Made by a program: the position numbers and the translations under genes. Below the pieces are notes generated by a model. That model saw only the letters and a program-made list of their open reading frames with translations, made no database searches and was not told the origin of the DNA. Shown here piece after piece: positions 1-64,000 of a stretch of 64,000 bases of DNA. Within the stretch, counting starts at the first letter, position 1. Each line of letters opens with the position of its first letter. This DNA is from Patescibacteria group bacterium (lineage in GTDB: Bacteria > Patescibacteriota > UBA1384 > GWA2-35-9 > JBASTP01): positions 4,441 through 68,440 of the forward strand of contig JBASTP010000009.1 of NCBI GenBank assembly GCA_049274945.1. Direction: 5' to 3'.

Positions 1-189
1 ATTTTGGCAGGGCTCCTCACCGGAGCAGTGCTGCTTCAGCAGCGGGGTACCGCCCTGGGGGGTACGTTTGCTGGTGAAGGCACGGTGTACAGTTCTCGAA
101 GGGGCGTTGAAAAATACCTGTTCTACGCCACCATTTTTCTGGCAGTCGCGTTTATTGCGGTTGCAATCCTTGGCATAATACTCGCATGA
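1..189 (+). CDS. C-terminal fragment of a membrane protein continuing from upstream of the window
   Basis: Frame-1 ORF open to the window edge; ends in a hydrophobic helix IFLAVAFIAVAILGIILA. Confidence 0.3.
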   Translation: MLAGLLTGAVLLQQRGTALGGTFAGEGTVYSSRRGVEKYLFYATIFLAVAFIAVAILGIILA

Positions 190-1544
190 TTATTTCTCCT
201 AAGCCGTGGAGGAGGTTTGGCACTCCGGGTAACCGGCTGATGAAATTTTGGCGCGCGTGGCTTACTAATATTAAACCAGTCGACCGCCTGGCGCTCCTTA
301 TCCTGGCGGTTATTTTGGTTATCAACATCACCGTGTGGCAGGTGGTGGCCGCTCGTCGCGAGCACGCCGTCGAACCAGTCCCAGGCGGTACGTTTACCGA
401 GGCGATTCTGGCCGCCAACCAAGCCGAGGTGGATAAACAGCTTTCCCGATTAACCCACACGGGCCTGGTGCGGTTTGACCAAAACCATCAAATCCAGGGG
501 GCGGTGGCAACGGCGTGGGAGATCAAAGCCGATGGCCGCGAGTATCACCTAACGCTCCAGGATAAGTTCGATGCCCCGAGCGTCCGCGACCAACTGCTTA
601 CTCAAAAAGACACTTTGTCTGACGTAGCGATCGAAGCGCCTGAGGCCCATAAACTGGTGATTACCTTAGTCCAACCGTTTGGCCCATTTCTCGAAGAACT
701 CACGAAACCTACGTTGCCATATGGTCCGTTCGTAGCTAAAAAGCGCAGCTCCCGGGAAATCACCCTGGAGCGGAATCCGGAGGCGGCGGCTCCCCAAGTA
801 CTACTGGATCGGGTGATTGTGAGTATTTACCATGATAAAGCTGATTACGAACGTGCCTGGGCAGACCGGGCCGCCATGGGGTTTATTAACGTGAAAAACG
901 GCACAACTCGCTACCGCCACCACCAACTGGTGCTGCCGCGGGAGATGGTGCTGTTTTTCAACACTGATCGCAAAACATTACTTTCAAAAGATCTCAGGAC
1001 AAAGTTGCGCAACAACGAAAATATTGGTCAAAACGTTCAATTTACAATCACTGCTTCGAGCGTCGAAGCCAGCCGAACGGCCGCCGAAGACCTAAAAAAA
1101 CGATTAGAAAATCTGGGGGCAAAAGTCGAACTTAAGTTTCTTGATTTAACCGAGCTTGAGCAAGATATCATTCCCAAGCGCGACTACGACGCCCTGCTCA
1201 TGGGCATTGATTTTGGCGCCGACCCCGACCCGTACCCGTTTTGGCACTCGTCTCAGATCGGCGGCAAGGGCCGCAATTTGTCCCAGTTTGTTAACAAAGA
1301 CGCCGATAAGCTCCTTGAGCAAGCGCGCTTGATTACCGATCCCACCGCTCGCCAGGAAAAGTATGCCGCGTTCCAAAAGGTGCTCGATCAAGAGGCGCCG
1401 GCGATCTTTCTGGGCAAGCAGGTGGTTGACTACGAGCTATCGACTAAGGTGAAGGGCGCGCAGATTGGCCAAGGGGTAACGGTTTCCGACCGCTTCAGCA
1501 ATGTGCAGGAGTGGCATTTGAAGACTAAGAGGGTGCGGAAGTAA
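186..1544 (+). CDS. ABC transporter substrate-binding protein, family 5 (oligopeptide/dipeptide type), N-terminally TM-anchored; alternative start at 240
   Basis: C-terminal block DYDALLMGIDFGADPDPYPFWHSSQ is typical of SBP_bac_5; N-terminal TM segment LALLILAVILVINITVW. Confidence 0.55.
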   Translation: MIISPKPWRRFGTPGNRLMKFWRAWLTNIKPVDRLALLILAVILVINITVWQVVAARREHAVEPVPGGTFTEAILAANQAEVDKQLSRLTHTGLVRFDQNHQIQGAVATAWEIKADGREYHLTLQDKFDAPSVRDQLLTQKDTLSDVAIEAPEAHKLVITLVQPFGPFLEELTKPTLPYGPFVAKKRSSREITLERNPEAAAPQVLLDRVIVSIYHDKADYERAWADRAAMGFINVKNGTTRYRHHQLVLPREMVLFFNTDRKTLLSKDLRTKLRNNENIGQNVQFTITASSVEASRTAAEDLKKRLENLGAKVELKFLDLTELEQDIIPKRDYDALLMGIDFGADPDPYPFWHSSQIGGKGRNLSQFVNKDADKLLEQARLITDPTARQEKYAAFQKVLDQEAPAIFLGKQVVDYELSTKVKGAQIGQGVTVSDRFSNVQEWHLKTKRVRK

Positions 1545-1567
1545 GCGATTAGATCCTCGGGTGCAGG

Positions 1568-1597
1568 TAAAAAAATCGCCCCTTGGGGGGCGATGTT
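1568..1597. terminator. Bidirectional rho-independent terminator between convergent genes
   Basis: A-run, then hairpin atcgcccc-ttgg-ggggcgat, then T-rich tail, lying between the convergent ORFs ending at 1544 and 1596. Confidence 0.6.
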
Positions 1598-2540
1598 ATG
1601 GTCTCCAAATGAGCTGAGTGGGTTTGCCGTTTTGAGGCGGGCTCATGATTGATTGAAAAGTTATCCTTGTTATTCCCGGTTCTGAAGATTGATCGGTTGC
1701 GGCGAGGATTGCCTCTCGCGCAGTGTCGGTGATCGTTACTTCTCCAGCTTCTGCGTCCTTTGCGTAGGATATCGTTGCCGATATGAGCGACGGCAGTTGC
1801 GGATCGGTCCAGCGTTTTCTGGTCATTTTGCCGTGGTGTAAGGCAGCCCGCAGTTGCAAGCCTTGACTCGCGAGAAATCCGAGTCGAAGCCAAATAGAGG
1901 CTGCCATAATTTCCATTGCCGCTAAAACTGCCATTAAGTCTGCGGGATGAGTGCACGGGCGGTAGAATAAAAAGACCAAGGTACTGCCTGGCGAAAGCAA
2001 ATGCACCCCTCGATCAGTTTGTGCAATCGCCAACGCTTGATTTCGGAACTCCAAAAATAGTTTTAAGGGAGTGCCAGCTAGGCAAAAGCACATCGCTTGA
2101 CGATTGGTGGACCACTCGTCAAGTAACGCACCAAAGCCGTCCTTGAGGGGCGAGAAAGGTTCTTGGTCATGCAACTTCTGCAACTGGATTAATGCCTCAA
2201 CTGTTTTTTCTTGGTGCAGAGCCCTGCCAATCTTTTCGCGCAGCTTGTATCCATCATCGTTATCGAGTGTTTGGGAGTAGGCAATGATGCTCGGGATCTG
2301 CGAGTGCCAGTCAATCAGCTGTGTCAATTGTCTCATCATGTACAATGCCTCTGACCAAAGCCGTTGGTCTTCGGGGTGACGGCTATTAAGTACGCGGGAT
2401 AAAATAACACCGCTCGTTGGTTCATCATTGAGCTCGAATATTCTTGCAATTCTTCCGGCAAAGGATAGTTCAAAAGGTGACTGGCAGCTTGGGCAGACGC
2501 CACCTGAGTGACCTTGCTCACCGCAATGCAGGCAGACCAT
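1596..2540 (-). CDS. Hypothetical protein with N-terminal zinc-ribbon (CxxC...CxxC)
   Basis: 314-aa ORF; N-terminus MVCLHCGEQGHSGGVCPSCQ; no recognisable family. Confidence 0.5.
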   Translation of the reverse strand: MVCLHCGEQGHSGGVCPSCQSPFELSFAGRIARIFELNDEPTSGVILSRVLNSRHPEDQRLWSEALYMMRQLTQLIDWHSQIPSIIAYSQTLDNDDGYKLREKIGRALHQEKTVEALIQLQKLHDQEPFSPLKDGFGALLDEWSTNRQAMCFCLAGTPLKLFLEFRNQALAIAQTDRGVHLLSPGSTLVFLFYRPCTHPADLMAVLAAMEIMAASIWLRLGFLASQGLQLRAALHHGKMTRKRWTDPQLPSLISATISYAKDAEAGEVTITDTAREAILAATDQSSEPGITRITFQSIMSPPQNGKPTQLIWRP

Positions 2541-2680
2541 GACTGACTCCTTTGGCTCGAATGTGAATGTTCGTTACAACTTTATATATACCATTTTTTT
2601 GGCATCTCAACCAGCCCATTGCCTCGTTTCACAAGCTAATACTTTCCTAATAAGCTGCGATCAGCTAAGATATGGCCAAT

Positions 2681-2763
2681 GCCCGCGTGGCGGAATGGCA
2701 GACGCGCTGGCTTCAGGAGCCAGTAGCCGCAAGGCTGTGGAGGTTCAACTCCTCCCGCGGGCA
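2681..2763 (+). tRNA. tRNA-Leu (anticodon CAG), type II with long variable arm
   Basis: Acceptor GCCCGCG/CGCGGGC with discriminator A; anticodon stem CTGGC/GCCAG and loop TTCAGGA; 15-nt variable arm; T-loop TTCAACT. Confidence 0.85.
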
Positions 2764-2795
2764 CATGCATAGGTGATCTCACTCTTGACAACCTG

Positions 2796-2822
2796 TATGA
2801 TAGTGTATGATACTATATGATA
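2796..2822. promoter_or_regulatory. Three direct TATGATA repeats at 10-bp phasing immediately upstream of the RHH-fusion gene (candidate operator)
   Basis: gTATGATAgtgTATGATActaTATGATAgtt ends 4 nt before the ATG at 2827. Confidence 0.4.
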
Positions 2823-2826
2823 GTTC

Positions 2827-3705
2827 ATGGAACGCGAACGGCTTACTATCACGCTGCGCAAGGACCTGCTTACCGAAGTCGACCGCACGATCGACGGTCA
2901 GCGCATCCGCAACCGATCTCACGCCATTGAGTTCCTTTTAGCGCACTCACTCACCCCGCAAGTCTCTCGGGCGATTGTGTTAGCCGGCGGCGCCGGCGTG
3001 AAGATGCGGCCACTCACCCTGGAGCTGCCCAAAGCAATGATTCCCGTGCGTGGCCGCCCGATCTTGGAGCATACCCTCGATACGCTCCGGCGGGCCGATA
3101 TTCGTAATGTTACGGTGCTCGTGGGCGCCCTGGGCGACAAGATCCGCAACCACTTTGGCGACGGTTCGGCGTTTGGTATGAAGATCGAATATGTGCAGGA
3201 AGGCAAGCGGTCGGGCACGGCCGGCGGGCTGCGCAAGGCAGCGAGCAAATCATCGGGCGAGCCGTCTTTTAGGCGAGCCTCGCCTGACGGCGGGCCGCTG
3301 CTTTTAATTTACGGCGACGTGCTGGCGGACATTGATCTTAAGGACATGATCGAGTACCACAAAGATTGCGGCGCCAAGGCCACTCTGGCGGTTACCTCGG
3401 TAGACAAGGCGACTGATTGGGGCATCGTGCGGCTGCACGGCACGCGGATTGTGAGCTTCGAGGAAAAACCAAAGAACCACGTTGGCCAGAGCCACTTGGT
3501 GAACGCCGGCGTGGCGGTGATCGAGCCAAAATTATTGGATGCTATGCCGAATGCCGGTTTTTCCATGCTCGAGCGCGACGTGTTTCCCAAGCTCGCGCGA
3601 GCCGGGCAGCTCGCCGGCTACCTCTTCGAAGGTCAGTGGTTCGATATTGCGACGCCGGAAATTTACGAAGAAGCTCTGAAGAACTGGCAGCCGGTGAAAG
3701 CGTAA
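2827..3705 (+). CDS. Sugar-phosphate nucleotidyltransferase (glucose/mannose-1-phosphate NTP-transferase family) with N-terminal ribbon-helix-helix (CopG-like) domain
   Basis: RAIVLAGGAGVKMRPLT...AMIPVRGRPILEH is the NTP-transferase G-loop; first ~45 aa (MERERLTITLRKDLLTEVDRTIDGQRIRNRSHAIEFLL) fit an RHH fold. Confidence 0.75.
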   Translation: MERERLTITLRKDLLTEVDRTIDGQRIRNRSHAIEFLLAHSLTPQVSRAIVLAGGAGVKMRPLTLELPKAMIPVRGRPILEHTLDTLRRADIRNVTVLVGALGDKIRNHFGDGSAFGMKIEYVQEGKRSGTAGGLRKAASKSSGEPSFRRASPDGGPLLLIYGDVLADIDLKDMIEYHKDCGAKATLAVTSVDKATDWGIVRLHGTRIVSFEEKPKNHVGQSHLVNAGVAVIEPKLLDAMPNAGFSMLERDVFPKLARAGQLAGYLFEGQWFDIATPEIYEEALKNWQPVKA

Positions 3706-3819
3706 ACTTCAGCTGCAAGGGTCAGTGGACGCTTGAAGCTGCGCGTTGACGCTTGAGGCACATTCACAATTTACCGGCCGGAAGGTAGCTACGCTACCAG
3801 GCCAGAAAGGGCGTGGTCA

Positions 3820-4854
3820 GTGAATTTTCTGTCCAGTTTTTTAGGATGTGGGTGTAGGCAAGTGATCTGTAATTACCCGAGTCTGGCTGACATTCCACCT
3901 GAGGAGATCCCTAGGGTATTTGACCTCAGCCTTGAAGCAGAGGCGATCAGGGTCAAACCCGGAGGCTACAACGCCCATGTTATCATGATCCAGACCAAGC
4001 ACGGCAATCCTGATGTCGTCACCAAGCTTTATGGCGACAAAAAACGGGGATTCACCGAAGAGCAGGCAAGGATTGTTGCGTCTCACCTCGTCCACTATAG
4101 GATTTTGCTGACTGATTTCGGAATAGTCATCCCCCAGATGTGCGACATAGCAATCAGTGAGAACAGTGAGACAGGCATCTGGTGGGTGGTGGAAACCGAA
4201 CACTATTCCGGTTCAGACCAGCTGGCGGTGATCCGTACTGGAGCGCTCGAAAGGGTCGAGTGGGTGGTCAGGACCATGCTCGAGAGTTCGCTGCCATTTC
4301 TAACGACGGGCGAGCCGTTACCGATAGGTTTAGACCCACTACCTTCGAACTTCTGCATTTCTGAAGGTGAGACTGTCTTGACCTACGTTGATTTCATGCC
4401 GGTACGTTACGTCGAGGCCGGTGGCAGGGCGCTCGTTGAGTGGCCAGAGCCCACGACAGAACTCGGCTACAAGTTGGGGTTCTGGAAGCACTACATGGCA
4501 GTTGGTCTACTCACCGTAATGTTGACTCAGTTGTGTCGATATCGGCCTGAGTTCAGACCGCATTTCAAACGGGTCATCCTTGAGTTCCTACAACGCAATC
4601 GCGTTGGAAGGATTGCCGAGGAACTTGTCAGCTCACCAGGCTGGGAGATACGACGGACGCCAAACCTCCAAGAATTGGAAGAGCTGGTCGCTCAAAACGT
4701 CTACCACGCGCGTAATCTTGCGTGTGAATTGGCCTTCATAGGGCAGATCTCTCAGGAACAGCTCTCGGAGCTGTTCCGACTCTCTCACTTTGAAGACTCT
4801 TTTACTCTCCCGAAAATTCAATCAGTCGCGGCAGCGATTGCGGCCTTTCTCTGA
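3820..4854 (+). CDS. Hypothetical protein (possible kinase-like fold; weak)
   Basis: 344-aa ORF; followed by a convergent PHP gene; architecture resembles ORF 10980..11930. Confidence 0.45.
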   Translation: MNFLSSFLGCGCRQVICNYPSLADIPPEEIPRVFDLSLEAEAIRVKPGGYNAHVIMIQTKHGNPDVVTKLYGDKKRGFTEEQARIVASHLVHYRILLTDFGIVIPQMCDIAISENSETGIWWVVETEHYSGSDQLAVIRTGALERVEWVVRTMLESSLPFLTTGEPLPIGLDPLPSNFCISEGETVLTYVDFMPVRYVEAGGRALVEWPEPTTELGYKLGFWKHYMAVGLLTVMLTQLCRYRPEFRPHFKRVILEFLQRNRVGRIAEELVSSPGWEIRRTPNLQELEELVAQNVYHARNLACELAFIGQISQEQLSELFRLSHFEDSFTLPKIQSVAAAIAAFL

Positions 4855-4875
4855 TTTTCCTGGGTCCGATAACAC

Positions 4876-5763
4876 TCAGCTGGCCACAACATTGTGGCCA
4901 GCTTTTTTGTCAAGGTAGGTCAAGAACCCAGTGAACTCATCCTCGACTAAGCCAGTTTGGCCTAGGCTGATTTCCGGGTGGTGGATTTCGCCGTGCCAGT
5001 CGCTGCCACCGGTAATTGCCAGGTTGTGGCTTTTGGCGAGCTCAATGAAGTGGGTTACATCAGATTTACTATGACTGCTATGACGTACCTCGAGGCCATC
5101 CAATCCCCCGACGGTTAGCTGTTTTACAAGTGAAACGACGATTTCCTTGACCTGTTCGGTATTGTGGCTGCTTCGTTTGACATCGCCTGGGTGCCCTAGT
5201 ACCGCAATCCCACCAGCCCGGTGTATCAGATCAACCACTTGTTGAGGTTTTGGTACCCAATCACCGTAGGGGAGCCAGGCTGGTCCAGAGCGGCCGATTA
5301 ACTTTTGAGCTTCTTTAAGATCGAGATCATGTCTGGTCATTAATTCCTGAACTATATTGTATCTAGTTACCAGTTTTCCTTGACGCCGCTTAAGGAGTTT
5401 ATTGAAATCGATGGTGTAGTCGGTATGGCGTTTGAGTTTTTCTACGATTTTTATTGCTCGTTGTTCATAGCCTTTCCGAATCGGCTCAATAGCTTCGGCC
5501 AGTAAGCCACCTTCAAATTTTTTCGAATAACCTAGGATATGAATATCGATGCCTTGATGTTGACTTGTGATTTCAATCCCTTGGCAAGTCCACAATCCTA
5601 ACCGAGCTGCCTCGGAAATGGCCTGATCGAAGTGACCAATGCTGTTGTGGTCCGTCAGGACGACACCCTTGAGCCCGGCCTTCTTCGCTCTCTCAAAAAC
5701 GGTGGTAACATTGTAATCACCATCTGAATAGTCGGAATGGCAATGGAGATCGTAGGGATACAT
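4876..5763 (-). CDS. PHP-domain metal-dependent phosphoesterase (TrpH/YciV-like)
   Basis: Starts MYPYDLHCHSDYSDGDY...GLKGVVLTDHNS; C-terminal GGSDWHG motif. The ORF extends upstream to 5985, but the PHP domain begins at the Met at 5763. Confidence 0.8.
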   Translation of the reverse strand: MYPYDLHCHSDYSDGDYNVTTVFERAKKAGLKGVVLTDHNSIGHFDQAISEAARLGLWTCQGIEITSQHQGIDIHILGYSKKFEGGLLAEAIEPIRKGYEQRAIKIVEKLKRHTDYTIDFNKLLKRRQGKLVTRYNIVQELMTRHDLDLKEAQKLIGRSGPAWLPYGDWVPKPQQVVDLIHRAGGIAVLGHPGDVKRSSHNTEQVKEIVVSLVKQLTVGGLDGLEVRHSSHSKSDVTHFIELAKSHNLAITGGSDWHGEIHHPEISLGQTGLVEDEFTGFLTYLDKKAGHNVVAS

Positions 5764-6002
5764 TGCCGAAATTATACCATAAACATTACAAAAAAATGAC
5801 CGGGCGGGGCAGGTCATGGGTGGTAGAGGAGAAAAGAGTGAAAGAAGATTGGCAGTCACAAATGGGCGAGCGCCAGGGAGGTTATGGCTTTGGCGTGATC
5901 GTGGTTCCCTGATGATTTTATCGAGTGTTCGGTTGACTCGGCAGGATTCGGCGTCCCATAATCCGGTTTGTAGGTCAACTCGCATTTTGCTATGCTAATC
6001 AA

Positions 6003-6950
6003 ATGATCATTACTACAAAAAAGCTTTTCGAAGTCGCGTATCAAAAGTTCGCGATTGGGGCGTACAACATCAATAACCTCGAGCAGGCGGTGGGGCTCTT
6101 TCGCGGCAATGTGGAATCCAAGGCGCCGTTTATCATTCAGCTCTCGCGGGGCGCCCGCAAGTATACCGACAAAAAATTGCTTGAGGCCATTATCCGCGAG
6201 TGCGACAAGCTGTACCCCGAAGCGATTTTTGCCGTCCACCTTGACCACGGCGACGAGGATGCTGCCCACGATGCGATTGATTCCGGCTTTTATTCATCGG
6301 TGATGATTGACGCCTCGGACAAGCCGTTTGAGGAAAACGTGGCGATTAGCAAGCGCGTGGTTGACCATGCTCATGCCAAAGGCTTGGTGGTGGAGGCAGA
6401 GCTCGGGCGGCTCGGTGGCGTGGAAGAGGACATTGTAGGCGATGAATCAAATGTATTCCTAACCGACCCTGCCCAGGCTCAAGAATTCGTTAAGCGTACG
6501 CAATGTGACTCCTTGGCGGTGGCGATTGGCACCTCGCACGGCGCGTACAAATTTGCCGGCGCTCAAAAAGTCCATTTTGACCGGCTCGAGGCGATTGCCA
6601 AGGAGTTGCCCGGTTTTCCCCTGGTAATGCACGGCAGCTCATCGGTGCCACAGGATGAAGTGGCGCGCGTGAACGCCGCGGGCGGAACCCTCAAGGGTGC
6701 TAAGGGCGTGGACGAAAACGATTTTGCCAAAGCGGCAAAACTGGGCGTTACCAAAGTCAACATCGACACCGATGGCCGCCTCCTATGGACCCGCGTTCAC
6801 CGCGAGTACTTCCGCGATCACCCCGAAGGGATTGACTTCCGCGACCCGGGCAAGATTTTTATAGCAGAGTACGCCAAGTTGATTGCTCACAAAAACGAGG
6901 TGCTCGGCTCGGCTGGAAAAATAGAAGAAGTTCGAAAGGCGTTGAGCTAA
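6003..6950 (+). CDS. fba: Fructose-1,6-bisphosphate aldolase, class II
   Basis: N-terminus KKLFEVAYQKFAIGAYNINNLEQ, AVHLDHGDE, and the GTSHGAYKF and MHGSS metal/phosphate-binding motifs. Confidence 0.9.
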   Translation: MIITTKKLFEVAYQKFAIGAYNINNLEQAVGLFRGNVESKAPFIIQLSRGARKYTDKKLLEAIIRECDKLYPEAIFAVHLDHGDEDAAHDAIDSGFYSSVMIDASDKPFEENVAISKRVVDHAHAKGLVVEAELGRLGGVEEDIVGDESNVFLTDPAQAQEFVKRTQCDSLAVAIGTSHGAYKFAGAQKVHFDRLEAIAKELPGFPLVMHGSSSVPQDEVARVNAAGGTLKGAKGVDENDFAKAAKLGVTKVNIDTDGRLLWTRVHREYFRDHPEGIDFRDPGKIFIAEYAKLIAHKNEVLGSAGKIEEVRKALS

Positions 6951-6992
6951 TAAGCTATTGAGTTAAATAGGCTAACGGCTAATAGTAAAAAA

Positions 6993-7361
6993 ATGGCGAG
7001 TGATTTTACTGAATTAAGGATTTGGCAAAGAGCCTCAGAACTAGCTACTAAGATCTATAATCTCACTAAAGGATTCCCTAAAGAGGAATTGTATGGACTA
7101 ACAAGTCAGTTAAGGAGAGCTGCCATTTCAGTGCCCGCAAATATTGCTGAAGGGTATGGTCGCCGGAATAAGCAAGAGATCATTCAATTCGTATTAATTA
7201 GTAGAGGTTCTCTTGCGGAGGTTAGGAGCCATATTGCCGTTGCAAAAAACCTAGGTTTTCTTCCTTTGCATGACGCGAATGAAATAGATCAGGAATATCA
7301 GGGTTTAGCTAAAGGTATTAATGTTTTCCTAAAATCTTTCAGAAACTCAAAGCCTATCTAG
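6993..7361 (+). CDS. Four-helix-bundle protein (23S rRNA intervening-sequence protein family)
   Basis: TELRIWQRA...LPKEELYGLTSQLRRAAISVPANIAEGYGR matches that family; the gene is markedly AT-rich versus its neighbours. Confidence 0.8.
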   Translation: MASDFTELRIWQRASELATKIYNLTKGFPKEELYGLTSQLRRAAISVPANIAEGYGRRNKQEIIQFVLISRGSLAEVRSHIAVAKNLGFLPLHDANEIDQEYQGLAKGINVFLKSFRNSKPI

Positions 7362-8156
7362 CTAATAGCTTAAAGCCTTAATGGCTTGCAGAATCTCTTG
7401 ATGGATCAAGCCATTACTCGCCGTGAGGGTAACTTTTTTTTCGGTATCCAGGCTGATTGGCTCGGAAACCGTTACCTTGCCGCCGGCCTCGGCAACCAGG
7501 AGCATACCGCCGGCGATATCATGGGTGTTGATCCGCGCCACGGTGAAAAAATCAACTCTGCCGGCGGCCACGCTGGCAAGGTTGAGCACGGTTGATCCGA
7601 GGACGCGAAACCGTTTGATTTGCGGGCCAAGGATGTTCAGGGCTTTAAGCAGGACGGCATTATTATGGCCGGCTTCGATGATCCCAAATGATTGGGCCAA
7701 TTTGTCAGTTTTTGACACTGTGATTTTGAATGGTTTGCCGTCGCCGCTTGCAAGGTAGGCACCCTTGCCTTTTTGGGCGTAAAACAGCTCACCTTCAACC
7801 GGCGCCGATATTGCGGCAACCACTGGCTGCTTGCCCTTGAGCAGGGCAATGGAAATGGAAAAGTAGGGCAGCCCCGCGGCAAAGTTACCGGTGCCGTCGA
7901 GTGGATCGATTACCCAGGTGTAAGGGGAATCTTTTTTAATAAAGCCGGTTTCCTCGGCGAGGATATTGTGGCTCCCAAAGTTTGCCTGGATAATTTTAAT
8001 AATTGCTCGCTCGGCCTCTAGATCGGCCTCGGTTACAATATCTTTCGGGTTACCACCTTTCATTTCAACCGTTTCGATCTTGCGGAAATGCTTAAGTAAA
8101 ATCTCCGCCGCTTTGTTTACGGCATTCAGGGCAACGTTGAGCTCGTTTGATACCAT
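7362..8156 (-). CDS. Inositol monophosphatase family protein (SuhB/CysQ-like)
   Basis: WVIDPLDGTGNFAAGLPYFSISIAL signature. Confidence 0.85.
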   Translation of the reverse strand: MVSNELNVALNAVNKAAEILLKHFRKIETVEMKGGNPKDIVTEADLEAERAIIKIIQANFGSHNILAEETGFIKKDSPYTWVIDPLDGTGNFAAGLPYFSISIALLKGKQPVVAAISAPVEGELFYAQKGKGAYLASGDGKPFKITVSKTDKLAQSFGIIEAGHNNAVLLKALNILGPQIKRFRVLGSTVLNLASVAAGRVDFFTVARINTHDIAGGMLLVAEAGGKVTVSEPISLDTEKKVTLTASNGLIHQEILQAIKALSY

Positions 8157-8161
8157 AGGGC

Positions 8162-9775
8162 TTGATTGTAGCAGGTTTTTTCGCTATAATCTACGCAGTT
8201 ATGAATACCCTTCAACAACGTTTCCCGAAAGTTTACCAGGACTTTTTTTCGCAGTGTACCAAGGTGGCCTCCGCACCGCACTCGTTTTTTTGGTTTGGCG
8301 ATTTGACCGGGTTATGGGGCGGTAAGACGATAATCCAAAAACTGCCAATGCGGTTTTATGTGGGACTGCAGCCGATTAACAAAAATCGCTTCGAGGTAGA
8401 CCCAGAGTTTACCGCCTATAGCCGCATGAGCGATCAGTTTGAGACGGTGCGGTTTGATGAGTTTGTGGTGAAACGCCTGTCAACCTACGGGGTCGCCAAC
8501 CTACGAGGTTGGCGTTTGCGTTTTTTTTCGGAAGTTTCGATTGGCGTGTCGCTTGGCGCCGTTGGTGCCCTCGCCGCCTGCGTAGCCAGTCTCAAACAGT
8601 TAACCCTTAGGGTTGGCGAACCAAGAACCCTAAGGGTTAGGTATTCGGATAAGTTATTTCATGAGGCGTGGGAAATTGCCCGGTTGCTGCAAGATAACAA
8701 ATCTTCGGGCGCCAGCGCCTACGCTGCCCTTACCGAATCAGCTTACCCGATTGTTTTTTCTTCCACCTGGCCCACGTTTTCCGCCAAACCAATTGGCCCA
8801 GGGAGCGCGCCAAGTGATGATCCTGTCTGGCCGATTGATTTCGCGCTGGTATTTTCCGGCAAGATTGTTAAGGGCGAGGCGGTAGTGCGAAGCATCGAGT
8901 CGGCCAGAGATCAGCTCGTTAACGGCGGCTGGCAGACGTATCTTAACATGCTCGATCTTGTGAGCGCCGAAGGCGCCAAAGCGCTCGGGCAGCTCCTCAA
9001 AAAAGGCACGTCTGAGGCAGCGATCGAGCGACTGTTTGACCTTATGAATCAGTACCAGAACTTGCTCCACTTCGTGAATCTTTCAACACCGCAGCTTGAC
9101 ATGATTTATGGGAGTGTCCACCGGATCGCCAACAAATCGGCGAATCAAGTTGGCTCGGGCGCCAAAATTACTGGTTTGGGCAAGGGCGGCGAAATGTTGG
9201 TGGCTTTGCCATATGGCGAGCACCGCAAAGAGCTCGAAGCCTGGACTAACGAGGCCGGTTACTCGCTCGACTACGCTTCCTGGCGCGACGGTTTTTCGTC
9301 CGAGGGTGTGGTGGTAGAACAGGACATCGAGGCTGGCAAGCGTTCAGGGTTCCTCAAGGGCGATCTTGTGAAAGTTCACACTTGGCAAGAACATCACCAC
9401 CAAACTAGCCTAGAAGAATATACCAAAGTAAAACCTAAGTCATTCGATCTCTTGCTCGATCAGATAACCAATCGAGTCTATATCAAGGGTAAACCAGTAG
9501 ACTCAACCAAGTTGCCCTCGCAAAAAGCCGTGGTGACGATTGTTGGCAAGCTGCTGCAAACTGATACCTGGCAACTGGCCAATTCGGAAATCCCTTTGCC
9601 CACCTATGCCCAATCCCGCTACGACCTCCACGGCAAGGTGGTGATTCCGTTTGTAAAAGCGCTCAAGGTATCGGCGGCTGACTTCAGTCTGAAGTTGAGC
9701 GGCGGACTCTACGACGACTATACCTTGAAGTTAGAAGCCAATCGCCTTAAAATTTGTTTGGTGATGAGGTTTTGA
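8162..9775 (+). CDS. Divergent GHMP-kinase-superfamily-like protein with long C-terminal extension
   Basis: Three GHMP-like blocks: APHSFFWFGDLTGLWGG (motif I-like), SIGVSLGAVGALAACVAS (motif II-like) and SGAKITGLGKGGEMLV (motif III-like). Confidence 0.45.
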   Translation: MIVAGFFAIIYAVMNTLQQRFPKVYQDFFSQCTKVASAPHSFFWFGDLTGLWGGKTIIQKLPMRFYVGLQPINKNRFEVDPEFTAYSRMSDQFETVRFDEFVVKRLSTYGVANLRGWRLRFFSEVSIGVSLGAVGALAACVASLKQLTLRVGEPRTLRVRYSDKLFHEAWEIARLLQDNKSSGASAYAALTESAYPIVFSSTWPTFSAKPIGPGSAPSDDPVWPIDFALVFSGKIVKGEAVVRSIESARDQLVNGGWQTYLNMLDLVSAEGAKALGQLLKKGTSEAAIERLFDLMNQYQNLLHFVNLSTPQLDMIYGSVHRIANKSANQVGSGAKITGLGKGGEMLVALPYGEHRKELEAWTNEAGYSLDYASWRDGFSSEGVVVEQDIEAGKRSGFLKGDLVKVHTWQEHHHQTSLEEYTKVKPKSFDLLLDQITNRVYIKGKPVDSTKLPSQKAVVTIVGKLLQTDTWQLANSEIPLPTYAQSRYDLHGKVVIPFVKALKVSAADFSLKLSGGLYDDYTLKLEANRLKICLVMRF

Positions 9776-9788
9776 AGCAACTTGACAA

Positions 9789-10769
9789 TTGGAAGGAGGT
9801 GGAACTGACATGGAAAGCTCAGCTGATGTTTTGTTTGATGAGCAATGGCCGATCATTGCCCAGGTCCAGACGATTCTCGATACGCGACGGGCATTGCCTA
9901 CGCACTGGTGGGAGCAGATTAGATTTGATAGCAGCCTGGCAAGGTTGGTCTCAAAGTCAGTTGGCGCTGGCTTTTATGACAGCATCCTCTATGAGGACGG
10001 TGTTAGCCTGCAACGATCGCTTTCGTCGCTGATCGGCCAGTACCGGATCAGGCAGCCTGAGATTACGAGGGTTGAACAACAGGTTGGTCAACTCAGGCTG
10101 GTCTGCAAGTATGACTCATTTGTCAACTACACCACGGAACGCTACAACCTTAAGGGTTTAGCACGGATTTACCGATCAGTGCTGGCAGGGCTGACTAGTT
10201 ATCCTGAGCTCGTTTCATACCTCGGAGAGGAGCTCAACCAACCCTCGGTCGTGGTTGATCTCTGTTGCGGCACCGGTCAGATTAGCCATTCCCTGTTCGG
10301 TAAGGTAGCCTGCCAGCGGATCTGCCTCGACCTGTCTCCGGGTATGTTACAAGACGGATTGCGGTCTGGGTATCTGGACACAAGCTACCCGTACTGTGCA
10401 AACGCTGAGCAACTGCCGCTCAGGCAGCGGGCGGTTAACCTGATGCTACTGATTTTTGGGCTCGATACCGTCGAGCGCCCTCGGCAGGTGTTAGTGGAGA
10501 TTAGCCGGGTGCTGGCGCCAGCTGGCAAGCTCTTGCTCGTCACGCCGTTGCCGTTCCGCTACACCTCTGATGGTATTCACTTCGTTACCCCGGATGATCG
10601 CGTTGGTCCTGGCGAAGACTGGCTTGAAGATCTCACGGCCCTAGCAATCTGCCTGGAAAGCGTTGACCTGCGTATCTACCGCTGGGGAGTCTCAACCTAC
10701 TACCACAGCGACATCCGCGGGCTCAAGCAATCGGCTGCCTTCACTTTCTTGATTGACCACTTTCACTAA
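9789..10769 (+). CDS. Class I SAM-dependent methyltransferase
   Basis: Motif I VVDLCCGTGQIS; post-I acidic residue; LAPAGKLLLVTP. Confidence 0.7.
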   Translation: MEGGGTDMESSADVLFDEQWPIIAQVQTILDTRRALPTHWWEQIRFDSSLARLVSKSVGAGFYDSILYEDGVSLQRSLSSLIGQYRIRQPEITRVEQQVGQLRLVCKYDSFVNYTTERYNLKGLARIYRSVLAGLTSYPELVSYLGEELNQPSVVVDLCCGTGQISHSLFGKVACQRICLDLSPGMLQDGLRSGYLDTSYPYCANAEQLPLRQRAVNLMLLIFGLDTVERPRQVLVEISRVLAPAGKLLLVTPLPFRYTSDGIHFVTPDDRVGPGEDWLEDLTALAICLESVDLRIYRWGVSTYYHSDIRGLKQSAAFTFLIDHFH

Positions 10770-10799
10770 CCCTGCACCAGCCGGCGCAGGGGTTTTTTT
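10770..10799 (+). terminator. Rho-independent terminator
   Basis: ccctgcaccagccggcgcaggg hairpin followed by ttttttt. Confidence 0.6.
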
Positions 10800-10979
10800 G
10801 TCAACTGACGGCTGTTTCCATACTTTTCCGGGCAGAAATGGTCAAACTTAGGAATTAAAGGGTCGCGGAGATTTTAAAAGTCCGCGGCCCTATTTTTGTA
10901 TATTTTTTCAATTTTTTTCTAGGCGGTGGAGTTTAGTGTTAGTAGCACGTTCTTGCACAACAAGGAAGAAGGTGAATAG

Positions 10980-11930
10980 ATGACTGGTGAGCTCGTGGTG
11001 CCCAAGCCGTATCGAGCTTACACGCTCGAATGGCGCAAATCTTCGGGCTATGCTGATATTTATTGTTTGGCCAACGGGACTTCCAGAGTCGTTGCCAAGC
11101 GCATCAAGAGGAACAATGGTGATTCAGGGTTCCTCGGGATGTGTACGGTCACCGAAAAGTTTAGAACAACCCTCGCTGACGTTGGAGTACCGGTGCCCGA
11201 GCTATATGAGTTTCATCAAGTGTCAAACGGAGAGTCGCCCGACGTCTGGCACATCGTATCATACGCTGGAGAAGATCTGCTCGCCCAGCTCATCAACCAC
11301 CCCCACCGCGCGCAAGAAATGGTAACGCACGTTCTCGCGGCAATCGAAGGGGTTCTCTCTCAAACCAATCGCACCTTGGGCCTTGATCCGAGGTTGTCGA
11401 ATTTTGGTGACACCTACTTCGATCTGTTTCCTCCGCTGATTGTGTTGTCTGGGATGCCGTATGTCCACTACCCCAATCCCACCGATCCGAAACTCATCGA
11501 GCGGGAATTGGAGCGTAAGTTTACGCCCGAGGGGATCGTTCGCCGGTTGCGGTTTGAGCTGATGGTGCACAACCCCCAATGGGACCGACTTATTTCAGCA
11601 ACGGTGAGTCGGATCTACTGCGAACCGTTACGTTCACGGTTGACTGACTACCTAAGCCAATTGCCAGACAATCGAGTGGACCCTGAGACCAAGGACCGGA
11701 GTCAGATCGGCGAGTTAATCCACCGCTGCATAGCGGTTGACGACATTGACTCGCTACGGGAAATTGCGGCGAAGATTATTCCGGTATCAAATGGCCGCCA
11801 CGTAACGATGAACGATGTTTTTCACCTCACGAGCCATTTCCATAGTTCCAGCAACTATCCAGCTTCTCGAGCCCAACGGCTTGAGATGTTCCTCACAATG
11901 ATGGAAACCTACCTTTCCTCAAAGGGTTAG
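10980..11930 (+). CDS. Hypothetical protein (possible kinase-like fold; weak)
   Basis: 316-aa ORF; convergent with PHP gene 11927..12829; no confident family. Confidence 0.45.
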   Translation: MTGELVVPKPYRAYTLEWRKSSGYADIYCLANGTSRVVAKRIKRNNGDSGFLGMCTVTEKFRTTLADVGVPVPELYEFHQVSNGESPDVWHIVSYAGEDLLAQLINHPHRAQEMVTHVLAAIEGVLSQTNRTLGLDPRLSNFGDTYFDLFPPLIVLSGMPYVHYPNPTDPKLIERELERKFTPEGIVRRLRFELMVHNPQWDRLISATVSRIYCEPLRSRLTDYLSQLPDNRVDPETKDRSQIGELIHRCIAVDDIDSLREIAAKIIPVSNGRHVTMNDVFHLTSHFHSSSNYPASRAQRLEMFLTMMETYLSSKG

Positions 11931-12829
11931 CCGCGTTCGGCTACCCTTTTTTGTATCTGACGAGTTATGAGCTTGAATTCGTTCATGGTGACGCCACCAT
12001 CCCCCAGATATCGGTCCGGGCTTTTAACAAATCCATGCCAGTCAGAACCACCGGTCTCAAGCAACTTATACTGTTTAGCGAGTTTACGGTAATGTTGTAG
12101 TTGTTTAGGCGTGTGTTTGGCGGATCTGACCTCGAGCGCATCCAAACCATGATGAGCCAGGTTGGGTATAAGTTTTTCAATGAGTTCTTCGAGCTTGTTA
12201 TTTGGAAGATCGTTGAATCCACGGTAGTTGCCGGGATGGGCCAGCGTGGCAATGCCACCGGCGTTATGGATAAGCGTTATTGCTTTTGCCGGCGACATCG
12301 CCCAAGCCGCGGTGCCAACTGGGACATAGGCGGCACCGCCACCGTGCATTAATTCCCGAGCTTCACCGAGCGGAATGTTTCGTTCTTTGGCAATGGCGGT
12401 TGAAATGTGGTACTTGACCACAACTAGTCCATTTGGCAATGTGCGAGCAATATCCTCATACTTTAGCTTGGTGGCGCCAGAGCCCCGGAGTTTTGCAAGC
12501 ATCGTTTCCGCTCTCTCCTTCATACCTTCGAGCGTTTCATGGAGACCACTGTTGAGCACCGCTAGGTTAAAGTTGTTGCTATAACCAATGATGTGAACTT
12601 CCATGCGTTTATATTTGGTCGAGATTTCAACTCCTTCAAGGGTCTGGAGAGAGAATTTGTTCGCCAGGCGCCGGTAGGTCCCGCCGAGTCCTTTCGTCAC
12701 GTCGTGCTCAGTAAGCACGATCCCTTTTAGTCCAGCTCGCTTCGCCTCGCGAAAGACTCGGGTAGGTGGATAATCTCCGTCAGACCAATTAGAGTGCACG
12801 TGCAGGTCGCATGGAAATTTTGGTTTCAT
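11927..12829 (-). CDS. PHP-domain metal-dependent phosphoesterase (TrpH/YciV-like), paralog of 4876..5763
   Basis: CDLHVHSNWSDGDY...GLKGIVLTEHD and ETGGSDWHG; roughly 40% identical to the other PHP protein. Confidence 0.8.
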   Translation of the reverse strand: MKPKFPCDLHVHSNWSDGDYPPTRVFREAKRAGLKGIVLTEHDVTKGLGGTYRRLANKFSLQTLEGVEISTKYKRMEVHIIGYSNNFNLAVLNSGLHETLEGMKERAETMLAKLRGSGATKLKYEDIARTLPNGLVVVKYHISTAIAKERNIPLGEARELMHGGGAAYVPVGTAAWAMSPAKAITLIHNAGGIATLAHPGNYRGFNDLPNNKLEELIEKLIPNLAHHGLDALEVRSAKHTPKQLQHYRKLAKQYKLLETGGSDWHGFVKSPDRYLGDGGVTMNEFKLITRQIQKRVAERG

Positions 12830-12883
12830 AACGTAATTTTCTCCTATTTTTCTATAAAGAAAAAGCGGGGAGTACCCGCAGTA

Positions 12884-13816
12884 TTAATAGTTGAATAGTT
12901 TGATGATTTGGCGGGCAGCCCGGTCGACATCATCGTTGACTACATAGACATCGATCGATTGAGCAGTGTCTGCTAGGTGCCGGACGGCTCGTTCTAGTCG
13001 CCGCATCAGGGCATCTTCGGTAACCGTTCCCTTGGAAGATCTTTGGGAACGTTCCTCGGCAGAGCGTGTCCTCGCCCGCCGAGCCATTTCCTCGAGCGAC
13101 GGCGGTAGTAGAAAAACCAAGACAAATGGGATATCGTGCAATGCAGCCTCGGTTTTAATATTTCTCGCTGTCCCCGCACCCGAATCAATGTAGAATTGTT
13201 CACCTCGTGATAATGCTTCAAGAAGCTGCTGTTTTGGTATGCCAGCTTTGTTCTCAATAGCCCCAGTGGCTTTATCAATAGCTTCGGTCGGGCAGAGGAT
13301 TTCGCCTGCCGCCTTCTGGCGTTCGTATTCATCATCGCTCAAAAAGATGTAATCAACGCCTTCAACCTCACCAGGTCTCGGAGCTCTCGTATTGACGCGC
13401 GGCAGACGGCGAATGCCCGCATCCTCGAGTTTTTTGCCAACAGTGCCTTTGCCTGCTCCGGATGGAGCAGTCAGCACCAAAAACCGAGGGGCAACATCAC
13501 GCCGCTCAAATTGCTCTAAGGTGAATCGCTCGAGGTTGCTTGGGATTGTATTTGGCTGGTGTTCATCCAACTTGTGCTGCTGCGCTACGCTAATGAGTGC
13601 AGCATTCCAAGCTTGAATTAGTTGATTCATGGTTTGCTCCATAACAAGGTACTGGGTCGAACGGACCTCTGTTAGTTTATACTTTTCGTGTTGAGATGTC
13701 AACCTTATTACACCCACACCGCCAAAATGGCACCCGATACCGCCAGCACGATTAGGTGGTAGCTTAAACGCAGCTCTGGCTAATACGGCGAGATAGTTAA
13801 TAGTGACATCAGTCAT
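12884..13816 (-). CDS. gmk: Guanylate kinase with ~100-aa N-terminal extension (true start may be internal)
   Basis: P-loop LVLTAPSGAGKGTVGKKL; RLPRVNTRAPRPGEVEGVDYIFLS matches the GMP-binding region. Confidence 0.7.
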   Translation of the reverse strand: MTDVTINYLAVLARAAFKLPPNRAGGIGCHFGGVGVIRLTSQHEKYKLTEVRSTQYLVMEQTMNQLIQAWNAALISVAQQHKLDEHQPNTIPSNLERFTLEQFERRDVAPRFLVLTAPSGAGKGTVGKKLEDAGIRRLPRVNTRAPRPGEVEGVDYIFLSDDEYERQKAAGEILCPTEAIDKATGAIENKAGIPKQQLLEALSRGEQFYIDSGAGTARNIKTEAALHDIPFVLVFLLPPSLEEMARRARTRSAEERSQRSSKGTVTEDALMRRLERAVRHLADTAQSIDVYVVNDDVDRAARQIIKLFNY

Positions 13817-13914
13817 TGATAATTCCTCTCAACTTTACTGCTTGACCTTTGTATGATTATATTCCCCAGGGGCTGATTTTTTCAAGATAATTTGGTAAAA
13901 TAGCTGAGAATAAT

Positions 13915-13999
13915 GCCCAGGTGGTGAAACCCGGTAAACACGCTAGCTCGAGGAGCTAGTGCCCGCAAGGGCTTGGAGGTTCAAATCCTCTCCTGGGCA
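13915..13999 (+). tRNA. Type-II tRNA, best read as tRNA-Leu (anticodon GAG) with unusual C at position 33
   Basis: Acceptor GCCCAGG/CCTGGGC with discriminator A; anticodon stem CTAGC/GCTAG and loop TCGAGGA; hairpinned variable arm GCCCGCAAGGGC; T-loop TTCAAAT. Confidence 0.65.
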
Positions 14000-14044
14000 C
14001 ACAGGTAATCGAACCTGAATAATTGAGCGGTTAAGAAAGGAATT

Positions 14045-14263
14045 GTGATGGTTACTATGAGTGAACAAGCTGCTGATATTTCCACCTGGCCGATCGAGTT
14101 TCTTGACAAGCAGGCTACTTGCCCTTGCGGGGCAACCGTTAGTTTGCACATTAATCACGATCAAGGCTCCGAAAAACGGTTCGACGGCCATTTGATGGTT
14201 CGGGATGAGGGAGCACCGAGACCCTGCCCTTACCACGGCAAGCCAATATCCCAAGAGCAATAA
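14045..14263 (+). CDS. Small Cys-containing hypothetical protein (72 aa)
   Basis: CPCG...CPYHG spacing; followed by a terminator-like hairpin. Confidence 0.3.
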   Translation: MMVTMSEQAADISTWPIEFLDKQATCPCGATVSLHINHDQGSEKRFDGHLMVRDEGAPRPCPYHGKPISQEQ

Positions 14264-14291
14264 CCCGGCTCTTTTTCCACTCCCCCCAAGC

Positions 14292-14314
14292 CACCGCCCA
14301 GCGGCGGCTTTTTT
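14292..14314 (+). terminator. Rho-independent terminator
   Basis: ccgcc-cagc-ggcgg hairpin followed by ttttttt. Confidence 0.5.
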
Positions 14315-14321
14315 TGGCCGG

Positions 14322-14350
14322 ATTGAAGGAATCAAAAAATTCGCGTAAAA
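14322..14350 (+). promoter_or_regulatory. Sigma70-like promoter for the tRNA-Phe/tRNA-Val transcription unit
   Basis: TTGAAG, 17-nt spacer, TAAAAT, positioned ~20 nt upstream of tRNA-Phe. Confidence 0.4.
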
Positions 14351-14371
14351 TACCCACTAGATTGACAATAT

Positions 14372-14443
14372 GCCTGGGTAGCTCAGTGGTAGAGCGCATC
14401 CCTGAAGAGGATGGCGTCGGTGGTTCAATTCCGCCCCCAGGCA
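14372..14443 (+). tRNA. tRNA-Phe (anticodon GAA)
   Basis: GCCTGGGTAGCTCAGTGGTAGAGC...; anticodon loop CTGAAGA; T-arm GGTGGTTCAATTCCGCC; acceptor CCCAGGC plus A. Confidence 0.9.
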
Positions 14444-14456
14444 CATTCGGTCGCTT

Positions 14457-14512
14457 AGCCCCGACGATTCGAGAAAAATTCTGATGTCGGGGTCCCGACC
14501 GGAGCGTCGGGA
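14457..14512. repeat. Double-hairpin palindromic element, copy A (CCCCGAC-loop-GTCGGGG then TCCCGAC-loop-GTCGGGA)
   Basis: Two adjacent perfect 7-bp stems in the tRNA-Phe/tRNA-Val spacer; the same stems recur at 47878..47932. Confidence 0.5.
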
Positions 14513-14536
14513 CTCAATTAGGCCCGTTAGATTCTT

Positions 14537-14608
14537 GCTCACTTAGCTCAGCGGTAGAGCATCTGGTTTACATCCAGAGGGTCGTAGGTTCGAATCCTAC
14601 AGTGAGCA
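14537..14608 (+). tRNA. tRNA-Val (anticodon TAC)
   Basis: GCTCACTTAGCTCAGCGGTAGAGC; anticodon loop TTTACAT; T-arm GTAGGTTCGAATCCTAC; acceptor AGTGAGC plus A. Confidence 0.9.
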
Positions 14609-14619
14609 CAATTCCTCTA

Positions 14620-15000
14620 ATGATTGATTATTTTAGTTCTTTTTTTCTCGATCCGATTCCGCCCACGAGCGGCTTTCTCGTTGTGCCGGCGCTCCTATTC
14701 CTTGGCCTCATAGGAGCCGGCCTCCGTCTTTCGTTCAAGTTCAAGCCGATCCACGGGCTCCAGGAAAAACTCCGGGGCTACTGGTCCAACGCGGTTTGGA
14801 CAACTGGCATATTGGGATTCGTTGCGCTGGGCTTCCGGTACTTGGGTACCCCTTGGCTTGGCTCAAATCTTGTGCTAGGATTGATTATCGTAACCTTCGG
14901 CGCGTGGGCTCTCATAGTTTACGCCTGGCAGCGCAAGGGCTACCGCGAAGAATTAGAGCTACTGGAACGCCGCAAGATTCACGAAAAATATTTACCTTAA
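14620..15000 (+). CDS. Small integral membrane protein (about 126 aa, 3 TM)
   Basis: ORF track starts it at a GTG inside tRNA-Val; the ATG at 14620 (MIDYFSSFFLDPIPP...) is more plausible; hydrophobic throughout. Confidence 0.45.
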   Translation: MIDYFSSFFLDPIPPTSGFLVVPALLFLGLIGAGLRLSFKFKPIHGLQEKLRGYWSNAVWTTGILGFVALGFRYLGTPWLGSNLVLGLIIVTFGAWALIVYAWQRKGYREELELLERRKIHEKYLP

Positions 15001-15005
15001 ATCCC

Positions 15006-16142
15006 ATGACCAAGACAAAACCAATTACCGGAATGGCTGATCTCCTGGAAGCCCACGGCGCCGCCGTGGTGCCGTTTCGTAGTCAAGAGGTAGTTGAGGT
15101 TACGATCACCGCGATCACCAAATCGAAAATTTGGGTGGATGTTGCAAATCTCACCACCGGCTTTATTCCCGATCGAGAGTTCAGTTTCGATGTTTCAACG
15201 CTCAAGGTGGGTGACACGGTGCTCGCCCAGGTGATCATGCCCGAAAACGAAGATGGCTACGTGATCTTTTCGCTCCGCCGCGCCGACCGCGAGCGCATCT
15301 GGCGCACCCTCGAGGAAAAGCACGGTAGCGGCGATCCGCTCGCCGTCCGGGTAACCGCGGCCAATCGCGGCGGCCTGATTGTTGACTTTGCCGGAATCGA
15401 AGGTTTTCTGCCGGTTTCCCACCTCGCCTCGAATCACTATCCTAAAGTCGAGGGCGGCGACACCACTAAGATTCTCACTAAGCTCCGCGAGCTCATGAAC
15501 CAAGATCTCCAAGTCAAGGTGATCAACTTTGATCGCACCGCGGGCAAGCTGATTTTTTCCGAACGCGCCGCCGGCGATGAAAAAATGGAGCAGGCGATCA
15601 GCCGTCTCAAGGTGGAAGATATTGTTAAAGTTACCATCTCCGGCATTGTGGATTTTGGCCTCTTTGTTCGTTTTAAACCCACTGGCCTGGAAGAAGATGT
15701 GGAAGGGTTAATCCACATCTCCGAGGTGAGCTGGGAGCGCGTGGACGATTTAGGTAAGCGGTTCAAGGTGGGTGAAAAAATCGATGCTAAGGTAATTTCA
15801 CTCGAAGACGGCCGGGTCTCCTTCTCGCTCAAGCGGCTGGGGGAAGATCCGTGGGAAAAGGGTGCGGCCAAGCTCACGGTTGGCACTAAACTTAAGGGCG
15901 AGGTCACCCGGGTTACGCCGTTTGGCAGTTTTGTGAAACTCGGCCCTGGGGTGGAAGGGTTAGTCCACCGCGACGCAACCACTAAACCACTGGAAGTTGG
16001 CTCAAGCCACCAATTTACGATTGTGGAAGTAGATGCCAACGCTCACAAAGTTTCGCTCTCCATGAAAGAGGCTAAATCAGCCGCCAAGGCCTTGCCTAAA
16101 CCGAAGAAAACTGCTACAAAGAAAGTGGCCGCTAAGGCCTGA
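15006..16142 (+). CDS. rpsA: 30S ribosomal protein S1 (four S1 domains, Lys/Ala-rich tail)
   Basis: Repeated S1-fold blocks (GFIPDREFS..., GLIVDFAGIEGFLPVSHLA..., GIVDFGLFVRF...GLIHISEVSW, VTRVTPFGSFVKL...GLVHRD). The ATG at 15006 follows the stop of the upstream ORF; the ORF-track start at 14796 would overlap it. Confidence 0.85.
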   Translation: MTKTKPITGMADLLEAHGAAVVPFRSQEVVEVTITAITKSKIWVDVANLTTGFIPDREFSFDVSTLKVGDTVLAQVIMPENEDGYVIFSLRRADRERIWRTLEEKHGSGDPLAVRVTAANRGGLIVDFAGIEGFLPVSHLASNHYPKVEGGDTTKILTKLRELMNQDLQVKVINFDRTAGKLIFSERAAGDEKMEQAISRLKVEDIVKVTISGIVDFGLFVRFKPTGLEEDVEGLIHISEVSWERVDDLGKRFKVGEKIDAKVISLEDGRVSFSLKRLGEDPWEKGAAKLTVGTKLKGEVTRVTPFGSFVKLGPGVEGLVHRDATTKPLEVGSSHQFTIVEVDANAHKVSLSMKEAKSAAKALPKPKKTATKKVAAKA

Positions 16143-16164
16143 CGTTCTCTTACAAATGAGGTGA

Positions 16165-17886
16165 TTGGTTATGTCCAAACGAGTACCGCTTGCGCTCGCA
16201 GTGGTTCTGGTTATTGTTGGATTGAGGAGCGGCGCTCCCCAAGACTCAGAAAACCCCTACCGTTGGTCTCGGCCGGTGCGAGGGACTATCCATAGTCATT
16301 CGATTTACAGCAACGACCTTACCTTTCAGATGCGCGGGATGGTCAAAGATCTTGACCACCGCTTTTCCGAAGACGTCGAGGCGATGATTAAGCGAGCTGA
16401 GCGGCTCGGGCTCAACTTTTTGTTGCTCCAGGACCACGGCGAAAAGCTGGCCCTCGGTCACTGGTACCATGAGGGTGAGCTTGAACGCAATAGCGATAGG
16501 GTTAACTTCGCCGGCGGCCCTAGCTACGGCCTGCTCTGGGTGGTGCGGGGATTCGAATGGACCCAAGGCAGCTTGGTTGATTCCAAGCCAGTGCCTCACA
16601 AGGCGCGCGAGGGCGAGATCAACCATGTTGGCGTGTTCCGGACAGAAGACTTTACCGGCACTTCGCTGCGGCCAGAAACCGGCATGCCGGTCAGCTCAAA
16701 TCTAGCAGCGCTCTATCGTTGGTTGCTTATGCACGATCCAAACAAAGTCTTCTGCTCGTTCAATCACCCGAGCTATGGCTCAAGCCAGTTCAACGACTTC
16801 GCCATTCCCGCTGGCATGGAACATATTGTAGATTATTTTCGGATGATCGAGGTCGGCTCCGGTTCGTCGATTTTCTACGAGGGGCCTGACAAGCTCGAAA
16901 GGCATTACCAAAAAGCGCTCCAGCGCGGCTGGCGACTCATGCCGGCAATCGGCGCTGACAATCCAGGCAAGTTGACTTACCAAAATGCCCGCAAACGCCA
17001 CACCGCGGTCTGGGTGGATAACGTGCGGGGCCAGCACCCATTTTTCGACCACGTCCGGGAGTGTTGCGGCTTTGCGAGCGAGGACGAGGACGCGGTGGCT
17101 GAGTTGTGGTTCACCGGCGTGCACGACGCAATGGGGTTCGATCGTCGCAACCCGGTGATGGGGCAGCGCGATTGGCTCTACTGCGATGTTTACCCGCCGA
17201 CGCTCAATTACCGCGTATACGATCAAGGTAAGGCCGAAGGTTGGCGCCAGATTAAGATCGTTCGCGTGCGGCAAAATCAGATTGATGAGTCCACGGTCGG
17301 TCGCATCGAGGGTCGTCTCGTCATCGAACCGAGCTTTGACGATATTTGTTTTTACCTCAAGGCACAGCAGCTCGATGGCGACATGCTGCTGACTGCCCCG
17401 ATTTGGGTGACCAACCGGCAGCTGCTCGTAAGTGGCGCGGTCACTCACCCCTGGCTTGGCGTGCTGCGCTGGGAACTCCATGGCATTCGCCAGGGCGAGC
17501 GCAACGGCCATCCGGTCATGCCGCCCATCCAGCCAGAACTCAGGTTGCGGGCTAGCCAGCTGGCCATCCCGGAAGATTGGCAGCTTAGGATCGACTGGGT
17601 GAAACCGACCCCCAACCGCGACATTAGCGCGGCATACTATCAGACAGTTAGACCGACCGTGATTGACCGTGCGAATCTCACCCTCTTTCCTCCTACCGAA
17701 TTTGCGACGTCTCCGTTCAAGGACCGCTGTGGGGGTCAGTTTCCAGACCCGGCGTCGAGTGCAAATCTGGACGAAGGCGATACTCGCTACCACATCAATC
17801 TCTATTGGTACTCGTCAAGCTCCGGAGCAGAGTCAGCGCCAGTTTTGACGATCCCTTTTTACATCAGACCGCTCAACTTCCGTTGA
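16165..17886 (+). CDS. Secreted hypothetical protein with N-terminal PHP-like metal-binding block
   Basis: Signal peptide MVMSKRVPLALAVVLVIVGLRSGAP; RGTIHSHSIYSNDLTF...LGLNFLLLQDHGE resembles the start of a PHP domain. Confidence 0.55.
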   Translation: MVMSKRVPLALAVVLVIVGLRSGAPQDSENPYRWSRPVRGTIHSHSIYSNDLTFQMRGMVKDLDHRFSEDVEAMIKRAERLGLNFLLLQDHGEKLALGHWYHEGELERNSDRVNFAGGPSYGLLWVVRGFEWTQGSLVDSKPVPHKAREGEINHVGVFRTEDFTGTSLRPETGMPVSSNLAALYRWLLMHDPNKVFCSFNHPSYGSSQFNDFAIPAGMEHIVDYFRMIEVGSGSSIFYEGPDKLERHYQKALQRGWRLMPAIGADNPGKLTYQNARKRHTAVWVDNVRGQHPFFDHVRECCGFASEDEDAVAELWFTGVHDAMGFDRRNPVMGQRDWLYCDVYPPTLNYRVYDQGKAEGWRQIKIVRVRQNQIDESTVGRIEGRLVIEPSFDDICFYLKAQQLDGDMLLTAPIWVTNRQLLVSGAVTHPWLGVLRWELHGIRQGERNGHPVMPPIQPELRLRASQLAIPEDWQLRIDWVKPTPNRDISAAYYQTVRPTVIDRANLTLFPPTEFATSPFKDRCGGQFPDPASSANLDEGDTRYHINLYWYSSSSGAESAPVLTIPFYIRPLNFR

Positions 17887-17892
17887 CTTTGG

Positions 17893-17920
17893 CCCGGCGA
17901 CTTTACGCCGGGTTTTTTTT
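17893..17920 (+). terminator. Rho-independent terminator
   Basis: cccggcg-actttac-cgccggg followed by tttttttt. Confidence 0.8.
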
Positions 17921-17939
17921 CTGCTACTCTAGCTAGATT

Positions 17940-18413
17940 ATGGTAATCATCTCAAAATCCGAGGATCGGTTTGAAATTAAAACCAAGACATCAACCATCA
18001 CCACGGGCGAAACTGTTTCGATTAACGGCGTCGAACTGGTGGGGCCGGGCGAGTACGAAATCGGCGATTGCAAAATTCTCGGCATCCCCCCATCGGTGTA
18101 CCTCATCGAATCGGAAGATTTGCGCATCGCCTACCTTGATCGGCTTTCAGATATGTTGAGTGAAGATCAAATCGAGGCGCTCTCCGAGCCCGATATTCTT
18201 TTTGTGCCAACCGGCGGGAGCGGCACGCTCGATCCCAAATCCGCGGAGCGGCTGGTGGCGCTCATCGATCCAAAAATTGTGATTCCCATGCTGGGAGATA
18301 TTGCGTCAGTTGTTAAGCAGCTCGGTGGCACATCGGAAGAGCTCAGCCAGTTAAAAATTACCCGCCAAAGCTTGCCCCAAGACGGGCGCCGTGTCGTGGT
18401 ACTAAAGCCATGA
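17940..18413 (+). CDS. Small MBL-fold-like hydrolase (Lactamase_B_3/UlaG-like, weak)
   Basis: 157 aa; LFVPTGGSGTLDPKSAERLVALIDPKIVIPM resembles the C-terminus of short MBL-fold proteins; translationally coupled (ATGA) to nrnA. Confidence 0.45.
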   Translation: MVIISKSEDRFEIKTKTSTITTGETVSINGVELVGPGEYEIGDCKILGIPPSVYLIESEDLRIAYLDRLSDMLSEDQIEALSEPDILFVPTGGSGTLDPKSAERLVALIDPKIVIPMLGDIASVVKQLGGTSEELSQLKITRQSLPQDGRRVVVLKP

Positions 18414-19381
18414 ACGGAGCGTTAGCTCAAGTTGTTGATCTCATTACCAATCTCGATCGTATCTTACTATTGGTCCACCTCGAGCCCGATGGCGACACGC
18501 TCGCTTCTTCACTCGCCCTCGCGGCATCCATCCGCCAGCTCGGCAAATCGGTGGTAGTGGCTGGCCGCGATCCGGTGCCGGGCGTGTTCCAATTTTTGCC
18601 CGGCGCCTACACCATTACCAACGATTTTCTGCTTTCTGACTACGAGCTCGTGGCCGTGATCGACTGCGGCGATCTGAGGCGCACCGGATTTCCGGAACGG
18701 CTTATTCAGTTTGCCAAAACCAAAGGGCGGTTAGTAAACATTGATCATCACGGAAGATCTGATCTTCATAAAATTGCGAATGTTAATTTTTGGGATCCTC
18801 AGGCCTGCGCCGCCGGCCAGTTGGTAATAGCAATAATAGACGGATTGGGTGCCGACATCACCGGCGACATTGCCACGTGCCTGCTCACCGCGATTTATAC
18901 CGACACCGGCGGGTTTCGCCACGCCAACACCACCCCCTCAACGTTGCGCCTCGCCGCGCGCCTTTTGAACGAGGGCGCGCGGTTACGAGAGATCACCGAG
19001 CATTTACTTAACTCAAAATCAATTGCCTCGCTTCGCCTGCTGGGCCTCGTGCTCTCGCGGATCAAACGGTTCCGCAAACTGGGCCTCGTGTCTTCGTTCG
19101 TTACCCACCACGACCTCGAGCGGCTGGGGGGTTCGCCAACCGATTTGGCGGGGGCGGTCAACGTGATTGGCCAAACGCCCGGCGCCAAGGCCTCAATTCT
19201 CTTTACTGAAGTTGACGACGGCAAGCTTAAGGCCTCAATCCGCACCGAGACCGATGGCGTTGACGTTTCCCAGTTCGCCGAGATTTTTGGCGGCGGCGGC
19301 CACCGCCGCGCCTCGGGTTTTCTAATCGATGGCAAAATTATCCGTAAAGGCAGGAAGTTTGAAATCGACCTCCCAAGCTAA
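18410..19381 (+). CDS. nrnA: DHH/DHHA1 phosphoesterase (NrnA-like oligoribonuclease / pAp phosphatase)
   Basis: LLVHLEPDGDTLASSLALA (DHH motif), IDHHGRSD, C-terminal GGGGHRRASG (DHHA1). Confidence 0.8.
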   Translation: MNGALAQVVDLITNLDRILLLVHLEPDGDTLASSLALAASIRQLGKSVVVAGRDPVPGVFQFLPGAYTITNDFLLSDYELVAVIDCGDLRRTGFPERLIQFAKTKGRLVNIDHHGRSDLHKIANVNFWDPQACAAGQLVIAIIDGLGADITGDIATCLLTAIYTDTGGFRHANTTPSTLRLAARLLNEGARLREITEHLLNSKSIASLRLLGLVLSRIKRFRKLGLVSSFVTHHDLERLGGSPTDLAGAVNVIGQTPGAKASILFTEVDDGKLKASIRTETDGVDVSQFAEIFGGGGHRRASGFLIDGKIIRKGRKFEIDLPS

Positions 19382-20009
19382 CCTCGTTGCCGAAACGATC
19401 GCCACTTACGATAGAACGGCGGACGTTTACGCGGCCGGCACCGTGGATGAAGTTCGCAAAACCCGCCCAATGGCCGAGTGGTTTATCGAACGGTTAGGTG
19501 GCAAAAAGGTTATTGAAATTGGTTGCGGCCCGGGCTACGATGCCAAGCATTTTTCCGAGCACGGGCTCGCACTCACGGCCATCGATCTTTCGGCTGGCTT
19601 TGTGGCGATGGCTGCCAAACGCGCCCCAAAAGCGCGCGTATTGAAGATGGACATGCGTCACCTCAAATTCCCGCCCCATGGGTTTGACGGCATTTGGGCA
19701 ATGGCATCATTTCTCCACGTGCCCAAATTAGAGGGCGAAAAAACCCTGCGTGGCTTTAAGCGCGTGCTCAAGCCCGGCGGGTTGCTGTTTATTTCCGTAA
19801 AAATCGGCCAGGGTGAAAAAGTGATCAGCAAGAAACGCTACGGTGGCGGTGTTCGCAACCACGGCGGCATTAAGTTTTTCGCCTATTACAGCGAGCGAGG
19901 TTTTAAACAATTACTCAAACGCTGCGGGTTTACCATTCTCAAAACCGCGATCACCAAAAACCGCTACGAAGACCCGTTCATTAACGTATTTGCGAAAAAG
20001 GACCTCTAG
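19329..20009 (+). CDS. Class I SAM-dependent methyltransferase (start uncertain; alternative ATG at 19470)
   Basis: KVIEIGCGPGYDAKHF motif I, LKPGGLLFISV; the 5' 53 nt overlap nrnA. Confidence 0.7.
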   Translation: MAKLSVKAGSLKSTSQANLVAETIATYDRTADVYAAGTVDEVRKTRPMAEWFIERLGGKKVIEIGCGPGYDAKHFSEHGLALTAIDLSAGFVAMAAKRAPKARVLKMDMRHLKFPPHGFDGIWAMASFLHVPKLEGEKTLRGFKRVLKPGGLLFISVKIGQGEKVISKKRYGGGVRNHGGIKFFAYYSERGFKQLLKRCGFTILKTAITKNRYEDPFINVFAKKDL

Positions 20010-20253
20010 CTATTTCCGCTTGCGGGTTTTGGCGTCGCGGATGAGCACTCCGCCTTTAACGCGGCTCACATTTAGCTTTTGCTTGCGCCGCCACCCGAGT
20101 GAATTTACGAGAGCCTTGGGCAAAGTAATGTAGTTCGTGTATTTACCCAGTTCTCCAATTTTTCTGACGTATGCCATGCTATATAGGGTACTATATAATA
20201 CTTATATACTATATTATATAGTATCTCCCGATCGTCGTCAACTCCATAATAAC

Positions 20254-21435
20254 TTAACGCTCGTAGGTTGTGGGTTTCGAGAATGATCCGCTGCCTGAGC
20301 AGCTAGCTTGGGTGAGTTCGACTTGCATGGTGGTGGCGTTCGTTAGCTGGATAAGTAACGATCCGCTGCGGGCGATATTGCCAGAGCCCGGTTGGGCATC
20401 GGTCTGGTAGCAGTACACGGTGCCATCGGGTTTTACCTCACTAAACTCGCGATTGATCGTGCCCTCGTGTTTTGGCATAAACGCAATCTTAGTGGGGCTA
20501 CCAATCACTCCGCCGATCGAAGCAATACCCACTGATGGATCAAAGTTATCGTGAACGAGGGCAATACTTTTATCCCAGTTACCCGGTTGATCAATCAGAT
20601 CGCTGGCTTTTACGCCGGTAATCCAGTCGCCTTGGGCCGTTCCTGGAACGTCCTGGTTCACCTCGCCGCAGCGCGGTTCGATGGTGCGTTTGGTTCGAGA
20701 CGACCCGAGTTTTTCATAGAGTGTGGCTTTAGTGGCTTCGTCAAACAAATCGAGCGGGCACACGAAGTGCAGGGCATCGGAGCGGTAGCGTTTGGGGTTA
20801 GCGTAGGGCTTGCCCGATTGCCGCCGATCAACCGCTTGAATGTCCAGGCCGGTTGCCGTGCCGCCCCCGGCGGTGCCGATGATTTCTCCAGCTTTCATGG
20901 CGTAGTTTAATTGGGCGCGGCAGTAGGTGTAGTCGTCGCCGGGCCGGGGCACCTGGGTATCACACGAGGGCCTCGCGGCTTCAAACGCCGCCTGCAATTG
21001 CGGCGAAATGCTCGTAACGTGGCCAAAGTTTAACCGCACGTCTTTGCACGCGGTAATATCGAGGGCGTAGTCATCGCTCCAAACCGCGCCTTGTTTTTTG
21101 GCGGTATTGTGATTGATCGATTGGACAACAATATCGCCCGGGGCGCGCACGGGCCTATCGTAGGCCGGATCGATGGTGTTGTTTTCTTTAATTACCACGT
21201 AGATGTGGTCGGTGGGGACGGTGTGGTCGGGCGGGCTCAAGTTACCCAGTGGGGTGATCGAAAGAAAATCTGTTGGGGCAATCGGGGAAGCGGTAAACAT
21301 GCCGCCAGGGGCGCACTCTGGCCCACCAATGGTATTTACTAGTTTAGGTGTACGCCGGCGTAGTTCACCGACCACCATCGTAAAAAATACCGCGACCAAG
21401 ATAACAACTAACCCAACGACAATTTTTTTGAGCAT
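20254..21435 (-). CDS. Membrane-anchored/secreted hypothetical protein
   Basis: N-terminal TM MLKKIVVGLVVILVAVFFTMVV; 393 aa, Gly/Thr/Ser-rich extracytoplasmic part; no family recognised. Confidence 0.55.
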   Translation of the reverse strand: MLKKIVVGLVVILVAVFFTMVVGELRRRTPKLVNTIGGPECAPGGMFTASPIAPTDFLSITPLGNLSPPDHTVPTDHIYVVIKENNTIDPAYDRPVRAPGDIVVQSINHNTAKKQGAVWSDDYALDITACKDVRLNFGHVTSISPQLQAAFEAARPSCDTQVPRPGDDYTYCRAQLNYAMKAGEIIGTAGGGTATGLDIQAVDRRQSGKPYANPKRYRSDALHFVCPLDLFDEATKATLYEKLGSSRTKRTIEPRCGEVNQDVPGTAQGDWITGVKASDLIDQPGNWDKSIALVHDNFDPSVGIASIGGVIGSPTKIAFMPKHEGTINREFSEVKPDGTVYCYQTDAQPGSGNIARSGSLLIQLTNATTMQVELTQASCSGSGSFSKPTTYER

Positions 21436-21502
21436 TCCCCCTCCTCGTTTCTTTGAGTGTACTGCAAGTTTTGATGCTACTCAATCCGCATGATTGCTGC
21501 AC

Positions 21503-21530
21503 AAAAAAAGCGGTCGCCGGAGGCGACCGC
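21503..21530 (-). terminator. Rho-independent terminator (minus strand) downstream of purB and a small ORF
   Basis: gcggtcgcc-gga-ggcgaccgc hairpin with an A-run on the + strand (T-run on the - strand). Confidence 0.6.
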
Positions 21531-21556
21531 CGATGCAATGGCGGAAGAAAGAGTGG

Positions 21557-21796
21557 TTACTCGCGAACGGCGAGACGGAGGAGATTCCGGTCGGTGAAAA
21601 AGTTCACGATTGTCAACCGATCTGGCAAGTGGGCAATCTCGATTAGCGAAAGCTTTCTATGGAACGCACACTCGTAGGCTTTTCTCGCTGCAGAAATGAA
21701 CGTTTCGTCACCACAGACCACGCCCCAGACTTCGCACCCGATGATTTCAGTAGTGAATGCGCCTTCGCGATGAGAGTTCCAATCGATATTTTCCAT
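21557..21796 (-). CDS. Small hypothetical protein (79 aa) between purB and its terminator
   Basis: ORF placed exactly between the purB stop and the minus-strand terminator; no homology recognised. Confidence 0.3.
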   Translation of the reverse strand: MENIDWNSHREGAFTTEIIGCEVWGVVCGDETFISAARKAYECAFHRKLSLIEIAHLPDRLTIVNFFTDRNLLRLAVRE

Positions 21797-21808
21797 AGCA
21801 AGCTCGTC

Positions 21809-23287
21809 TCACTTTCCGAGGATTTCCCGATACAGCACACCCTCGTTTCGCAGGAGATATTCAAAATCGAATACTCTGTTCCACTGCGCTTGCGCCGTTG
21901 CGTCTTCGAATATTGCCGCTAAGCATTCATTCCACCGCCCAACAGTAGCTTGGTCGACTGCCAGTTGGTCCGAGGTGCGCAACTGTGCGTGTAAAATTAA
22001 CGTCTGGATTGATACCGGTTCTGGCAAAAGTAGCAATTCCTGCATCCCAGCTTGGGCGTTGGCAAGCGATGAAGATCGTTCATTCCGGAGTTGCCTTGCT
22101 GCCTCCGATGGCTCAAAAACATTGGCGGCCGCGAGCTTAACAATTCGGTAGGAATCCTCTGCGGTTAAGCCATGTTGTTCGCCGAACTCCTCAAGTATTT
22201 CTTTGGCCACCGAGGCGGCGTAGGTGCCGCGCGATTCGACGATCTCGAGAAGCATGACATCTGGCCGAACTACCAAACCCTCGAGCACCCGCACCATCGT
22301 CGAAACAGAATGAACGGTAACGTGGCACAAATCGGCCCAAGCCACCCGCTCGACCGATGATTGTTCAATGGCGCGCTCCTCCCACGTGATGGCGTTGCCT
22401 TCGATCATTTCCAAGAAGCCTTTCGCCATCCGCCACATGCCCTCGATCTTTTCCGTGTTGATGGTGTTTTTCTTGTGGGGCATGGCAGAGGAACCGGTTT
22501 GTTTTTTGCCGAATGGTTCCTGGACGATGGGGTAACCACTGCGGGCTGCCAGGCGGATATCAAGCGCAATCTGCTGGAGCGCGGTGACAAGGTCGTAAAC
22601 TGCTCGACCGAGCGGCAGAAAGAGGCTCCGAGGCAGAATCTGGGTAGCGCCGTAGTAGGGCTCGAGCTTGAGGATTTTTAGCGCCTCGCGCTCTACCTCG
22701 GGTGAAACGCCAGTGTAGTTACCTACTGCGCCAGAGAGTTTGGAATATTTGAGTTCGGTAATTGCCCTATCTAACGCTCGCAGCGCACTATTTAGCAATC
22801 GGAACCAGGAAAGGCAGCGCTTGCCGAAGCTCTGCAAGTCGGCCCACTGGCCATGGGTTCGGCCGATCATTGGCGTGTAGCGGTACTCATGGGCAAGATC
22901 TCGTAAGACATTCAAGGCTGTATGGCTGATTTCTGCAATGTGTAAACCAGCTTCCTTAAGCGTCAGCACGAAGCCTGATTCCTCGGTGTCGTACGAGGTA
23001 AGTCCCTGGTGCCAGAACTTTTGGAGTGGGACTGGTATCCACCGGAGTCTTTCATCCAGCCAGGCCTGCAGGTCGTGGTGGATTTGCCCTTCGCGATCGT
23101 GCCACCAGTTAATGTCGCATGGCCGACTGTTCAGCATCATGAATACCGCGTTGTAAGTACCTTTTGGGTAGTTTCCCAGTTTTTCCTGAGCGGCGATCAC
23201 CGCGAGTTCGGTTTTCTGCCAACCGGCCACTTTGTGCTCTTCAGAGAAGATTTCACTGATTCTAGGATGAGCGTATCGTTTGATCAT
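21809..23287 (-). CDS. purB: Adenylosuccinate lyase
   Basis: MIKRYAHPRISEIFSEE N-terminus, TPMIGRTHGQWA, fumarate-lyase signature GSSAMPHKKNTINTE. Confidence 0.85.
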   Translation of the reverse strand: MIKRYAHPRISEIFSEEHKVAGWQKTELAVIAAQEKLGNYPKGTYNAVFMMLNSRPCDINWWHDREGQIHHDLQAWLDERLRWIPVPLQKFWHQGLTSYDTEESGFVLTLKEAGLHIAEISHTALNVLRDLAHEYRYTPMIGRTHGQWADLQSFGKRCLSWFRLLNSALRALDRAITELKYSKLSGAVGNYTGVSPEVEREALKILKLEPYYGATQILPRSLFLPLGRAVYDLVTALQQIALDIRLAARSGYPIVQEPFGKKQTGSSAMPHKKNTINTEKIEGMWRMAKGFLEMIEGNAITWEERAIEQSSVERVAWADLCHVTVHSVSTMVRVLEGLVVRPDVMLLEIVESRGTYAASVAKEILEEFGEQHGLTAEDSYRIVKLAAANVFEPSEAARQLRNERSSSLANAQAGMQELLLLPEPVSIQTLILHAQLRTSDQLAVDQATVGRWNECLAAIFEDATAQAQWNRVFDFEYLLRNEGVLYREILGK

Positions 23288-23390
23288 TTATAGCTCAACT
23301 CCTTCTGTTGTCACGGTGCGGGACGATAACGTCACCCCTATTATGCCAAAATGATAAAAATATACTAGAGTACAGGTTCTGCAGATTTTT

Positions 23391-23474
23391 TGGTGCCGGG
23401 GGCGAGATTCGAACTCGCAAGCCTTTCGGCAAGGGATTTTAAGTCCCTCGTGTATACCATTCCACCACCCCGGC
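23391..23474 (-). tRNA. tRNA-Leu (anticodon TAA), type II, CCA encoded
   Basis: Reverse complement reads GCCGGGGTGGTGGAATGGTATACAC G AGGGA CTTAAAA TCCCT ...GCGAGTTCGAATCTCGC CCCCGGC ACCA. Confidence 0.9.
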
Positions 23475-23517
23475 TAAACGAATTTTATCGAACATTAACT
23501 CCTGATACAATAAGGTA

Positions 23518-23766
23518 ATGATCTTTTTTACAAAGCACGCCCGCGAGAAATTTAAAGTTCTCAAGGCGCACAAGTTTTCGGTAACGCGATCCAAGGTGAT
23601 GAAAACTTTGCGTGATCCTGACCACATCGACCGCTCGCGTTTTCCAATCCTGATTGCCGAGCGTGGATTTGACGAACAGAGGGTGTTACGGGTAGTATAT
23701 AAACGAGAAGGGAACGATATTACTGTTATCACATTTTACCCAGCAAAAAGGGGTCGCTATGAATAA
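23518..23766 (+). CDS. DUF4258-family protein (putative toxin of a DUF4258/DUF2283 pair)
   Basis: FTKHAREKFKVLKAHKFSVTRSKVMKTL...VLRVVYKREGNDITVITFYPAKRG matches the DUF4258 pattern (HA.eR...gis..ev...l / ViTvY). Confidence 0.65.
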   Translation: MIFFTKHAREKFKVLKAHKFSVTRSKVMKTLRDPDHIDRSRFPILIAERGFDEQRVLRVVYKREGNDITVITFYPAKRGRYE

Positions 23767-23995
23767 ACCACACCCAAAAATCCGTTATGAATCCCAAGCC
23801 GATGTGCTGAGTTATGAGCTTACCAAAGAGCCGATTGACCATGCGGAGGAAATTGGCAATTTTATTGTTCACTTTACCGAAGATAACTCCCCGGTATTGG
23901 TGGAAATCTTGAACGCGCGGGAGTTCTTGGATAGTTCGGGCAGCTTAGTTCACAAGGGTTCTCAGAAATCTTCAAAACTGGCCCCAGTACGATAA
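23759..23995 (+). CDS. DUF2283-family protein (putative antitoxin partner)
   Basis: IRYESQADVLSYELTKEPIDHAEEIGNFIVHFTEDNSPVLVEILNAREF matches DUF2283 (MKITYDxEADaLYIxL...GIEIL); overlaps upstream gene by 8 nt. Confidence 0.65.
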   Translation: MNKPHPKIRYESQADVLSYELTKEPIDHAEEIGNFIVHFTEDNSPVLVEILNAREFLDSSGSLVHKGSQKSSKLAPVR

Positions 23996-24017
23996 TTTCT
24001 GCTACAATCGTACTACG

Positions 24018-24686
24018 ATGCAACGAGTCTTGATTAAGTGGTCTATGACGGTGGTGGTGCTCTTTGTGGCAATGTTGGCATTGTTCAACGTACGGCCCGG
24101 TCTTTTTGCCGACGCTGTCTATCCTCTAAAGTTCAAAAGCGAGATTGTGGCTGCCGCAGAAGAGTTCCACCTACGCCGCACCTTGATCGCCGCGCTGATT
24201 TTCACCGAAAGCCGATTTAAGGAAGGGTGTCCTAAATCAAATCGGGGGGCAATCGGGCTAACCCAAATGCTGCCCTCTACTGCCGCTGGGGTAGCTCAAA
24301 ATCTGGGAGTGGCGGATTTTTCAGTGCAAAAACTCTGTTCTGATCCAAGTCTCGCGATTCGGCTCGGAACGGCTTATTTGCGCTCGGCTTACGACCGGGC
24401 AATTGGCAAGGGTGCAACTCCCGAACTCGCCGAGCGAGTGGCGCTCGCCCACTATAATGGCGGCCCGCGGGCCGCGGACGTGCTGCTTGCGACCAATAAG
24501 ACTGCCGGGCTAGCCAACGAAACAAGGAAGTTTGTGCCTCTTGTGCTCGATCGGGAGAAAGTATATCTCGAACTCTACGGCGATGATTGGGGCGGGGAAG
24601 TGGAAGAACCGTTTGCCTTTAAACCGGGCCAGAACATCTTTAACTTACTTGATCCTAACAAGCTTGCAGCATTTCTAGGTTCGTGA
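24018..24686 (+). CDS. Lytic transglycosylase (SLT domain), membrane anchored
   Basis: ALIFTESRFKEGCPKSNRGAIGLTQMLPSTAAG...AYLRSAYD...ALAHYNGGP. Confidence 0.8.
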   Translation: MQRVLIKWSMTVVVLFVAMLALFNVRPGLFADAVYPLKFKSEIVAAAEEFHLRRTLIAALIFTESRFKEGCPKSNRGAIGLTQMLPSTAAGVAQNLGVADFSVQKLCSDPSLAIRLGTAYLRSAYDRAIGKGATPELAERVALAHYNGGPRAADVLLATNKTAGLANETRKFVPLVLDREKVYLELYGDDWGGEVEEPFAFKPGQNIFNLLDPNKLAAFLGS

Positions 24687-26311
24687 TGACATCGCAAGAT
24701 ATTCGTGACAAATTTGTAGCGTTTTTCAAGGAGAAAGGACACACCGAACTACCTGCTTCTTCGCTCGTACCTACCGATCCATCGGTGCTGTTTACCACTG
24801 CCGGGATGCAGCAATTTAAGGAGTGGTTTGTTAAACCCGAACTCGCCAAGCATAAACGGGTGGTGACGATTCAACCGTGCCTGCGCACCTCGGATATCGA
24901 AGCAGTGGGCGACGAGACTCACCTAACTTATTTTGAAATGCTCGGCAATTTTTCGTTTGGTGTTTACGGTAAAAAAGAAGCCATCGAATATGCGCTCGAA
25001 TGGTTCAGAAAAGATTTCGGAGTTGAGGAATCAATGCTCACTTTTTCTTACTTCGGCGGCGAGGGGGTATTGGAGGAAGATAGCGAATCACGAGCAATAC
25101 TGTTTGACCGGCTCGACCCCAAGTCGATAGAAAAAAAGGGAAGAAGCGACAATTTTTGGGGTCCGACCGGGGATACTGGGCCATGTGGGCCGACCGTAGA
25201 GTTCTATTACAAAGGCATCGAAATTTGGAATCTGGTATTTAATGAATATTTTTTCGACGGGAACAATTATAAAAAACTGGAAAAACTGGGCATCGATACC
25301 GGTGCCGGATTGGAGAGAATTGCAGCGACGTTAAACGGCTTCGAAAGTGTTTTCGAAACCGATGAGCTAAAAGCCCTCTTGGATATACTCCCCGAGGGCG
25401 ACCTGCGCTCGCGGCGGATTATTGTTGACCACGTCCGGGCGATCAACGGTTTGATAGGAGACGGGGTTATACCATCGAACAAAGCCCAGGGCGCGGTGCT
25501 GCGCCGGCTCATTCGCCGCGCGTTTACCCACGGCCGGCTGATTAGCGCGGACGATGATTTAGTAGCACAGTTGGTTAGTAGCACTGTAGCACGGATAGTG
25601 AAAACCGAGGTTGAAAAATTTTCCCAAACTCTGAAACAATCTATGAAAATCTATTCTCGAATTCTCGAGAAATCAAGAAAAGAAATTTCTGGTGAAGATG
25701 CTTTCCTACTCAAGGAAAGTTATGGCTTACCTGTCGAGTTAACGCAGGAATTGGCTCGCAAAGATGGTTATTCTGTTGACATGGCTGGTTTTCAACTTTA
25801 TGAATTAAAACATGTCGAGGCATCTGCCATGAGCTCTCCTGTCAAATTCAAAGGTGGGCTTGTTGAAAGAACCCCGGAAACAACTCGCTTGCACACAGCC
25901 CACCACTTATTACTCGCCGCGTTGCGAAAGGTGCTTGGCGAGCATGTAGTGCAGCGCGGGTCCAATATTACATCTGATCGTCTCCGAATCGATTTCTCAC
26001 ACCCCCGAGGCGTGAAGGAGGAAGAATTACGTAAAGTTGAAAAGTTGGTTAATCAATGGATTAAAGACGATCTTGAAGTTACGCGCGAAGAAATGTCGTT
26101 GCAAGAAGCGTTCAAAAAAGGCGCCCTGGGCGAATTCGGCGCGACCTATCCGGAAAAAGTGAGTGTGTATAGCATTGGTAATCCTCCAGTGTCGGTCGAA
26201 ATTTGCGGCGGGCCTCATGTGACAAAAACATCAGAAATCGGCAAGTTTAGAATAGTGAAAGAAGAATCATCGGGGTCTGGCATTAGACGGATAAGGGCAG
26301 TCCTTGACTAG
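24683..26311 (+). CDS. alaS: Alanine--tRNA ligase, compact form (catalytic + tRNA-recognition + editing domains, no C-Ala domain)
   Basis: FVAFFKEKGHTELPASSLVP...SVLFTTAGMQQFK...RVVTIQPCLRTSDIEAVGDETHLTYFEMLGNFSFG; editing-domain HTAHHLL...ICGGPHV; only 542 aa. Confidence 0.8.
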   Translation: MMTSQDIRDKFVAFFKEKGHTELPASSLVPTDPSVLFTTAGMQQFKEWFVKPELAKHKRVVTIQPCLRTSDIEAVGDETHLTYFEMLGNFSFGVYGKKEAIEYALEWFRKDFGVEESMLTFSYFGGEGVLEEDSESRAILFDRLDPKSIEKKGRSDNFWGPTGDTGPCGPTVEFYYKGIEIWNLVFNEYFFDGNNYKKLEKLGIDTGAGLERIAATLNGFESVFETDELKALLDILPEGDLRSRRIIVDHVRAINGLIGDGVIPSNKAQGAVLRRLIRRAFTHGRLISADDDLVAQLVSSTVARIVKTEVEKFSQTLKQSMKIYSRILEKSRKEISGEDAFLLKESYGLPVELTQELARKDGYSVDMAGFQLYELKHVEASAMSSPVKFKGGLVERTPETTRLHTAHHLLLAALRKVLGEHVVQRGSNITSDRLRIDFSHPRGVKEEELRKVEKLVNQWIKDDLEVTREEMSLQEAFKKGALGEFGATYPEKVSVYSIGNPPVSVEICGGPHVTKTSEIGKFRIVKEESSGSGIRRIRAVLD

Positions 26312-26359
26312 CGTGCTAGTGTGCTATAGTAAACTCATACGCAAGGAAAAGGAAGGGGA

Positions 26360-29300
26360 ATGCTACAACATGCTTGGGAACGGTTGAGGATGAGCGGCCG
26401 AGTGGCGCTCAGGTTGGCGTTGGTCGGTGGTTCGTTTTTATTGTTTACGACACTCCTGGGTATTACGATACCCACTAACGATGCAAGGCAGCTCGGCAAA
26501 GAATCAGCTGCGGAAGACGCCATCACCAGAGATCTCAATGAATTGAACGGCACGCAAACGCTGGTAGAAGGCCAACTGGTTATCAACAAGGAATCTGCCG
26601 CCCCAACGAGCGGCCAGGAAATTCGTAAGTCAATTACCCTTTCGTCCGGCAACACCGTTGATCTCAAAACAAATCAGGATGAGCGTTTCTCAATTATTGA
26701 AGCAAGGCCAGACATCACCACGTTCGCTGCGGCTGGCGGCGGTAGCAGCATCGTGACCTCAACTCCGCCCGAAGCGATACCGGAAAAAATTGATCCTGAG
26801 CTTGTGGCAGAGTTTGAGGCGGGCAGCAAGCAAGAGCCGGTGATTATTGAACTTAACAATATTGAGCCGCCGGAGTCCGGCGACAACTCCCAAGAAGGCA
26901 AGCAGAAAAAAGAAAAGCTCAAGCAGGCTGAGCAGAAACTAGGGAAGACGCTTGGTCGGAGTGGTGATGTCAAACAAGAGCTCGATTTGCAGATCGCGAG
27001 CGCCGTAGCGGCCACGGTTGACAAAAAGGGTCTCGCCAAGCTCACTGCCGATCCTTCGGTCAAGCGCATTGAGTTAGATCGCGAGGTCAAAGCAGTGCTC
27101 GATACCTCACTTGACGAGATCAAGGTTAAGGATGTGTGGCCTTCGTTTGATCGGAACAATCAAACGATGACTGGCGTGGGCAAGCGGGTTGCGATCATTG
27201 ACACCGGCGTTGACTACCGTCACGGCGATTTAGGAGGTTGCCTGGGTGCCAATTGCAAAGTGATCGGCGGGTATGATTTTGTCAACAATGACGCCGATCC
27301 TCTGGATGACCACGGCCACGGCACCCATGTGGCGGCCACCGCGGCTGGCAAGGGCACGTTGAATGGCGTTGCGCCAGATGCCAAGATCCTCGCCTACAAA
27401 GTACTGAACCAGTACGGTTCGGGATCATGGTCTAACGTGATTGCGGCAATCGGGCGAGCGACTGACCCAAACAATGATGGTAATACCGCCGACCACGCTG
27501 ACGTGGCGAATATGAGTTTGGGTGGTTCTGGTAATCCTGATGATGCGATCAGTCGGGCAGTTGATAACTCATCAGCCGTCGGGGTGGTTCATGCGATTGC
27601 CGCCGGCAATTCTGGCTCGAGCCCAAGCACGATCGGGACGCCCGGCACTGCTCGATCCGCCATCACAGTGGCTGCTTCCTGTAAGGCTGCTCAGGTCGGC
27701 GTTTACGGGTACTGTGCCACGCCGATCGCCAGCTTTAGTTCTCGCGGCCCGCTGGTCTGGAACGGCGAGGACATCCAAAAGCCGGACCTTGCCGCGCCCG
27801 GGGTTTACATTTGTGCCGCTTACATTGCCGCCGGCAGCTGTGCGAGCGGTTCTTACACCCGACTGTCCGGCACCTCGATGGCCACGCCTCACGTTGCCGG
27901 GGCCGCTGCCTTAGCTCGGCAGGCCTACCCGGACTATACGCCCGCCCAAATTAAGCAGCTTCTGAAAAGCACGGCGCGTTCGCTCGGCGGCAGCCTAACA
28001 TACAACGATCAAGGCGCTGGCTTGATTGATGTTAAAGCGGCGATTCCAGCCAATACTCAACTGACAGCGAGTCCATTGCGTTGGCAAGCGGTGAGCAACC
28101 CGAGTGTAAAACTTTCGACTTCGGAGCAAACGTTTTCGGTTACCCCAACGGTGCCGGAAATTTCCGCGCTTGCGGTAACCCACACGCTGTCCCAGCCCGG
28201 TATCACGCTGGCGTTTGACACCACCACCCTCCTCGTCTCGGGGCAAGGTAGCGCCACACTCAAGGCAACCGTAATCGTGGACAACGATCTTGTTAAATCC
28301 GGCAGCTACCAAGCCAATATCGTGCTCGCCGAATCCGGCACGACCAAAGGAATTATTCCGATCGACATAACGGTCAAGCCGACGATCACGTTTGGTTCAA
28401 CTGCCGAGATTAACTACACCGTTGATAATCCGAGCCTGACGACCTGGACTTCGCCGATCAAACCGCTGACCATCACCAATCTAAGAGCTGACATTGCCCT
28501 GAGTGTAACGGCTAGCGTGGTTGGTTTCCCTGGTAATGTTACCTTAAAGAGTAACCCATCGCCGATCCTAGTGGGAGCCGGCGCTCAAGCGAGCGTAGAC
28601 ACCTGGCTTGAAGTGGCTAACACCGGACTTGCCAATGGCACCTACCGCGGCAGCGTTAAGTTAGAATCCACTTCTGGTTCAACAATGGTGCCGGCCTCAT
28701 TCACCAAGTTCTATGTTCTGGAGATCAAGGACCCAACCAACTCGATCGTGGGCGGGACGCTCTGGATCCACGACCGCCAAGCCACTCAGTACTCGCGCTC
28801 CATGACCACAAACTCAACCACTCTCTACTTGAATGCCGCCGGCCCCTACGATATCGTGGCGTTCTATCCCCAAGTGTACGACACTGACGGTCGTCATATG
28901 TACACGGTGTTCAAAGAAGGGGTGGGCTTGGCTGCCACCGGCCAGGCGTCGGTCGCGATCAGCCGATCTGACGCCAAAAACGAAGTCAAGCTCGTGCCCA
29001 CTGATTCGGACGGCAACCGGGTTGCAAAGCTTTATGATATGAGCTACGGCATCGTCTATCTGTCCCGTCCAAGTTTGACTTCGTATGGGTCTTTGGCGGG
29101 CAGCGAATTTTCACCCGATGTCACCAAGCACTACTACTCGGATGTGAGCACGAACTACCAGGTTTTCCACCAGTTCATCAACCCGCCCTACACGCCGGCT
29201 GCCAAGGTGCACCTCTACTACGACGGTTTCAAGAGTTTGAGCGGCAACCAAACCACGGCCAACGCCGCCGCAGATTTCAAGAGTCTCCGTCACGAACTTT

Positions 29301-31315
29301 CCGTCAACCGAGCCGATGGTTCAATCGCGCCTCAACTGACAAGCTGCCTCATGTCAATATCCTGTATTGCGAACGGGTCGTATCCTGCCGCCTCACTGCC
29401 TTTGAGTCAAACCTTCTACTCGCTGACGCCGCCGACGCTCGCACCACCCAATGACACGAGGTACTATCTCAGATCAGATATCAATCGCACCGGTTGCGTG
29501 GCCGGCGAGACCTGCCATTCGGCCTTTATCACACCGTGGTTGGATATCATAAACCAAAAACGGCGGCTGTTTGACCCACTGCCCGCAATACAAGATGGCA
29601 CGATCTATAACGGCCTTGGACCGGTTTTTCCGGCAATCAAGTTTTTGAACGCCGCGAGCGGTATCAACCTCTACCCTTATTTTTACGGACCAAGGGCCGC
29701 GTTCTTGCGGCAGGACTACTCGGTCGGCGAGTACGACCCGATTAGCTACCAGATGGTCAACCAGCAGGGCTCGCTGATTTCCCAAGGAACCCTGCCGCGG
29801 CTGTCGCTCACAAGCGGCATTACTCCTTCCACTCCCTATGGCCCATTGCTCAACCTAGCTCCGAGCGGCGGCACTCTGGATTTCAAGATTGACTTGTTTG
29901 GCTACCGGGTTCGCAACCAAGCGATGAAAGCCAAGTTTTCGGCCAAGTTCAACCTTGCCTCAACCGATTCGAACCCGCCGGCGATCAAACGGCTCTACTT
30001 TTTTACGGGCGGCAAGCGCAGCGAACTCTACGAACCGGGATTGAATAACCGTCTCGAATTCGAGCTCGATCCGATCGGCGGCTCGATCACCCAGGCCAAG
30101 GTCTCTTACGCCACCGACGGCGTGAGCTTTACGCCACTGCCGGTGCAAGGCAGCTTTGGCAGCTACGCGGTTGATCTGCCAAACCTTCCGGCTGCGACCA
30201 AGCTGAGCTTGCAGATAGAAGGATCGGATGCGGCTGCGAACAGCTTGAGTTACACCTTCGAGTTGCCGGCCAACCTCGACCAGATCAAGCCGACCACTCG
30301 ATTCAGCAACCTCTTAGCCAACGCTTACTTATCCAAGATCGCCAGCATTATTGCCTCGGCAAGCGACGATCGCGGCATCGCCAAAGTTGAGCTCTACCGC
30401 TCGAGCGTGCTGATTGGTAGCAAGGCCGAGCCGCCCTTCGAGATTCCTTGGGACACTCGGGCGGTAACCGATGGCAGCTACACTTTGCAGCTCAAAGCGT
30501 ACGACGGCGCGGGCAACACTGCCACGGCCGACCTTGCTGTTACCGTTGACAACACCCCGCCGATCATCTACCAAATCAGCCAGCCGGGCGATACGTTAAC
30601 CAAGGGCGTGGCCGAGCTCGTTACCAGCTACTACGATCGGTTCGGGGTCACTAAGGTTGAGTATGACATTGACGGCGCCTACCACGGCCGAGCCACAGCC
30701 TTCCCCTGGATTGTCTATTGGGATACTCGCTCGCTTGCGAGCGGCTCGAGCCACTCGATTGTGTCTAAGGTCTACGACTATGCGGGCAATGTTTCGACCT
30801 CACCGGCTAAGCGAGTAACAGTGTATGATGCGCTACCGATCGTTTCGCCGCCGTCATCACCGGCCCCTGCTCCAGCTCCGCCGCCATCAGTCCCTTCGAG
30901 GAGTGCTCCGTCAGGAGAATCAAGACCGTCCCAACCATCGCCAAGCCAACCGGCGGCAGACGCACCAGCTCCGTCTCAACCCCAACAAGTTTCAGGCGGT
31001 CCGGCACCTGCTCCAGCACCGCCGCCAGCTCCGCCGCGTAAGCTCCGGCCGCTCAACAAAAAAGACCAGCGGCTTAAGTCCACGATCGAGCGTCAGCTCA
31101 AGAGCGCGGAAGGCCAAGTAAGCAAGTTCGAGGGACAACTTGGCGGTTTTCGCGCCAAGGAAGCCCAGCTTGCCGGCCAGCCGCAAACAGGCCGAGTCGC
31201 TCGTCAACTTCGTTCGGTGAGATCGAGTATCTCTCGGGCCGAACAAAGTTTAAACGCCGCCCGCGCCAAACGGTCTGAAGTCAGCTCTCGATTCGATAAG
31301 TTGATTTATTATTGA
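26360..31315 (+). CDS. Giant secreted subtilisin-like serine protease (peptidase S8) with long beta-rich extension, Pro-rich linker and C-terminal coiled-coil tail
   Basis: Catalytic triad blocks VAIIDTGVDYRH (Asp), DDHGHGTHVAATAAG (His), LSGTSMATPHVAGAAALARQ (Ser); N-terminal TM/signal; PPSSPAPAPAPPPSVPS...PAPAPAPPPAPP linker; 1651 aa. Confidence 0.85.
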   Translation: MLQHAWERLRMSGRVALRLALVGGSFLLFTTLLGITIPTNDARQLGKESAAEDAITRDLNELNGTQTLVEGQLVINKESAAPTSGQEIRKSITLSSGNTVDLKTNQDERFSIIEARPDITTFAAAGGGSSIVTSTPPEAIPEKIDPELVAEFEAGSKQEPVIIELNNIEPPESGDNSQEGKQKKEKLKQAEQKLGKTLGRSGDVKQELDLQIASAVAATVDKKGLAKLTADPSVKRIELDREVKAVLDTSLDEIKVKDVWPSFDRNNQTMTGVGKRVAIIDTGVDYRHGDLGGCLGANCKVIGGYDFVNNDADPLDDHGHGTHVAATAAGKGTLNGVAPDAKILAYKVLNQYGSGSWSNVIAAIGRATDPNNDGNTADHADVANMSLGGSGNPDDAISRAVDNSSAVGVVHAIAAGNSGSSPSTIGTPGTARSAITVAASCKAAQVGVYGYCATPIASFSSRGPLVWNGEDIQKPDLAAPGVYICAAYIAAGSCASGSYTRLSGTSMATPHVAGAAALARQAYPDYTPAQIKQLLKSTARSLGGSLTYNDQGAGLIDVKAAIPANTQLTASPLRWQAVSNPSVKLSTSEQTFSVTPTVPEISALAVTHTLSQPGITLAFDTTTLLVSGQGSATLKATVIVDNDLVKSGSYQANIVLAESGTTKGIIPIDITVKPTITFGSTAEINYTVDNPSLTTWTSPIKPLTITNLRADIALSVTASVVGFPGNVTLKSNPSPILVGAGAQASVDTWLEVANTGLANGTYRGSVKLESTSGSTMVPASFTKFYVLEIKDPTNSIVGGTLWIHDRQATQYSRSMTTNSTTLYLNAAGPYDIVAFYPQVYDTDGRHMYTVFKEGVGLAATGQASVAISRSDAKNEVKLVPTDSDGNRVAKLYDMSYGIVYLSRPSLTSYGSLAGSEFSPDVTKHYYSDVSTNYQVFHQFINPPYTPAAKVHLYYDGFKSLSGNQTTANAAADFKSLRHELSVNRADGSIAPQLTSCLMSISCIANGSYPAASLPLSQTFYSLTPPTLAPPNDTRYYLRSDINRTGCVAGETCHSAFITPWLDIINQKRRLFDPLPAIQDGTIYNGLGPVFPAIKFLNAASGINLYPYFYGPRAAFLRQDYSVGEYDPISYQMVNQQGSLISQGTLPRLSLTSGITPSTPYGPLLNLAPSGGTLDFKIDLFGYRVRNQAMKAKFSAKFNLASTDSNPPAIKRLYFFTGGKRSELYEPGLNNRLEFELDPIGGSITQAKVSYATDGVSFTPLPVQGSFGSYAVDLPNLPAATKLSLQIEGSDAAANSLSYTFELPANLDQIKPTTRFSNLLANAYLSKIASIIASASDDRGIAKVELYRSSVLIGSKAEPPFEIPWDTRAVTDGSYTLQLKAYDGAGNTATADLAVTVDNTPPIIYQISQPGDTLTKGVAELVTSYYDRFGVTKVEYDIDGAYHGRATAFPWIVYWDTRSLASGSSHSIVSKVYDYAGNVSTSPAKRVTVYDALPIVSPPSSPAPAPAPPPSVPSRSAPSGESRPSQPSPSQPAADAPAPSQPQQVSGGPAPAPAPPPAPPRKLRPLNKKDQRLKSTIERQLKSAEGQVSKFEGQLGGFRAKEAQLAGQPQTGRVARQLRSVRSSISRAEQSLNAARAKRSEVSSRFDKLIYY

Positions 31316-31376
31316 GCGTGACAAGCGAAGATTCTCCGTTTACAATTGACGAGTAACTTTTTTTTGGCAGTCCGAT

Positions 31377-33017
31377 ATGGATCAAGAATACAAATACGAC
31401 TATTTGATTTTAGGAACGGGCATGTCGGCGCTCACCGCCGGCGCGCTGCTGGCGAACGCCGGTTATAAAGTGTGCATGCTCGAAGCCCACGACATTCCCG
31501 GCGGTTACGCCCAATCGTTCAAATGGGGCGATTTTTACTTTTGCGGCCAGGTGCACTACATTTGGGGGTGCGGCCCGGGCGGCAAAATCAACACGTTTCT
31601 TAAAAAGCTCGGCCTGGAAAACGATATCACCTTTGAGCTCTACGACATCAATGGTTACGATCGGGTGGGTTTGCCGGATGGCAAGATTGTTTCCATCCCC
31701 AACGGTTTTGACGAACTGGCCGAAAATATTGAAAAAGCCTACCCCGGCCAAAAGGCCAACGTCCAAAAGTTTACCAAAACTTTGCTCGATATTCGCGCGG
31801 AACTGCGCCGGATTCCCGACCGTAAAATTGCCTGGTGGGAATATGTAACCAAAATCTGGGGGTTCCCCAATCTCATAAAATACCGCAACAGTACGCTCCA
31901 AGATATCTTTGACGAATGTAAGCTAAGTCCGGAGGCCCAGGCCGTCCTGGCAGGCAACGCCGGCGATTTTATGCTGCCTCCCAAAGAGCTTTCGATTTTT
32001 CCCTACGCGGCGCTGTTTTGCGGCTACAATGGCGGCGCCTACTACCCAACTAAACATTATAAATACATGATCGATCGGATCGCCCAATCGATCACCGGGC
32101 ACCGCGGCTGCCACATTTTCTACGAAACGCTCGTGACGAAAATCAATGTTGAGGGCGATCGGGTAACGAGCGTCGAAACGCAAGATGGCCGAACCTTTAC
32201 CGCGCGAACCATTATTTGCAACATCGATCCCAAAGCCGCCGCCAAGATGATTGGATATGATAAACTCCCAGCCCGTTACACGCGCAAACTCAACTATACC
32301 TACTCGGGTTCTTCACTTATGGTGTACCTTGCGCTCAAGGATATCGATCTCGTGAAATCCGGTTTGGGCCGGTGGAACTTGTGGCACCTTGGCCAGTGGG
32401 ATGTTAATAAAATCTGGGATGATCAGAAAAAGGGCGACTTTAGCCACCCGTGGTTTTTTATGTCAACACCTACCTTGCATTCCAAAGCCCCCGGCACCGC
32501 GCCTGCCGGACATGAGATTGTTGAGATTGCCACCTATACTGAGCACGTAGACTGGAAGGCGCTCCACGATCAAGATTACAAGGCCTACGAAGCCAAAAAA
32601 AATGCCTTGGTTGAAAAGCTCCTTGATATTATTGAAGCACGCTATATCCCTAATATCCGCAAACACATCGTGGTTAAGCTTCCCGGCAGTCCTACCTCCA
32701 ACGAAGAGTGGGCGTGGGCGCCCATGGGCAACGCCTATGGGCAAACCATGACGCCCAAAGAAATCGGCATCCGCCGTTTTCCCATGGATACGCCGTTTAC
32801 CAACTTCTACTTTTGCAATGCCACGGCCGGCTATGCCAGCATCTACGCCACGGTCGGTAATGGCATCAGCCTCTATGCCAAACTGACCGGCGATGATTTT
32901 TACCACCTCTCCGATGGTCCGACCGACGAGGAGTTTGCTGCTCAAGCACGAGCAATGAGTTCGGCGGCCCGTTTACCAGATCGCGCCGCTCCCTCGGTCC
33001 AAGGAGCGTTCAAGTAG
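31377..33017 (+). CDS. FAD-dependent oxidoreductase, phytoene-desaturase/amine-oxidase family (CrtI-like)
   Basis: YDYLILGTGMSALTAGALLANAGYKVCMLEAHDIPGGYA dinucleotide-binding N-terminus; 546 aa. Confidence 0.75.
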   Translation: MDQEYKYDYLILGTGMSALTAGALLANAGYKVCMLEAHDIPGGYAQSFKWGDFYFCGQVHYIWGCGPGGKINTFLKKLGLENDITFELYDINGYDRVGLPDGKIVSIPNGFDELAENIEKAYPGQKANVQKFTKTLLDIRAELRRIPDRKIAWWEYVTKIWGFPNLIKYRNSTLQDIFDECKLSPEAQAVLAGNAGDFMLPPKELSIFPYAALFCGYNGGAYYPTKHYKYMIDRIAQSITGHRGCHIFYETLVTKINVEGDRVTSVETQDGRTFTARTIICNIDPKAAAKMIGYDKLPARYTRKLNYTYSGSSLMVYLALKDIDLVKSGLGRWNLWHLGQWDVNKIWDDQKKGDFSHPWFFMSTPTLHSKAPGTAPAGHEIVEIATYTEHVDWKALHDQDYKAYEAKKNALVEKLLDIIEARYIPNIRKHIVVKLPGSPTSNEEWAWAPMGNAYGQTMTPKEIGIRRFPMDTPFTNFYFCNATAGYASIYATVGNGISLYAKLTGDDFYHLSDGPTDEEFAAQARAMSSAARLPDRAAPSVQGAFK

Positions 33018-34276
33018 TCCCCGGCGAAGTAGATCCCTCCCTCGCCTTGGTGGTGGCGGGTAAAATTACTGACCACGGAAACAGTGCCATGTTCGAATGT
33101 TGGCATAGCGGCCGGCCAGCGAACTAGATCGTGAAAGAAGACTTCTTTTGATCGCTCGCGAGCTTCCGGACAAACTGTGAATAACGCTCGTCGTACAATC
33201 CGATTAATCTCCTGATCACTTTTCTTAAGGAGTTGCTGGGCCGCTTCGTCGTGGAGATAAACATTAAGGAGAGTGTGATTGTCTCGCACTAACTCTTGGC
33301 CTTTTCGGCCCTCAAAAATACAGCAGCTGATGATTTGGTTTTCCACAAACGGGACATAGATGCACTGGGTGGTGTCGGAGAATAGATCGAGCGGGACGCG
33401 GTATGACAGCACAATGCTAGCGGCGTACTTACTTGCTTTAAGCATGGTTTTTTGGGCAGCGGTTGGGTTTGAGAGTAGTCTTAGCGCCGCCGGCGCCGGG
33501 CACGCCAACACCACCGCCGAAAAGTGCTCGTCTTTTCCATCTATTCGGATTCGACACTCGTTTTTGATTGAACTAACGCCCTCGATTTTAGCTCGATATC
33601 GGACGGTAAGTTTTCTGGCTAATGCTTTGGGAATCGCTGACATCCCGCCCCTCGGATGCCGGGCAGTGAAGTTGCCTTTTGTTTTCATCATGGTAAGCAT
33701 ACCAAAGACAACCGCGGTGCTCATCGCAGCGGACCGGTAGAAATGGAGGGCGGCGGTAAGGGGATCAATGAGATAATCAACCACCTCATCGCCCATCTCT
33801 CGCCGGAGGTAGCTGCCCGCCGGCTCAAAATCCAAGGTCGGCCGGATCGTTGAGAGATCAAAAAAATTGCCCGGGCCCGATCGAAATAGGCTTTTGAGCA
33901 GCCATTTCACAAGACGGAGCCGAGCAGGCAACGAAATAACATTCAGCCGAAAAACACCCAAGGGGCCGCGCGCGCCGTAGCGGTAGGTTTTGCCGCTACG
34001 GATTACCCGATGGCGGCTGCCCGATATCATCGGAGTTAATGCAACACCGAACTCCGCCGCATAGGATTTCAGCTGATGGTAATCCTCGCTCAAAAAGGTC
34101 GCCCCTGGATTGAACTGGAAGCCGTTTTTGAAGCGCGTTGCCATACGACCGCCAGGGACTCCGGTTTTTTCATAAACCACCACGGTAAAACCAGCATTTT
34201 TTAGCTCATAAGCCGCGGTAAGCCCGGCAATGCCTGCGCCAATTACCGCTACTCGAGTTTCCGCGTGTTGCTTCAT
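32942..34276 (-). CDS. FAD-dependent oxidoreductase, amine-oxidase/protoporphyrinogen-oxidase-like
   Basis: RVAVIGAGIAGLTAAYELKNAGFTVVVYEKTGVPGGRMAT; 3' end overlaps the preceding gene by ~75 nt. Confidence 0.75.
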   Translation of the reverse strand: MKQHAETRVAVIGAGIAGLTAAYELKNAGFTVVVYEKTGVPGGRMATRFKNGFQFNPGATFLSEDYHQLKSYAAEFGVALTPMISGSRHRVIRSGKTYRYGARGPLGVFRLNVISLPARLRLVKWLLKSLFRSGPGNFFDLSTIRPTLDFEPAGSYLRREMGDEVVDYLIDPLTAALHFYRSAAMSTAVVFGMLTMMKTKGNFTARHPRGGMSAIPKALARKLTVRYRAKIEGVSSIKNECRIRIDGKDEHFSAVVLACPAPAALRLLSNPTAAQKTMLKASKYAASIVLSYRVPLDLFSDTTQCIYVPFVENQIISCCIFEGRKGQELVRDNHTLLNVYLHDEAAQQLLKKSDQEINRIVRRALFTVCPEARERSKEVFFHDLVRWPAAMPTFEHGTVSVVSNFTRHHQGEGGIYFAGDYLNAPWTEGAARSGKRAAELIARA

Positions 34277-34317
34277 CTTTGCAGTGTACCGAAAAGTCCG
34301 TATACTTTACTAGACGT

Positions 34318-35259
34318 ATGACGATCTATGATCTACTCATTATTGGCGCCGGGCCAGCCGGCATCGAAGCCGCCCTCCAGGCCGCGGCGCGCGGTCTTAG
34401 CTATTTGCTAATCGATAAGTTCGACGCCGGCTCGCTGATTGAGCAGACCATGAATAACAAAAAGTTCTACCAGATTTATGGCCGAAACGTCGATCTTTTG
34501 AAAGGTACTCTTGCCTTTCCCGATCGTGCCAAAGGGTACGAGCTCGTTGCGCTCTGGAAGCAGCAAGTCGCGCCGCTCGCGTTCCACAAAAACGAGTCGC
34601 TCAAGACCATTACCCGTTCTGGCCAGGAACCATTTGTCGTTACTACCACCAAAGATCAGTATCAGGCCCGGTATGTGCTCCTTACGAGCGGCACGTTCGA
34701 ACATCACAAAACCCTCCAAGTGGATGGCGAGCACGGCAACCCAAAAGTCCACTACACCCTCGACTACTACCAGGACTACCGCGACCAGGCGGTGGTAGTG
34801 GTGGGCGGCGGCAACACGGCGCTCGAGACCGCGATTTATTTTGGCGATGCCAACAAGGTAACTTTGCTCGTTCGTCGGGACCGTTTTACCGAGAGCGCGA
34901 CCGAGGCAAACCAGATGGCGATCCGCGAGTTGGTACAAAAAGGTACGCTGCACGTGGTCTACCATGCCGCGGTTATGCAGATTACGCCCCAGGAGATAGC
35001 CGTCCAAACCGGCCAAGGCCCACTCACGCTACCGTACGATTTGCTTTTTGTTCATATTGGTTTTGAAAAGCCAACCGATTTTCTAGCAAGCCTTGGCCTG
35101 CAGGTGCGTAACGGCGAGCCGGTGTACAACGAAAAGTTTGAGTCTAACATCCCGGGCCTCTACATTGCCGGTGCGCTCACCGGCTCGGATTCAATCGTAG
35201 AATGCGCCAACCAAACCTACCAAGTCGTCCACCAGTTGCCTAATTCCCCTGGCATTTAG
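34318..35259 (+). CDS. Pyridine nucleotide-disulfide oxidoreductase (thioredoxin-reductase-like)
   Basis: YDLLIIGAGPAGIEAALQAA FAD site and VVVVGGGNTALETAIYF NAD(P) site; start placed at the ATG at 34318 (MTIYDLL). Confidence 0.75.
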   Translation: MTIYDLLIIGAGPAGIEAALQAAARGLSYLLIDKFDAGSLIEQTMNNKKFYQIYGRNVDLLKGTLAFPDRAKGYELVALWKQQVAPLAFHKNESLKTITRSGQEPFVVTTTKDQYQARYVLLTSGTFEHHKTLQVDGEHGNPKVHYTLDYYQDYRDQAVVVVGGGNTALETAIYFGDANKVTLLVRRDRFTESATEANQMAIRELVQKGTLHVVYHAAVMQITPQEIAVQTGQGPLTLPYDLLFVHIGFEKPTDFLASLGLQVRNGEPVYNEKFESNIPGLYIAGALTGSDSIVECANQTYQVVHQLPNSPGI

Positions 35260-35278
35260 CCTCACGATTGGGTATACT
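35250..35278 (+). promoter_or_regulatory. Conserved sigma70-like promoter of cassette copy 1 (TGGCAT-17-TATACT)
   Basis: Near-identical to the element at 37799..37827, including the shared GCATTTAGCCT core. Confidence 0.4.
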
Positions 35279-35321
35279 ATAGCTGCAACAAATCTGAAAA
35301 AAACGGAAAGTGAACTTCCTT

Positions 35322-35444
35322 ATGGAAATGGAAGAATGGGACTGGGAACACACTATTTTTGGGAGGATTCTCCTGCTCTTTGCGAGCATTATTGGGTTTA
35401 CCGCATGGGACATTTACTGGTCACTCTTCAGTGAGCGGCGGTGA
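35322..35444 (+). CDS. 40-aa hydrophobic micropeptide (cassette copy 1)
   Basis: MEMEEWDWEHTIFGRILLLFASIIGFTAWDIYWSLFSERR; paralog of peptide 37880..38005; stop overlaps the next start region. Confidence 0.45.
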   Translation: MEMEEWDWEHTIFGRILLLFASIIGFTAWDIYWSLFSERR

Positions 35445-35449
35445 ACTCC

Positions 35450-35776
35450 ATGATATCGATCATAACCAAGTATCGGCATAGGCGTCGAAGACAAGTCAGT
35501 GCGCAAATCAATTTTCCACCGGATCAATACCAAGGCCCCTGGATATGGAATAAGGTGGTTGGAGCATTTCTGGTTGCGGTTGCGGGGGCGCTTCTTTTCA
35601 ATTACTTTTTGCCATGGTCCATCATAACGTTTTTTTTGGAACCTCTCCGATATCCAATCGCATACGTAGCTCGCGTGTGCGATTTTTGTTATTTGCATTA
35701 TCAGCAGAGTAGTGTCAATATATATCTTGACCTTGCAGTTGGTCTCGCCCTTAAACAATTGACGGGAGATGATTAA
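35450..35776 (+). CDS. Small 2-3-TM membrane protein (cassette copy 1)
   Basis: QGPWIWNKVVGAFLVAVAGALLFNYFLPW parallels YGFWTWDRIFFGLLVASVGSLITLFFGPYW in 38015..38356. Confidence 0.5.
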   Translation: MISIITKYRHRRRRQVSAQINFPPDQYQGPWIWNKVVGAFLVAVAGALLFNYFLPWSIITFFLEPLRYPIAYVARVCDFCYLHYQQSSVNIYLDLAVGLALKQLTGDD

Positions 35777-36884
35777 TATGTTTTTGCCCGGTGAATCGCA
35801 ATTGCTCGACGTAATGACTCGTGTTGCCGCTCAGAAGGATCATGGGATTGGCCACGTCCTGCGCGTTGGCTGCTACGTTCGGCTGATTATGGAAAAGACA
35901 GGGGGCTTTACGCCGGAAGCTTGTGAGCGAGTAGAGATGATTGCCCGCATCCACGACATTGGCAACACCGTGATCCTCGATACGATCCTGGATAAACAAG
36001 ACCCTCTAATCGATTGGGAACGATTGGAAATTGCCCAACATTCGGTAGCCGGTTGTGAAATGTTAGGCAATGTTTTTCATGAATTTTTGCCAATGATCCG
36101 CCACCATCATGAAAATTGGGACGCGAGCGGTTATCCCGATCACCTGGCTGGCGAACGAATTCCGCCTATGGCCCGGATTCTGCGGATGGCTGACGCCTTT
36201 GACGCCATGACCAGTTGGCGGCCGTACCGCATAAATCCGATCAATGTTGATCAAGCTATCCAGCAATTAAGAACCAAAGCCGGAATCGAGTTTGACCCAA
36301 AGCTCGTGCCAGTATTTGCGGACCAGGTTGATAAAATCAGCGCCATCATCAAGTGGATAGGCAATAGTACGCCACTCCATCATGACAGTCGTCTGGCGAT
36401 TGACTTTAACGTTATTGCTGGAGGGGCGGCCCTTACTGACGCATGGCATAGTAAGAGCCATGCGTTCCTAAATTTTCCGGAGAATCCCGGCGTGGTTGAC
36501 TTGCTTCGGGAACTTTCCTGCCGCTACTTCCGGGGTTGGGTTTTTATCTGGCCAAACTCGTCGAGAGAATGGAATGATCACAAGCAAGACCAGTGGTTAC
36601 GCCACCACCATGTTTTCGATCGCGCCTGCATTGCAAATTGGTCACTGGACTATTATATGTGTAATGTTGTTACAGCGTGCCGAGATTCGGCAATCTCACA
36701 CTTCATCGGATATGATCCAGAAACCCTCAAAAAACTATTGGGAATAGTGCCGAACTTATACCTTTTCAGACGAGATTCACTTCGCATCCCTGTCGACTTA
36801 AGGATTAAGGTTGCTAACTCAACCCAGCAACTCACTAATTCGATCATCCAACCCTGGCCCATGGCAATTCCTCCAGAGGCGTAA
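35769..36884 (+). CDS. HD-GYP domain protein (c-di-GMP phosphodiesterase family) with uncharacterised ~170-aa C-terminal domain
   Basis: HDIGNTVI ... HHHENWDASGYPDHLAGERIPPMARILRMADAFDAMTSWRPYR is the HD-GYP signature. Confidence 0.8.
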   Translation: MINMFLPGESQLLDVMTRVAAQKDHGIGHVLRVGCYVRLIMEKTGGFTPEACERVEMIARIHDIGNTVILDTILDKQDPLIDWERLEIAQHSVAGCEMLGNVFHEFLPMIRHHHENWDASGYPDHLAGERIPPMARILRMADAFDAMTSWRPYRINPINVDQAIQQLRTKAGIEFDPKLVPVFADQVDKISAIIKWIGNSTPLHHDSRLAIDFNVIAGGAALTDAWHSKSHAFLNFPENPGVVDLLRELSCRYFRGWVFIWPNSSREWNDHKQDQWLRHHHVFDRACIANWSLDYYMCNVVTACRDSAISHFIGYDPETLKKLLGIVPNLYLFRRDSLRIPVDLRIKVANSTQQLTNSIIQPWPMAIPPEA

Positions 36885-36992
36885 CGCCACGACGCCCAAG
36901 CACCTTTACGGTGCTCTTTTTTGTCCTCTCAGGCGTACATAGAGGCGTACATACGATTTTTATCCCGCTCGTCGGGTAAGAAACCCCAAAGA

Positions 36993-37760
36993 CACTTCCG
37001 AAGTGGGAATAGGTTACACATTGGTACATTTTTGACAATTGTTGTATGTTAGACTTATGGCACGCCGAAAAGAAATACTCGCAACCGGAGAAATTTACCA
37101 TGTGTTCAATAGGTCGATAGACAATAAAACTATTTTCAACTCCTCAATAGAGTTAAACCGCTTTTTGAATTTAATAAGGTTCTATGGATGTCTCAGGCCA
37201 ATCCGATTCTCTAAATTAACCGTCCAGCAACGAGAACTAATGATCAAGAAAAACGGTGGCGAGCCAATTGTTGAAATCATCTGTTATTGCTTGATGCCTA
37301 ATCATTTTCACTTATTGCTTAAACAGCTAAATGAAGGAGGCATTACCTCTTTTTTACGAAAAATCAGTGATGGATACAGTCGTTACTTTAATCTCATTCA
37401 TCACCGTGCTGGACCATTATTTCAAAACAATTTTAAAGCAGTCAGAATAGCTACTAACGAACAATTGCTCCATGTTTCTCGATACATTCATCTTAACCCT
37501 CTCACTGCCTATTTAGTTAATAATCTTGACGACTATCGTTGGTCTTCTTACCACGAATATATTAGCAGTAGTGACCTGAGGAATAGTGATTTCACCTGCA
37601 ACAAGAAATTAATTCTGGATCAATTCAAAAAGAAGTCCGGTTATCGAGCATTTGTGTTAGACAATGCGAATTACCAGAAAAAGTTAAAGGAAATCCAATA
37701 TCTTCTTATCGAGAATCCGACATAATTACCGAAGTGACACCTGAAGACACTTCGGAAGTG
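36993..37760 (+). mobile_element. REP-associated tyrosine transposase (RAYT) unit: gene plus flanking CACTTC(C/G)GAAGTG palindromes
   Basis: Palindrome CACTTCCGAAGTG at 36993..37005; hairpin CCGAAGTG-acacctgaaga-CACTTCGG at 37729..37756 immediately after the stop; AT-rich gene. Confidence 0.55.
37039..37725 (+). CDS. IS200/IS605-like Y1 HUH transposase of the RAYT (TnpA-REP) type
   Basis: HUH motif CYCLMPNHFHLLLK and catalytic-Tyr motif SRYIHLNPLTAYLV (compare E. coli RAYT HMHCIW / YIYINPVKHGWV). Confidence 0.8.
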   Translation: MLYVRLMARRKEILATGEIYHVFNRSIDNKTIFNSSIELNRFLNLIRFYGCLRPIRFSKLTVQQRELMIKKNGGEPIVEIICYCLMPNHFHLLLKQLNEGGITSFLRKISDGYSRYFNLIHHRAGPLFQNNFKAVRIATNEQLLHVSRYIHLNPLTAYLVNNLDDYRWSSYHEYISSSDLRNSDFTCNKKLILDQFKKKSGYRAFVLDNANYQKKLKEIQYLLIENPT

Positions 37761-37798
37761 TCCGGAATCACCAGGATCAGCATTCGCGCTTCTGCGGC

Positions 37799-37827
37799 TT
37801 GCATTTAGCCTGGAAATTGGTTACAGT
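37799..37827 (+). promoter_or_regulatory. Conserved sigma70-like promoter of cassette copy 2 (TTGCAT-17-TACAGT)
   Basis: Shares the GCATTTAGCCT core and downstream CTGAAAAA / GAAAGTGA blocks with copy 1. Confidence 0.4.
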
Positions 37828-37879
37828 GTGTGGGCAATCAACCTGAAAAATAGAAAGTGAGGTATTCCTAGTGGGCGAG

Positions 37880-38005
37880 ATGCAATGGAACCGGGAACAC
37901 GGTGTCTTGGGGACGCTGCTCCTGGGCTTCTTGAGCCTTATTTGGTTTTCTGCGTACGAGATTTACTGCTATCTTGTACCGCGCGGTGGTAATAACCGGA
38001 GGTGA
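37880..38005 (+). CDS. 41-aa hydrophobic micropeptide (cassette copy 2)
   Basis: MQWNREHGVLGTLLLGFLSLIWFSAYEIYCYLVPRGGNNRR; paralog of 35322..35444. Confidence 0.45.
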   Translation: MQWNREHGVLGTLLLGFLSLIWFSAYEIYCYLVPRGGNNRR

Positions 38006-38014
38006 CTGAATGCA

Positions 38015-38356
38015 ATGAAACCTTGGTATAAATCCCCACATACCATACGCCTTCCCGACACCTTCCCGGAGGGGGAAGAGTATTATGGATTCTGGACCTG
38101 GGACAGGATTTTTTTCGGCCTCCTGGTCGCCTCGGTTGGGTCGCTGATTACCCTGTTTTTCGGCCCGTACTGGTTTGAGCATCTCTGGCATACCGGTTCA
38201 ATCGTCTGCGGTTTTGCCTGGAGTTTTCTGCTGATGTGCAAAAGCAAGGTTCCTTGGCAGGAACGATTTGGGATGTGGCTTTTCGGAGCGGCGTTGATTG
38301 GCGCCATAATATATCTCGCCCTCATTATTTACGGCATTCAGGCCGCAAGCGCATAG
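38015..38356 (+). CDS. Small 3-TM membrane protein (cassette copy 2)
   Basis: 113 aa; paralog of 35450..35776; chosen over the overlapping minus-strand ORFs. Confidence 0.5.
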   Translation: MKPWYKSPHTIRLPDTFPEGEEYYGFWTWDRIFFGLLVASVGSLITLFFGPYWFEHLWHTGSIVCGFAWSFLLMCKSKVPWQERFGMWLFGAALIGAIIYLALIIYGIQAASA

Positions 38357-38371
38357 CGCTGTGCGGTTTTT

Positions 38372-39658
38372 TTGTTGCCTGAACTGGCATATAATGATGG
38401 AAGGATGGGACTGCTGAATATCTTTTCGGGTAAAGGCCTGGCCAATTGGGCGATCTCGCTTGACATCGGCACCGAGTTTATTAAGAGTATGATTTTTGAG
38501 GTCAAGGACGGCAAAGCGCACATTAAGGGCGTGGGCCGGAGCCGCCAAAAACTTTCGGACATGCAGGGCGGGGTGGTCACCGATATCGCCGGGGTAATTG
38601 GGAGCTGCGAAAAATCGCTCGAGTTGGCAGTTGAACAGGCTAAGGTGCTCCCCAAGCAAGTGATCATTGGGATTGCCGGGGAGCTCGTGAAAGGCACCAC
38701 CACTGCGGTTCACTACGAACGGGCTAAACCGAAAAGCCAGATTGACTTACCCGAACTCAAAGAGATTATCACCAAAATCCAGCGGCAGGCGTTCGACAAG
38801 GCGCGGCGCACCCTGGCCTGGGAAACCGGCCATGCCGAGATCGACGTGCGCCTGGTGAATGCGGCAATCGTGGATGTAAAAATCGACGGCTATAAAGTAA
38901 CCAATCCCTTGGGATTCCAGGGTAAGGATGTGGAGGTGGGGGTATTCAACGCCTTCGCGCCGATTGTCCACCTGGGCGCACTCCAGACGATCGCCGAAGA
39001 GCTCCAGCTCGATTTGCTCTCCGTCGCCCCGGAGCCGTACGCCGTGGCCCGAGCGGTGTCGGAGGACGAGTCCGTTGAGTTCTCGGCAATTTTTGTGGAC
39101 ATTGGCGGCGGCACCACCGACGTGGCACTGGTGCGCGCCGGCGGAATCGAGGGTACCAAGATGTTTGCCATGGGCGGCCGCACCTTCACGAAGCGGATTG
39201 CGGAGGAGCTGGGCGTGCCGTTCCAAAAAGCCGAGGAGCTCAAACTGGAATATTCAGATAAAAGTTTGCCGAGCGTAAAAACCAAGCAGATTGCCGAGTT
39301 TCTCGAACTCGATTGCGATGTGTGGGTTGAGGGGCTCAGAATCGTGCTCGAGGAGTTTGGCGCAACCGACCTGCTGCCCTCCCGAATATTGCTGTGCGGC
39401 GGCTCCTCCCAGCTGCCCGATATCTACCAGAGACTCTCTGCCAAAGAGTGGGTGAAGGATTTGCCCTTTGCCCGCAAGCCGGTGGTGCAGTTTATCAAAG
39501 CGGCAGAAGTATCACGCGTGGTAGACGACACCGGGTCGGAGCGGGACGCCGCCGACATCACGCCTATGGCGCTCGCAAACCTGGCGACCGATCTGGTTGG
39601 CCACCCGGCACCGGTTGAGGGTGTATTATCAAAAGTAGTGGAAACGCTGAGAAGCTGA
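38372..39658 (+). CDS. ftsA: Cell division protein FtsA (actin-like ATPase)
   Basis: ISLDIGTEFIKSMIFE (phosphate 1), VDIGGGTTDVALVRAG (phosphate 2), LLCGGSSQLP (adenosine motif). Confidence 0.85.
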   Translation: MLPELAYNDGRMGLLNIFSGKGLANWAISLDIGTEFIKSMIFEVKDGKAHIKGVGRSRQKLSDMQGGVVTDIAGVIGSCEKSLELAVEQAKVLPKQVIIGIAGELVKGTTTAVHYERAKPKSQIDLPELKEIITKIQRQAFDKARRTLAWETGHAEIDVRLVNAAIVDVKIDGYKVTNPLGFQGKDVEVGVFNAFAPIVHLGALQTIAEELQLDLLSVAPEPYAVARAVSEDESVEFSAIFVDIGGGTTDVALVRAGGIEGTKMFAMGGRTFTKRIAEELGVPFQKAEELKLEYSDKSLPSVKTKQIAEFLELDCDVWVEGLRIVLEEFGATDLLPSRILLCGGSSQLPDIYQRLSAKEWVKDLPFARKPVVQFIKAAEVSRVVDDTGSERDAADITPMALANLATDLVGHPAPVEGVLSKVVETLRS

Positions 39659-39696
39659 GCCAACGGCTCATCCTGAGCGAAGTCGAAGGATAAAGA

Positions 39697-41271
39697 ATGG
39701 ACGATTTTATTTACCTAGAACCAGACGAAGAGATCCCGACCATCCTCAAGAAGCTCAAAAAGAGCGCCAGCGAGTCGGTGGGATTGGTGGTGCCGCGCGG
39801 CTCGATCACCCTGCAGTCGGCGATCAATTTAAAGCTCCTCAAGCAAGAAGCGGTGAAGCTCGGCAAGGACATTGCGATTGTTACGGCAGATTCAATCGGC
39901 CAGCACCTGGCGGCGCAAGCCGGGCTCACGGTGTTTGAGTCGGTTAAAAGCAACCAGCCGATTGCGATGCGCAAGCGCGCGAGTGAGGATGAGCCAAAAT
40001 TGGGCGAGCCGGCCGAGCAAAAGCAAAATGGCCCGGCTGGCGTAAACGTCCGCCACTTCCAGACGGAAACCATTGAGCCTGAAAAACAGTATGTTGAGCC
40101 CGAGCGCACCCACGCACCGCTACCGGCCCGCCGGCGGGTAAAGGGAGCCGTGGTGGTGGCCATCGCCCTGGTTGTTCTCCTTCTTTATACCTTTATTGTG
40201 CCGCGCGTCACGATTACCGTGGAGGTGCTCGGCGAGCCGCTCGAGCGGGAGCTCACCTTGAGCGCGGCAACGGTTTCAGGCGCCGGCGAACAGGTGGTTC
40301 CGGCGACGCTCGAGGAGGCCACCAAGGAGCGAACCCAGACGTTCAAAACCACCGGCCAAAAGAACGTGGGCGAAAAGACCAAGGGCACGATCACCTTAAA
40401 TAACGCGTGGTCTTCCGATAATGTGTCGCTTGCCGCTGGCACTAAGCTCACGAGCAATGGGATAGCGTTTCGGCTCACCCAGGCGGTAATAATCCCGGGG
40501 GCATCGGTGAGTTTGGTGGCCGGCCAGGCCCAAACCAACCCGGGCAAAATCGACGGCGCGATCGAGGCCGAGGGATCGGGCGAAGCCGGCAACGTTGCGC
40601 CGGGCAAGTTCACCATTACCTCAATTGAAGCGATTAAACAAAGCAAGATCTACGGCGAGTCAACCACCAAACTCACCGGCGGCTCATCGCGGTTCATTGG
40701 CGTGGTGTCCGAGGAAGATCTGAAAACCGCCCGCACCACCCTCGAAGGCGAACTCAAAAACGAGCTCAAGGAAAGTATTGTCAGTAAAGCCGCCGGCCGC
40801 ATTGCGCTCGATCAAGCGGTCAAGCTCGAACAAATTGACGAGAAATCAAGTAAGCAAGTGGATGAGGAAGCGGGAGAGTTCGAACTCAAGCTCAAGGGTA
40901 ACCTCAAGGCGATTGTTTTTACCGAAGAAGATTTCCGCAAAGCATTCTTAAACGATCTAGCGCAGGAGATAGGCGAGGACCACGAGGTGGTGTTTGGGCC
41001 GTCAGACGAAATCACCACCACGGTAGAGGAAGCTGATTTTGAGAATGGCCGGCTCCAGTTGCGGGGGTTACTGAAAAGTCAGATCGCGCCCAAAATTGAC
41101 CAAGCGCAGTTAAAACAGACGATTCGTTTTAAGTCGTTCCCGGGCACCGAAAAAATCATCCGCGATTTGCCGCAAGTCAGCAATGTCGAAATCAGCATCT
41201 CACCGCGCGCTTCCCTTAAGCGGATTCCGCTTTTGCCCACCAACGTGAAGTTCGATATCAAGCATAAATAA
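39697..41271 (+). CDS. Bitopic membrane protein of unknown function (cytoplasmic N-domain, one TM, large extracytoplasmic domain) in the division/wall cluster
   Basis: TM VVVAIALVVLLLYTFIV around residue 150; no tubulin GGGTGTG motif, so not FtsZ. Confidence 0.55.
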   Translation: MDDFIYLEPDEEIPTILKKLKKSASESVGLVVPRGSITLQSAINLKLLKQEAVKLGKDIAIVTADSIGQHLAAQAGLTVFESVKSNQPIAMRKRASEDEPKLGEPAEQKQNGPAGVNVRHFQTETIEPEKQYVEPERTHAPLPARRRVKGAVVVAIALVVLLLYTFIVPRVTITVEVLGEPLERELTLSAATVSGAGEQVVPATLEEATKERTQTFKTTGQKNVGEKTKGTITLNNAWSSDNVSLAAGTKLTSNGIAFRLTQAVIIPGASVSLVAGQAQTNPGKIDGAIEAEGSGEAGNVAPGKFTITSIEAIKQSKIYGESTTKLTGGSSRFIGVVSEEDLKTARTTLEGELKNELKESIVSKAAGRIALDQAVKLEQIDEKSSKQVDEEAGEFELKLKGNLKAIVFTEEDFRKAFLNDLAQEIGEDHEVVFGPSDEITTTVEEADFENGRLQLRGLLKSQIAPKIDQAQLKQTIRFKSFPGTEKIIRDLPQVSNVEISISPRASLKRIPLLPTNVKFDIKHK

Positions 41272-41666
41272 TGTCAGTTCTTGCAATAGATTGGGGCAGC
41301 AAGCACGTGGGCCTGGCGATTTCCTACTCCGGAGTTTATGCCAAGGAGCTCACGGTTTTATCCAATAAGCCGATATTGTTTGATGAGCTAAAAAAGCTGA
41401 TTGCCGAACATCAAGTTTCCACCATCGTGGTGGGTTTACCAAAAAATAACGACGGCTCAGAAGCGGTGATTGCGCACAACGTGCGGAGTTTTGCCACCAA
41501 GCTCAAACGGCAGTTCAAGTTGCCGGTGATGTTTGAAAACGAGCACCTTACCAGTAAAGAGGCGGTTCGGTTGCTTGAGGGCGTGGTTGACCCGGCTGAT
41601 CCGCGGATTGATGCTGCCTCGGCCAAGCTCATTCTTGAACAGTATCTTGCCGACCGTATTATATAA
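41271..41666 (+). CDS. ruvX: Holliday-junction-resolvase-like protein YqgF/RuvX (pre-16S rRNA nuclease)
   Basis: MSVLAIDWGSKHVGLAIS...TIVVGLPKNNDGSE. Confidence 0.85.
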   Translation: MSVLAIDWGSKHVGLAISYSGVYAKELTVLSNKPILFDELKKLIAEHQVSTIVVGLPKNNDGSEAVIAHNVRSFATKLKRQFKLPVMFENEHLTSKEAVRLLEGVVDPADPRIDAASAKLILEQYLADRII

Positions 41667-41690
41667 GTCTTATATACTACAGTATATCAT

Positions 41691-42668
41691 ATGCTATCTA
41701 AATATCGTAAAATTTTGATGATTGTGCTTGCCGGAGTGGCCGCCCTCGCAGTTGTTTGGTACGTACTGCTCACCGCGCTCATGGCCCGGCCGGTGTCGGG
41801 TGAGATCAAAACCGAAGTGCTTGACATCAAGCCAGGCAGCTCGAGCTGGCAGACTGCCAAGGAGCTAAAACGCAAAAGGTTGATCCGATCGTCGGCGCAG
41901 TTTTGGTTTAATCTCAAGCTCACCGGCCGGGCAGTCCAAGCAGGCATCTACTATCTTTCGCCATCACAGTCCGGGCGGGAAATCATGCGGGTGATCGCCA
42001 AGGGTGAGGTCTCTGAATACCGCATTACCATCCCCGAGGGCTGGCGGATCGAGCAAATTGGGCAACTGCTTGAGAGCCGCAACATTGTTACTGCCGCGCC
42101 GTTCAATCAAGCTGCCCAGGGCAAAGAAGGCAAACTGTTCCCCGACACGTACCGGTTGAGCCTAGGAATCTCTGCGGCGGAGATTGTCGAAAAGATGACG
42201 GCTAATTTTGCCAAGCGAATTGAAGGGCTGAAACTAACGAACGAGCATCTGATTATCGCTTCGATTGTCGAGCGCGAGGCAAAGCATGATGAGGATCGGC
42301 CCAAAATGGCCGGGGTGTACAGTAATCGCCTTAAAATCGGCATGGCGCTCGAGGCCGATCCCACGGTGCAATATGCTCTCGATACTCAACGCCTTAAAGA
42401 CTCAACGCCTCAAGGCCTCAAAACCTTTAAGTTCTGGCAACCGCCTACCGCCGACCAAAACAAAAATTTTGAATCACTCTACAACACCTACCGGCATAAG
42501 GGGCTGCCGCCGGGTCCAATTTGCAATCCCGGCCTTAAATCGATTCAAGCCGCTCTGAACCCCGAAAAGCACGACTATTACTTTTTTTTCAACCTTCAGG
42601 ATGGTTCAACGATCTATAGTAAAACCCGCGACGAGCACGACGCCAACCGCAAGAAGTACGGGGTATGA
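41691..42668 (+). CDS. mltG: Endolytic murein transglycosylase MltG (YceG family)
   Basis: N-terminal TM; TIPEGWRIEQIG; YNTYRHKGLPPGPICNPG. Confidence 0.85.
   Translation: MLSKYRKILMIVLAGVAALAVVWYVLLTALMARPVSGEIKTEVLDIKPGSSSWQTAKELKRKRLIRSSAQFWFNLKLTGRAVQAGIYYLSPSQSGREIMRVIAKGEVSEYRITIPEGWRIEQIGQLLESRNIVTAAPFNQAAQGKEGKLFPDTYRLSLGISAAEIVEKMTANFAKRIEGLKLTNEHLIIASIVEREAKHDEDRPKMAGVYSNRLKIGMALEADPTVQYALDTQRLKDSTPQGLKTFKFWQPPTADQNKNFESLYNTYRHKGLPPGPICNPGLKSIQAALNPEKHDYYFFFNLQDGSTIYSKTRDEHDANRKKYGV
42621..42668. repeat. Direct repeat 1 (last 48 nt of mltG) bounding the AbiEii-module insertion
   Basis: aaaacccgcgacgagcacgacgccaaccgcaagaagtacggggtatga repeats, with ~5 differences, at 43574..43620. 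Confidence 0.6.
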
Positions 42669-42686
42669 TATGGTATAATTAAGACT

Positions 42687-42962
42687 ATGAAAACCGCCAA
42701 GTTGCCCTCGTTTTTCCAATCAATTTTTTGGGACACCCGGCTTGCAAATATTGACTACAAAAAACATTCCCGCTATGTGATCGAGCGTGTGCTCCAGTGG
42801 GGCAGGCCCCAGCACGTACGCTGGCTACTCGGCCACTATTCGAAACGCATGATTTTGCATGTGGCAAAAACCGGGCGGGAAGTCCGCCCAGAGCGCAAAT
42901 ATTTCTGGAAGTTCTATTTAACTCACCAACGAAAAAAACGAACAAAATTATATGCACACTGA
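42687..42962 (+). CDS. Small basic hypothetical protein, candidate partner (antitoxin/regulator) of the AbiEii-like gene
   Basis: 91-aa ORF directly upstream of, and overlapping by 11 nt, the AbiEii-like gene; no family recognised; AT-rich. Confidence 0.4.
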   Translation: MKTAKLPSFFQSIFWDTRLANIDYKKHSRYVIERVLQWGRPQHVRWLLGHYSKRMILHVAKTGREVRPERKYFWKFYLTHQRKKRTKLYAH

Positions 42963-43575
42963 AGCGCTTGCTCCAAAAACAAAAAAAGCTTTCGAGCTAC
43001 TTGGAACCGTGGAGATGATCCAACAATTTTATTTGGCAGGTGGTACTGCGGCCGCATTATATCTTGGCCATCGGTCCTCCCACGATCTTGATTTTTTTTC
43101 AACTCAAAGATTTGATTCGGAATTACTAAGACTTGAACTCGAAAAGGTAGGGAATCTTGCAATCGAATTCAAAAAAAAAGATACCTTGCTAGGAAAGTTT
43201 AACGGGGTAAAAATTAGTTTTTTTTATTACCCGTACCCCTTGATTCAACCGTTGGCTTACTTTGACTCAGTTGCTATCACCAATCAAAAAGATATTGCAG
43301 CAATGAAAATTAATGCGATTGCTGGTCGCGGGATTAAACGAGATTTCATTGATCTCTACTCACTCATGGAAGCCAATCATTGGCGATTGATTGAAGTAAT
43401 AGCGTGGTTCATGAAAAAATACAAAAAATCAAATTACAACATGGTGCACGTTCTCAATGCGTTAATTTATTTTGAGGATGCTGACAAAACCCCGATTCCA
43501 AAAATGATCACACCGATTGATTGGGGAAAGATTAAAGAATATTTCCGCGATGCGGTCAAAGAAATTGAACTGTAA
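42952..43575 (+). CDS. AbiEii/AbiGii-family nucleotidyltransferase (type IV toxin-antitoxin toxin-like; DUF1814)
   Basis: FYLAGGTAAALYLGHRSSHDLDFFS matches the family hallmark (GGTAL...R.SxDLDF); strongly AT-rich versus flanks. Confidence 0.7.
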   Translation: MHTEALAPKTKKAFELLGTVEMIQQFYLAGGTAAALYLGHRSSHDLDFFSTQRFDSELLRLELEKVGNLAIEFKKKDTLLGKFNGVKISFFYYPYPLIQPLAYFDSVAITNQKDIAAMKINAIAGRGIKRDFIDLYSLMEANHWRLIEVIAWFMKKYKKSNYNMVHVLNALIYFEDADKTPIPKMITPIDWGKIKEYFRDAVKEIEL

Positions 43576-43620
43576 AACCCGCGACGAGCACAACGCGAAC
43601 CGCAGAAGTATGGGGTCTGA
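43574..43620. repeat. Direct repeat 2: degenerate pseudo-copy of the mltG 3' end
   Basis: aaaacccgcgacgagcacaacgcgaaccgcagaagtatggggtctga; a 1-nt deletion breaks the frame. Confidence 0.6.
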
Positions 43621-43664
43621 TCTGCCTTTGACATATTCCTAAATTTTGCTACACTGGCTCTACC

Positions 43665-44708
43665 ATGCTCAACCGTCTGTTCGGTGTTTTTTCTCACGAC
43701 ATGGGTATAGATCTTGGTACAGCCAATACGCTGGTCTATGTGAGGGGAAAAGGGATTGTGATCAACGAGCCGTCCGTGGTGGCGATCAACCAAAAAACCA
43801 AGCAAATTCTGGCGATCGGCGAGGAAGCGCGGAAGATGGTGGGGCGTACGCCGGCCCACATTGTGGCAATTCGACCGCTCGTTGACGGTGTGGTCTCGGA
43901 TTTCGAGGTGACCCAAGAGATGCTCAAATATTTTATCGGTAAAGTGCACGACGAACGCTTTTCTTTGTTTCCCCGCCCCCGCGTCGTGATTGGCATTCCC
44001 TATGGCGTTACCGAGGTGGAGCGCCGTGCGGTGGAAGAAGCGGCCATCAATGCCGGCGCCCGCGAGGTATTCCTCATTGAGGAACCGCTTGCCGCGGCGA
44101 TCGGCGCGCGGTTGCCGGTACAGGAAGCTGGTGGCTCTTTTATTGTGGACATTGGCGGCGGTACCACCGAGGTAGCGGTGATCTCGCTCGGCGGCGTGGT
44201 GGCAAGCCGCTCAATCCGGATCGCCGGCGATGAAATGGACCAAGACATTATCACTTTTGCCCGCGACCAGTACAATTTGCTGCTCGGTGAAAAAACGGCC
44301 GAGGGCATCAAGATTGCAATCGGTTCTGCCATTCCGTTGCAAGAAAAACTTGAAACGGTGATGCGGGGTCGCGACTTGGTGCTCGGACTGCCTAAAGAAG
44401 TTTCCGTGAGCTCGGATGAGATCCGCAAAGCGCTTTCCCGTTCGGTTACGACGATCGTTGACGCCGTAAAAAACACGCTTGAGGAAACGCCGCCCGAACT
44501 CGTGGCGGACATTATGCAACGGGGAATCGTGCTGGCCGGCGGCGGTGCGCTCCTGCGCGGCCTTGATAAATTGATCAAACAAGCAACCCAGATTGATGTT
44601 CATATCGCCGATGATCCGCTCACGGCCGTGGTGCGGGGAACCGGGTTAGTGCTCGAGGATCTCGATAGTCTCCGCGAAGTATTACTGCCCACGGAGTTTG
44701 CTCGTTAG
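43665..44708 (+). CDS. mreB: Rod shape-determining protein MreB
   Basis: GIDLGTANTLVYVRGKGIVINEPSVVAI; DIGGGTTEVAVISLGG; VLAGGGALLRGLDK. Confidence 0.9.
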   Translation: MLNRLFGVFSHDMGIDLGTANTLVYVRGKGIVINEPSVVAINQKTKQILAIGEEARKMVGRTPAHIVAIRPLVDGVVSDFEVTQEMLKYFIGKVHDERFSLFPRPRVVIGIPYGVTEVERRAVEEAAINAGAREVFLIEEPLAAAIGARLPVQEAGGSFIVDIGGGTTEVAVISLGGVVASRSIRIAGDEMDQDIITFARDQYNLLLGEKTAEGIKIAIGSAIPLQEKLETVMRGRDLVLGLPKEVSVSSDEIRKALSRSVTTIVDAVKNTLEETPPELVADIMQRGIVLAGGGALLRGLDKLIKQATQIDVHIADDPLTAVVRGTGLVLEDLDSLREVLLPTEFAR

Positions 44709-44711
44709 GCT

Positions 44712-45494
44712 ATGGGCCGCCCGCAGCTTATTGCTATTTTGATCGTAATTGCCGTCACGGCCGCTGTTGCTCCGGCCTCAGTGGGGCTTAATATCAAACG
44801 ATCCGGGCAACGGGTCGTTACTCCGCTTACCCGGCCTTTTGCGCAGGGCTATGCGAGCGTAGCTTCTTTTTTTCATGCCATTGCAATATTGGGATCGATC
44901 ATTCCCCAGTCAAACGATCTCAAGCGCGAGAACTTGCAACTCCAGGCGCGTCTTAGTGAGCTTGAAGAGGTGGTACGTGAAAATGATACGCTCCGCCGCG
45001 AGCTTGCTGCGCGTGAGGCTGCCAAGGAGCGGAAATTCCTCTCTGCCCAGGTGGTTGGCCATTCGTCGGTTAAATTTGTGCCGGAGCTCGTGATCGATCG
45101 AGGTGCACGCGATGGGGTAGCCCACTATCAGCCCGTCCTCGTTGCCGGCCAGCTTATTGGGGTAGTGGTGGATGCCGGTGAAACCACTGCTACGGTGCGG
45201 CTCATTACCGCCCACAATTCGGTGGTTCCGGTAATCCTTGCTAACTCCCGGGCAACCGGTTTGCTGCGCGGTGGCTTGCGTGGGCTAGTGGTGGAAGATT
45301 TGCCGACCGATGTCGAGGTACACCCCGGCGAGCCGGTGGTTACCGAAAAGATCAGCCCGTTTGAATATAAGGGGATCCAAGTTGGGACGATGGAGAAGGT
45401 GGTCAGTTCGCAGTCCGAAATTTTCCAGGTGGTTTCGGTTAACTCACCCATTGATTTCACTACGATCAGTTTTGTAACGGTGGTTATCCAATGA
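44712..45494 (+). CDS. mreC: Rod shape-determining protein MreC
   Basis: N-terminal TM, coiled coil (LKRENLQLQARLSELEE), beta-rich C-domain; position after mreB. Confidence 0.8.
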   Translation: MGRPQLIAILIVIAVTAAVAPASVGLNIKRSGQRVVTPLTRPFAQGYASVASFFHAIAILGSIIPQSNDLKRENLQLQARLSELEEVVRENDTLRRELAAREAAKERKFLSAQVVGHSSVKFVPELVIDRGARDGVAHYQPVLVAGQLIGVVVDAGETTATVRLITAHNSVVPVILANSRATGLLRGGLRGLVVEDLPTDVEVHPGEPVVTEKISPFEYKGIQVGTMEKVVSSQSEIFQVVSVNSPIDFTTISFVTVVIQ

Positions 45495-45922
45495 GTTTTT
45501 TACCATTCATTCTTGGACTAGCTGGTGGACTCCTGGGAGGGAGCCTGCCTGTCGCGATTCATACAATGCTTATTATACCGGCTTGGTACCTTGCTCACGA
45601 CAGGGTGCAGGAAGCGCTGCTTTGTGCGTTTGTTGGCGGCCTTGCCGCGGAGATATTTTCGCCCTGGCGGTTTGGCATGCTCACCATAGCCACCCTCGCA
45701 AGTGTTCTGATTACCCAGGTGATAATTACCCGGGTGCTCTCAGTTTCGGGAACCTTGCGATTGGTAGTTTCACTCCTCCTTCTCACCACTATTTTTTCGC
45801 TACCGGCCTCACTGGTAGCCGAGGGCTACCGGCTCCTCCCTATGAGTATCTTGCTCACCACCGCAGTTGGTTTTGTACTATTAGGATTATATGACGTTCG
45901 AAGACGACGGCTATATAGCTGA
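45491..45922 (+). CDS. mreD: Rod shape-determining protein MreD (by position and multi-TM topology)
   Basis: 143-aa polytopic membrane protein, ATGA-coupled to mreC, upstream of PBP2. Confidence 0.55.
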   Translation: MSFLPFILGLAGGLLGGSLPVAIHTMLIIPAWYLAHDRVQEALLCAFVGGLAAEIFSPWRFGMLTIATLASVLITQVIITRVLSVSGTLRLVVSLLLLTTIFSLPASLVAEGYRLLPMSILLTTAVGFVLLGLYDVRRRRLYS

Positions 45923-47690
45923 ATACGACCCGGCCGAATTTTTCGGCCGGGCTACCGCCGCTACCCCCTTTATGGTGGCGAGTTGGGTTATGATCGTCGT
46001 GTTTTTGATTGCGTTCGGGCGGCTGGTTGATCTCCAGATTGTCAAAGGTGCCAAAAATTTCTTTCTGGCAGAAGGTAACCGGGTGCGGGAGACTCCTATT
46101 ATCGCGCCGCGCGGTATTTTCCTTGATAGGAGCGGCGAGCCAATTATCAAAAATGTGGTGCGCTATTCGCTTGCCGTAATACCGGCAGATCTGCCGCGTG
46201 ATAAAGACAGCCGGGACAGTATCCTTACTAAGATTGCGGACGCAACTTCTATAAAGCGATCGCAGATTGATGGTCAATTTAAGGACGTTAACCGCGCAAG
46301 TTTCGACCCCGTCACCGTTGCTGATAATTTGAACAAAGAAGACGCCCTGCGCCTCGAGATTTTTTTCGGCGAGCAACCCGGAGTGATCATACAAAAAATT
46401 CCAACCCGTCAGTATGAGGATGCAGGTTTTGCGCACCTTGTTGGTACCATTGGAAAAATTTCGAAACCCGAACTCCTTAAACGACCTGACTATCGAATTA
46501 CCGACTGGATTGGTAAATCAGGCCTTGAACTGGTCTATGAAGATAAGCTTAGGGGCCACCATGGCGGCACCAAGGTGGAGGTAAATGCCAAGGGTTCGGT
46601 TGTTCGATTGATCGGCGAGGTACGGCCGGAGCGGGGTGAGGATCTTAGGCTCACCGTCGACCGTAATTTGCAGAAAGCCGGCATGGAAGCGCTCGCGAAA
46701 GTGGCGCCGAAGGGCGGCGCGCTCGTTGCCATGAATCCAAAAACCGGCGAAATTTTGGCCCTTGGTTCATTTCCCGAGTTCGATGCTAATGCCATTATCG
46801 GCGGCGACGAACCTACGATCACCAGTGTATTTAACGATGCTCGCCGGCCGCTCATTAATCGAGCGATTGCTGCCGCGTTTCCTTCGGGTTCCACCATTAA
46901 GCCATTGTGGGCGACTGCGGCGCTTTCGGAACATACGATTACCGAGAACACCAAACTCGATACTTCCGCGGGATCGATCAGAATTGGCGAGTTCGTTTTT
47001 GAAGATTGGAAAACCCACGTCACAAGTGACGTCAGGCAAGCAATCGCCGAATCGAATAACATTTTTTTCTATGCGGTGGCCGGCGGTTACCAAAACATCA
47101 AAGGGCTTGGTCCGGACAAAATGAACGAGTGGGCAAAACGTTTTGGCTTGGGGGCCGATACTGGCATTGATTTGCCGGGCGAGGTGGCCGGTTTCGTTCC
47201 CTCGGCCGAGTGGAAAAAGCGCACCACCGGTGAGCGGTGGTTCGTGGGGGATAGTTACAACCTTGGGATTGGCCAAGGTAACTTGCTCATTACGCCGCTC
47301 CAGCTTACCCGCGCGGTAGCTGCTATTACTACCGGTAAGCTGGCTCGGCCCTATATTCTTTCCGGTACCCAGGCAGAGTTTAAGGAACTTGATGCTAGGC
47401 CGGAAGTGCTTGCCACGGTACGAGAAGGCATGCGGCTGGCGGTAACCTCTGGCTCAGGGAGGCAGCTTAGCGATTTCAAAGACAAAAACGGCTCTCCGGT
47501 TGAAGCCGCCGCAAAGACGGGAACTGCCCAAGCTGGCAAGGGTGACAAAACCCACGGGTGGATGGTGGCGTTCGCGCCATACCGTGATCCGGAGATCGTA
47601 GTAGTGGCGTTTGCCGAAGAAGGCGGCGAGGGCCACGCCACCGCCGGACCAGTGATAAAAGCCATGCTTGAGCAGTGGTTCAAGCGGTGA
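45891..47690 (+). CDS. mrdA: Penicillin-binding protein 2 (class B transpeptidase)
   Basis: SGSTIKP (SxxK), ESNN (SxN), KTGTAQ (KTG); N-terminal TM. Confidence 0.85.
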   Translation: MTFEDDGYIAEYDPAEFFGRATAATPFMVASWVMIVVFLIAFGRLVDLQIVKGAKNFFLAEGNRVRETPIIAPRGIFLDRSGEPIIKNVVRYSLAVIPADLPRDKDSRDSILTKIADATSIKRSQIDGQFKDVNRASFDPVTVADNLNKEDALRLEIFFGEQPGVIIQKIPTRQYEDAGFAHLVGTIGKISKPELLKRPDYRITDWIGKSGLELVYEDKLRGHHGGTKVEVNAKGSVVRLIGEVRPERGEDLRLTVDRNLQKAGMEALAKVAPKGGALVAMNPKTGEILALGSFPEFDANAIIGGDEPTITSVFNDARRPLINRAIAAAFPSGSTIKPLWATAALSEHTITENTKLDTSAGSIRIGEFVFEDWKTHVTSDVRQAIAESNNIFFYAVAGGYQNIKGLGPDKMNEWAKRFGLGADTGIDLPGEVAGFVPSAEWKKRTTGERWFVGDSYNLGIGQGNLLITPLQLTRAVAAITTGKLARPYILSGTQAEFKELDARPEVLATVREGMRLAVTSGSGRQLSDFKDKNGSPVEAAAKTGTAQAGKGDKTHGWMVAFAPYRDPEIVVVAFAEEGGEGHATAGPVIKAMLEQWFKR

Positions 47691-47850
47691 GGTATTTTAG
47701 ACGCCTCCGTCGGGCATGGCTGCGCGCCCGCCTACCGGCAGGCAGGCGTCGGGTCCCGTCGCCACCAGGCTCCTCGCGCCAACGTGCTCGCCAAAGCCTC
47801 TCCGTCGGCTATAAATGCTTTAATAATAGGGTATTGGGTATTGACAACTA

Positions 47851-47879
47851 TTTTTTTTTGCCCATAATCAACACATAAG
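47851..47879 (+). promoter_or_regulatory. Sigma70-like promoter upstream of greA (TTGACA-17-ATAATC)
   Basis: Near-consensus -35 and -10 hexamers; the transcript would begin with the double-hairpin element. Confidence 0.45.
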
Positions 47880-47932
47880 CCCCGACGTAAAGTCGGGGTC
47901 CCGACCCCCGATTGAAGATCCGGGCGTCGGGA
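47878..47932. repeat. Double-hairpin palindromic element, copy B, in the greA leader
   Basis: CCCCGAC-gtaaa-GTCGGGG then TCCCGAC-20-nt loop-GTCGGGA; same stems as 14457..14512. Confidence 0.5.
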
Positions 47933-47960
47933 TATTCGTAAAAGTAGACATAATTTTCCA

Positions 47961-48419
47961 ATGAAAACAGTCGTTATTTCTCAATCAGGATTGGATAAAC
48001 TCAAGGAAGAAGTCCAAAATCTCAAGCAGGTGCGCCGGCCCGAGATAATCGGAAGGATCGCCCAGGCGCGCGAGTACGGCGATCTTTCAGAGAACGCCGA
48101 GTACGAGGATGCCCGCAATGAACAGTCGTTTATCGAAGGGCGGATTCAAGAGCTCGAGGATATGATCAAGCATGCTCAGGTGGTGGCGAAAGCATCGGGA
48201 AACGGGCACGTTACCATTGGTTCTACGGTCAAGGTAAAACTTGACGGGAAGCCCATGACTTTTACTCTCGTAGGATCGCAAGAGGTTGATCCTGCAACCG
48301 GAAAAATCTCAATTGAGTCACCAATCGGTAAGGCGCTCCTTGGCCACAGGGTAGGGGAGACGGTTGAGGTAGAGGTCCCCGCGGGCAAGACCCGCTACCA
48401 GATCCTTTCGATCTCGTGA
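47961..48419 (+). CDS. greA: Transcription elongation factor GreA
   Basis: ISQSGLDKLKEEVQNLKQVRRPEI...EYGDLSENAEYEDARNEQSFIEGRIQELE. Confidence 0.9.
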   Translation: MKTVVISQSGLDKLKEEVQNLKQVRRPEIIGRIAQAREYGDLSENAEYEDARNEQSFIEGRIQELEDMIKHAQVVAKASGNGHVTIGSTVKVKLDGKPMTFTLVGSQEVDPATGKISIESPIGKALLGHRVGETVEVEVPAGKTRYQILSIS

Positions 48420-48425
48420 TACGAT

Positions 48426-48484
48426 AGTAGTCAGGAGTACCAAACAAAAACCCCTGACTACTTGTTCCCTGACTACTGACTACT
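48426..48484. repeat. Hairpin (agtagtcagg / cctgactact) followed by tandem CTGACTACT repeats between greA and lysK
   Basis: cctgactact-tgttc-cctgactact-gactact; 10-bp stem with a 17-nt loop. Confidence 0.4.
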
Positions 48485-48490
48485 ATTATT

Positions 48491-49987
48491 ATGTCATTCT
48501 GGCCAGAGTATCACGCTAACCAAATTTTAAAAGAGCGAGGCAATAAGCTCGTTTTCGCAACCGGCATTACGCCGTCGGGGCCCATTCATATTGGTAATCT
48601 GCGTGAAATCCTGACGGCTGATTTTGTGGTGAAAGCGCTCGCTGATAAGGCAAAAATTACGTTCTACTATATTGCCGATGATTTTGATCCGCTGCGTAAG
48701 GTCTACCCCTTTTTAGACAAAAGCTACGAGGCTCATATTGGCAAACCATATTTTTTGATTCCTTGCCCATGCGGTAAGCACGCCTCGTACGCTGATCATT
48801 TTATGGCGCCGTTTTTAACGGCCATCAAAGAATTGGGAGTTGTAGCTAAGCTGCTACTGGTCTCGGAGCTCTACCACAGCGGCCGGTATACCGACGCAAT
48901 CATCAAGGTCATCGAGGGGCGCGAAAAAATCAAAGCAATTTTAGAAGAAACTTCGCAGCGGAAAATCGAGGAAGGGTGGTTTCCCTTTAACCCACTCTGT
49001 CGTGGCTGCCAAAAACTGCGCGGCAAGGTTACTGATTTCGATCTTACAAACCACACGGTGAGTTTTAAGTGCCCTGATTGCGGCGATAGGGGAGTAGCTG
49101 ATTTTTCCAAAGGTGAAGGTAAGCTCCCGTGGCGCATTGACTGGCCGGCCCGCTGGTGGATGCTCGGCGTCAATGTTGAACCGTCTGGCAAGGATCATGC
49201 CTCGCCGGGCGGCAGTTATGAAACAGGGGAGCGGATTGCCAAAGAAATTTTTGACTCCCCTGCCCCCTACCCTATCGTTTACGAGCGGGTCCACCTGCGC
49301 GGCGAAGGGGCGATGCATTCCTCTACCGGGCTGGCGATCGAGGCTTCGGAGATTCTGAAAGCAGTCTCCCCTACCGTCATTCGTTATTTTTTCGCTCGCT
49401 CACAATCGGAGCGCCACATTAATTTTGATCCCGGCGAGGGAGTGATCCAACTCTATGATGAGTACCGCACCCTCAAACCGTCCGATCCTGCCTACAAAAT
49501 TGCCACCGTCGAACCGTTGCCCGATGTCCCCTACCGCCACCTCGTGATGATCTACCAGGCTTCAGCAAAAAATACGGACACGGTACTCGAGGCACTTAAG
49601 CGAACTGATCATGGCGTGAAAGATACGAAAACCCTTGAGCCATTACTCAAAAGAATTGACGTGTGGCTTGAACAGTACGCGCCGGAGCGCTATAAGTTCA
49701 CCGTGCAAAAAGTACTACCCTCTGGTGCGAAAACACTCTCAGCCGAGCAAAAGCATTTTCTTAATCAGCTGCTTACTTTGGTTGAATCGAAAAAGGCCTG
49801 GACCGGTGAAGATTTACATGCCAAGATTCACGATCTTCGTAAAGGACAGGATATACCGCCAAAAGAGGCGTTTGCGGCCATTTACCAAATTTTTCTTGGG
49901 CAGGATTCCGGCCCCCAGGTGGGTTGGTTTTTGGCAGCCATGGATAGGGCGTTTGTGATCGAACGATTACAACAGGCGACAAAATAA
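48491..49987 (+). CDS. lysK: Lysine--tRNA ligase, class I (archaeal-type LysK)
   Basis: ATGITPSGPIHIGNLREILTADFV matches the class-I LysRS HIGH region (Pyrococcus SGITPSGYVHVGNFRE); zinc-knuckle CRGC...CPDCG insertion. Confidence 0.75.
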   Translation: MSFWPEYHANQILKERGNKLVFATGITPSGPIHIGNLREILTADFVVKALADKAKITFYYIADDFDPLRKVYPFLDKSYEAHIGKPYFLIPCPCGKHASYADHFMAPFLTAIKELGVVAKLLLVSELYHSGRYTDAIIKVIEGREKIKAILEETSQRKIEEGWFPFNPLCRGCQKLRGKVTDFDLTNHTVSFKCPDCGDRGVADFSKGEGKLPWRIDWPARWWMLGVNVEPSGKDHASPGGSYETGERIAKEIFDSPAPYPIVYERVHLRGEGAMHSSTGLAIEASEILKAVSPTVIRYFFARSQSERHINFDPGEGVIQLYDEYRTLKPSDPAYKIATVEPLPDVPYRHLVMIYQASAKNTDTVLEALKRTDHGVKDTKTLEPLLKRIDVWLEQYAPERYKFTVQKVLPSGAKTLSAEQKHFLNQLLTLVESKKAWTGEDLHAKIHDLRKGQDIPPKEAFAAIYQIFLGQDSGPQVGWFLAAMDRAFVIERLQQATK

Positions 49988-50008
49988 AAATAGATAAAAA
50001 ATTAAAAA

Positions 50009-50070
50009 TTATCTTATCGACTTATATACACGATCGCTTCAATAAGTCGATATAGGAAAATAGGATAAGT
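50009..50070. promoter_or_regulatory. Nested palindrome (CTTATC-GACTTAT ... ATAAGTC-GATA ... GATAAG) centred on CGATCG upstream of the PaaX-like gene; candidate operator
   Basis: TATCGACTTAT (50015..50025) and ATAAGTCGATA (50042..50052) are an 11-bp inverted repeat; outer CTTATC/GATAAG arms. Confidence 0.4.
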
Positions 50071-50074
50071 TATA

Positions 50075-50728
50075 GTGCCAGTCGAGAAAAAGCAAATCTA
50101 TCGGCAACTGGGCGTCGTATCGGTAAAATTATTATTGCTATCGCTCTTTGATGTTGCGGCACTCTTCGGAAGTTTGGATCATAGAAAACGGTATGCTCGA
50201 GCATATGACGAATATTTAACGTGGCGAGCCAAGGATTATCGCCGTTTTTATCGCCTTGTCTATCGTTTAAAAACCGCGGGGCTTATAGCAACGTATCAAG
50301 AAGGTAAACAACGATTCATAGAGTTGACACCCGAAGGAAAGCGAAAAATTGTCCACTACCTTTTTGAAGATGGGAAAGTGCCGTTGCCCAAGTCGTGGGA
50401 CGGTAAATGGCGCGTCGTAGTGTTCGACATACCGGAAAGTCAAAAGCCAGTCCGTGATGCGGTGCGCCAGTTACTCAATCGGGTTGGATTTTACCAACTG
50501 CAGCGGAGTGTTTATATCTATCCTCATGACTGCGTAGGAATTATCCGATACCTCGAACAGATCTATGATATTAACGAATATGTTCAGTTCATGGTTGCCG
50601 AACGGGTAGAAACTGAAGAAGACCTCATTGCTTTATTCCATGATCGGGGGATTATTAAACGAATAGTAAAGCTATCTGGTAAAAATAAATTAGGCAATAA
50701 CGAATCGACATATAGAAACGATCGCTGA
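50075..50728 (+). CDS. PaaX-like winged-helix regulator (Cas2-like C-terminal fold)
   Basis: WDGKWRVVVFDIPESQKPVRDAVRQLLNRVGFYQLQRSVYIYPHD matches the PaaX C-terminal domain. Confidence 0.6.
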   Translation: MPVEKKQIYRQLGVVSVKLLLLSLFDVAALFGSLDHRKRYARAYDEYLTWRAKDYRRFYRLVYRLKTAGLIATYQEGKQRFIELTPEGKRKIVHYLFEDGKVPLPKSWDGKWRVVVFDIPESQKPVRDAVRQLLNRVGFYQLQRSVYIYPHDCVGIIRYLEQIYDINEYVQFMVAERVETEEDLIALFHDRGIIKRIVKLSGKNKLGNNESTYRNDR

Positions 50729-50790
50729 AATAGGTCGATAAGCGGCTAAGATTGGTTGGAATGACCTAATCGGTTTGGTATACTTGAGCA

Positions 50791-52014
50791 ATGGTAGACA
50801 TCAAATTTATCCGAGACAATACTGAGCTAGTCAAGAAAGCACTCGCCAAAAAACATACAGTGTTTGATGTTGAAAAGCTGCTCAAGCTCGATGAGGTCCG
50901 CAAAGCAGCGCTTGCTGAAGTCGAAGCCATCCGCCATAAACTCAACGAAGCTGCCAAGGCTAAAGATCAAAAAGAAGGTAAACTTATCAAAGAAGCCCTC
51001 AAAAAAGCAGAAAGCCGTTTACAGGAAGCAGAGCACGCTTTTAACAATTTGGCAGTTCAATTTCATAACATTCCCCACGAAAGCGTGCCGAGTCAAGATC
51101 AAGGTAACAAGACGGTTGGCACTTGGGGCGCAGAACAGAACTTCGATTTCAAACCAAAAGATCACCTCGAACTTGGCGAGGCGCTCGATCTTATTGATGT
51201 TAAGCGGGCGGCGAAAGTTTCCGGCACGCGGTTTGGTTATCTCAAAAACCAGGCAGTTGAGCTCGAGTTTGCTTTGATACGCTGGGTTTTTGAAAAACTT
51301 ACTAACAAGGGATTTACGCTAATGGTTCCTCCGGTGCTCGTGCGAGAGCAGGCAATGTTTGGCACTGGATTTTTCCCCACGGAAAAAGAAGAATATTACA
51401 AAACTGCCACCGATGATTTGTATCTAGCGGGTACATCAGAGGTGCCGCTCGCTTCCTACCATGCCCAAGAAGTGCTCAATCAAAACTCGCTACCAATGAA
51501 GTATGCGGGGTTCTCAACATCGTTCCGGCGTGAAGCTGGCAGTTATGGCAAGGACACGCGCGGGATCTTTCGAGTTCATCAATTCGATAAAATTGAAATG
51601 TTTGTGTATGCCGATCCCGCTAAATCTTGGGATGAGTTTGAAGCCCTCTCCGAGATCTCAAAAGAAATATTTAGCGAACTCGGGTTGCATTTTCGCCAGG
51701 TGGTAATGAGTGGCGGCGAACTTGGTGCGCCCAATGCCAAAAAATATGATTTTGAGGTTTGGATTCCCTCGTACAACGATTTTCGTGAACTCGCCTCATG
51801 CTCGAATGATACTGATTTTCAGGCGCGTCGGTTGGATATTAAGTTTCGTGACAAATCAGGAAACACTAGCTACGTCCATACGCTAAACAATACCGCCCTG
51901 GCCATCGGCCGCACCCTTGTGGCAATTATTGAACACTATCAGCAAAAAGATGGCTCGGTCAAAGTACCGCAGGTTTTGCATAAGTATCTCTCATTTACTG
52001 AGATCAAAAAGTGA
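50791..52014 (+). CDS. serS: Serine--tRNA ligase
   Basis: N-terminal coiled-coil arm (MVDIKFIRDNTELVKKALAKK...); class II motifs FRREAGSYGKDTRGIFRVHQFDKIE and GELGAPNAKKYDFEVWIP. Confidence 0.9.
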   Translation: MVDIKFIRDNTELVKKALAKKHTVFDVEKLLKLDEVRKAALAEVEAIRHKLNEAAKAKDQKEGKLIKEALKKAESRLQEAEHAFNNLAVQFHNIPHESVPSQDQGNKTVGTWGAEQNFDFKPKDHLELGEALDLIDVKRAAKVSGTRFGYLKNQAVELEFALIRWVFEKLTNKGFTLMVPPVLVREQAMFGTGFFPTEKEEYYKTATDDLYLAGTSEVPLASYHAQEVLNQNSLPMKYAGFSTSFRREAGSYGKDTRGIFRVHQFDKIEMFVYADPAKSWDEFEALSEISKEIFSELGLHFRQVVMSGGELGAPNAKKYDFEVWIPSYNDFRELASCSNDTDFQARRLDIKFRDKSGNTSYVHTLNNTALAIGRTLVAIIEHYQQKDGSVKVPQVLHKYLSFTEIKK

Positions 52015-52343
52015 AAGTTATTATTCACGACAAAAATGTGAAGCTAAGCGGAGCCGATCGCGAGTATTGCGAGCAAAAGTTTTTAAAGTTAGAAAAGTAT
52101 GTTAACGCCGAGCCAACCATAGCCGAAGCCCATTTTGAATCCCAGCGCGGGTTGATTATGTTGCACCTTACCGTTACCCACCCTCATGAAAAAATACCCG
52201 ACCACTTTGACGAACAGGGCCATGGCTCGCGCGAGGTAGTTGATCTTGTGAAAGAACGCGCAGAGGAACACTTGCGTCGTAACCAAGAGCGTGGAAAGTC
52301 CTCCAGATTTCGCCATTTCTGGAGAAGAATTTTTAAGAGATAG
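52011..52343 (+). CDS. hpf: Ribosome hibernation promoting factor (HPF/RaiA family), GTG start
   Basis: MKVIIHDKNVKLSGADREYCEQKFLKLEKY parallels HPF N-termini; 110 aa. Confidence 0.8.
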   Translation: MKVIIHDKNVKLSGADREYCEQKFLKLEKYVNAEPTIAEAHFESQRGLIMLHLTVTHPHEKIPDHFDEQGHGSREVVDLVKERAEEHLRRNQERGKSSRFRHFWRRIFKR

Positions 52344-52390
52344 CCCTCGCAATTTGGCAAGATTTGAGTTAGAATCCGGGATAACGATAG

Positions 52391-55042
52391 ATGAAATTTC
52401 TTGAGCGTATTTTTGGTGATCCCTCACAACGAGTTGTTAAAAGGACTCGATCGGTAGTTGATCGTATCAATGCCCTCGAGCCTGACTACGAGAAATTATC
52501 CGACGCGGAATTGAAGGAACTAACGAGGAAGTTTAAAGAAAGAATAGCTAAGGGCACAACAGCTGATGAGTTGGCTCCGGAGGCTTTTGCTGCCGTGCGC
52601 GAGGCGGCCAAGCGATCAATCGGCCAGCGCCACTACGATGTGCAGCTCACCGGTGGCATGGTGCTCCACCAGGGCAAAATTGCGGAGATGAGAACCGGTG
52701 AGGGTAAAACTCTTGTGGCCACCCTGCCGCTCTACCTTAACTCACTTGCCGGCAAGGGTGTTCACCTGATTACGGTCAACGACTTTTTGGCAAAGTTTCA
52801 TGCCCAGTGGATGGGGCCGATCTATGAGGCCCTGGGTATTACGGTGGGGGCAATCGGACACGAAGCTTCGTTTATCTACCGGGGTGAGCCCCGCGAGACC
52901 GATGATCCCACCTGGCGCAACCTTTGGCCAATCTCACGCAAGGAAGCCTACTTGGCCGACATTACCTATGGCACGAACAACGAGTTTGGCTTCGACTACC
53001 TGCGCGACAATATGGTGTATTCAGCCGAGTCACGGGCACAGCGGCCGTTCCACTACGCCATCGTCGACGAGATTGATTCAATTTTGATTGATGAAGCGCG
53101 GACCCCACTCATCATCTCTGCGCCTGCCGAAGAGTCGGCTTCCTGGTACCAGCGTTTTGCCGAGCTTACCCCCAGGCTGAGGCCTGGAGAGGATGTCGAA
53201 ATCGATGAGAAGCTGCGTTCCACCACACTCACCGACCCTGGTATCAAGAAAATGGAGCAGCTCCTCGGTATGCCTAATCTGTATGATCCGCAACATGTTT
53301 CGATGGTGCACCACTTAGAACAGGCTTTGCGTGCGCAGTTTATGTACCAGAAAGACAAAGACTATGTGGTAAAAGATGGCGAAATCGTGATTGTGGATGA
53401 GTTTACCGGTCGGCTGATGCTCGGGCGGCGCTATTCAGAAGGGTTGCACCAGGCGATCGAGGCAAAGGAAAAAGTCGAGGTGAAACGCGAATCAGATACC
53501 TTGGGCACAATTTCATTCCAAAACCTTTTCCGGCTCTACCCTAAACTTGCTGGCATGACGGGAACCGCTAAGACCGAAGAAGAAGAGTTCTGGCGGATTT
53601 ACGGGCTTGAGGTGGTGGTGATCCCAACCAACCGGCCGATGGTGCGGGTGGATCACCAAGACAAGATTTATAAAACTGAGGAAGCGAAGTTCGCCGCAGT
53701 AGTGGCTGATGTTAAAGAACATTACGAGCAGGGCCAGCCGGTCTTGATCGGCACAATCTCAATTGAAAAAAACGAACAGCTCTCTAAACTCCTCAAACGC
53801 GAGGGTATCAAGCACGAGTTGCTCAACGCCAAAAACCACGAAGGTGAGGCTAAAATTATTGCCCAAGCGGGGCGCAAGGGTGCGGTAACATTGGCCACCA
53901 ACATTGCTGGCCGAGGTGTGGATATTTTACTTGGTGGCACGCCGCCTGGCGAGCAAGCCGCCACCCAAGAAGGCATGGCAACCCTGAGCAAGGATAAACG
54001 GACGATTCAAGATTGGCAGAAAGAGCACGAAGCGGTAGTCGAGGCAGGCGGGCTCCACGTGGTGGGTACCGAACGCCACGAGTCGCGCCGGATCGACAAC
54101 CAGTTGCGCGGCCGTGGCGGCCGGCAGGGCGACCCTGGCTCAAGCCAATTCTACGTTTCAATGGAAGACGATCTGATGCGTATTTTCGGCGGCGATCGGC
54201 TCAAGGCGTTAATGGATCGGCTAAAAGTGCCTGACGATATCCCAATCGAAAACTCGCTCGTTTCGAGCTCCATTGAACAGGCCCAGAAAAAAGTCGAAGG
54301 CCACAACTTCGATATTCGCAAGCACTTGCTCGAGTACGACGATGTTTTGAATAAACACCGCGAAGCGATCTACAAGAAACGCGGTTTTATTCTGGAAGGA
54401 AAAGGTAAGAACGCTGCCGGCGAGCCAATACCGCTCCACGAAGAGATTTTGGAAATCCTTGGTGATGGACGGGGTGAGTACGAGAAAAAATACGAAAAGT
54501 ACGGCGCGCAGCTGATGGACGGTTTGGAACAAACGGTTTACTTGCGGGTGATTGACACGTTTTGGATTGACCACTTGAACTTAATGTCGGATCTGCGCGA
54601 AGGGATCGGCTTGCGAGGCTACGCTCAGCGCGACCCGCTGGTCGAATATAAACAAGAAGCGTATCACCTCTACCAGCGCCTGCTACGTTCGATCGAGGAT
54701 GAAGTGGTAAATATCCTGACGAAGGTCGAAATCGCACCGCAACAAGTACCCCAACCTCAGTCCACGCCACGGCAACCTCAACAAATCCCCACGGCCGAGA
54801 AAATTGTTGAGGTAACACCTCAACCTACTGAGCCGTTAAAACCAGAACCAAAACTCCAGCCCAAGTCCTCAGGCGTAACGGTGACGGTTCGTAAAAAAGG
54901 AGAGAAGTCGATTACTCAATCACTTAATAACTCAGCCACTCAACCACTCTCACAATTACCCTCTGCTATTCCCAAAGTCGGTAGGAACGAGCCCTGTCCA
55001 TGCGGCAGCGGGAAAAAGTTTAAGCGGTGCCACGGCGCCTAA
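52391..55042 (+). CDS. secA: Preprotein translocase ATPase SecA
   Basis: [18 protein letters not shown]...; Walker [15 protein letters not shown]; DEAD-like [19 protein letters not shown]; C-terminal zinc finger [14 protein letters not shown]. Confidence 0.95.
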
Positions 55043-55052
55043 AGTAGCAGCT

Positions 55053-56039
55053 ATGAATCCAATCATTCCCCAAAAATTAAAGAGAGGCGATACCGTTGCA
55101 GTAATTGCTCCTTCTCGTTCTTTGGCAATGATTTCGCAAGAAACCCAAGATATAGCTAATCAGAGATTTGCAGAACTGGGTTTAACACTTGCCTTCGGTA
55201 AACATGTTCAAGAAAGAGACGAATTTGAATCATCAAATATAGAATCTCGTATCCAGGATCTGCACGCAGCTTTCACCGATTCTAATATCAAGGCTATTCT
55301 GACAGTCATCGGCGGTTTTAATTCCAATCAGCTCCTACGATATATTAATTGGGATTTACTTAAAGATAATCCTAAAATTTTTTGTGGCTACTCTGATATT
55401 ACGGTACTGAACAATGCGATCTTTACTAAGACTGGTCTGGTGAGCTATTCTGGGCCTCATTATTCTGCATTCGGAGAAAAGCTTTATCTCGATTACACAC
55501 TCGAATACTTTAAAAAATGTTTGATGTCCGATGAATCGTTTACTATTGAGCCGGCTAAAGATTGGTCTGATGATTTTTGGTGGAAGAATCAAGATGCTAG
55601 GGAACCAATAAAAAATGATGGCTGGCTGGTAATTAACGAAGGAAAAGCAAGCGGCACAATTCTCGGCGGAAATCTTTGTACGTTGAATCTTCTGCAGGGC
55701 ACAGAATATTTCCCATCGCTGGAAAATTCAATCCTCTTTTTAGAGGATGATGAAGAATCAATGCCATATCATTTCGATCGCGATTTGCAGTCAATTATTC
55801 ACTTGCCGGATTTTCCCAAAGTCAAAGGTTTGGTGATTGGCCGCTTCCAAAAAGCCAGCAAGATGAATAGCGAGCTACTCACAAAAATTATCAAAACGAA
55901 AAAAGAACTCGATAGCATCCCAGTGCTCGCATATGTTGATTTTGGCCATACGAGCCCCATGATTACCTTCCCAATCGGCGGAAAATTGGAAATGCAGGCG
56001 AGTGAATCCAGCTCGATCTTGCGAGTGGTAAAACATTAA
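55053..56039 (+). CDS. LD-carboxypeptidase (peptidase S66; LdcA/MccF-like)
   Basis: LKRGDTVAVIAPSRS N-terminus and S66 fold spacing; AT-rich gene. Confidence 0.75.
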   Translation: MNPIIPQKLKRGDTVAVIAPSRSLAMISQETQDIANQRFAELGLTLAFGKHVQERDEFESSNIESRIQDLHAAFTDSNIKAILTVIGGFNSNQLLRYINWDLLKDNPKIFCGYSDITVLNNAIFTKTGLVSYSGPHYSAFGEKLYLDYTLEYFKKCLMSDESFTIEPAKDWSDDFWWKNQDAREPIKNDGWLVINEGKASGTILGGNLCTLNLLQGTEYFPSLENSILFLEDDEESMPYHFDRDLQSIIHLPDFPKVKGLVIGRFQKASKMNSELLTKIIKTKKELDSIPVLAYVDFGHTSPMITFPIGGKLEMQASESSSILRVVKH

Positions 56040-56041
56040 AT

Positions 56042-56542
56042 ATGAAATTTATTTTTACAGTGAAAATTAAAGAAGGTCTAAACTGGATAGTCGCAATCCT
56101 CCGCAAGCACAAAATTCCGTTTCAAATTACAGGTGGGTTAGCTGCAAGGGTATATGGCTCAAAACGGCCGATCAACGATATTGATATAGATATTCCTGAA
56201 GAATATTTTGACCGTATCCTGAAAGATGTAAAACCATATATTATTTTTGGTCCTGCTCACTATCGAGATAAACGTTGGGATTTGCAGCTTCTCACTCTCA
56301 ACTATCATGGACAAGAAATTGATATCGGTGGTGCATATCAAACTAAGATTAATGATGCAAGAACTGGTAAATGGCGTGCGATGCCTAGCGATTTATCAAG
56401 AATAGTTAAGCACGAATTATTCGATATTACTTTGCCAGTTACTAATCCAGAGGATTTGGTAGATTATAAGCGTATGCTAGTAGGTGATCATCAAAAAGAA
56501 GATATCAGCGCTATTCTCAAATTCTTAAGAAAATCAGAATAG
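56042..56542 (+). CDS. Small nucleotidyltransferase of the ANT(2'')/Lnu(A)-like family
   Basis: FQITGGLAARVYGSKRPINDIDIDIPEE parallels ANT(2'')-Ia WIGGGWAIDARLG...HDDIDLTFP and Lnu(A) WLDGGWGVD...HRDIDID. Confidence 0.55.
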   Translation: MKFIFTVKIKEGLNWIVAILRKHKIPFQITGGLAARVYGSKRPINDIDIDIPEEYFDRILKDVKPYIIFGPAHYRDKRWDLQLLTLNYHGQEIDIGGAYQTKINDARTGKWRAMPSDLSRIVKHELFDITLPVTNPEDLVDYKRMLVGDHQKEDISAILKFLRKSE

Positions 56543-56547
56543 AGAAT

Positions 56548-56967
56548 ATGAAACTGGGCCACGTGCATATTAAAGTGCGAGACATTAAGCGAGCAGAAAC
56601 GTTTTATACCAAACTGCTGGGGTTTAAGGTGACGGAGCGATTTGAGGATCAGTATGTCTTCCTCGCCTTTGACAAAGCGCACCATGATTTAGCGCTAAAA
56701 AATGTTGGCGTTGATGCCCCTATTCCATCGCATAATTCGACCGGGCTTTACCACTTTGCATTTGAGGTGGCAAATGAGAATGAACTAAAGGCGCTATATC
56801 AAAAATTGAAACAAAACGGTATAGTGCTTACGCCCGTAGATCATGGCATATCAAAAGCATTTTATTTTTCCGATCCGGATGGTAATGGAATAGAAGTATA
56901 CGTTGATACTCGCCACAAGCGCACCGCGTGGGGCGGAAAAGAACTAGTTTTAGATTTGGAAAATTAG
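56548..56967 (+). CDS. VOC-family protein (glyoxalase / bleomycin-resistance / dioxygenase fold)
   Basis: MKLGHVHIKVRDIKRAETFYTKLLGFKV...YHFAFEV. Confidence 0.8.
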   Translation: MKLGHVHIKVRDIKRAETFYTKLLGFKVTERFEDQYVFLAFDKAHHDLALKNVGVDAPIPSHNSTGLYHFAFEVANENELKALYQKLKQNGIVLTPVDHGISKAFYFSDPDGNGIEVYVDTRHKRTAWGGKELVLDLEN

Positions 56968-57344
56968 CGCTCTAAAAGTTCTTTGATCGCGCCGAAGTAG
57001 TAATCGTCCCAGCCGTTCGCAAAACTTTTTACTTCTTCTTCTGGGAGATCGGTATGAATGAGCTCGACCCGTGTTTTGCCGTTTTCATCGGTAAGTTTGA
57101 TAGTTACCTTAGATGGTTTTTCCCAATCACCGCCAAACCAATCCTGAACCAGCTTTTTGTTTGGTACCACTTCGGTCGTGGTGCCGTGGATATCGCCGCC
57201 CCACAGGCTAAACTTGGTACCCACCTGATCGTTCATCTTCGCTGGCCCGGCACCCCAGCGATCAATAATTTTAGGGGTAACCAGCGCCTGCCACACGCTA
57301 CCAGGCGATGCGGCGATGAGGTAGGTCTTTTTAATCGTCTCCAC
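56964..57344 (-). CDS. SRPBCC-superfamily protein (AHSA1 / activator of Hsp90 ATPase-like)
   Basis: KTYLIAASPGSVWQALVTPKIIDRWGAGP...GWDDYYFGAIKELLE. Confidence 0.75.
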   Translation of the reverse strand: METIKKTYLIAASPGSVWQALVTPKIIDRWGAGPAKMNDQVGTKFSLWGGDIHGTTTEVVPNKKLVQDWFGGDWEKPSKVTIKLTDENGKTRVELIHTDLPEEEVKSFANGWDDYYFGAIKELLER

Positions 57345-57351
57345 TCATGCC

Positions 57352-59652
57352 ATGATAGTACAAAAGCTTGCTATGAGAAAGTATGCCCTCGCGTTAATTC
57401 CATTAGTTGCGATCCTTGCCTTCTGGCAAATCTACAAATTGTACCTTGGGTACGAAGATTTGGCACTGTTTTACATGCTCCAGCACCGGGCCGAGGCGTT
57501 GGCCGAACTTGCCAAGCAGCCGAACTTCAATATCTACCGCCACCATTTTTGGTTAATACCTTGGCAGTTTAAATTGTTCGACTATAATCCATTACCCTAC
57601 TATATAGTTTCGGTACTTACCTACATTGCGTCTGGTTTTATGCTCTATTGGTTTACCCGAAAGCTTGCTTCGCCTAAAAGTGCGCTCGTTGCCGCTGCCG
57701 TTTTTATGAGCGGTTACTTTGGTCTCGAGACTATTTGGTGGAGTGCGTTCAACGGCCATCAAACCTACCTGGTGATTATTTTATTGCTCGCCTCAACCGG
57801 ATTTTTGATTGAGTATGCTCAAAAGGGTAAACTACCAAACTATCTTGTGTCGCTGGTCTTGTTTGCACTTACCGTATTCCTTTTTCAGTTTCGGGCGTTT
57901 TTACTCTTTTTCCCACCGCTGATCACTCTTGGAGTATTCCGTAGGCCCGTCAAGAAGGCGATCTATGAAGCGTTGCCGTTCATCGCCATTTTTGCCCTGG
58001 CAATCGTAAAAGTTGCCGGTTCTGGGGTATCAAATATTAGTCATAGCTCAACATTGCCGATCCTCGACGGCATCAAAGCAGTAGTCGGCAATATTGGAGC
58101 ATCAGTGGTGCCGCTTAGCATATTTCTTAAGGAGGAGCTAGCAATACCGATCTATATTGTTGTTGGGCTAGCGGGAATTGGTTTGCTGGCCAAACAAGCA
58201 AAACGCTCGCAGGCTTGGGCCTGGGTGCTAGGCTATCTCATACTTACATCTGCCGCGACTGCAGGATCAGTCTTCCTGGGCGGCAGCCCAATCCTTGTAT
58301 ATGAAAACTCGGTAAGATTTATCACCCCTATTTTTTTGGGGATCGCGATTGCGATCGGCTTGAGTTACGACCACTTTGGTAAACAAAAATATACTGCCTC
58401 AATCATTTGCGGATTTATAGTGCTTAATGTCATTTTATCGAACTATTATATTGCCACACGATCCAGCCGCCACAGCGAGCTGCGCACCTTTTATATATCG
58501 CTTAAACGCGAGGTGCCTGAGTTGCCAGAAAAAGCCGTGATTCAAATTGGTTTCTTGCGCAATTCGATTGGGTCATTTACCCCAGGTTATGTGGTACCAC
58601 CGGATGCCTATATTGCCGGGCTCTATGGCAAGCACCTTGGAGACGTAAAACTATCAAGATCATTTGATGAATCAATCGAGTATTTGCGCGCTAACAGATT
58701 GAACGAGGATAACTGGTTTTTCTTTAACTACGATCAGGGAAAAATCGAAGATTTATCACCACAATTGCGTGATATTCTGAGGAGTGGCAAGGTGAATGGA
58801 CAACCATCATTCTCACCCGCACTGATTGAACTCGAGGTTCAGGCCAAATTCAAAGAAGCAGATTTTTCCTGCCCGAGCACGGCGAAAATGCTCGGGCAGC
58901 TTCACCTTAAGGCGCTACAACACCAGTGGTTCAAAAACGCGAAAGTGACTACCGTGCCGATGCTCGACGATCATAAACCTGAGCATCTCCTTGATGGTGA
59001 TTATGATACTTCCTGGACAGCGCGCGACTGGAGCCAACCGGTATTCTTCCAAGTAGAACTTCAGGAGCCCATCGCAATCGACGAGGTGCGCTGGCCCGCC
59101 TTGCCCGGCCGTCGGGCAGGGAGAATGCCAACGATATATGACATTGAACTTTCATTGGATGGCCAAACCTGGCGGAAACTTGGTACACCTCCTCTTGATA
59201 CTCCGTCGAAGTTCATTAGGGTAACGATTGATAAAACACTCGATGGGCGCTCGCCTCAAATTGACGAACTTGACATTTTTGAGAGTCCTTCGGACATTAA
59301 GTACGGTGATGACTACAAAGAGTTTGTGGAATTAAAAAAGAAACCCGTTGATTGTTTCCCGGAACTGACCACGGCCGGTAGCCTCCCGCACGCGTACGAT
59401 AGTCAGGTGACCGTTCCGATTCACTGGTTGAGTGAAGCTAATCAAACATTCCGACCGGAGCGAGAAATTAATATAACTATTCCAGCCGATGGCAAAACCC
59501 ATCGCATCAAGCTCCCTTTGAATTTCGGATTGCAGGCGGCTCGGGACCACGAGATCACCAAGATAGAAATAGGAACACCAAATCTCCCGGCCGATGTAGA
59601 ACTAAAAAATTACAAATTAATCTACCCAACTATAGCCGAACTCCTCAAATAA
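57352..59652 (+). CDS. Polytopic membrane protein (GT-C-like glycosyltransferase fold suspected) with C-terminal F5/8 type C (discoidin) domain
   Basis: About 11 predicted TM helices in the first 400 aa; DGDYDTSWTARDWSQPVFFQVELQEPIAIDEVRW matches the discoidin fold. Confidence 0.55.
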   Translation: MIVQKLAMRKYALALIPLVAILAFWQIYKLYLGYEDLALFYMLQHRAEALAELAKQPNFNIYRHHFWLIPWQFKLFDYNPLPYYIVSVLTYIASGFMLYWFTRKLASPKSALVAAAVFMSGYFGLETIWWSAFNGHQTYLVIILLLASTGFLIEYAQKGKLPNYLVSLVLFALTVFLFQFRAFLLFFPPLITLGVFRRPVKKAIYEALPFIAIFALAIVKVAGSGVSNISHSSTLPILDGIKAVVGNIGASVVPLSIFLKEELAIPIYIVVGLAGIGLLAKQAKRSQAWAWVLGYLILTSAATAGSVFLGGSPILVYENSVRFITPIFLGIAIAIGLSYDHFGKQKYTASIICGFIVLNVILSNYYIATRSSRHSELRTFYISLKREVPELPEKAVIQIGFLRNSIGSFTPGYVVPPDAYIAGLYGKHLGDVKLSRSFDESIEYLRANRLNEDNWFFFNYDQGKIEDLSPQLRDILRSGKVNGQPSFSPALIELEVQAKFKEADFSCPSTAKMLGQLHLKALQHQWFKNAKVTTVPMLDDHKPEHLLDGDYDTSWTARDWSQPVFFQVELQEPIAIDEVRWPALPGRRAGRMPTIYDIELSLDGQTWRKLGTPPLDTPSKFIRVTIDKTLDGRSPQIDELDIFESPSDIKYGDDYKEFVELKKKPVDCFPELTTAGSLPHAYDSQVTVPIHWLSEANQTFRPEREINITIPADGKTHRIKLPLNFGLQAARDHEITKIEIGTPNLPADVELKNYKLIYPTIAELLK

Positions 59653-59667
59653 GGGTAAAATATCGCT

Positions 59668-60606
59668 ATGGCACGATACCTGATAACCGGTGCAGCTGGT
59701 TTTGTGGGTGCTAATCTGGTGCGCCTCCTTGTTGGTAAGGGTACCGTTTTTTGCACCACCCATCCCAAAGATAATCTTTGGCGGCTTAATGATATTAAAA
59801 AGAAGATTTCTCTAGTACCACTTGATTTGGCCGATTTTGATGCGGTGCGAAGAGCCGTGAAAACCATAAAGCCAGATTACATCTTCCACCTTGCGGCGTA
59901 CGGCACCTATCCTTCTCAGCGAGACTTCCGAAAAATTTTTAATGCCAATACCTTGGGAACTGCCAATCTGCTAGAAGCGCTCAATCCGTTACCTTATAAA
60001 GCTTTTGTCATGACCGGCTCAAGTTCCGAATATGGTTACAAATCTAAGCCAATGAAGGAATCCGAAGTGCTTCAACCTAATTCGTTCTACTCGGCTACCA
60101 AAGGGGCGGCAACGCTGATTGCGCAAGCTTATGGAGGGGTGGAACGCAAACCTACGGTAATACTGCGGTTGTTCTCGATTTATGGCCCGTGGGAAGAGCC
60201 GGGTCGCTTTATTCCTACTGCGCTCGCAAAATGTCTAAAGGGGAATGTGCTAACGGTCACCAGTGGCAAGGAAGTACGCGATTTTGTATATATTGAGGAT
60301 ACCATCGCTGCACTACTCCTTGCCGCGAAAAAGGCTAACCAGCTTAGAGGGCAAATTTTCAACATCGGTTCAGGCAAACAAATGAAGATTACCGATGCGG
60401 CTAAAAAGATTAGCAAAATTGTTGGAACGGGTGGAAAGATTTCGATTGGCGGTTATCCAAGCCGACCCTGGGATGCTACCACTCGTTGGCAAGCAGATAC
60501 CCGCAAGTCACGGACACTACTTGGTTGGCGTCCAACAAAAAGTTTCGAGCAGGGGATAACAAAAACTGCCGACTGGCTGAAAGACTATATGGATTTATAC
60601 CAATGA
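59668..60606 (+). CDS. NAD-dependent epimerase/dehydratase (extended SDR; UDP-sugar epimerase-like)
   Basis: ITGAAGFVGANLV Rossmann motif; YSATK catalytic YxxxK. Confidence 0.85.
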   Translation: MARYLITGAAGFVGANLVRLLVGKGTVFCTTHPKDNLWRLNDIKKKISLVPLDLADFDAVRRAVKTIKPDYIFHLAAYGTYPSQRDFRKIFNANTLGTANLLEALNPLPYKAFVMTGSSSEYGYKSKPMKESEVLQPNSFYSATKGAATLIAQAYGGVERKPTVILRLFSIYGPWEEPGRFIPTALAKCLKGNVLTVTSGKEVRDFVYIEDTIAALLLAAKKANQLRGQIFNIGSGKQMKITDAAKKISKIVGTGGKISIGGYPSRPWDATTRWQADTRKSRTLLGWRPTKSFEQGITKTADWLKDYMDLYQ

Positions 60607-61412
60607 CTATTACGCAGCTTACTAAATTAACGCGCACGATGCGGCGCGAGATTATCGAGATTTCCCACCAAAACCACGGCAGTCATGTTGGTTCGTCGTT
60701 TTCGATCATCGATATTCTGTCAGCCCTTTATTTTATGGTGATGCGGGTATATCCAAAGCAGCCCTGGCACTCTAACCGAGATCGATTTGTGCTTTCGAAA
60801 GGCCACGCCGCACTGGCACTCTACACCGTACTCGCCCACCGGGGGTTTTTTTCGCCAAAACTGCTCCAAACATTTCTAAAGGATGGCAGCTTGTTGGTTG
60901 GTCATCCAGAGGGTAGAACTCTTCCTGGGGTTGAAGCTACCACTGGCTCGCTCGGCCACGGTTTATCGGTTGCCGACGGCATGGCCTTGGCGGCAAAACG
61001 GAGCGGTAAGCGTAACCGGGTATTTGTGCTCCTGTCCGATGGTGAGTGCGATGAAGGCGAGGTGTGGGAAGCAGCGCTTTTCGCGGCCCACCATAAGCTC
61101 GACAACCTTACCGTGATCATTGACTACAACAAACTTCAGGCGCTTGGCAATACTAATACGGTGCTCGAGCTGGAGCCGTTTGCCAGCAAGTGGGAAAGTT
61201 TTGGATTTTCAGTGCGACAACACGGTGGCCATAACCTGGCAACCCTTACTAAAACTCTTAGCCGGCTGCCGTTTAGGCGCGGTAAACCCTCGGTGCTCAT
61301 CGCTCAAACTACCATGGGTAAAGGGGTGTCCTTTATGGAAGATCAACTGGCTTGGCACTACCTCGAGCCAACCAAGCAGCACCTGGACCGCGCCGAGCAG
61401 GAGTTACAATGA
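60603..61412 (+). CDS. Transketolase, N-terminal (TPP-binding) subunit of a split enzyme
   Basis: HVGSSFSIIDILSALYF, LSKGHAALALYTVLA, GSLGHGLSVADGMALA; start at the ATG at 60603 overlapping the epimerase stop (ATGA). Confidence 0.85.
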   Translation: MTITQLTKLTRTMRREIIEISHQNHGSHVGSSFSIIDILSALYFMVMRVYPKQPWHSNRDRFVLSKGHAALALYTVLAHRGFFSPKLLQTFLKDGSLLVGHPEGRTLPGVEATTGSLGHGLSVADGMALAAKRSGKRNRVFVLLSDGECDEGEVWEAALFAAHHKLDNLTVIIDYNKLQALGNTNTVLELEPFASKWESFGFSVRQHGGHNLATLTKTLSRLPFRRGKPSVLIAQTTMGKGVSFMEDQLAWHYLEPTKQHLDRAEQELQ

Positions 61413-62323
61413 GAAATGATTTACTTGCGCTCCTCATAAAGAAAGTAGCGAGTGATAAGTCCGTGGTGTTCATCGTAGGAGATCTTGGGTTCGGTGTGGT
61501 TGAACCCTTTATGAAGCAGTTTCCCAAACAATTTCTCAATGCCGGGGTAGCGGAAGGTAATATGGTGGGAGTCGCCGCTGGAATGGCGCTCGAAGGATTC
61601 ACCCCGGTTTGCTACACCATTGGTACGTTTATGAGCCTGCGGCCACTTGAACAAATTCGTGATGATGTTTGCGTACGCAATCTGAATGTAAAGTTTATTG
61701 GCATCGGTGCTGGGTACGGTTACTCAATCTATGGCCCAACCCACCACAGCAACGACGATATTGGTGTTTTAAGGAATCTACCGAACATGGTAATTCTTTC
61801 TCCAGCTGATCCCCTGGAGCTTAAGGGGGCCTTTAGGGCAATGTTTAGTTATAAAGGCCCGGTGTATCTTAGATTACCGCGACGTTCGGTTGAACCGGTC
61901 CATGCTAGGCTGCCTCGTTTCAAGCTTGGGGGATCAATTATTGTTAAGCCGGGTAAGGACCGTTTTATCTTTGCTACCGGTACCATGGTTACTAACGCGC
62001 TCGAGGCCGCCAAACACCTTGACGAGCAGGGCAAGCCGACCGGCGTAGTTTCGTTTCCTACGATCAAACCGATCGACCGCAATTTCATTATTAACGTTGC
62101 CAAGCGAGCCAAACTCATTGTGACATTAGAGCCACATAGCATTATCGGTGGTTTAGGTTCCGCGGTTGCTGAAGTACTAGCCGAGGTGCCAACTAAGGGC
62201 TGGTTCAAGCGGTTGGGCTACCCGGATCAGTTTGTCCATGTGTCGGGTTCTGAAAAATACTTGGAAAAAAAATTTGGCCTCGATCCCGCTTCGGTAGCAG
62301 CTCATATTACTAAGCTTTCTTGA
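61409..62323 (+). CDS. Transketolase, C-terminal (pyrimidine-binding) subunit
   Basis: FLNAGVAEGNMVGVAAGMALEG, YGPTHHSNDDIGVLRNLPNM; the ATG at 61409 overlaps the N-subunit stop (ATGA). Confidence 0.85.
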   Translation: MRNDLLALLIKKVASDKSVVFIVGDLGFGVVEPFMKQFPKQFLNAGVAEGNMVGVAAGMALEGFTPVCYTIGTFMSLRPLEQIRDDVCVRNLNVKFIGIGAGYGYSIYGPTHHSNDDIGVLRNLPNMVILSPADPLELKGAFRAMFSYKGPVYLRLPRRSVEPVHARLPRFKLGGSIIVKPGKDRFIFATGTMVTNALEAAKHLDEQGKPTGVVSFPTIKPIDRNFIINVAKRAKLIVTLEPHSIIGGLGSAVAEVLAEVPTKGWFKRLGYPDQFVHVSGSEKYLEKKFGLDPASVAAHITKLS

Positions 62324-63087
62324 TGGAAGAGTTACACTACGACGAAATGAGCCGGCTCGAGGAGTCACACTGGTGGCACCTGGCGCGGCAGCAAATTATT
62401 CCCGATTGGCTCGGCAGACAGCTCGGCGAGCTGGGATTCAAACGCGACTCGAAAATTCTTGATCTTGGCTGCGGCACCGGTAAGATCCTCAACATTCTGA
62501 AGCAATTTGGTGAGACCACCGGACTCGATTCGTCTCATAAGGCAATCGCCTATGCTAAGTCCAAAGGCGCAGGCAAGCTAGTGGTTGGCGATGCTACAAA
62601 ATTGCCCTTCAAAAAAGAGAGTTTTGATGTGGTAAGCGGCATGGAGCTCCTTGAACATATCAAAGATGATTCTGGCGCTCTTAAGGAATGGCGGCGGGTG
62701 CTTAAACCCAACGGTGTGCTTTTTTTAACCTGCCCGGCCTACATGTGGATGTGGGGCCCGGCTGATAAGTTTGCTCATCATGAAAGGCGGTATACCCGCG
62801 GGCAGCTGGTTACCTTACTAAAGCGCAACGGTTTTCGGCCAGTCAGGGCAAGTTACTTTAATACCATACTCTTTCCCGGGGTGGCACTCATTAGGCTTGC
62901 GCGTAAACCGTTTGTTAAGCTCGACACTATGAAAGGTGAAGATCTTGCAAAAGCGTTTGATTTTCATATTGGCCCAAAGTTTTTAGGCCGTTACCTCTAC
63001 TCGCTGTTTTCGCTTGAACGTTATTTGCTGCGCTGGTTTAATCTGCCATTTGGCGTATCGATCATAGTGTTAGCCCAAAAACAATGA
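62320..63087 (+). CDS. Class I SAM-dependent methyltransferase
   Basis: ILDLGCGTGKILNIL motif I; VLKPNGVLFLT. Confidence 0.75.
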   Translation: MMEELHYDEMSRLEESHWWHLARQQIIPDWLGRQLGELGFKRDSKILDLGCGTGKILNILKQFGETTGLDSSHKAIAYAKSKGAGKLVVGDATKLPFKKESFDVVSGMELLEHIKDDSGALKEWRRVLKPNGVLFLTCPAYMWMWGPADKFAHHERRYTRGQLVTLLKRNGFRPVRASYFNTILFPGVALIRLARKPFVKLDTMKGEDLAKAFDFHIGPKFLGRYLYSLFSLERYLLRWFNLPFGVSIIVLAQKQ

Positions 63088-63815
63088 AAGCCATTCGACA
63101 AGCTCAGGCTAAACAACTCTCACTCGTTTTGCCGATTCACAATCACGCTGATTTTGTTGAAAAAGTTATCAAAAAAACCGACCGAGTGCTTGCGGATGCG
63201 GGGTTGGACTTCGAGTTGATTCTTGTTGAAAACGGCTCAACCGATGGAAGTTTAGAGGTTTGCAGGAAACTCGCCCGTGAGAATAAGCGCATTAAACTTT
63301 TGCGAACACAAGCTGGCTACGGCCGCGCTATTATCAAAGGCCTAAAAAATTCGCGGGGAACTATTGTAGGCTATTCCGAAGCAAACGGGCTCATTTATCC
63401 TAATGTTATTCCCTACCTGGTTTGGTTACTGGAAGATAGGCACTGCGATCTTGCTAAGGGGTTGCGAGTCGAACGCGAGAGCACGTTCCGGGCCGTTCAA
63501 TCAAAGATTTACAATGCTCTCGCTAACTTAATGTTTGGGTTATCGCTCAAGGATGCCAACACCTGCCCAAAATTATTTCCCCGTAGCTACCTCAAGGTGT
63601 TTATGCTCGAACATCCCCAGTCATTTATCGATCTGGAAATCATGATTAAGGCAAAAGAGCTGGGGTTAAAAATCTTTGAGGTACCGATTCCCTACCTCGC
63701 CCGGGCCGGCGGCAAATCGCTCACCAATTGGGGTACGGCCTGGCAGTTTATTGCCAACATGGTATCGTGGCGGTTTAGTAAGTTAAGAGTATGGCGAAGC
63801 AAGCTAAAAAAATAA
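63084..63815 (+). CDS. Family 2 glycosyltransferase (DPM1-like)
   Basis: LSLVLPIHNHADFV...LILVENGSTDGS. Confidence 0.8.
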   Translation: MKAIRQAQAKQLSLVLPIHNHADFVEKVIKKTDRVLADAGLDFELILVENGSTDGSLEVCRKLARENKRIKLLRTQAGYGRAIIKGLKNSRGTIVGYSEANGLIYPNVIPYLVWLLEDRHCDLAKGLRVERESTFRAVQSKIYNALANLMFGLSLKDANTCPKLFPRSYLKVFMLEHPQSFIDLEIMIKAKELGLKIFEVPIPYLARAGGKSLTNWGTAWQFIANMVSWRFSKLRVWRSKLKK

Positions 63816-64000
63816 TTACCGTAGCGATCGGTTCAACGAGCCCGGTCAAGCTTAAAGCAACCGAGCTTGCGTTCACCGAAGCTTTCGGAAAAGTTACAGT
63901 GCTAGCAGTTGAAACTAACTCCGGGGTGCGCGATCAGCCGATCACCCGGGCCGAAGCGTTGGAAGGCGCAACCAATCGGGCAAAAGCCGCCCTGCAAAAG
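63790..64000 (+). CDS. Inosine/xanthosine triphosphatase-like (YjjX family), 5' part only; continues past window end
   Basis: KIITVAIGSTSPVKLKATELAFTEAFG...NSGVRDQPITRAEALEGATNRAKAA parallels the YjjX N-terminus. Confidence 0.5.

What the first reader, a model, noticed from the sequence alone, without database searches (positions are those of the whole stretch)
14457..14512. Conserved double-hairpin element in the tRNA-Phe/tRNA-Val spacer and again in the greA leader
Copy A (14457..14512) and copy B (47878..47932) share identical stems CCCCGAC/GTCGGGG and TCCCGAC/GTCGGGA, but the positions of the short and long loops are swapped. Copy A is co-transcribed with the tRNAs. Copy B begins right at the -10 of a near-consensus promoter (47851..47879), so it would form the 5' end of the greA mRNA. 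Further cgtcggg-like motifs occur at 47708..47760. The element could be a REP-like repeat, an RNA processing or stability element, or a protein-binding site. Swapped loop lengths with conserved stems point to structural rather than primary-sequence selection.
Basis: seen in the sequence. Interest (0 to 1): 0.6.

Follow-up and report, generated by a model that had tools for sequence, protein, structure and literature searches.

The report
Mobile double-hairpin element of CPR bacteria
The two double hairpins are real copies of a widespread and apparently undescribed selfish DNA element of ultra-small (CPR/Patescibacteria) bacteria, which inserts after 'AG' into spacers, essential protein genes and tRNA-gene remnants and usually travels with a tiny GIY-YIG nuclease gene next to tRNA genes.

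Summary
Two 53-54 nt double hairpins lie at 14459-14512 and 47880-47932. Their stems are identical and far beyond chance. Rfam has no match.

They are not locus-specific RNA signals. The same core occurs in at least 118 genomic stretches, almost all from CPR MAGs plus some Omnitrophota. Copies sit between genes, in frame and in both orientations inside GyrB, EF-G, UvrB, LeuRS, LigA and others, and antisense to riboswitches.

About a fifth of copies sit inside a duplicated 5' fragment of the tRNA gene just downstream. Window copy A is one of these. A search started from the protein found the module [tRNA 5' fragment]-[double hairpin]-[86-aa GIY-YIG nuclease ORF]-[intact tRNA] in about 64-76 of 80 metagenomic loci.

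Close Berkelbacteria relatives show empty sites: L122 for the greA leader, L206 and L205 for tRNA-Val. Insertion is clean, directly 3' of AG, with no target duplication.

Each hairpin has an invariant CCGAC/GTCGG core, two covarying outer pairs and a conserved bulge. Hairpin 2 mirrors hairpin 1.

Best reading: both window copies are ORF-less passengers of a mobile element, probably mobilised by the Slx1-like GIY-YIG nuclease. That last step is inferred. Any effect on RNA is incidental.

The parts
14459..14512 (+). Double-hairpin element, copy A. Sequence: CCCCGAC-G-[AU..upper stem..]-GTCGGGG | TCCCGAC-CGGAG-C-GTCGGGA.
   Evidence: Sequence. Covariance model R1 gives 53.6 bits, E 8.5e-9.
14449..14458 (+). 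Relic of an older tRNA-Val gene, positions 1-10 (GGTCGCTTAG). It ends in the 'AG' after which the element is inserted.
   Evidence: It is identical (10/10) to the 5' end of the only tRNA-Val in relative L206. It matches 8/10 to the window's own tRNA-Val. The same architecture is seen in about 20 other loci.
14513..14522 (+). Decayed continuation of the tRNA-Val relic, D-arm positions about 11-20 (CTCAATTAGG).
   Evidence: Compare the L205 pseudo-half GGTCGCTTAG|CTCAATTGGTTAGAGC and the L206 tRNA-Val CTCAGTTGGTAG.
14372..14444 (+). tRNA-Phe(GAA), upstream neighbour of copy A.
   Evidence: ARAGORN and Rfam.
14537..14609 (+). Functional tRNA-Val(TAC). It is a different allele (GCTCAC acceptor) from the relic.
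   Evidence: ARAGORN and Rfam. Compared with L205 and L206.
47880..47932 (+). Double-hairpin element, copy B, a solo insertion in the greA 5' leader after ...CATAAG.
   Evidence: Sequence. R1 gives 50.7 bits. The orthologous site is empty in L122 and filled in L119-121, L123 and L124, with a variable loop 1.
47841..47868 (+). Sigma-70-like promoter TTGACA-16-CATAAT of greA. The element starts 11 nt after the -10 box.
   Evidence: Promoter scan, 11 of 12 positions matched. Both hexamers are kept in all seven relatives (TTGACA invariant; the -10 reads CAAAAT in L122), including the element-free L122.
47961..48419 (+). greA, the gene downstream of copy B.
   Evidence: ORF. Homologues carry PF03449 and PF01272 and are named GreA, Candidatus Berkelbacteria.

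Best explanation
Both hairpin pairs are copies of a mobile, GC-rich double-hairpin DNA element that has colonised CPR/Patescibacteria genomes and some Omnitrophota.

**Anatomy**
- The element consists of exactly two abutting hairpins.
- Each has an 8-bp basal stem, xxCCGAC/GTCGGyy, and a variable upper stem-loop.
- Hairpin 1 has a bulged G just after CCGAC. Hairpin 2 has a bulged C just before GTCGG.
- The element therefore looks almost the same on both strands.

**Behaviour**
- It is inserted cleanly, directly 3' of an 'AG', without target-site duplication.
- It persists wherever an insertion is tolerated: intergenic DNA, 5' leaders, surface loops of proteins (translated in frame), helices of structured RNAs, and above all the D-arm sequence (TAG^CTCAG or CTCAG^TTGG) of redundant tRNA-gene fragments.

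**Full-length form**
The full-length form is the cassette [5' fragment of tRNA X]-[double hairpin]-[about 86-aa stand-alone GIY-YIG nuclease]-[intact tRNA X].

**Inferred steps**
- The nuclease has a UPF0213/Slx1-like fold and no separate DNA-binding domain. I infer that it recognises the extruded hairpins or the tRNA D-arm DNA, and drives homing or copying of the cassette and, in trans, of ORF-less hairpins.
- The intact tRNA copy keeps the host viable.

**The window copies**
- Copy A is an ORF-less hairpin inside the relic of an older tRNA-Val gene that was displaced by a new tRNA-Val allele.
- Copy B is a solo insertion at about +5 of the greA transcript.
- At RNA level they are probably passengers. 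Copy A would be removed with the tRNA spacer. Copy B would be a 5'-terminal stem-loop that could at most stabilise greA mRNA.
For: **Shown by tool results**
1. Spread: the exact 26-nt core with variable loops occurs in at least 118 stretches, nearly all CPR MAGs. There were 0 hits in 2.9 million viral contigs.
2. Contexts of 124 copies: 78 between ORFs, 23 plus 23 inside long ORFs in the two orientations.
3. The host ORFs are full-length GyrB (twice, same site, opposite orientations), EF-G, UvrB, FBA, LeuRS, LigA and CarB.
4. Core length is biased so that the whole element is a multiple of 3 in 38 of 54 ORF-covering cases against 32 of 70 elsewhere.
5. Three copies overlap c-di-GMP-I riboswitches on the opposite strand.
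6. Gain and loss among close relatives:
   - greA leader filled in the window, L119-121, L123 and L124, but empty in L122: ACATTAG|TATT against ACATAAG[element]TATT.
   - tRNA-Phe and tRNA-Val are 4 nt apart in L206, which instead carries an element upstream of tRNA-Phe.
   - L205 has the tRNA-Val 5' pseudo-half without the element.
7. Flank logo: -2 is A in 81%, -1 is G in 72% (A in 19%), with no repeat at the 3' side.
8. tRNA link: 33 of 124 copies lie within 300 nt of a tRNA, and the tRNAs lying just downstream of the element with a duplicated 5' part are all on the element's strand. The 10 nt 5' of the element repeat the downstream tRNA's own 5' end.
9. Nuclease link found independently of the hairpin: 80 metagenomic loci were fetched with the GIY-YIG protein alone.
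   - 64 have a CCGAC..GTCGG doublet within 150 nt, mostly 8-45 nt upstream of the ORF.
   - 73 have a tRNA within 150 nt, mostly starting -7 to +26 nt after the ORF.
   - The covariance model recovers variant hairpins in most of the remaining loci.
   - In 36 of 61 cases the 5' flank matches the tRNA (2 or fewer mismatches), ending at tRNA position 10/11 or 16/17.
10. Nuclease clades track tRNA type, insertion position and hairpin subtype.
11. Structure of the element: 97.1% of cells paired against 86.8% in shuffles; 108 double-sided changes against 26.6; slid controls 28-55%. Outer pairs are CG, GC, TA or AT. The bulged G is present in 76 of 83 and the bulged C in 71 of 83. The model scores both strands almost equally.
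12. The protein: Pfam GIY-YIG at E 5.6e-12. Y5, Y15, R25, H29 and E61 are invariant. The model has pLDDT 90.7. The best solved matches are UPF0213 (1zg2, 1ywl), then the structure-specific nuclease Slx1.

**Inferred, not shown**
- That the nuclease mobilises the hairpin.
- That the hairpins act as DNA structures.
Against: - No nuclease gene lies in the 64-kb window, and only 10 of 118 exact-core loci carry one. Trans-mobilisation of solo copies is therefore assumed.
- The hairpin-nuclease association could be partly passive. Cassettes create harmless tRNA fragments, which are then the preferred safe landing sites for an independently mobile hairpin. L205, a pseudo-fragment without a hairpin, fits that reading.
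- The extreme conservation of the CCGAC/GTCGG core across phylum-level lineages, and inside orthologous protein sites with diverged loops (FBA in L036 and L063), is unusual for selfish repeats. It hints at a constraint I have not identified.
- How the tRNA-specific duplication arises is unexplained.
- No transcript or protein data were available.
Confidence: 0.7

Rival explanations
1. The element is a functional RNA module selected at each site. It would act as a processing or stability signal in tRNA precursors and as a 5'-UTR regulator of greA and of the GIY-YIG ORF.
For: - It is always co-oriented with the adjacent tRNA and usually lies 8-45 nt upstream of the nuclease ORF.
- The stems covary strongly.
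- Copy B sits at the very 5' end of the predicted greA mRNA and folds well (z = -4.2).
Against: - It occurs equally often in both orientations inside ORFs (23 and 23) and antisense to riboswitches.
- It is translated in frame in essential proteins.
- It is absent from the orthologous greA leader and Phe/Val spacer of close relatives whose promoter and genes are intact.
- The mirror arrangement tRNA-ORF-hairpin exists (L111, L144).
- There is no Rfam family.
Confidence: 0.12
2. It is a REP/REPIN-type or IS200/IS605-type element moved by an HUH (Y1) transposase such as a RAYT. The GIY-YIG gene would be only a neighbour.
For: - The hairpins carry a conserved bulge.
- The two units are inverted, as in a REPIN.
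- Insertion is 3' of a short conserved sequence without target duplication, as in IS200/IS605.
- The 5' flank is often (G/T)TAG, like the GTAG of E. coli REPs. This last point is from my own knowledge.
Against: - A tblastn search with an IS200 TnpA sequence, recalled from memory, found no Y1-transposase-like ORF in 1.13 Mb of loci carrying the element.
- The gene that recurs next to the element is GIY-YIG.
- Many copies are intragenic, unlike REPs.
- The TAG flank is explained by tRNA positions 8-10 and by stop codons.
Confidence: 0.08
3. The hairpin pair with its tRNA-matching flanks acts as a guide or splint for the minimal nuclease. The form would be [10-16 nt identical to the target tRNA gene]-scaffold-[6-10 nt identical to the next target bases], as RNA or single-stranded DNA. 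This would be a nucleic-acid-guided GIY-YIG system.
For: - The architecture is guide-scaffold-guide, directly upstream of an 86-aa nuclease that has no DNA-binding domain.
- The scaffold is conserved while the flanks change with the target tRNA.
Against: - The flanks decay. 25 of 61 have 3 or more mismatches in 10. Window copy A has 2 of 10 against its own tRNA-Val and retains an older allele.
- Solo elements in ORFs have no such flanks.
- The flanks are fully explained as halves of an interrupted target site.
Confidence: 0.06
4. It is a chromosomal binding site for a conserved DNA-binding protein, for example an operator or nucleoid-protein site built from GTCGG-N4-CCGAC palindromes.
For: - The core is strictly conserved and dyad-symmetric.
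- Four alternating CCGAC/GTCGG half-sites are present.
Against: - Copies occur inside coding regions and at non-orthologous places in relatives.
- The half-sites are separated by variable-length inserts of 4 to more than 30 nt that pair with themselves. This argues for extruded hairpins, not a fixed-spacing duplex site.
Confidence: 0.03

Closest known systems
Rickettsia palindromic elements (RPE; Ogata et al. 2000, from my own knowledge)
   Same: Short palindromic selfish DNA in a reduced genome. Copies are found in intergenic DNA, in RNA genes, and in frame inside essential protein genes, where they are translated.
   Different: The sequence and host are unrelated. RPEs are single long hairpins of about 100-150 bp, with no known associated nuclease gene and no tRNA-fragment architecture.
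Mitochondrial GC clusters and double-hairpin elements: yeast GC42 and var1 clusters, Allomyces DHEs, Neurospora GC-rich palindromes flanking tRNA genes
   Same: GC-rich hairpin or double-hairpin elements in AT-richer small genomes. They are mobile between closely related genomes. Yeast clusters use an 'AG' target (PMC4478555). Allomyces DHEs lack flanking duplications (PMC2800124). Palindromes flank tRNA genes in Neurospora mitochondria (reference B17 in PMC2800124).
   Different: Those are organellar and this is bacterial. Yeast clusters duplicate the AG, but no duplication is seen here. No conserved CCGAC core is known for them, and no dedicated GIY-YIG-tRNA cassette has been described for them as far as I know.
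REP/REPIN elements with RAYT transposases (PMC3116915, PMC3337134)
   Same: Two inverted hairpin units form the mobile doublet. Copies are non-autonomous and presumably moved in trans by a single-copy enzyme. The hairpins are bulged.
   Different: REPs are extragenic and species-specific, and are partnered with a Y1 HUH transposase. Here the partner gene is a GIY-YIG nuclease, copies are often intragenic, and the core is shared across phylum-level lineages.
Free-standing GIY-YIG homing endonucleases, for example phage T4 SegB in the tRNA gene cluster (PMC2330249)
   Same: A GIY-YIG ORF sits next to or between tRNA genes. tRNA-gene DNA is the apparent target. Flanking tRNA sequence is co-converted or replaced, as seen for the window's tRNA-Val allele.
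   Different: Seg and I-TevI enzymes are over 200 aa with a C-terminal DNA-binding domain. This one is about 86 aa of catalytic core only. It comes with a conserved double hairpin at the interrupted site and a duplicated tRNA part.
UPF0213 stand-alone GIY-YIG proteins (PDB 1zg2, 1ywl) and the Slx1 structure-specific nuclease
   Same: These are the best sequence and fold matches. The catalytic Tyr, Tyr, Arg, His and Glu residues are conserved.
   Different: The function of UPF0213 is unknown. Slx1 works with Slx4 on branched DNA in eukaryotes. No link of either to hairpin repeats or tRNA genes is known to me.
IS200/IS605 family (from my own knowledge)
   Same: Insertion is strand-specific, directly 3' of a short target, without duplication. 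The elements have sub-terminal hairpins.
   Different: That family needs a Y1 TnpA, and none was found here. Its element ends are separated by genes. The two hairpins here abut.

Membership tests
Any Rfam RNA family | A match to a curated covariance model. | tested here: not met
   At the gathering threshold the window gives only tRNAs. In E-value mode up to 10 on both copies, there is nothing for copy A and only sub-threshold chance hits for copy B.
REP/REPIN-RAYT | Extragenic location. | tested here: not met
   46 of 124 copies lie inside long ORFs. Eight of those ORFs were verified as full-length housekeeping proteins.
REP/REPIN-RAYT | An associated Y1 (HUH) transposase gene flanked by the repeats. 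| tested here: not met
   No Y1-like ORF was found in 1.13 Mb of loci. The query was recalled from memory, so this is a weak test. The recurrent neighbour is GIY-YIG.
REP/REPIN-RAYT | A doublet of inverted hairpin units. | tested here: met
   Hairpin 2 is the reverse-complement form of hairpin 1, with the bulged G and bulged C mirrored. The model scores both strands alike.
RPE-like in-frame palindromic insertions (analogy, not sequence family) | Insertions inside protein genes keep the reading frame, and the host protein is otherwise intact. | tested here: met
   GyrB, EF-G, UvrB, FBA, LeuRS, LigA and CarB have Pfam domains on both sides of the insert. Element length is biased to multiples of 3.
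RPE (sequence family of Rickettsia) | Sequence similarity to RPE consensus sequences and a Rickettsiales host. | not tested
   The host is CPR (Berkelbacteria). No RPE sequences were available for comparison, and the core motif differs from what I recall.
Mobile DNA element (general) | Presence/absence polymorphism at orthologous sites with precise boundaries. | tested here: met
   greA leader: empty in L122, filled in six others. tRNA-Val 5' site: filled in the window, empty in L206 and L205. tRNA-Phe 5' site: filled in L206, empty in the window.
Mobile DNA element (general) | Multiple copies per genome. | tested here: met
   There are 2 copies in this 64-kb window. Several MAGs contribute 2-4 separate contigs or copies, for example JBBTTN01, JANLIP01 and CAYHDT01.
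Free-standing GIY-YIG homing endonuclease cassette | A GIY-YIG catalytic domain with an intact active site. | tested here: met
   PF01541 at E 5.6e-12. Y5, Y15, R25, H29 and E61 are invariant in 32 sequences. The fold model has pLDDT 90.7 and matches UPF0213, Slx1 and UvrC-N.
Free-standing GIY-YIG homing endonuclease cassette | The ORF is inserted at or next to its target in a conserved gene, and the host gene function is preserved. | tested here: met
   The ORF lies between a tRNA fragment and an intact copy of the same tRNA in most of 80 loci. The stop codon is often the tRNA's own TAG.
Free-standing GIY-YIG homing endonuclease cassette | Site-specific cleavage of the cassette-less allele, and an extra DNA-binding domain. 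| not testable with these tools
   No biochemistry was possible. The protein is only about 86 aa with no second domain, which is atypical for known homing GIY-YIG enzymes.
Window copies as members of the cassette | A GIY-YIG ORF adjacent to the hairpin. | tested here: not met
   There is no GIY-YIG homologue anywhere in the window. Both window copies are solo. Copy A still has the tRNA-fragment architecture.
Integron attC site | A single imperfect hairpin RYYYAAC...GTTRRRY at cassette ends, in arrays next to intI. | tested here: not met
   The core resembles it (YCCCGAC/GTCGGGR). However, the elements are doublets, scattered, intragenic, and not in ORF-attC arrays. No integrase was looked for.
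Intrinsic terminator | A GC hairpin followed by a U-tract. | tested here: not met
   No + strand terminator was called at either copy. The only call is on the - strand at 47898-47880, with a poor tail. The downstream logo has no T-run.

The most novel reading that the evidence does not exclude
The double hairpin is the scaffold of a guide. The pseudo-tRNA bases on its two sides (tRNA positions 1-10/16 and 11/17-2x) would pair, as RNA or single-stranded DNA, with the tRNA gene. That would position the 86-aa, domain-less GIY-YIG nuclease exactly at the AG^C junction. This would be a nucleic-acid-guided homing system built on the smallest known nuclease fold. It would explain how one conserved scaffold serves at least ten different tRNA targets.
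Probability: 0.06. Interest if true: 0.95.

Novelty: new variant of a known kind. Interest (0 to 1): 0.74.

Why it matters
**If correct**
- CPR/Patescibacteria have the most streamlined genomes known among free-standing bacterial lineages. Yet they would carry a pan-lineage selfish element that is written into essential proteins such as GyrB, EF-G, UvrB and aminoacyl-tRNA synthetases, into riboswitches and into tRNA loci.
- That gives a concrete source for the many unexplained small insertions in CPR proteins.
- It gives a marker for recent genome change in MAGs.
- It gives a first biological context (tRNA-gene cassettes with a structured DNA partner) for the large, unannotated family of stand-alone UPF0213-type GIY-YIG nucleases. 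This family has at least 1999 clusters in CPR alone.
- It offers a bacterial counterpart to mitochondrial GC clusters and double-hairpin elements, whose mobility mechanism has been debated for decades. Here a candidate enzyme can be expressed and tested.

**Practical consequences**
- The hairpins and tRNA fragments will confuse tRNA and gene callers in CPR genomes.

**For this window**
- The finding is benign. Neither tRNA nor greA expression needs the element.

Tried and rejected
- **Known RNA family:** Rfam at the gathering threshold and in E-value mode gave nothing.
- **tRNA intron in the D-arm:** cutting the element out in silico and re-running ARAGORN restored a tRNA across the junction in only 1 of 124 cases (L080). 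In the others an intact tRNA lies 14-275 nt downstream, so the interrupted piece is a duplicate fragment.
- **Phage origin or spread:** the exact-core pattern has 0 hits in IMG/VR.
- **HUH/Y1 transposase partner:** none was found, though the test was weak.
not recognised by the model and the motif count is at chance. The block instead holds a degenerate copy of a different palindrome family.
- **Promoter-proximal placement as a rule:** promoter-like sites lie upstream of 10 of 61 cassette hairpins against 7 of 61 control windows, which is inconclusive. The distances do cluster at 18-21 nt.
- **Terminator, attC site, operator:** rejected on anatomy and context; see the membership table.
- **Literature:** no paper holds the core sequence. 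No paper combines Patescibacteria/CPR with palindromic in-frame insertions, RPE, MITE/REPIN/RAYT, or GIY-YIG plus tRNA in a relevant way. The recent survey of tRNA genes in Patescibacteria does not mention hairpins, palindromes or GIY-YIG (PMC13011429). One search was wasted on a bad term.
- **L205 225-aa ORF:** Pfam gave only weak HTH hits, so no claim is made.
Full report

Yes. Copy A reads CCCCGAC-GATTCGAGAAAAATTCTGAT-GTCGGGG|TCCCGAC-CGGAGC-GTCGGGA at 14459-14512. Copy B reads CCCCGAC-GTAAA-GTCGGGG|TCCCGAC-CCCCGATTGAAGATCCGGGC-GTCGGGA at 47880-47932.

- CCCGAC-N(3-30)-GTCGGG occurs four times in the window against 0.11 expected.
- The 14-mer junction GTCGGGGTCCCGAC occurs exactly twice.
- Copy A lies between tRNA-Phe and tRNA-Val.
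- Copy B lies 11 nt after the -10 box of TTGACA-16-CATAAT (47841-47868) and ends 28 nt before the greA ATG.
- The extra 'cgtcggg' motifs at 47708-47760 are not copies.
- Rfam knows nothing like the element.

**2. It is not peculiar to this genome or to these two genes.**

My own rough estimate of the chance expectation for 26 fixed bases in that collection is below one.

- Nearly all hits are MAGs of Patescibacteria/CPR: Saccharibacteria, Kaiser-, Nomura-, Adler-, Wolfe-, Yanofsky-, Sung-, Taylor-, Doudna-bacteria, Paceibacteria and others.
- A few are Omnitrophota.
- A few carry other taxonomic labels that may be binning errors.
- The window itself is Candidatus Berkelbacteria, judged by its GreA and S1 proteins.
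- There were no hits in 2.9 million viral contigs.

**3. Anatomy.**

Across 120 copies the flanks are A (81%) and G (72%) immediately 5' of the element. There is no repeat of these bases at the 3' side. The element is exactly two hairpins.

I measured covariation on 83 hairpin pairs collected independently of the exact core (see section 6). Each basal stem has 8 pairs:
- The five inner pairs are always CCGAC/GTCGG.
- The two outer pairs covary freely. In hairpin 1 the 7th pair is CG 47, GC 24, TA 7, and the 8th pair is CG 44, AT 12, TA 11, GC 8. Hairpin 2 behaves similarly.
- A G is bulged right after CCGAC in hairpin 1 (76 of 83).
- A C is bulged right before GTCGG in hairpin 2 (71 of 83).
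- The variable 'loops' are upper stems that pair only if the bulge is skipped: 3.7 consecutive pairs against 0.6 in shuffles.

On a curated alignment of 71 short copies:
- 97.1% of cells pair, against 86.8% in shuffles and 28-55% for slid partners.
- There are 108 double-sided changes against 26.6.

Hairpin 2 is thus the mirror image of hairpin 1. The covariance model scores the two strands of each window copy almost equally, 53.6 against 45.2 bits and 50.7 against 45.9 bits.

Variants exist with compensating core-adjacent changes (TCCGAC/GTCGGA, GCCGAC/GTCGGC). Nested copies also exist.

**4. Where it sits.**

Of 124 copies:
- 78 lie between long ORFs.
- 46 lie inside long ORFs, 23 in each orientation.

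The ORFs are real. Pfam finds complete GyrB (two species, same site before the C-terminal domain, opposite element orientations), EF-G, UvrB, class II aldolase, LeuRS, LigA and CarB, with domains on both sides of the insert.

The element length is biased to multiples of three in ORFs (38 of 54 against 32 of 70). Where the length is not a multiple of three, the frame is still kept. The inserts are therefore translated rather than spliced.

In three loci the element overlaps a c-di-GMP-I riboswitch on the opposite strand.

This is the behaviour of selfish palindromic DNA that survives wherever a loop tolerates it, as in Rickettsia RPEs or mitochondrial GC clusters.

**5. It comes and goes between close relatives.**

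*greA leader.*
- The element is present in the window, in three 99% relatives, and in the 91% and 85% relatives. Loop 1 differs among them (GTAAA, GCAAG, GCTTCA). Hairpin 2 is the same in all, apart from one loop base missing in L124.
- The 92% relative L122 has ...ACATTAG|TATTTC... where the window has ...ACATAAG[element]TATTCG....
- The promoter (TTGACA and an A/T-rich -10) is kept in all, so the element is dispensable for greA.

*tRNA locus.*
- In relative L206 (S1 protein 75% identical), tRNA-Phe and tRNA-Val are 4 nt apart with no element.
- L206 carries an element upstream of tRNA-Phe instead.
- L205 (91%) has a tRNA-Val 5' pseudo-half next to its tRNA-Val, without any element.

**6. The tRNA connection and the nuclease.**

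In about 20 of the 124 copies the 10 nt before the element repeat the 5' end of a tRNA gene lying 14-275 nt downstream on the same strand. The bases after the element continue that tRNA's D-arm. The layout is [tRNA 1-10]-element-[11 to about 21 or 31]-spacer-[intact tRNA], or the same with the break at position 16/17. Cutting the element out does not restore a tRNA, except in L080. The interrupted piece is therefore a redundant fragment.

Where the spacer is about 270 nt, it holds an 86-aa ORF with a GIY-YIG domain (L104, L058, L031, L102). A mirror form, tRNA-ORF-element-[3' fragment], occurs in L111. In L058 and L031 the ORF's stop codon is the tRNA's own U8-A9-G10.

I then started from the protein alone. 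80 metagenomic loci were fetched with an alignment of five such ORFs.
- 64 have a CCGAC..GTCGG doublet within 150 nt, almost always 8-45 nt upstream of the ORF.
- 73 have a tRNA within 150 nt, almost always starting -7 to +26 nt after the ORF.
- The covariance model recovers divergent hairpins in most of the rest, so roughly 76 of 80 loci have one. The weakest of these hits are marginal.
- In 36 of 61 cases the 5' flank equals the tRNA's 5' end, ending at position 10/11 (16 times) or 16/17 (16 times).
- Nuclease clades go with particular tRNAs, break positions and hairpin subtypes. The ORF, hairpin and target therefore evolve as a unit.

*The protein.*
- The family is large, with at least 1999 clusters, and is annotated only as 'GIY-YIG nuclease family protein'.
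- It keeps the catalytic Tyr, Tyr, Arg, His and Glu residues.
- It models confidently (pLDDT 90.7).
- It is closest to the UPF0213 proteins 1zg2 and 1ywl, then to the structure-specific nuclease Slx1 and to UvrC-N.
- It has no second domain.

**7. What the two window copies are.**

*Copy A* has the tRNA architecture without the ORF.
- GGTCGCTTAG|element|CTCAATTAGG is the relic of a tRNA-Val whose 5' end is still the functional one in L206 (10 of 10 identical).
- That 5' end also survives as a longer pseudo-half in L205.
- The working tRNA-Val of the window and of L205 is a different allele, GC(T/C)CAC.
- So the resident gene was displaced by an incoming tRNA-Val, as expected for homing with co-conversion. 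The hairpin sits at the TAG^CTCA site of the leftover.
- L205 shows that the fragment can exist without the hairpin. The hairpin therefore has mobility of its own.

*Copy B* is a solo insertion after AAG at about +5 of the greA transcript.

No GIY-YIG gene lies in the window.

**8. Mechanism: shown and inferred.**

*Shown:*
- It is a multi-copy, pan-CPR double hairpin.
- Insertion is clean, 3' of AG, with gain and loss between relatives.
- It is tolerated in proteins and RNAs.
- It is tightly and stereotypically linked with a stand-alone GIY-YIG ORF at tRNA genes.
- There is partial tRNA duplication and tRNA allele replacement.

*Inferred:*
- The nuclease cuts tRNA D-arm DNA and/or the extruded hairpins. 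Its nearest characterised fold relative, Slx1, cuts branched DNA.
- Repair from a cassette-bearing copy spreads the cassette.
- The hairpin at the break point destroys the site in the leftover fragment.
- ORF-less hairpins are copied in trans to other AG sites.

*RNA level:*
- Copy A would be discarded with the spacer during tRNA maturation.
- Copy B would form a 5'-terminal double stem-loop that leaves the start region unpaired. It could at most stabilise the mRNA, as 5' stem-loops are known to do. That is general knowledge, not tested here.

*Unexplained:*
- How the tRNA-specific duplication is generated.
- What keeps CCGAC/GTCGG invariant even inside orthologous protein sites with diverged loops (L036 and L063).
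- Whether the hairpin-nuclease link is causal, or partly a consequence of tRNA fragments being the only safe D-arm targets.

**9. Comparison with what is known, and novelty.**

The element works like several known systems:
- RPEs.
- Mitochondrial GC clusters and double-hairpin elements. These share the AG target in yeast and the lack of duplication in Allomyces (PMC4478555, PMC2800124).
- REP/REPIN-RAYT pairs.
- Free-standing GIY-YIG homing endonucleases such as T4 SegB in a tRNA cluster (PMC2330249).

It is not a member of any of them by the tests in the membership table. The combination appears undescribed: a bacterial double hairpin with a fixed core, a minimal UPF0213-type nuclease, and a tRNA-restoring cassette. 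No paper in the library holds the sequence or the combination. The 2026 survey of tRNA genes in Patescibacteria does not mention it. I cannot exclude a description in literature outside this library.

**Verdict.**

It is a new variant of a known kind, selfish palindromic DNA with a homing-type nuclease. The two window copies themselves are ordinary solo members with no demonstrated function.

Noticed in passing
window 47690-47830 (core 47727-47746): A GC-rich block lies between the PBP2 stop codon and the greA promoter. It is absent from relatives L123 and L124, diverged in L122, and differs by a 20-nt indel from the 99% relatives. It contains CCCGCCTACCGGCAGGCAGG. This is a degenerate copy of a second palindrome family, CCTGCC(T)GCCGGCAGGCAGG, which occurs 24 times in 15 of the fetched loci against about 1 expected. 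One such copy lies in frame in a release-factor-2-like ORF (identified by eye) (L104 2601-2620), and others lie inside loops of the double hairpin (L010, L020).
   Followed up: partly
L205 2215-2530 (- strand): In the 91% relative, tRNA-Phe is interrupted after its anticodon by a group I intron (Rfam RF00028, 66 bits, 2254-2500). The whole Phe/Val region is inverted relative to the S1 gene. A 225-aa ORF (1484-2161, -) with only weak HTH hits lies between the two tRNAs, and its 3' end overlaps the tRNA-Val pseudo-half.
   Followed up: partly
window 14537-14609 compared with L206 122-195: The window's functional tRNA-Val(TAC) has a different acceptor and anticodon-stem sequence from the tRNA-Val of L206. 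The relic upstream of the window's gene keeps the L206-type 5' end. This indicates replacement of the tRNA allele rather than simple divergence.
   Followed up: partly
L045 6298-6397, L075 1394-1500, L097 2221-2339: The double hairpin overlaps a c-di-GMP-I riboswitch aptamer (RF01051, 41-43 bits) on the opposite strand. The MAGs are labelled Omnitrophota or Planctomycetales. All three, together with L117, share the same flanks.
   Followed up: no
L058 3570-3830; L031 6253-6513 (-): The GIY-YIG ORF runs into the downstream tRNA and uses tRNA positions 8-10 (TAG) as its stop codon. RNase P cleavage of the precursor would therefore remove the stop codon from the mRNA.
   Followed up: no
L148 1755-1828; L035 about 2274-2346: ARAGORN calls a tRNA with anticodon UUA ('tRNA-Stop'), a possible UAA suppressor or a miscalled tRNA-Lys relative. 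It lies directly downstream of a hairpin/GIY-YIG cassette. Rfam confirms that both are tRNAs.
   Followed up: no
L102 647-745; L003 2140-2340; L104 1856-2450: Nested and tandem forms occur. In L102 one element sits inside the loop of another. In L003 the unit element plus tRNA-Thr 5' fragment is repeated in tandem. In L104 three hairpin-bearing tRNA-Thr fragments surround one GIY-YIG ORF and one intact tRNA-Thr.
   Followed up: partly
L036 5877-5918 and L063 4583-4624: The same site of class II fructose-bisphosphate aldolase carries the element in two distant CPR lineages. The stems are identical but the loops and flanking codons differ. This means either independent insertion at a hot spot or conservation or homogenisation of the core inside a coding region.
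   Followed up: no
L033, L078, L100, L105, L114 (element 1-2 nt after the upstream ORF): Several copies begin immediately after a TAG or TAA stop codon. The stop codon supplies the 'AG/AA' target, so gene 3' ends are frequent landing sites.
   Followed up: no

What the first reader, a model, noticed from the sequence alone, without database searches (positions are those of the whole stretch)
26360..31315. A 1651-aa surface subtilase with Pro-rich stalk and coiled-coil tail
The catalytic S8 domain (D/H/S blocks intact) occupies roughly residues 270-560. It is followed by about 900 aa of beta-rich repeats (VTVDNTPPIIYQ, Ig-like), a PAPAPAPPP stalk and a basic coiled-coil C-terminus. A protease on a long stalk fits a surface weapon or nutrient-acquisition role. 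It is immediately followed by three FAD oxidoreductases.
Basis: partly seen in the sequence, partly recalled or inferred. Interest (0 to 1): 0.5.

Follow-up and report, generated by a model that had tools for sequence, protein, structure and literature searches.

The report
Giant exported subtilisin-like protease, ordinary kind
This gene encodes a very large but otherwise conventional exported subtilisin-type protease from an ultra-small (Patescibacteria/Berkelbacteria-like) bacterium. It is already annotated in public databases, and only an undescribed 520-residue beta block and a basic helical tail are mildly new.

Summary
ORF 26360-31315 (+) encodes 1651 aa with a Pfam Peptidase_S8 domain (aa 276-554, E 9e-55). 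Its D281/H320/S506 align residue for residue with the published triad of Bacillus Vpr, and N417 aligns with the Asn of the GNSG block.

Collinear homologs of 1400-1800 aa rule out an assembly artefact. The identical protein is already in NCBI as [quoted passage not shown].

Anatomy:
- one N-terminal hydrophobic segment
- a pro-region, weakly I9-like
- the catalytic domain, with three invariant Cys pairs and no PA insert
- two homologous Vpr-type beta-sandwich domains
- a 520-aa all-beta block with no Pfam or PDB sequence relative (AF2 pLDDT about 92)
- two Big_7 Ig domains
- a 71-aa, 37% Pro disordered linker
- a 90-aa basic (pI 11.2) antiparallel helical hairpin

The hairpin occurs only in the closest (Berkelbacteria-like) clade and was found on no other protein. 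It is deleted in a 78%-identical relative.

The three flavoprotein genes downstream are real but not conserved neighbours.

Best reading: a Sec-exported, self-activating extracellular protease that probably feeds the cell. Tail-mediated surface retention is inference only. This is a new member of a known kind, of low to moderate interest.

The parts
26343..26359 (+). Purine-rich Shine-Dalgarno-like stretch (aaggaaaaggaagggga) directly before the ATG
   Evidence: Read directly from the sequence. The promoter and terminator scan of the region found no more sites than chance.
26360..31315 (+). Whole ORF of 1651 aa plus stop: pre-pro-subtilase
   Evidence: An identical protein, P0001, is named 'S8 family serine peptidase [Patescibacteria group bacterium]' by NCBI.
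26360..26494 (+). N-terminal export signal or signal-anchor (aa 1-45). Four Arg are followed by the only hydrophobic segment of the protein, aa 19-37.
   Evidence: Kyte-Doolittle scan with a 19-aa window. The segment is present in all 14 aligned homologs. No SignalP-type tool was available, so cleavage was not tested.
26495..27154 (+). Acidic pro-region (aa 46-265, pI 4.7). Its C-terminal part resembles the I9 propeptide.
   Evidence: phmmer aligns aa 141-265 with the pro-region of Vpr and aa 201-265 with that of pro-subtilisin E (3whi). Pfam Inhibitor_I9 reaches only E 0.066, below the cutoff.
27155..28039 (+). Catalytic Peptidase_S8 domain (aa 266-560) with D281, H320, N417 and S506, and Cys pairs 294/299, 441/452 and 485/494. 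There is no PA-domain insert.
   Evidence: Pfam E 9e-55. The residues are invariant. D281/H320/S506 align with Vpr D186/H230/S531. The Vpr alignment splits in two at the Vpr insert (chain 369-464), which has no counterpart here.
28040..28732 (+). Two tandem, mutually homologous beta-sandwich domains (aa 564-674 and 675-791) of the type that follows the catalytic domain in Vpr and plant SBT3
28733..30286 (+). Family-specific all-beta block of 518 aa (aa 792-1309) with no family annotation. Conserved motifs include GLGP (aa 1085-1088), FLRQDY (around Q1118) and D-P-N-P-P (aa 1203-1207; here DSNPP).
   Evidence: AF2 pLDDT is mostly above 90. No Pfam hit appears in any of 12 members at E<=1 beyond four single-member weak hits (best E 0.027). 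A profile search found no PDB sequence match at E<=10. There are no internal repeats. The block is conserved across the family.
30287..30829 (+). Two bacterial Ig domains (Big_7; aa about 1310-1400 and 1401-1490)
30830..31042 (+). Pro-rich, predicted disordered linker (aa 1491-1561; 26 Pro in 71 aa; PAPAPAPPP at aa 1501 and 1548)
   Evidence: pLDDT is 42-54. The only DNA tandem repeat is a 12-nt unit in 2.1 copies at 31013-31037.
31043..31312 (+). Basic C-terminal helical hairpin (aa 1562-1651): helices 1567-1605 and 1611-1649, net charge about +12, pI 11.2, ending in DKLIYY

Best explanation
The gene encodes a catalytically competent, Sec-exported pre-pro-subtilase of the pyrolysin/Vpr type.

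Inferred life cycle:
1. The N-terminal hydrophobic segment (aa 19-37) targets the chain to the Sec machinery.
2. The acidic pro-region (aa 46-265, I9-like at its end) assists folding and blocks the active site, and is then cut off autocatalytically. This would also detach the enzyme from its N-terminal membrane segment.
3. The mature enzyme of about 1390 aa carries the D281/H320/S506 active site on a long, rigid all-beta body. That body consists of two Vpr-type sandwich domains, a 520-aa family-specific block and two Ig domains.
4. A flexible Pro-rich spacer and a strongly basic helical hairpin end the chain.

The most likely job is degrading external protein into peptides for a small-genome Patescibacteria cell. 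The hairpin may keep the enzyme near the cell, by ionic binding to anionic envelope polymers or by pairing with a partner or with itself.

Shown: the ORF, an intact S8 active site, the domain anatomy, family conservation and the clade-restricted tail. Inferred: export, autoprocessing, broad specificity, the nutritional role and the function of the tail.
For: - S8 domain well above the Pfam cutoff.
- Triad and Asn417 invariant, with the triad aligned to the experimentally defined Vpr triad.
- One N-terminal hydrophobic segment and no other.
- Three invariant Cys pairs, typical of extracytoplasmic proteins. One homolog is flanked by DsbD and thioredoxin genes.
- The pro-region aligns with the Vpr and subtilisin E propeptides.
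- The post-catalytic domains match those of Vpr and SBT3.
- Ig domains, Pro-rich linker and hairpin are modelled with the confidence pattern expected: ordered, disordered, ordered.
- The tail is about as conserved as the rest of the protein (48% against 51% overall to P0004). Its length, charge and terminal motif persist at 27-29% identity.
- More than 100 collinear homologs exist.
- SecA and peptidoglycan genes lie in the same window.
Against: - No signal-peptide predictor was available, and no clear AXA cleavage site follows the hydrophobic segment (sequence).
- Inhibitor_I9 is below the Pfam threshold.
- No known wall-, membrane- or S-layer-anchoring domain or sortase motif is present.
- The hairpin is deleted in a 78%-identical relative whose gene is otherwise intact, so it cannot be essential for enzyme function.
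- Nothing in the gene neighbourhood is conserved enough to indicate substrate or pathway.
- No peptide transporter is adjacent to the gene. The one candidate seen, an SBP_bac_5-like ORF, is 25 kb away and is a weak hit.
Confidence: 0.6

Rival explanations
1. The enzyme is released, not surface-tethered. It acts as a soluble or self-assembling extracellular protease. The Vpr-type sandwich domains, the hairpin or both would drive oligomer or fibril formation, as reported for Bacillus Vpr, concentrating activity around the cell without a true anchor.
For: - The best PDB relative by both sequence and fold is Vpr. The two post-catalytic 'assembly domains' of Vpr build enzymatically active fibrils (PMC10657474).
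- The query has two such domains in tandem.
- No anchoring motif was found.
- Antiparallel hairpins commonly mediate oligomerisation; prefoldin-like matches appear.
- Loss of the tail in P0003 is tolerated.
Against: - Only about 127 residues superpose on Vpr, at 17% identity.
- The Vpr fibril contacts were not examined here.
- Most of the 900-aa extension has no counterpart in Vpr.
- No multimer prediction was possible.
Confidence: 0.2
2. It is a dedicated processing or interaction protease. It would either mature the cell's own surface proteins (pili, S-layer) or attack host or partner cell surfaces in an episymbiotic lifestyle. The long beta body would serve as a substrate- or host-binding arm.
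For: - The top NCBIfam hit is the T7SS maturation protease mycosin.
- About 1000 aa of conserved beta-sandwich and Ig domains resemble adhesin architecture.
- The family occurs in CPR and DPANN lineages, groups that on my own knowledge are often symbiotic.
Against: - The mycosin score is 128 bits against a cutoff of 278.75, and there is no C-terminal TM anchor.
- The same architecture is common in Pyrinomonadaceae and other Acidobacteriota, which on my own knowledge are free-living.
- There is no conserved neighbouring substrate or secretion-system gene.
Confidence: 0.15
3. It is an artefact or a dead gene: an ORF inflated by mis-assembly, or a pseudo-protease that serves only as a structural or adhesive protein.
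For: None found.
Against: - Full-length collinear homologs come from independent assemblies: 1652, 1643, 1682 and 1684 aa.
- The triad and oxyanion-hole Asn position are invariant.
- Composition is even across the ORF.
- There is only one trivial 12-nt tandem repeat.
Confidence: 0.02

Closest known systems
Vpr, the minor extracellular serine protease of Bacillus (PDB 8JMW; pyrolysin-type S8A subtilase)
   Same: - Pre-pro organisation and an aligned catalytic triad.
- A beta-sandwich domain directly after the catalytic domain.
- Extracellular.
   Different: - Vpr is about 800 aa and has an insert domain in the catalytic domain (chain 369-464), for which the query has no counterpart.
- Vpr lacks the 520-aa block, the Big_7 pair, the Pro-rich linker and the basic hairpin.
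- Fibril formation is shown for Vpr only (PMC10657474).
Lactococcal cell-envelope proteinase PrtP/lactocepin and streptococcal relatives (ScpA, SpyCEP). This comparison rests on my own knowledge of the family.
   Same: - A very large pre-pro-S8 enzyme whose catalytic domain is followed by several beta-sandwich domains.
- Near the C-terminus, a helical segment and a Pro-rich wall-spanning spacer.
- A nutritional role in an auxotrophic cell.
   Different: - No LPXTG sortase signal and no C-terminal hydrophobic segment.
- No PA insert.
- The order is spacer then helices, not helices then spacer.
- The NCBIfam LPXTG-anchored S8 model SGO_0316 scores 58 bits against a cutoff of 1400.
Tk-SP of Thermococcus kodakarensis (PDB 3AFG), and pyrolysin-like archaeal subtilases
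   Same: Second-best PDB sequence match (E 1e-44) across the pro-region and catalytic domain. These are extracellular subtilases with a C-terminal beta domain.
   Different: Tk-SP is 539 aa in the crystal construct, with a single jelly-roll domain. It has none of the long extension or the tail.
Mycosin (type VII secretion-associated S8 protease, TIGR03921)
   Same: Top NCBIfam hit to the catalytic domain (E 3.8e-37).
   Different: The score of 128 bits is below the cutoff of 278.75. There is no C-terminal membrane anchor. No T7SS genes appeared among the neighbours and large window ORFs scanned with Pfam.

Membership tests
Peptidase family S8 (subtilases), subfamily S8A | Significant match to the Peptidase_S8 profile over the whole catalytic domain | tested here: met
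   PF00082 E 9e-55, 186.4 bits against a cutoff of 21.8, profile positions 5-288 of 288.
Peptidase family S8 (subtilases), subfamily S8A | Catalytic triad in the order Asp-His-Ser, plus the oxyanion-hole Asn, in the conserved motifs DTG, HGTH, GNSG and GTSMA | tested here: met
   D281, H320, N417 and S506 are invariant in 14 homologs. D281/H320/S506 align with Vpr D186/H230/S531.
Peptidase family S8 (subtilases), subfamily S8A | Proteolytic activity and autoprocessing of the propeptide | not testable with these tools
   This needs expression and an S506A control. Only sequence similarity to the Vpr and subtilisin E pro-regions and a sub-threshold I9 hit are available.
Pyrolysin/Vpr-type large subtilases | Closest relatives are pyrolysin-group enzymes, and a beta-sandwich domain is packed directly after the catalytic domain | tested here: met
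   [not shown]
Pyrolysin/Vpr-type large subtilases | Large insert (PA domain) within the catalytic domain. This is common in the group but not universal. | tested here: not met
   The alignment to Vpr breaks into two pieces around chain residues 369-464, with no matching query sequence. There is no PA Pfam hit.
Sortase-anchored cell-envelope proteinases (PrtP, ScpA, SGO_0316 type) | C-terminal LPXTG motif followed by a hydrophobic segment and a basic tail | tested here: not met
   The C-terminus is ...SRFDKLIYY. There is no hydrophobic window beyond aa 37 apart from one at aa 477-495, inside the Peptidase_S8 match. NF040553 scores 58 bits against a cutoff of 1400.
Mycosin (T7SS) | Score above the TIGR03921 cutoff, and a C-terminal TM anchor | tested here: not met
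   128.2 bits against 278.75. There is no C-terminal hydrophobic segment.
Anti-phage S8 peptidases (IteS/IetS) | Score above the curated family cutoff; a partner IetA/IteA ATPase next door | tested here: not met
   NF042956 scores 32 bits against a cutoff of 900. PADLOC IetS reaches only 45.8 bits, on the generic S8 core. The neighbours are AlaRS and flavoproteins.
Kexin/furin-type proprotein convertases (S8B) | P-domain after the catalytic domain | tested here: not met
   No P_proprotein hit at E<=0.1. The domain after the catalytic core is of the Vpr/SBT3 type.

The most novel reading that the evidence does not exclude
The 520-aa all-beta block (aa 792-1309) would be an undescribed domain family that defines a distinct lineage of giant subtilases. 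That lineage is shared patchily by Patescibacteria, DPANN archaea and Acidobacteriota. The Pro-rich spacer plus basic helical hairpin ending in D-[KR]-L-[IL]-Y would be a previously unrecognised, sortase-independent way of holding an enzyme on the envelope of Berkelbacteria-like cells.
Probability: 0.15. Interest if true: 0.45.

Novelty: new member of a known kind. Interest (0 to 1): 0.25.

Why it matters
Large exported proteases are one plausible way for small-genome Patescibacteria to obtain amino acids. A cell-associated protease would therefore bear on how these uncultivated cells feed or interact with partners.

The practical value here is modest:
- a clean domain map of a protein that databases label only "S8 family serine peptidase"
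- a conserved 520-residue block lacking any family annotation
- a clade-specific basic hairpin tail that could be tested as an envelope-binding or oligomerisation module

None of this changes what is understood about subtilases.

Tried and rejected
1. Tail modularity.
- The search for homologous proteins with the 102-aa tail returned nothing, not even the parent protein. The same tool returned nothing for the block profile A5. Because the self-hits were missing, I treat both as uninformative rather than negative.
- The exhaustive representative search with the 92-aa tail found only P0004 (same family) and P0121. P0121 is a repetitive, eukaryote-like coiled-coil protein, and I judged it a chance match.
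- A tail HMM run against six-frame ORFs of the window and of loci L001-L004 hit only the subtilases.

2. Naming the 520-aa block.
- Foldseek gave only generic multi-Ig strings at TM below 0.2.
- A profile search against PDB sequences found nothing at E<=10.
- Pfam on 12 members found nothing credible.
- The afdb50 library was unavailable.

3. Taxonomic spread in named genomes.
- A single-protein scan of genome contigs found no close relative.

4. Operon structure. The promoter and terminator scan gave counts equal to shuffled expectation.

5. Functional link to the flavoproteins. I rejected this because the adjacency is kept only in the 78%-identical relative and is lost in L001-L003.

6. Literature. 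Searches for CPR or Berkelbacteria subtilases found nothing specific.

7. Defence-system, mycosin, kexin and LPXTG-CEP memberships. All were rejected on curated cutoffs or missing motifs.

Full report
**Observation.** A purine-rich Shine-Dalgarno-like stretch precedes it at 26343-26359. GC content is even across it. The only DNA tandem repeat inside it is a 12-nt unit in 2.1 copies within the Pro-rich linker.

**Is it a real, intact subtilase?** Pfam Peptidase_S8 covers aa 276-554 over the full profile (E 9e-55, 186 bits, cutoff 21.8).
- The signature blocks are at D281 (DTG), H320 (HGTH), N417 (AAGNSG) and S506 (GTSMA).
- All four residues are invariant in a 14-sequence alignment. That alignment spans Berkelbacteria, Pyrinomonadaceae, Woesearchaeota and Nanoarchaeota homologs.
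- In the phmmer alignment to Bacillus Vpr (8JMW), D281, H320 and S506 fall on chain residues 186, 230 and 531. These are the catalytic triad named in the Vpr structure paper (PMC10657474).
- The pseudo-protease scenario is therefore rejected.
- The assembly-error scenario is also rejected. Independent assemblies encode collinear proteins of 1652 aa (76% identity), 1643 aa (51%) and 1682/1684 aa (38%).
- The identical sequence is already public as [quoted passage not shown] (P0001).

**Anatomy, N to C.**
- *aa 1-45.* Four arginines are followed by the only hydrophobic segment of the protein, aa 19-37. The one other window above threshold (aa 477-495) lies inside the Peptidase_S8 match.
- *aa 46-265.* An acidic pro-region (pI 4.7). 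Its last roughly 120 residues align with the propeptides of Vpr and pro-subtilisin E. Pfam Inhibitor_I9 reaches only E 0.066.
- *aa 266-560.* The catalytic domain. It has three invariant Cys pairs: 294/299, 441/452 and 485/494. It has no counterpart of the Vpr insert domain, because the alignment splits around Vpr 369-464.
- *aa 792-1309.* A 518-aa all-beta block modelled at pLDDT mostly above 90. It is conserved through the whole family, with motifs such as GLGP, FLRQDY and DPNPP. It has no internal repeats. No Pfam hit appeared in 12 members, and no PDB sequence relative at E<=10 with a profile. Fold matches were only generic, single-domain ones.
- *aa 1491-1561.* A linker of 71 aa with 26 Pro. 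It holds both PAPAPAPPP copies and is modelled as disordered.

It overstates the repetition.

**The tail.**
- It is restricted to the closest clade: P0002, P0004, P0018 and P0023, the last two Berkelbacteria-like. Pyrinomonadaceae and other homologs carry extra Ig domains instead.
- Within that clade its length (90-98 aa), net charge (+12 to +14), pI (10.8-11.8) and terminal D-[KR]-L-[IL]-Y persist even at 27-29% identity. Against P0004 it is as conserved (48%) as the whole protein (51%). This suggests it is under selection.
- However, a 78%-identical relative (P0003, locus L004) has lost about 190 nt encoding most of the hairpin. The gene and its neighbours are otherwise intact. The tail is therefore not needed for the enzyme itself.
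- I found it on no other protein. Searches covered the 64-kb window, about 60 kb of related loci and 1.84 billion cluster representatives. The one extra hit in the last search was a repetitive coiled-coil protein judged a chance match.
- Two word-indexed searches returned nothing at all, not even the parent protein, so they are uninformative.

**Context.**
- Upstream on the same strand are an SLT transglycosylase gene and a short AlaRS gene.
- Downstream are a CrtI-like flavoprotein (+), a PPO/HpnE-like flavoprotein (-, overlapping the former by 76 nt) and a YpdA/TrxR-like reductase (+). The "three FAD oxidoreductases" are real.
- Only the closest relative keeps subtilase, then amine oxidase, then TrxR-like.
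- The 51% homolog has unrelated neighbours. The 38% homologs are flanked by DsbD and thioredoxin genes.
- I therefore see no functional coupling.
- The rest of the window consists of housekeeping genes of a peptidoglycan-bearing bacterium: SecA, PBP2, MreB/MreC, tRNA synthetases and others.

**Mechanism.**
- *Shown:* an intact S8 active site on a protein with one N-terminal hydrophobic segment, conserved cysteine pairs and a long, confidently folded beta extension.
- *Inferred from established subtilase biology:* Sec export; propeptide-assisted folding followed by autocleavage, which would also sever the enzyme from its N-terminal segment; and extracellular proteolysis.
- I think the most likely role is nutritional. 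This rests on general knowledge that Patescibacteria have reduced biosynthetic capacity. It also rests on the same architecture being frequent in Acidobacteriota, which I take to be free-living.
- The basic hairpin behind a flexible Pro-rich spacer is the only candidate for keeping the mature enzyme at the cell. That step is speculative, at roughly 0.3.
- *Rivals:* a released or self-assembling enzyme in the manner of Vpr fibrils, and a dedicated processing or partner-attacking protease.

**Comparison with known families.**
- It is a member of family S8A, and by nearest relatives and post-catalytic domain it belongs with the pyrolysin/Vpr group.
- It works like a cell-envelope proteinase of lactic acid bacteria, but it is not one. 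It has no LPXTG motif, no C-terminal hydrophobic segment and no PA insert, and it scores far below the curated cutoff.
- It is not a mycosin (128 against 278.75 bits), not an IteS/IetS defence peptidase and not a kexin.

**Verdict.** This is a new member of a known kind and is already annotated generically in public data. The mildly new elements are the unannotated 520-aa block shared by a patchily distributed lineage of giant subtilases, and a clade-specific basic hairpin tail of unknown role. Interest 0.25.

Noticed in passing
window 24683-26311 (+): The alanyl-tRNA synthetase ORF is only 542 aa (tRNA-synt_2c plus tRNA_SAD). It has a GTG start that overlaps the preceding SLT transglycosylase gene (24018-24686) by 4 nt.
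   Followed up: no
window 31377-33017 (+) and 32942-34276 (-): Two convergent flavoprotein genes overlap by 76 nt at their 3' ends. One is CrtI/carotenoid-isomerase-like and the other PPO/HpnE-like. Both score far below NCBIfam equivalog cutoffs, so their substrates are unknown.
   Followed up: partly
window 35769-37725, GC 0.446 in 36001-38000: An HD-domain ORF and an IS200/Y1-transposase-like ORF lie in a low-GC stretch. Together with the minus-strand PPO-like gene, they are absent from the otherwise syntenic relative L004. This looks like an insertion.
   Followed up: partly
window 42952-43575 (+): An AbiEii-type nucleotidyltransferase toxin-like ORF (type IV toxin-antitoxin/abortive infection) sits between the YceG and MreB genes.
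   Followed up: no
window 57352-59652 (+); L002 298-2883, L003 127-2712: The window has a 766-aa protein with an F5/8 type C (discoidin) domain. An 861-aa F5/8-type-C protein, followed by methyltransferase and GT2 genes, lies just upstream of the subtilase homolog in L002 and L003.
   Followed up: no
window 8162-9775, 16165-17886, 20254-21435 (-), 39697-41271: Four ORFs of 393-573 aa have no Pfam hit. Two of them (20254-21435 and 39697-41271) also have no NCBIfam hit. The last has a syntenic 515-aa counterpart after the FtsA-like gene in L004.
   Followed up: no
homologs P0006-P0016, P0091, P0114: Pyrinomonadaceae/Acidobacteriota homologs (38-43% identity) are at least as close to the query as other Berkelbacteria homologs (38%). 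Woesearchaeota and Nanoarchaeota also carry the architecture. This patchy, cross-domain distribution suggests lateral transfer.
   Followed up: partly
L002 10405-11994, L003 10234-11823: DsbD-like and thioredoxin-domain genes lie immediately downstream of the subtilase homolog P0023. This is consistent with disulfide formation in the exported, Cys-pair-bearing enzyme.
   Followed up: no
window 48491-49987 (+): The lysyl-tRNA synthetase is of the class I type (tRNA-synt_1f).
   Followed up: no

What the first reader, a model, noticed from the sequence alone, without database searches (positions are those of the whole stretch)
31377..35259. Cluster of three FAD/NAD(P)-binding oxidoreductases (CrtI-like, amine-oxidase-like, TrxR-like)
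Three consecutive flavoenzymes each carry a GxGxxG dinucleotide fold. They are arranged +,-,+ with a 75-nt 3' overlap between the first two. A CrtI-type desaturase or isomerase plus an amine oxidase and a disulfide reductase-like enzyme is an unusual concentration of redox chemistry for a reduced genome. It could act on isoprenoid, lipid or amine substrates taken from a host.
Basis: partly seen in the sequence, partly recalled or inferred. Interest (0 to 1): 0.5.

Follow-up and report, generated by a model that had tools for sequence, protein, structure and literature searches.

The report
Conserved flavoenzyme trio in a CPR bacterium
Three adjacent flavin enzymes in this tiny-genome bacterium are real; two form a gene pair of unknown function also kept together in other ultra-small bacteria, archaea and chlamydiae, possibly to alter double bonds in host lipids.

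Summary
Three intact flavoprotein genes lie +,-,+ with a 76-nt tail-to-tail overlap.

- P2 (32942-34276, minus strand) is PPOX-like.
- P3 (probably 34318-35259) has a YpdA/TrxR fold but no conserved cysteine.

None reaches the curated cut-off of any NCBIfam family, so none is a housekeeping CrtI, PPOX or TrxR.

P1 and P2 form a self-contained gene pair. They are adjacent in 54 of 75 loci, from CPR bacteria, DPANN archaea, Chlamydiae and a few others. 46 pairs are convergent and 33 of those overlap at their 3' ends. Flanking genes vary and show no recurring carotenoid, haem or isoprenoid genes. P1 is very constrained: about 55% identity between CPR and archaeal copies.

P3 joins the pair only in one CPR sub-lineage, always divergent from P2. 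That is exactly the lineage where P1 lacks a conserved N-terminal peptide.

Function is not shown. My best inference (about 0.35) is modification of C=C bonds in a hydrophobic, host-derived lipid or isoprenoid, with P3 supplying NAD(P)H electrons.

I rate it an uncharacterised variant of known enzyme kinds, of moderate interest.

The parts
31318..31346 (+). Promoter-like site upstream of P1 (GTGACA-17-TACAAT, 10 of 12)
   Evidence: This is a consensus match only. The region holds 7 such sites against 3.9 +/- 2.2 in shuffles, so it is weak evidence.
31377..33017 (+). P1: 546-aa FAD enzyme of the CrtI/CrtISO/RetSat/CrtD superfamily, from an uncharacterised and highly conserved subfamily
   Evidence: ORF. 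Pfam Amino_oxidase and NAD_binding_8.

The best NCBIfam matches are all far below cut-off: CrtISO 99.5 against 586.9 bits, CrtD 90.6 against 549.7, crtI_fam 85.2 against 238.1.

Mean column identity in the family is 57-66%, with invariant Cys56, Cys480, His38, His60 and His227.
32942..33017 (.). 76-nt tail-to-tail overlap of P1 and P2. The last residues of P1 are read antisense to P2's conserved C-terminal FAD motif.
   Evidence: P1 residues 534-546 are disordered in the model, with pLDDT below 50. 33 of 46 convergent P1/P2 pairs elsewhere also overlap, with a median of -15.5 nt.
32942..34276 (-). P2: 444-aa FAD enzyme with an amine-oxidase fold, closest to protoporphyrinogen oxidase (PPOX/HemY) but outside that family
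   Evidence: Pfam Amino_oxidase scores 153 bits over its full length.

TIGR00562 scores 80.8 against a cut-off of 97.85, and HpnE 73 against 283.

AF2 pLDDT is 95.6. Foldseek's top hit is M. xanthus PPOX 2IVD at TM 0.82 and 19% identity; monoamine oxidases score almost as well at TM 0.80.

The family profile matches PPOX 1SEZ best at 153.8 bits, against 118 for renalase and 89 for PDS.
34277..34317 (.). 41-nt divergent spacer between the P2 and P3 start codons; it holds a promoter-like site for P3 at 34278-34306
   Evidence: The equivalent spacers are 54 nt in L001 and 18 nt in L002.
34318..35259 (+). P3: 313-aa flavoprotein with two dinucleotide-binding domains (FAD and NAD(P)H), YpdA/TrxR-like and cysteine-free. 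The maximal ORF starts at TTG 34279.
   Evidence: Pfam Pyr_redox_3 scores 141 bits and Pyr_redox_2 121 bits.

TIGR04018 YpdA scores 146.8 against a cut-off of 339.9, and TrxR 100.6 against 343.

The best PDB match is YpdA/Bdr 7A7B at 113 bits, followed by TrxR-like FNR at 71 bits.

GAGPAG and GGGN(S/T)ALE are conserved across the clade, and no cysteine is.

Best explanation
P1 and P2 form a conserved, self-contained two-enzyme module. P1 is a CrtI/CrtISO/RetSat-like FAD enzyme and P2 is a PPOX-like FAD enzyme. In this CPR sub-lineage the module gains P3, a cysteine-free NAD(P)H-dependent flavoprotein with a YpdA/TrxR fold, transcribed divergently from P2.

Most likely P1 and P2 act one after the other, or as a complex, on one hydrophobic substrate that carries C=C bonds. 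Candidates are a fatty-acyl or isoprenoid lipid, a polyprenol or a polyene, probably obtained from the host. The chemistry would be saturation, isomerisation or desaturation of double bonds. P3 would pass electrons from NAD(P)H to keep the flavins reduced, as CrtISO- and RetSat-type chemistry requires.

Shown here: the genes, their folds, the cofactor motifs, the conserved linkage and the failure to join any housekeeping family.

Inferred: the substrate class, the direction of the chemistry and P3's role as electron donor.
For: Linkage:
- Of 75 loci with a P1 ORF, 54 have P2 adjacent. 46 of those are convergent, and 33 of the 46 overlap at their 3' ends. Four more loci have P2 within 8 kb. Five of the 17 loci without P2 end less than 2 kb beyond P1, and in one of them (L034) a truncated P2 sits at the contig end.
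- Flanking genes differ between loci. 122 flanking proteins show no recurrent Pfam family; DUF817 appears three times.
- The pair occurs in many CPR classes, in Woesearchaeota and Nanoarchaeota, in Parachlamydiales and Waddliaceae, and in a few Planctomycetota and Myxococcota. One archaeal contig has a DUF460 neighbour and another a TrmB neighbour.

Family placement:
- P1 is under strong constraint, at about 55% identity between CPR and archaeal copies.
- P1 has a CrtD/CrtI fold. Its best family models are CrtISO and CrtD. JGI names some homologues all-trans-retinol 13,14-reductase.
- P2 is PPOX-like.
- CrtI is membrane-peripheral and acts on a lipophilic substrate held in liposome membranes. 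It shares a flavoprotein superfamily with PPOX and monoamine oxidase. CrtISO needs reduced FAD, and CrtI needs O2 or a quinone as acceptor (PMC3382138).
- A CrtI-like enzyme, UfaD, desaturates phospholipid acyl chains (PMC7380195).

P3:
- It has FAD and NAD(P)H motifs and no redox cysteine.
- Relatives at about 35% identity are fused to 2x[4Fe-4S] domains, which suggests an electron-transfer role.
- P3 is adjacent in 10 loci, always next to P2. All 10 have a P1 that lacks the conserved N-terminal peptide; none of the 54 loci scored as carrying the peptide has P3.

Biology:
- CPR and DPANN organisms are reported to scavenge host lipids and modify them. One example is a single-double-bond difference between the lipids of Huberarchaeota and those of their host (PMC7242380).
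- One Vogelbacteria locus has a patatin-like phospholipase between P1 and P2.
Against: - No substrate evidence exists. This fold also serves amine, amino-acid, nicotine, porphyrinogen and nucleotide-sugar chemistry.
- P2 resembles monoamine and putrescine oxidases almost as well as PPOX (TM 0.80 against 0.82).
- Hosts of CPR, DPANN and Chlamydiae make chemically different lipids, so a single shared lipid substrate is not obvious.
- P3 is absent from most loci, so it cannot be a general requirement.
- The link between P3 and the short N-terminus probably reflects one evolutionary event in one clade.
- The patatin neighbour is a single case.
- In a close relative (L084) P2 is deleted and P1 is truncated, so the module is dispensable there.
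Confidence: 0.35

Rival explanations
1. Carotenoid synthesis or modification. P1 would be a CrtD/CrtI-type desaturase and P2 a second desaturase, for example as part of the bacterioruberin-type pathway claimed for some Patescibacteria.
For: P1's closest structure is a gamma-carotene desaturase, and its best family models are CrtISO, CrtD and CrtI. A Lake Baikal study reported lyeJ, crtD and cruF in Patescibacteria using HMM hits at E below 1e-15 (PMC9948471). P1 would pass that threshold against a CrtD model, at 9e-26.
Against: - Scores reach at most about a third of the curated cut-offs: 36% for crtI_fam and about 17% for CrtISO and CrtD. The same holds for 10 wider relatives of P1.
- No phytoene synthase, GGPP synthase, cyclase, LyeJ or CruF was found among the annotated window ORFs. 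None recurred among the 122 flanking proteins.
- Many carriers are groundwater CPR and DPANN MAGs, where pigments have no obvious use.
- CrtI-type desaturation needs O2 or a quinone as acceptor (PMC3382138). From my own knowledge, CPR bacteria generally lack quinones.
Confidence: 0.12
2. Oxidation of amines, polyamines or amino acids. P2, and perhaps P1, would be a flavin amine oxidase acting on soluble nitrogen compounds taken from the host.
For: P2 gives a full-length Pfam Amino_oxidase match. Monoamine and putrescine oxidases superpose on it almost as well as PPOX, at TM 0.77-0.80. The P2 family profile hits L-amino-acid, monoamine and putrescine oxidases at 100-110 bits.
Against: The PPOX family scores clearly higher than the amine oxidases: 154, 138 and 127 bits against 118 or less. 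P1's specific structural relatives are carotenoid desaturases, with a Z gap of 7 to the next hit. Amine oxidases need O2 and release H2O2, which is awkward for the largely anaerobic carriers (my inference). I did not test for the aromatic cage or the catalytic Lys.
Confidence: 0.15
3. P3 is a YpdA-type reductase of a low-molecular-weight disulfide, or another NADPH-dependent redox-homeostasis enzyme. It would sit next to an unrelated P1/P2 pair by chance.
For: YpdA/Bdr is P3's best PDB and NCBIfam match. The YpdA structure paper argues that Cys14 is buried about 8 A from the flavin and is replaced in YpdA homologues of other phyla, so a missing Cys does not exclude YpdA-type chemistry (10.1101/2020.12.02.408641). 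Most P1/P2 loci lack P3.
Against: P3 scores 146.8 bits against a cut-off of 339.9. Identity to P3 falls from 38% or more in the 47 closest hits to about 35% in generic YpdA-like proteins. In all 10 loci where P3 was found with P1, it sits beside P2; where gene calls exist it is divergent from P2 with an 18-54 nt spacer. From my own knowledge, bacillithiol is not known in CPR bacteria. Synteny is kept at only 40% P3 identity in L002.
Confidence: 0.1
4. Tetrapyrrole metabolism. P2 would be a true protoporphyrinogen or coproporphyrinogen oxidase used for haem synthesis or salvage.
For: PPOX is P2's best structural and profile match. P2 only narrowly misses the TIGR00562 cut-off, at 80.8 against 97.85 bits. 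Some sources annotate homologues as protoporphyrinogen or coproporphyrinogen oxidase.
Against: P2 scores 87 against 560 bits, and 70 against 517, on the PPOX equivalog models. Identity to solved PPOX structures is 17-20%. No other hem gene was found in the window, and none recurred in the flanks. The obligate partner is a CrtI-like enzyme, which has no part in haem synthesis. From my own knowledge, CPR and DPANN organisms generally lack haem pathways.
Confidence: 0.05

Closest known systems
CrtI / CrtD / CrtISO / RetSat flavoenzymes (COG1233, TIGR02734 superfamily; structures 4REP and 4DGK)
   Different: Identity to the solved members is 16-18%. Scores reach only 17-36% of the curated cut-offs. 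There is no carotenoid gene context. P1 has its own signature motifs, such as FC(A/G)QVHYIWGCGPGG and (W/F)CNA(S/T)(S/A)G, with invariant Cys and His. It is obligatorily paired with a PPOX-like gene.
Protoporphyrinogen oxidase (HemY/PgoX, CgoX; 1SEZ, 2IVD, 3I6D)
   Same: P2 has the same fold at TM 0.82, and PPOX is its best profile match at 154 bits.
   Different: P2 is below the family cut-offs, at 17-20% identity. It lacks a haem pathway context and is found in lineages that generally lack haem synthesis.
YpdA/Bdr bacillithiol-disulfide reductase, and TrxR-like ferredoxin-NADP+ reductases
   Same: P3 has the same length and two-Rossmann architecture, with FAD and NADPH motifs. The best PDB hit is 7A7B at 113 bits, followed by FNR 6GAS at 71 bits.
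   Different: P3 scores 146.8 against a cut-off of 339.9 bits. GGGPCG is replaced by an invariant GAGPAG, and no cysteine is conserved. P3 forms a CPR-specific clade linked to P1/P2.
Plant and cyanobacterial poly-cis carotene pathway (PDS/ZDS desaturases plus CrtISO isomerase)
   Same: This is an analogy only. That pathway also pairs a PPOX-related desaturase with a CrtI-related enzyme that depends on reduced FAD, both acting on one lipophilic chain (PMC3382138). The P2 profile aligns full-length with PDS 5MOG at 89 bits.
   Different: P2 is much closer to PPOX than to PDS. There is no phytoene synthase, and the organisms are non-phototrophic symbionts.
UfaD, a CrtI-like fatty-acyl desaturase of furan fatty-acid synthesis
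   Same: UfaD is a precedent for a CrtI-like flavoenzyme that acts on phospholipid acyl chains (PMC7380195).
   Different: I made no sequence comparison with UfaD. UfaD works with a SAM methylase and O2, and no such partner is conserved here.

Membership tests
CrtI phytoene desaturase family (TIGR02734) | Whole-protein score at or above the curated cut-off of 238.1 bits | tested here: not met
   P1 scores 85.2 bits. Ten wider relatives of P1 score 87-163 bits, all below the cut-off.
CrtI phytoene desaturase family (TIGR02734) | Three-domain CrtI fold with an N-terminal FAD dinucleotide motif | tested here: met
CrtI phytoene desaturase family (TIGR02734) | Genomic association with carotenoid genes such as crtB and crtE | tested here: not met
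   None was found among the annotated window ORFs. No carotenoid family recurs among the 122 proteins flanking the pair in other loci. Whole genomes were not available.
CrtISO carotenoid isomerase (TIGR02730) / RetSat | Score at or above 586.9 bits; activity that requires reduced FAD | tested here: not met
   P1 scores 99.5 bits, the best of all models but only 17% of the cut-off. The FADred requirement cannot be tested with these tools.
Protoporphyrinogen oxidase (TIGR00562, NF008845) | Score at or above 97.85 bits (TIGR00562) or 560 bits (NF008845) | tested here: not met
   P2 scores 80.8 and 87.4 bits.
Protoporphyrinogen oxidase (TIGR00562, NF008845) | PPOX fold | tested here: met
   Foldseek gives TM 0.82 to 2IVD. 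The family profile scores 153.8 bits to 1SEZ. Monoamine oxidases are nearly as close, so the fold alone does not discriminate.
Protoporphyrinogen oxidase (TIGR00562, NF008845) | Haem-pathway context | tested here: not met
   No hem gene was found in the window, and none recurred in the flanks.
Thioredoxin reductase (TIGR01292) | Redox-active CxxC in the NADPH domain | tested here: not met
   P3 has a single Cys, at position 296 of the 313-aa protein, and it is not conserved. No Cys column is conserved in the clade.
Thioredoxin reductase (TIGR01292) | Score at or above 343.45 bits | tested here: not met
   P3 scores 100.6 bits.
YpdA/Bdr (TIGR04018) | Score at or above 339.9 bits | tested here: not met
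   P3 scores 146.8 bits.
YpdA/Bdr (TIGR04018) | Cys14 within GGGPCG, conserved in Firmicutes YpdA | tested here: not met
   GAGPAG is invariant in the P3 clade. The catalytic role of Cys14 is disputed (10.1101/2020.12.02.408641), so this is a weak criterion.
YpdA/Bdr (TIGR04018) | FAD and NADPH dinucleotide-binding motifs in a protein of about 320 aa | tested here: met
   P3 has GAGPAG, GGGNTALE and VRR. It aligns with 7A7B over residues 5-291.
TrxR-like ferredoxin-NADP+ reductase | C-terminal aromatic residue stacking on the flavin; a ferredoxin or flavodoxin partner | not tested
   I have only sequence similarity: 70.6 bits to 6GAS and 8C16. Fer4-fused relatives exist at about 35% identity.

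The most novel reading that the evidence does not exclude
The P1/P2 pair, with P3 as its NAD(P)H-linked reductase in this lineage, is the so far unidentified enzyme system by which ultra-small symbionts (CPR bacteria, DPANN archaea and environmental chlamydiae) change the double-bond pattern of lipids or polyprenyl compounds they scavenge from their hosts. It would have spread between domains by horizontal transfer as a two-gene cassette.
Probability: 0.2. Interest if true: 0.8.

Novelty: new variant of a known kind. Interest (0 to 1): 0.45.

Why it matters
CPR bacteria and DPANN archaea lack known lipid synthesis pathways. They are thought to take lipids from their hosts and then alter them, but no enzyme has been assigned to that step (PMC7242380).

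This gene pair is a concrete, testable candidate. It is strongly conserved, self-contained, shared across domains and built from folds that precedents link to lipophilic substrates. It was found in only 185 confirmed loci across 185,579 representative genomes, although that scan relied on sequence patterns and will have missed some.

If it instead acts on an amine or a tetrapyrrole, it would still be an unrecognised metabolic ability of these reduced genomes.

The finding also warns against calling 'CrtD', 'PPOX' or 'TrxR' in such genomes from weak HMM hits.

Tried and rejected
- **Housekeeping assignment.** All curated NCBIfam models fall below cut-off for the three proteins and for 10 wider relatives of P1.
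- **Functional clues from neighbours.**
  - Pfam on 30 window ORFs found only translation, cell-wall, division and secretion genes.
  - Clustering about 1,100 ORFs from 84 loci found only P1, P2 and P3 recurring.
  - A Pfam scan of 122 immediate flanks found nothing recurrent.
  - Small recurring neighbour clusters were a methyltransferase, DUF817, an SDR, MerR/TipAS, a DEAD helicase and a Na/H exchanger. None is informative.
- **A second P2 copy or other paralogues in the window.** None found, although the relatives L001, L005 and L020 have tandem P2 genes.
- **Literature.** Searches for CPR, DPANN or Chlamydiae with phytoene desaturase, RetSat or PPOX found no description of this pair. One query failed on syntax.
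- **AlphaFold database search.** The afdb50 library was unavailable.
- **BfaA.** I could not confirm from the paper that it has an amine-oxidase fold, so I do not use it as a precedent.
- **Terminator and promoter scans.** They gave no significant enrichment.
- **Not possible with these tools.** I had no multimer prediction.

Full report
**1. What is in the sequence**

The region holds three long ORFs:
- P1, 31377-33017 (+), 546 aa
- P2, 32942-34276 (-), 444 aa
- P3, 34279-35259 (+), 326 aa

P1 and P2 converge and share 76 nt, at 32942-33017. P2 and P3 diverge.

P3 most likely starts at ATG 34318, giving 313 aa. Its homologues begin M-x-x-YDL, and the nearest one is 313 aa at full coverage. 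A promoter-like TTTGCA-17-TATACT sits at 34278-34306. That leaves a 41-nt spacer between P2 and P3.

The dinucleotide-binding motifs are GTGMSA in P1, GAGIAG in P2, and GAGPAG plus GGGNTA in P3. The window holds no other paralogue.

**2. The organism and its surroundings**

The closest homologues come from Patescibacteria/CPR MAGs, including Berkelbacteria and Vogelbacteria.

Pfam scans of 30 other window ORFs found only these kinds of gene:
- translation: a short AlaRS, a class I LysRS, SerRS and S1
- the cell envelope: SLT, MreB/MreC, PBP2 and an LD-carboxypeptidase
- also FtsA-like, SecA, a few sugar-metabolism genes and two mobile or toxin elements

No carotenoid, isoprenoid, fatty-acid, haem or thiol-cofactor gene was found.

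**3. Family placement**

An exhaustive phmmer search of 1.84 billion representative proteins found only 287 at E up to 1e-30. Identity runs continuously from 54% down to 25%. Ten of those wider relatives also fail every curated cut-off. P1 therefore belongs to an uncharacterised branch of the CrtI superfamily.

*P2.* It gives a full-length Amino_oxidase match of 153 bits. It is closest to PPOX but below cut-off, at 80.8 against 97.85 bits, and scores 73 against 283 for HpnE. The model has pLDDT 95.6. Its best structural hit is M. xanthus PPOX at TM 0.82 and 19% identity, though monoamine oxidases reach 0.80. A profile of 60 family members scores PPOX at 154, 138 and 127 bits, ahead of renalase at 118, amine oxidases at about 105 and PDS at 89.

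*P3.* It is closest to YpdA/Bdr: TIGR04018 at 146.8 bits against a cut-off of 339.9, and PDB 7A7B at 113 bits. TrxR-like FNR (71 bits) and TrxR follow. P3 has no CxxC. The YpdA GGGPCG motif is GAGPAG throughout the clade, and no cysteine column is conserved. The YpdA structure paper argues that Cys14 is buried and is replaced in other phyla. So P3 is certainly not a TrxR, but chemistry of the YpdA type, with hydride passing directly from the flavin, is not excluded. Relatives at about 35% identity are often fused to a 2x[4Fe-4S] domain, which hints at electron transfer.

**4. The decisive result: conserved linkage**

A pattern scan of one genome per GTDB species found 185 confirmed P1 relatives, and 80 loci were fetched. 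I added further loci from protein look-ups and the window itself. That gave 75 loci with a P1 ORF:
- 46 have P2 immediately downstream and convergent
- 8 have P2 adjacent in another orientation
- 4 have P2 within 8 kb
- 17 have no P2; 5 of these end less than 2 kb beyond P1, and one of the five (L034) shows a truncated P2 at the contig end

Of the 46 convergent pairs, 33 overlap at their 3' ends. The median is -15.5 nt, and the window's 76 nt is among the longest.

Clustering all ORFs showed that only P1, P2 and P3 recur. A Pfam scan of 122 immediate flanks found no recurrent family.

Carriers include many CPR classes, Woesearchaeota and Nanoarchaeota, Parachlamydiales and Waddliaceae, and some Planctomycetota and Myxococcota. 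Archaeal-type neighbours (DUF460 on one contig, TrmB on another) support the archaeal origin of two DPANN contigs.

P1 is strongly constrained. Mean column identity is 57-66%, and CPR and archaeal copies share about 55% identity, with invariant Cys and His residues. P2 evolves faster, at 35-40% identity.

So P1/P2 is a self-contained two-gene module, not a chance concentration of redox genes.

**5. P3 is a lineage-specific addition**

P3 is adjacent in 10 loci including the window, always beside P2. Where gene calls exist, it is divergent from P2. The arrangement holds even at 40% P3 identity, in a Paceibacterota genome (L002).

P3 proteins with 38% or more identity to the query are few. They form a clade separate from generic YpdA-like proteins.

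All 10 P3-linked loci have a P1 that lacks a conserved N-terminal peptide of about 25 residues, M(A)KKSSTxALTxEQxxxQDxRY. None of the 54 loci scored as carrying the peptide has P3. This is probably one evolutionary event, so it is suggestive only. It would fit P3 replacing whatever that peptide recruits.

Variation among close relatives:
- L001 has two tandem P2 genes.
- L084, a Berkelbacteria contig syntenic with the window, has lost P2. Its P1 is truncated at residue 492, while its P3 stays 89% identical to the window's.

**6. How it most likely works**

*Shown:* three flavoproteins with intact cofactor motifs, a conserved P1/P2 cassette, and P3 with both FAD and NAD(P)H sites.

*From established knowledge:*
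- CrtI is a membrane-peripheral enzyme that acts on a lipophilic substrate in membranes. It shares a flavoprotein superfamily with PPOX and monoamine oxidase.
- CrtI needs O2 or a quinone as acceptor, whereas CrtISO carries out a non-redox reaction that needs reduced FAD (PMC3382138).
- A CrtI-like enzyme, UfaD, desaturates phospholipid acyl chains (PMC7380195).
- CPR and DPANN organisms are reported to scavenge host lipids and modify them (PMC7242380).

*Inference:* P1 and P2 act together on the C=C bonds of a hydrophobic substrate derived from the host. P3 feeds NAD(P)H electrons to keep the flavins reduced. That suits organisms which, from my own knowledge, generally lack quinones and respiratory chains. 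I put this at about 0.35.

*Rivals:* carotenoid modification (0.12), amine or amino-acid oxidation (0.15), P3 as an independent YpdA-type reductase (0.10) and tetrapyrrole oxidation (0.05). A chance grouping of unrelated housekeeping genes is effectively excluded by the synteny.

**7. Comparison and novelty**

Each protein is a recognisable member of a known superfamily. None meets the curated membership criteria of CrtI, CrtISO, CrtD, PPOX, HpnE, TrxR or YpdA.

I found no paper describing the P1/P2 cassette or its P3 extension. One study labelled Patescibacteria genes 'crtD' at a threshold that P1 would pass.

I rate it a new variant of known kinds. It would be of moderate interest now, and high interest if the lipid-remodelling reading were confirmed.

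Noticed in passing
P1 homologues in loci L010-L071; absent from window 31377: Most P1 proteins carry a conserved N-terminal peptide of about 25 residues, M(A)KKSSTxALTxEQxxxQDxRYxxxH. The window's P1 and every other P3-linked P1 lack it: 10 of 10 against 0 of 54. It could be a docking or membrane motif that P3 functionally replaces.
   Followed up: partly
L084:4910-7336 (Berkelbacteria JACPWR010000039.1): A contig syntenic with the window (S8 protease, P1, P3, FtsA-like) has lost P2 completely. Its P1 is cut at residue 492 and only 63% identical to the window's, while its P3 is 89% identical. This suggests the module is decaying or has been replaced by recombination there.
   Followed up: partly
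L001:9065-11784, L005, L020: Some relatives have two tandem P2 paralogues, about 41% identical to each other's nearest window match, between P1 and P3. The window has only the copy next to P1.
   Followed up: no
L006:2953-3855: In one Vogelbacteria locus a patatin-like phospholipase gene lies between P1 and P2. It is the only lipid-related neighbour I found.
   Followed up: no
window 26360-31315 (+): A 1651-aa protein lies directly upstream of P1. It has a subtilisin-type (Peptidase_S8) region, a Pro/Ser-rich linker and a C-terminal coiled-coil-like tail. The S8 assignment rests on its 1596-aa counterpart in L084. Its position relative to the flavoenzyme genes differs in L001.
   Followed up: no
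window 37039-37725 (+): A 228-aa protein related to the IS200/Y1 transposases (Y1_Tnp, 29 bits) sits in a stretch of lower G+C: 0.446 for 36001-38000.
   Followed up: no
window 35769-36884 (+): An HD_5/HD-domain protein of the HD-GYP type lies immediately downstream of P3. It is not conserved next to the module elsewhere.
   Followed up: no
window 42952-43575 (+): An AbiEii-type nucleotidyltransferase toxin gene of a type IV toxin-antitoxin system.
   Followed up: no
window 24683-26311 (+): The alanyl-tRNA synthetase is only 542 aa: a catalytic core plus the SAD domain. The same short form is found in relative L001.
   Followed up: no
window 50075-50728 (+): A 217-aa protein matches only the central Cas2-like domain of PaaX.
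   Followed up: no
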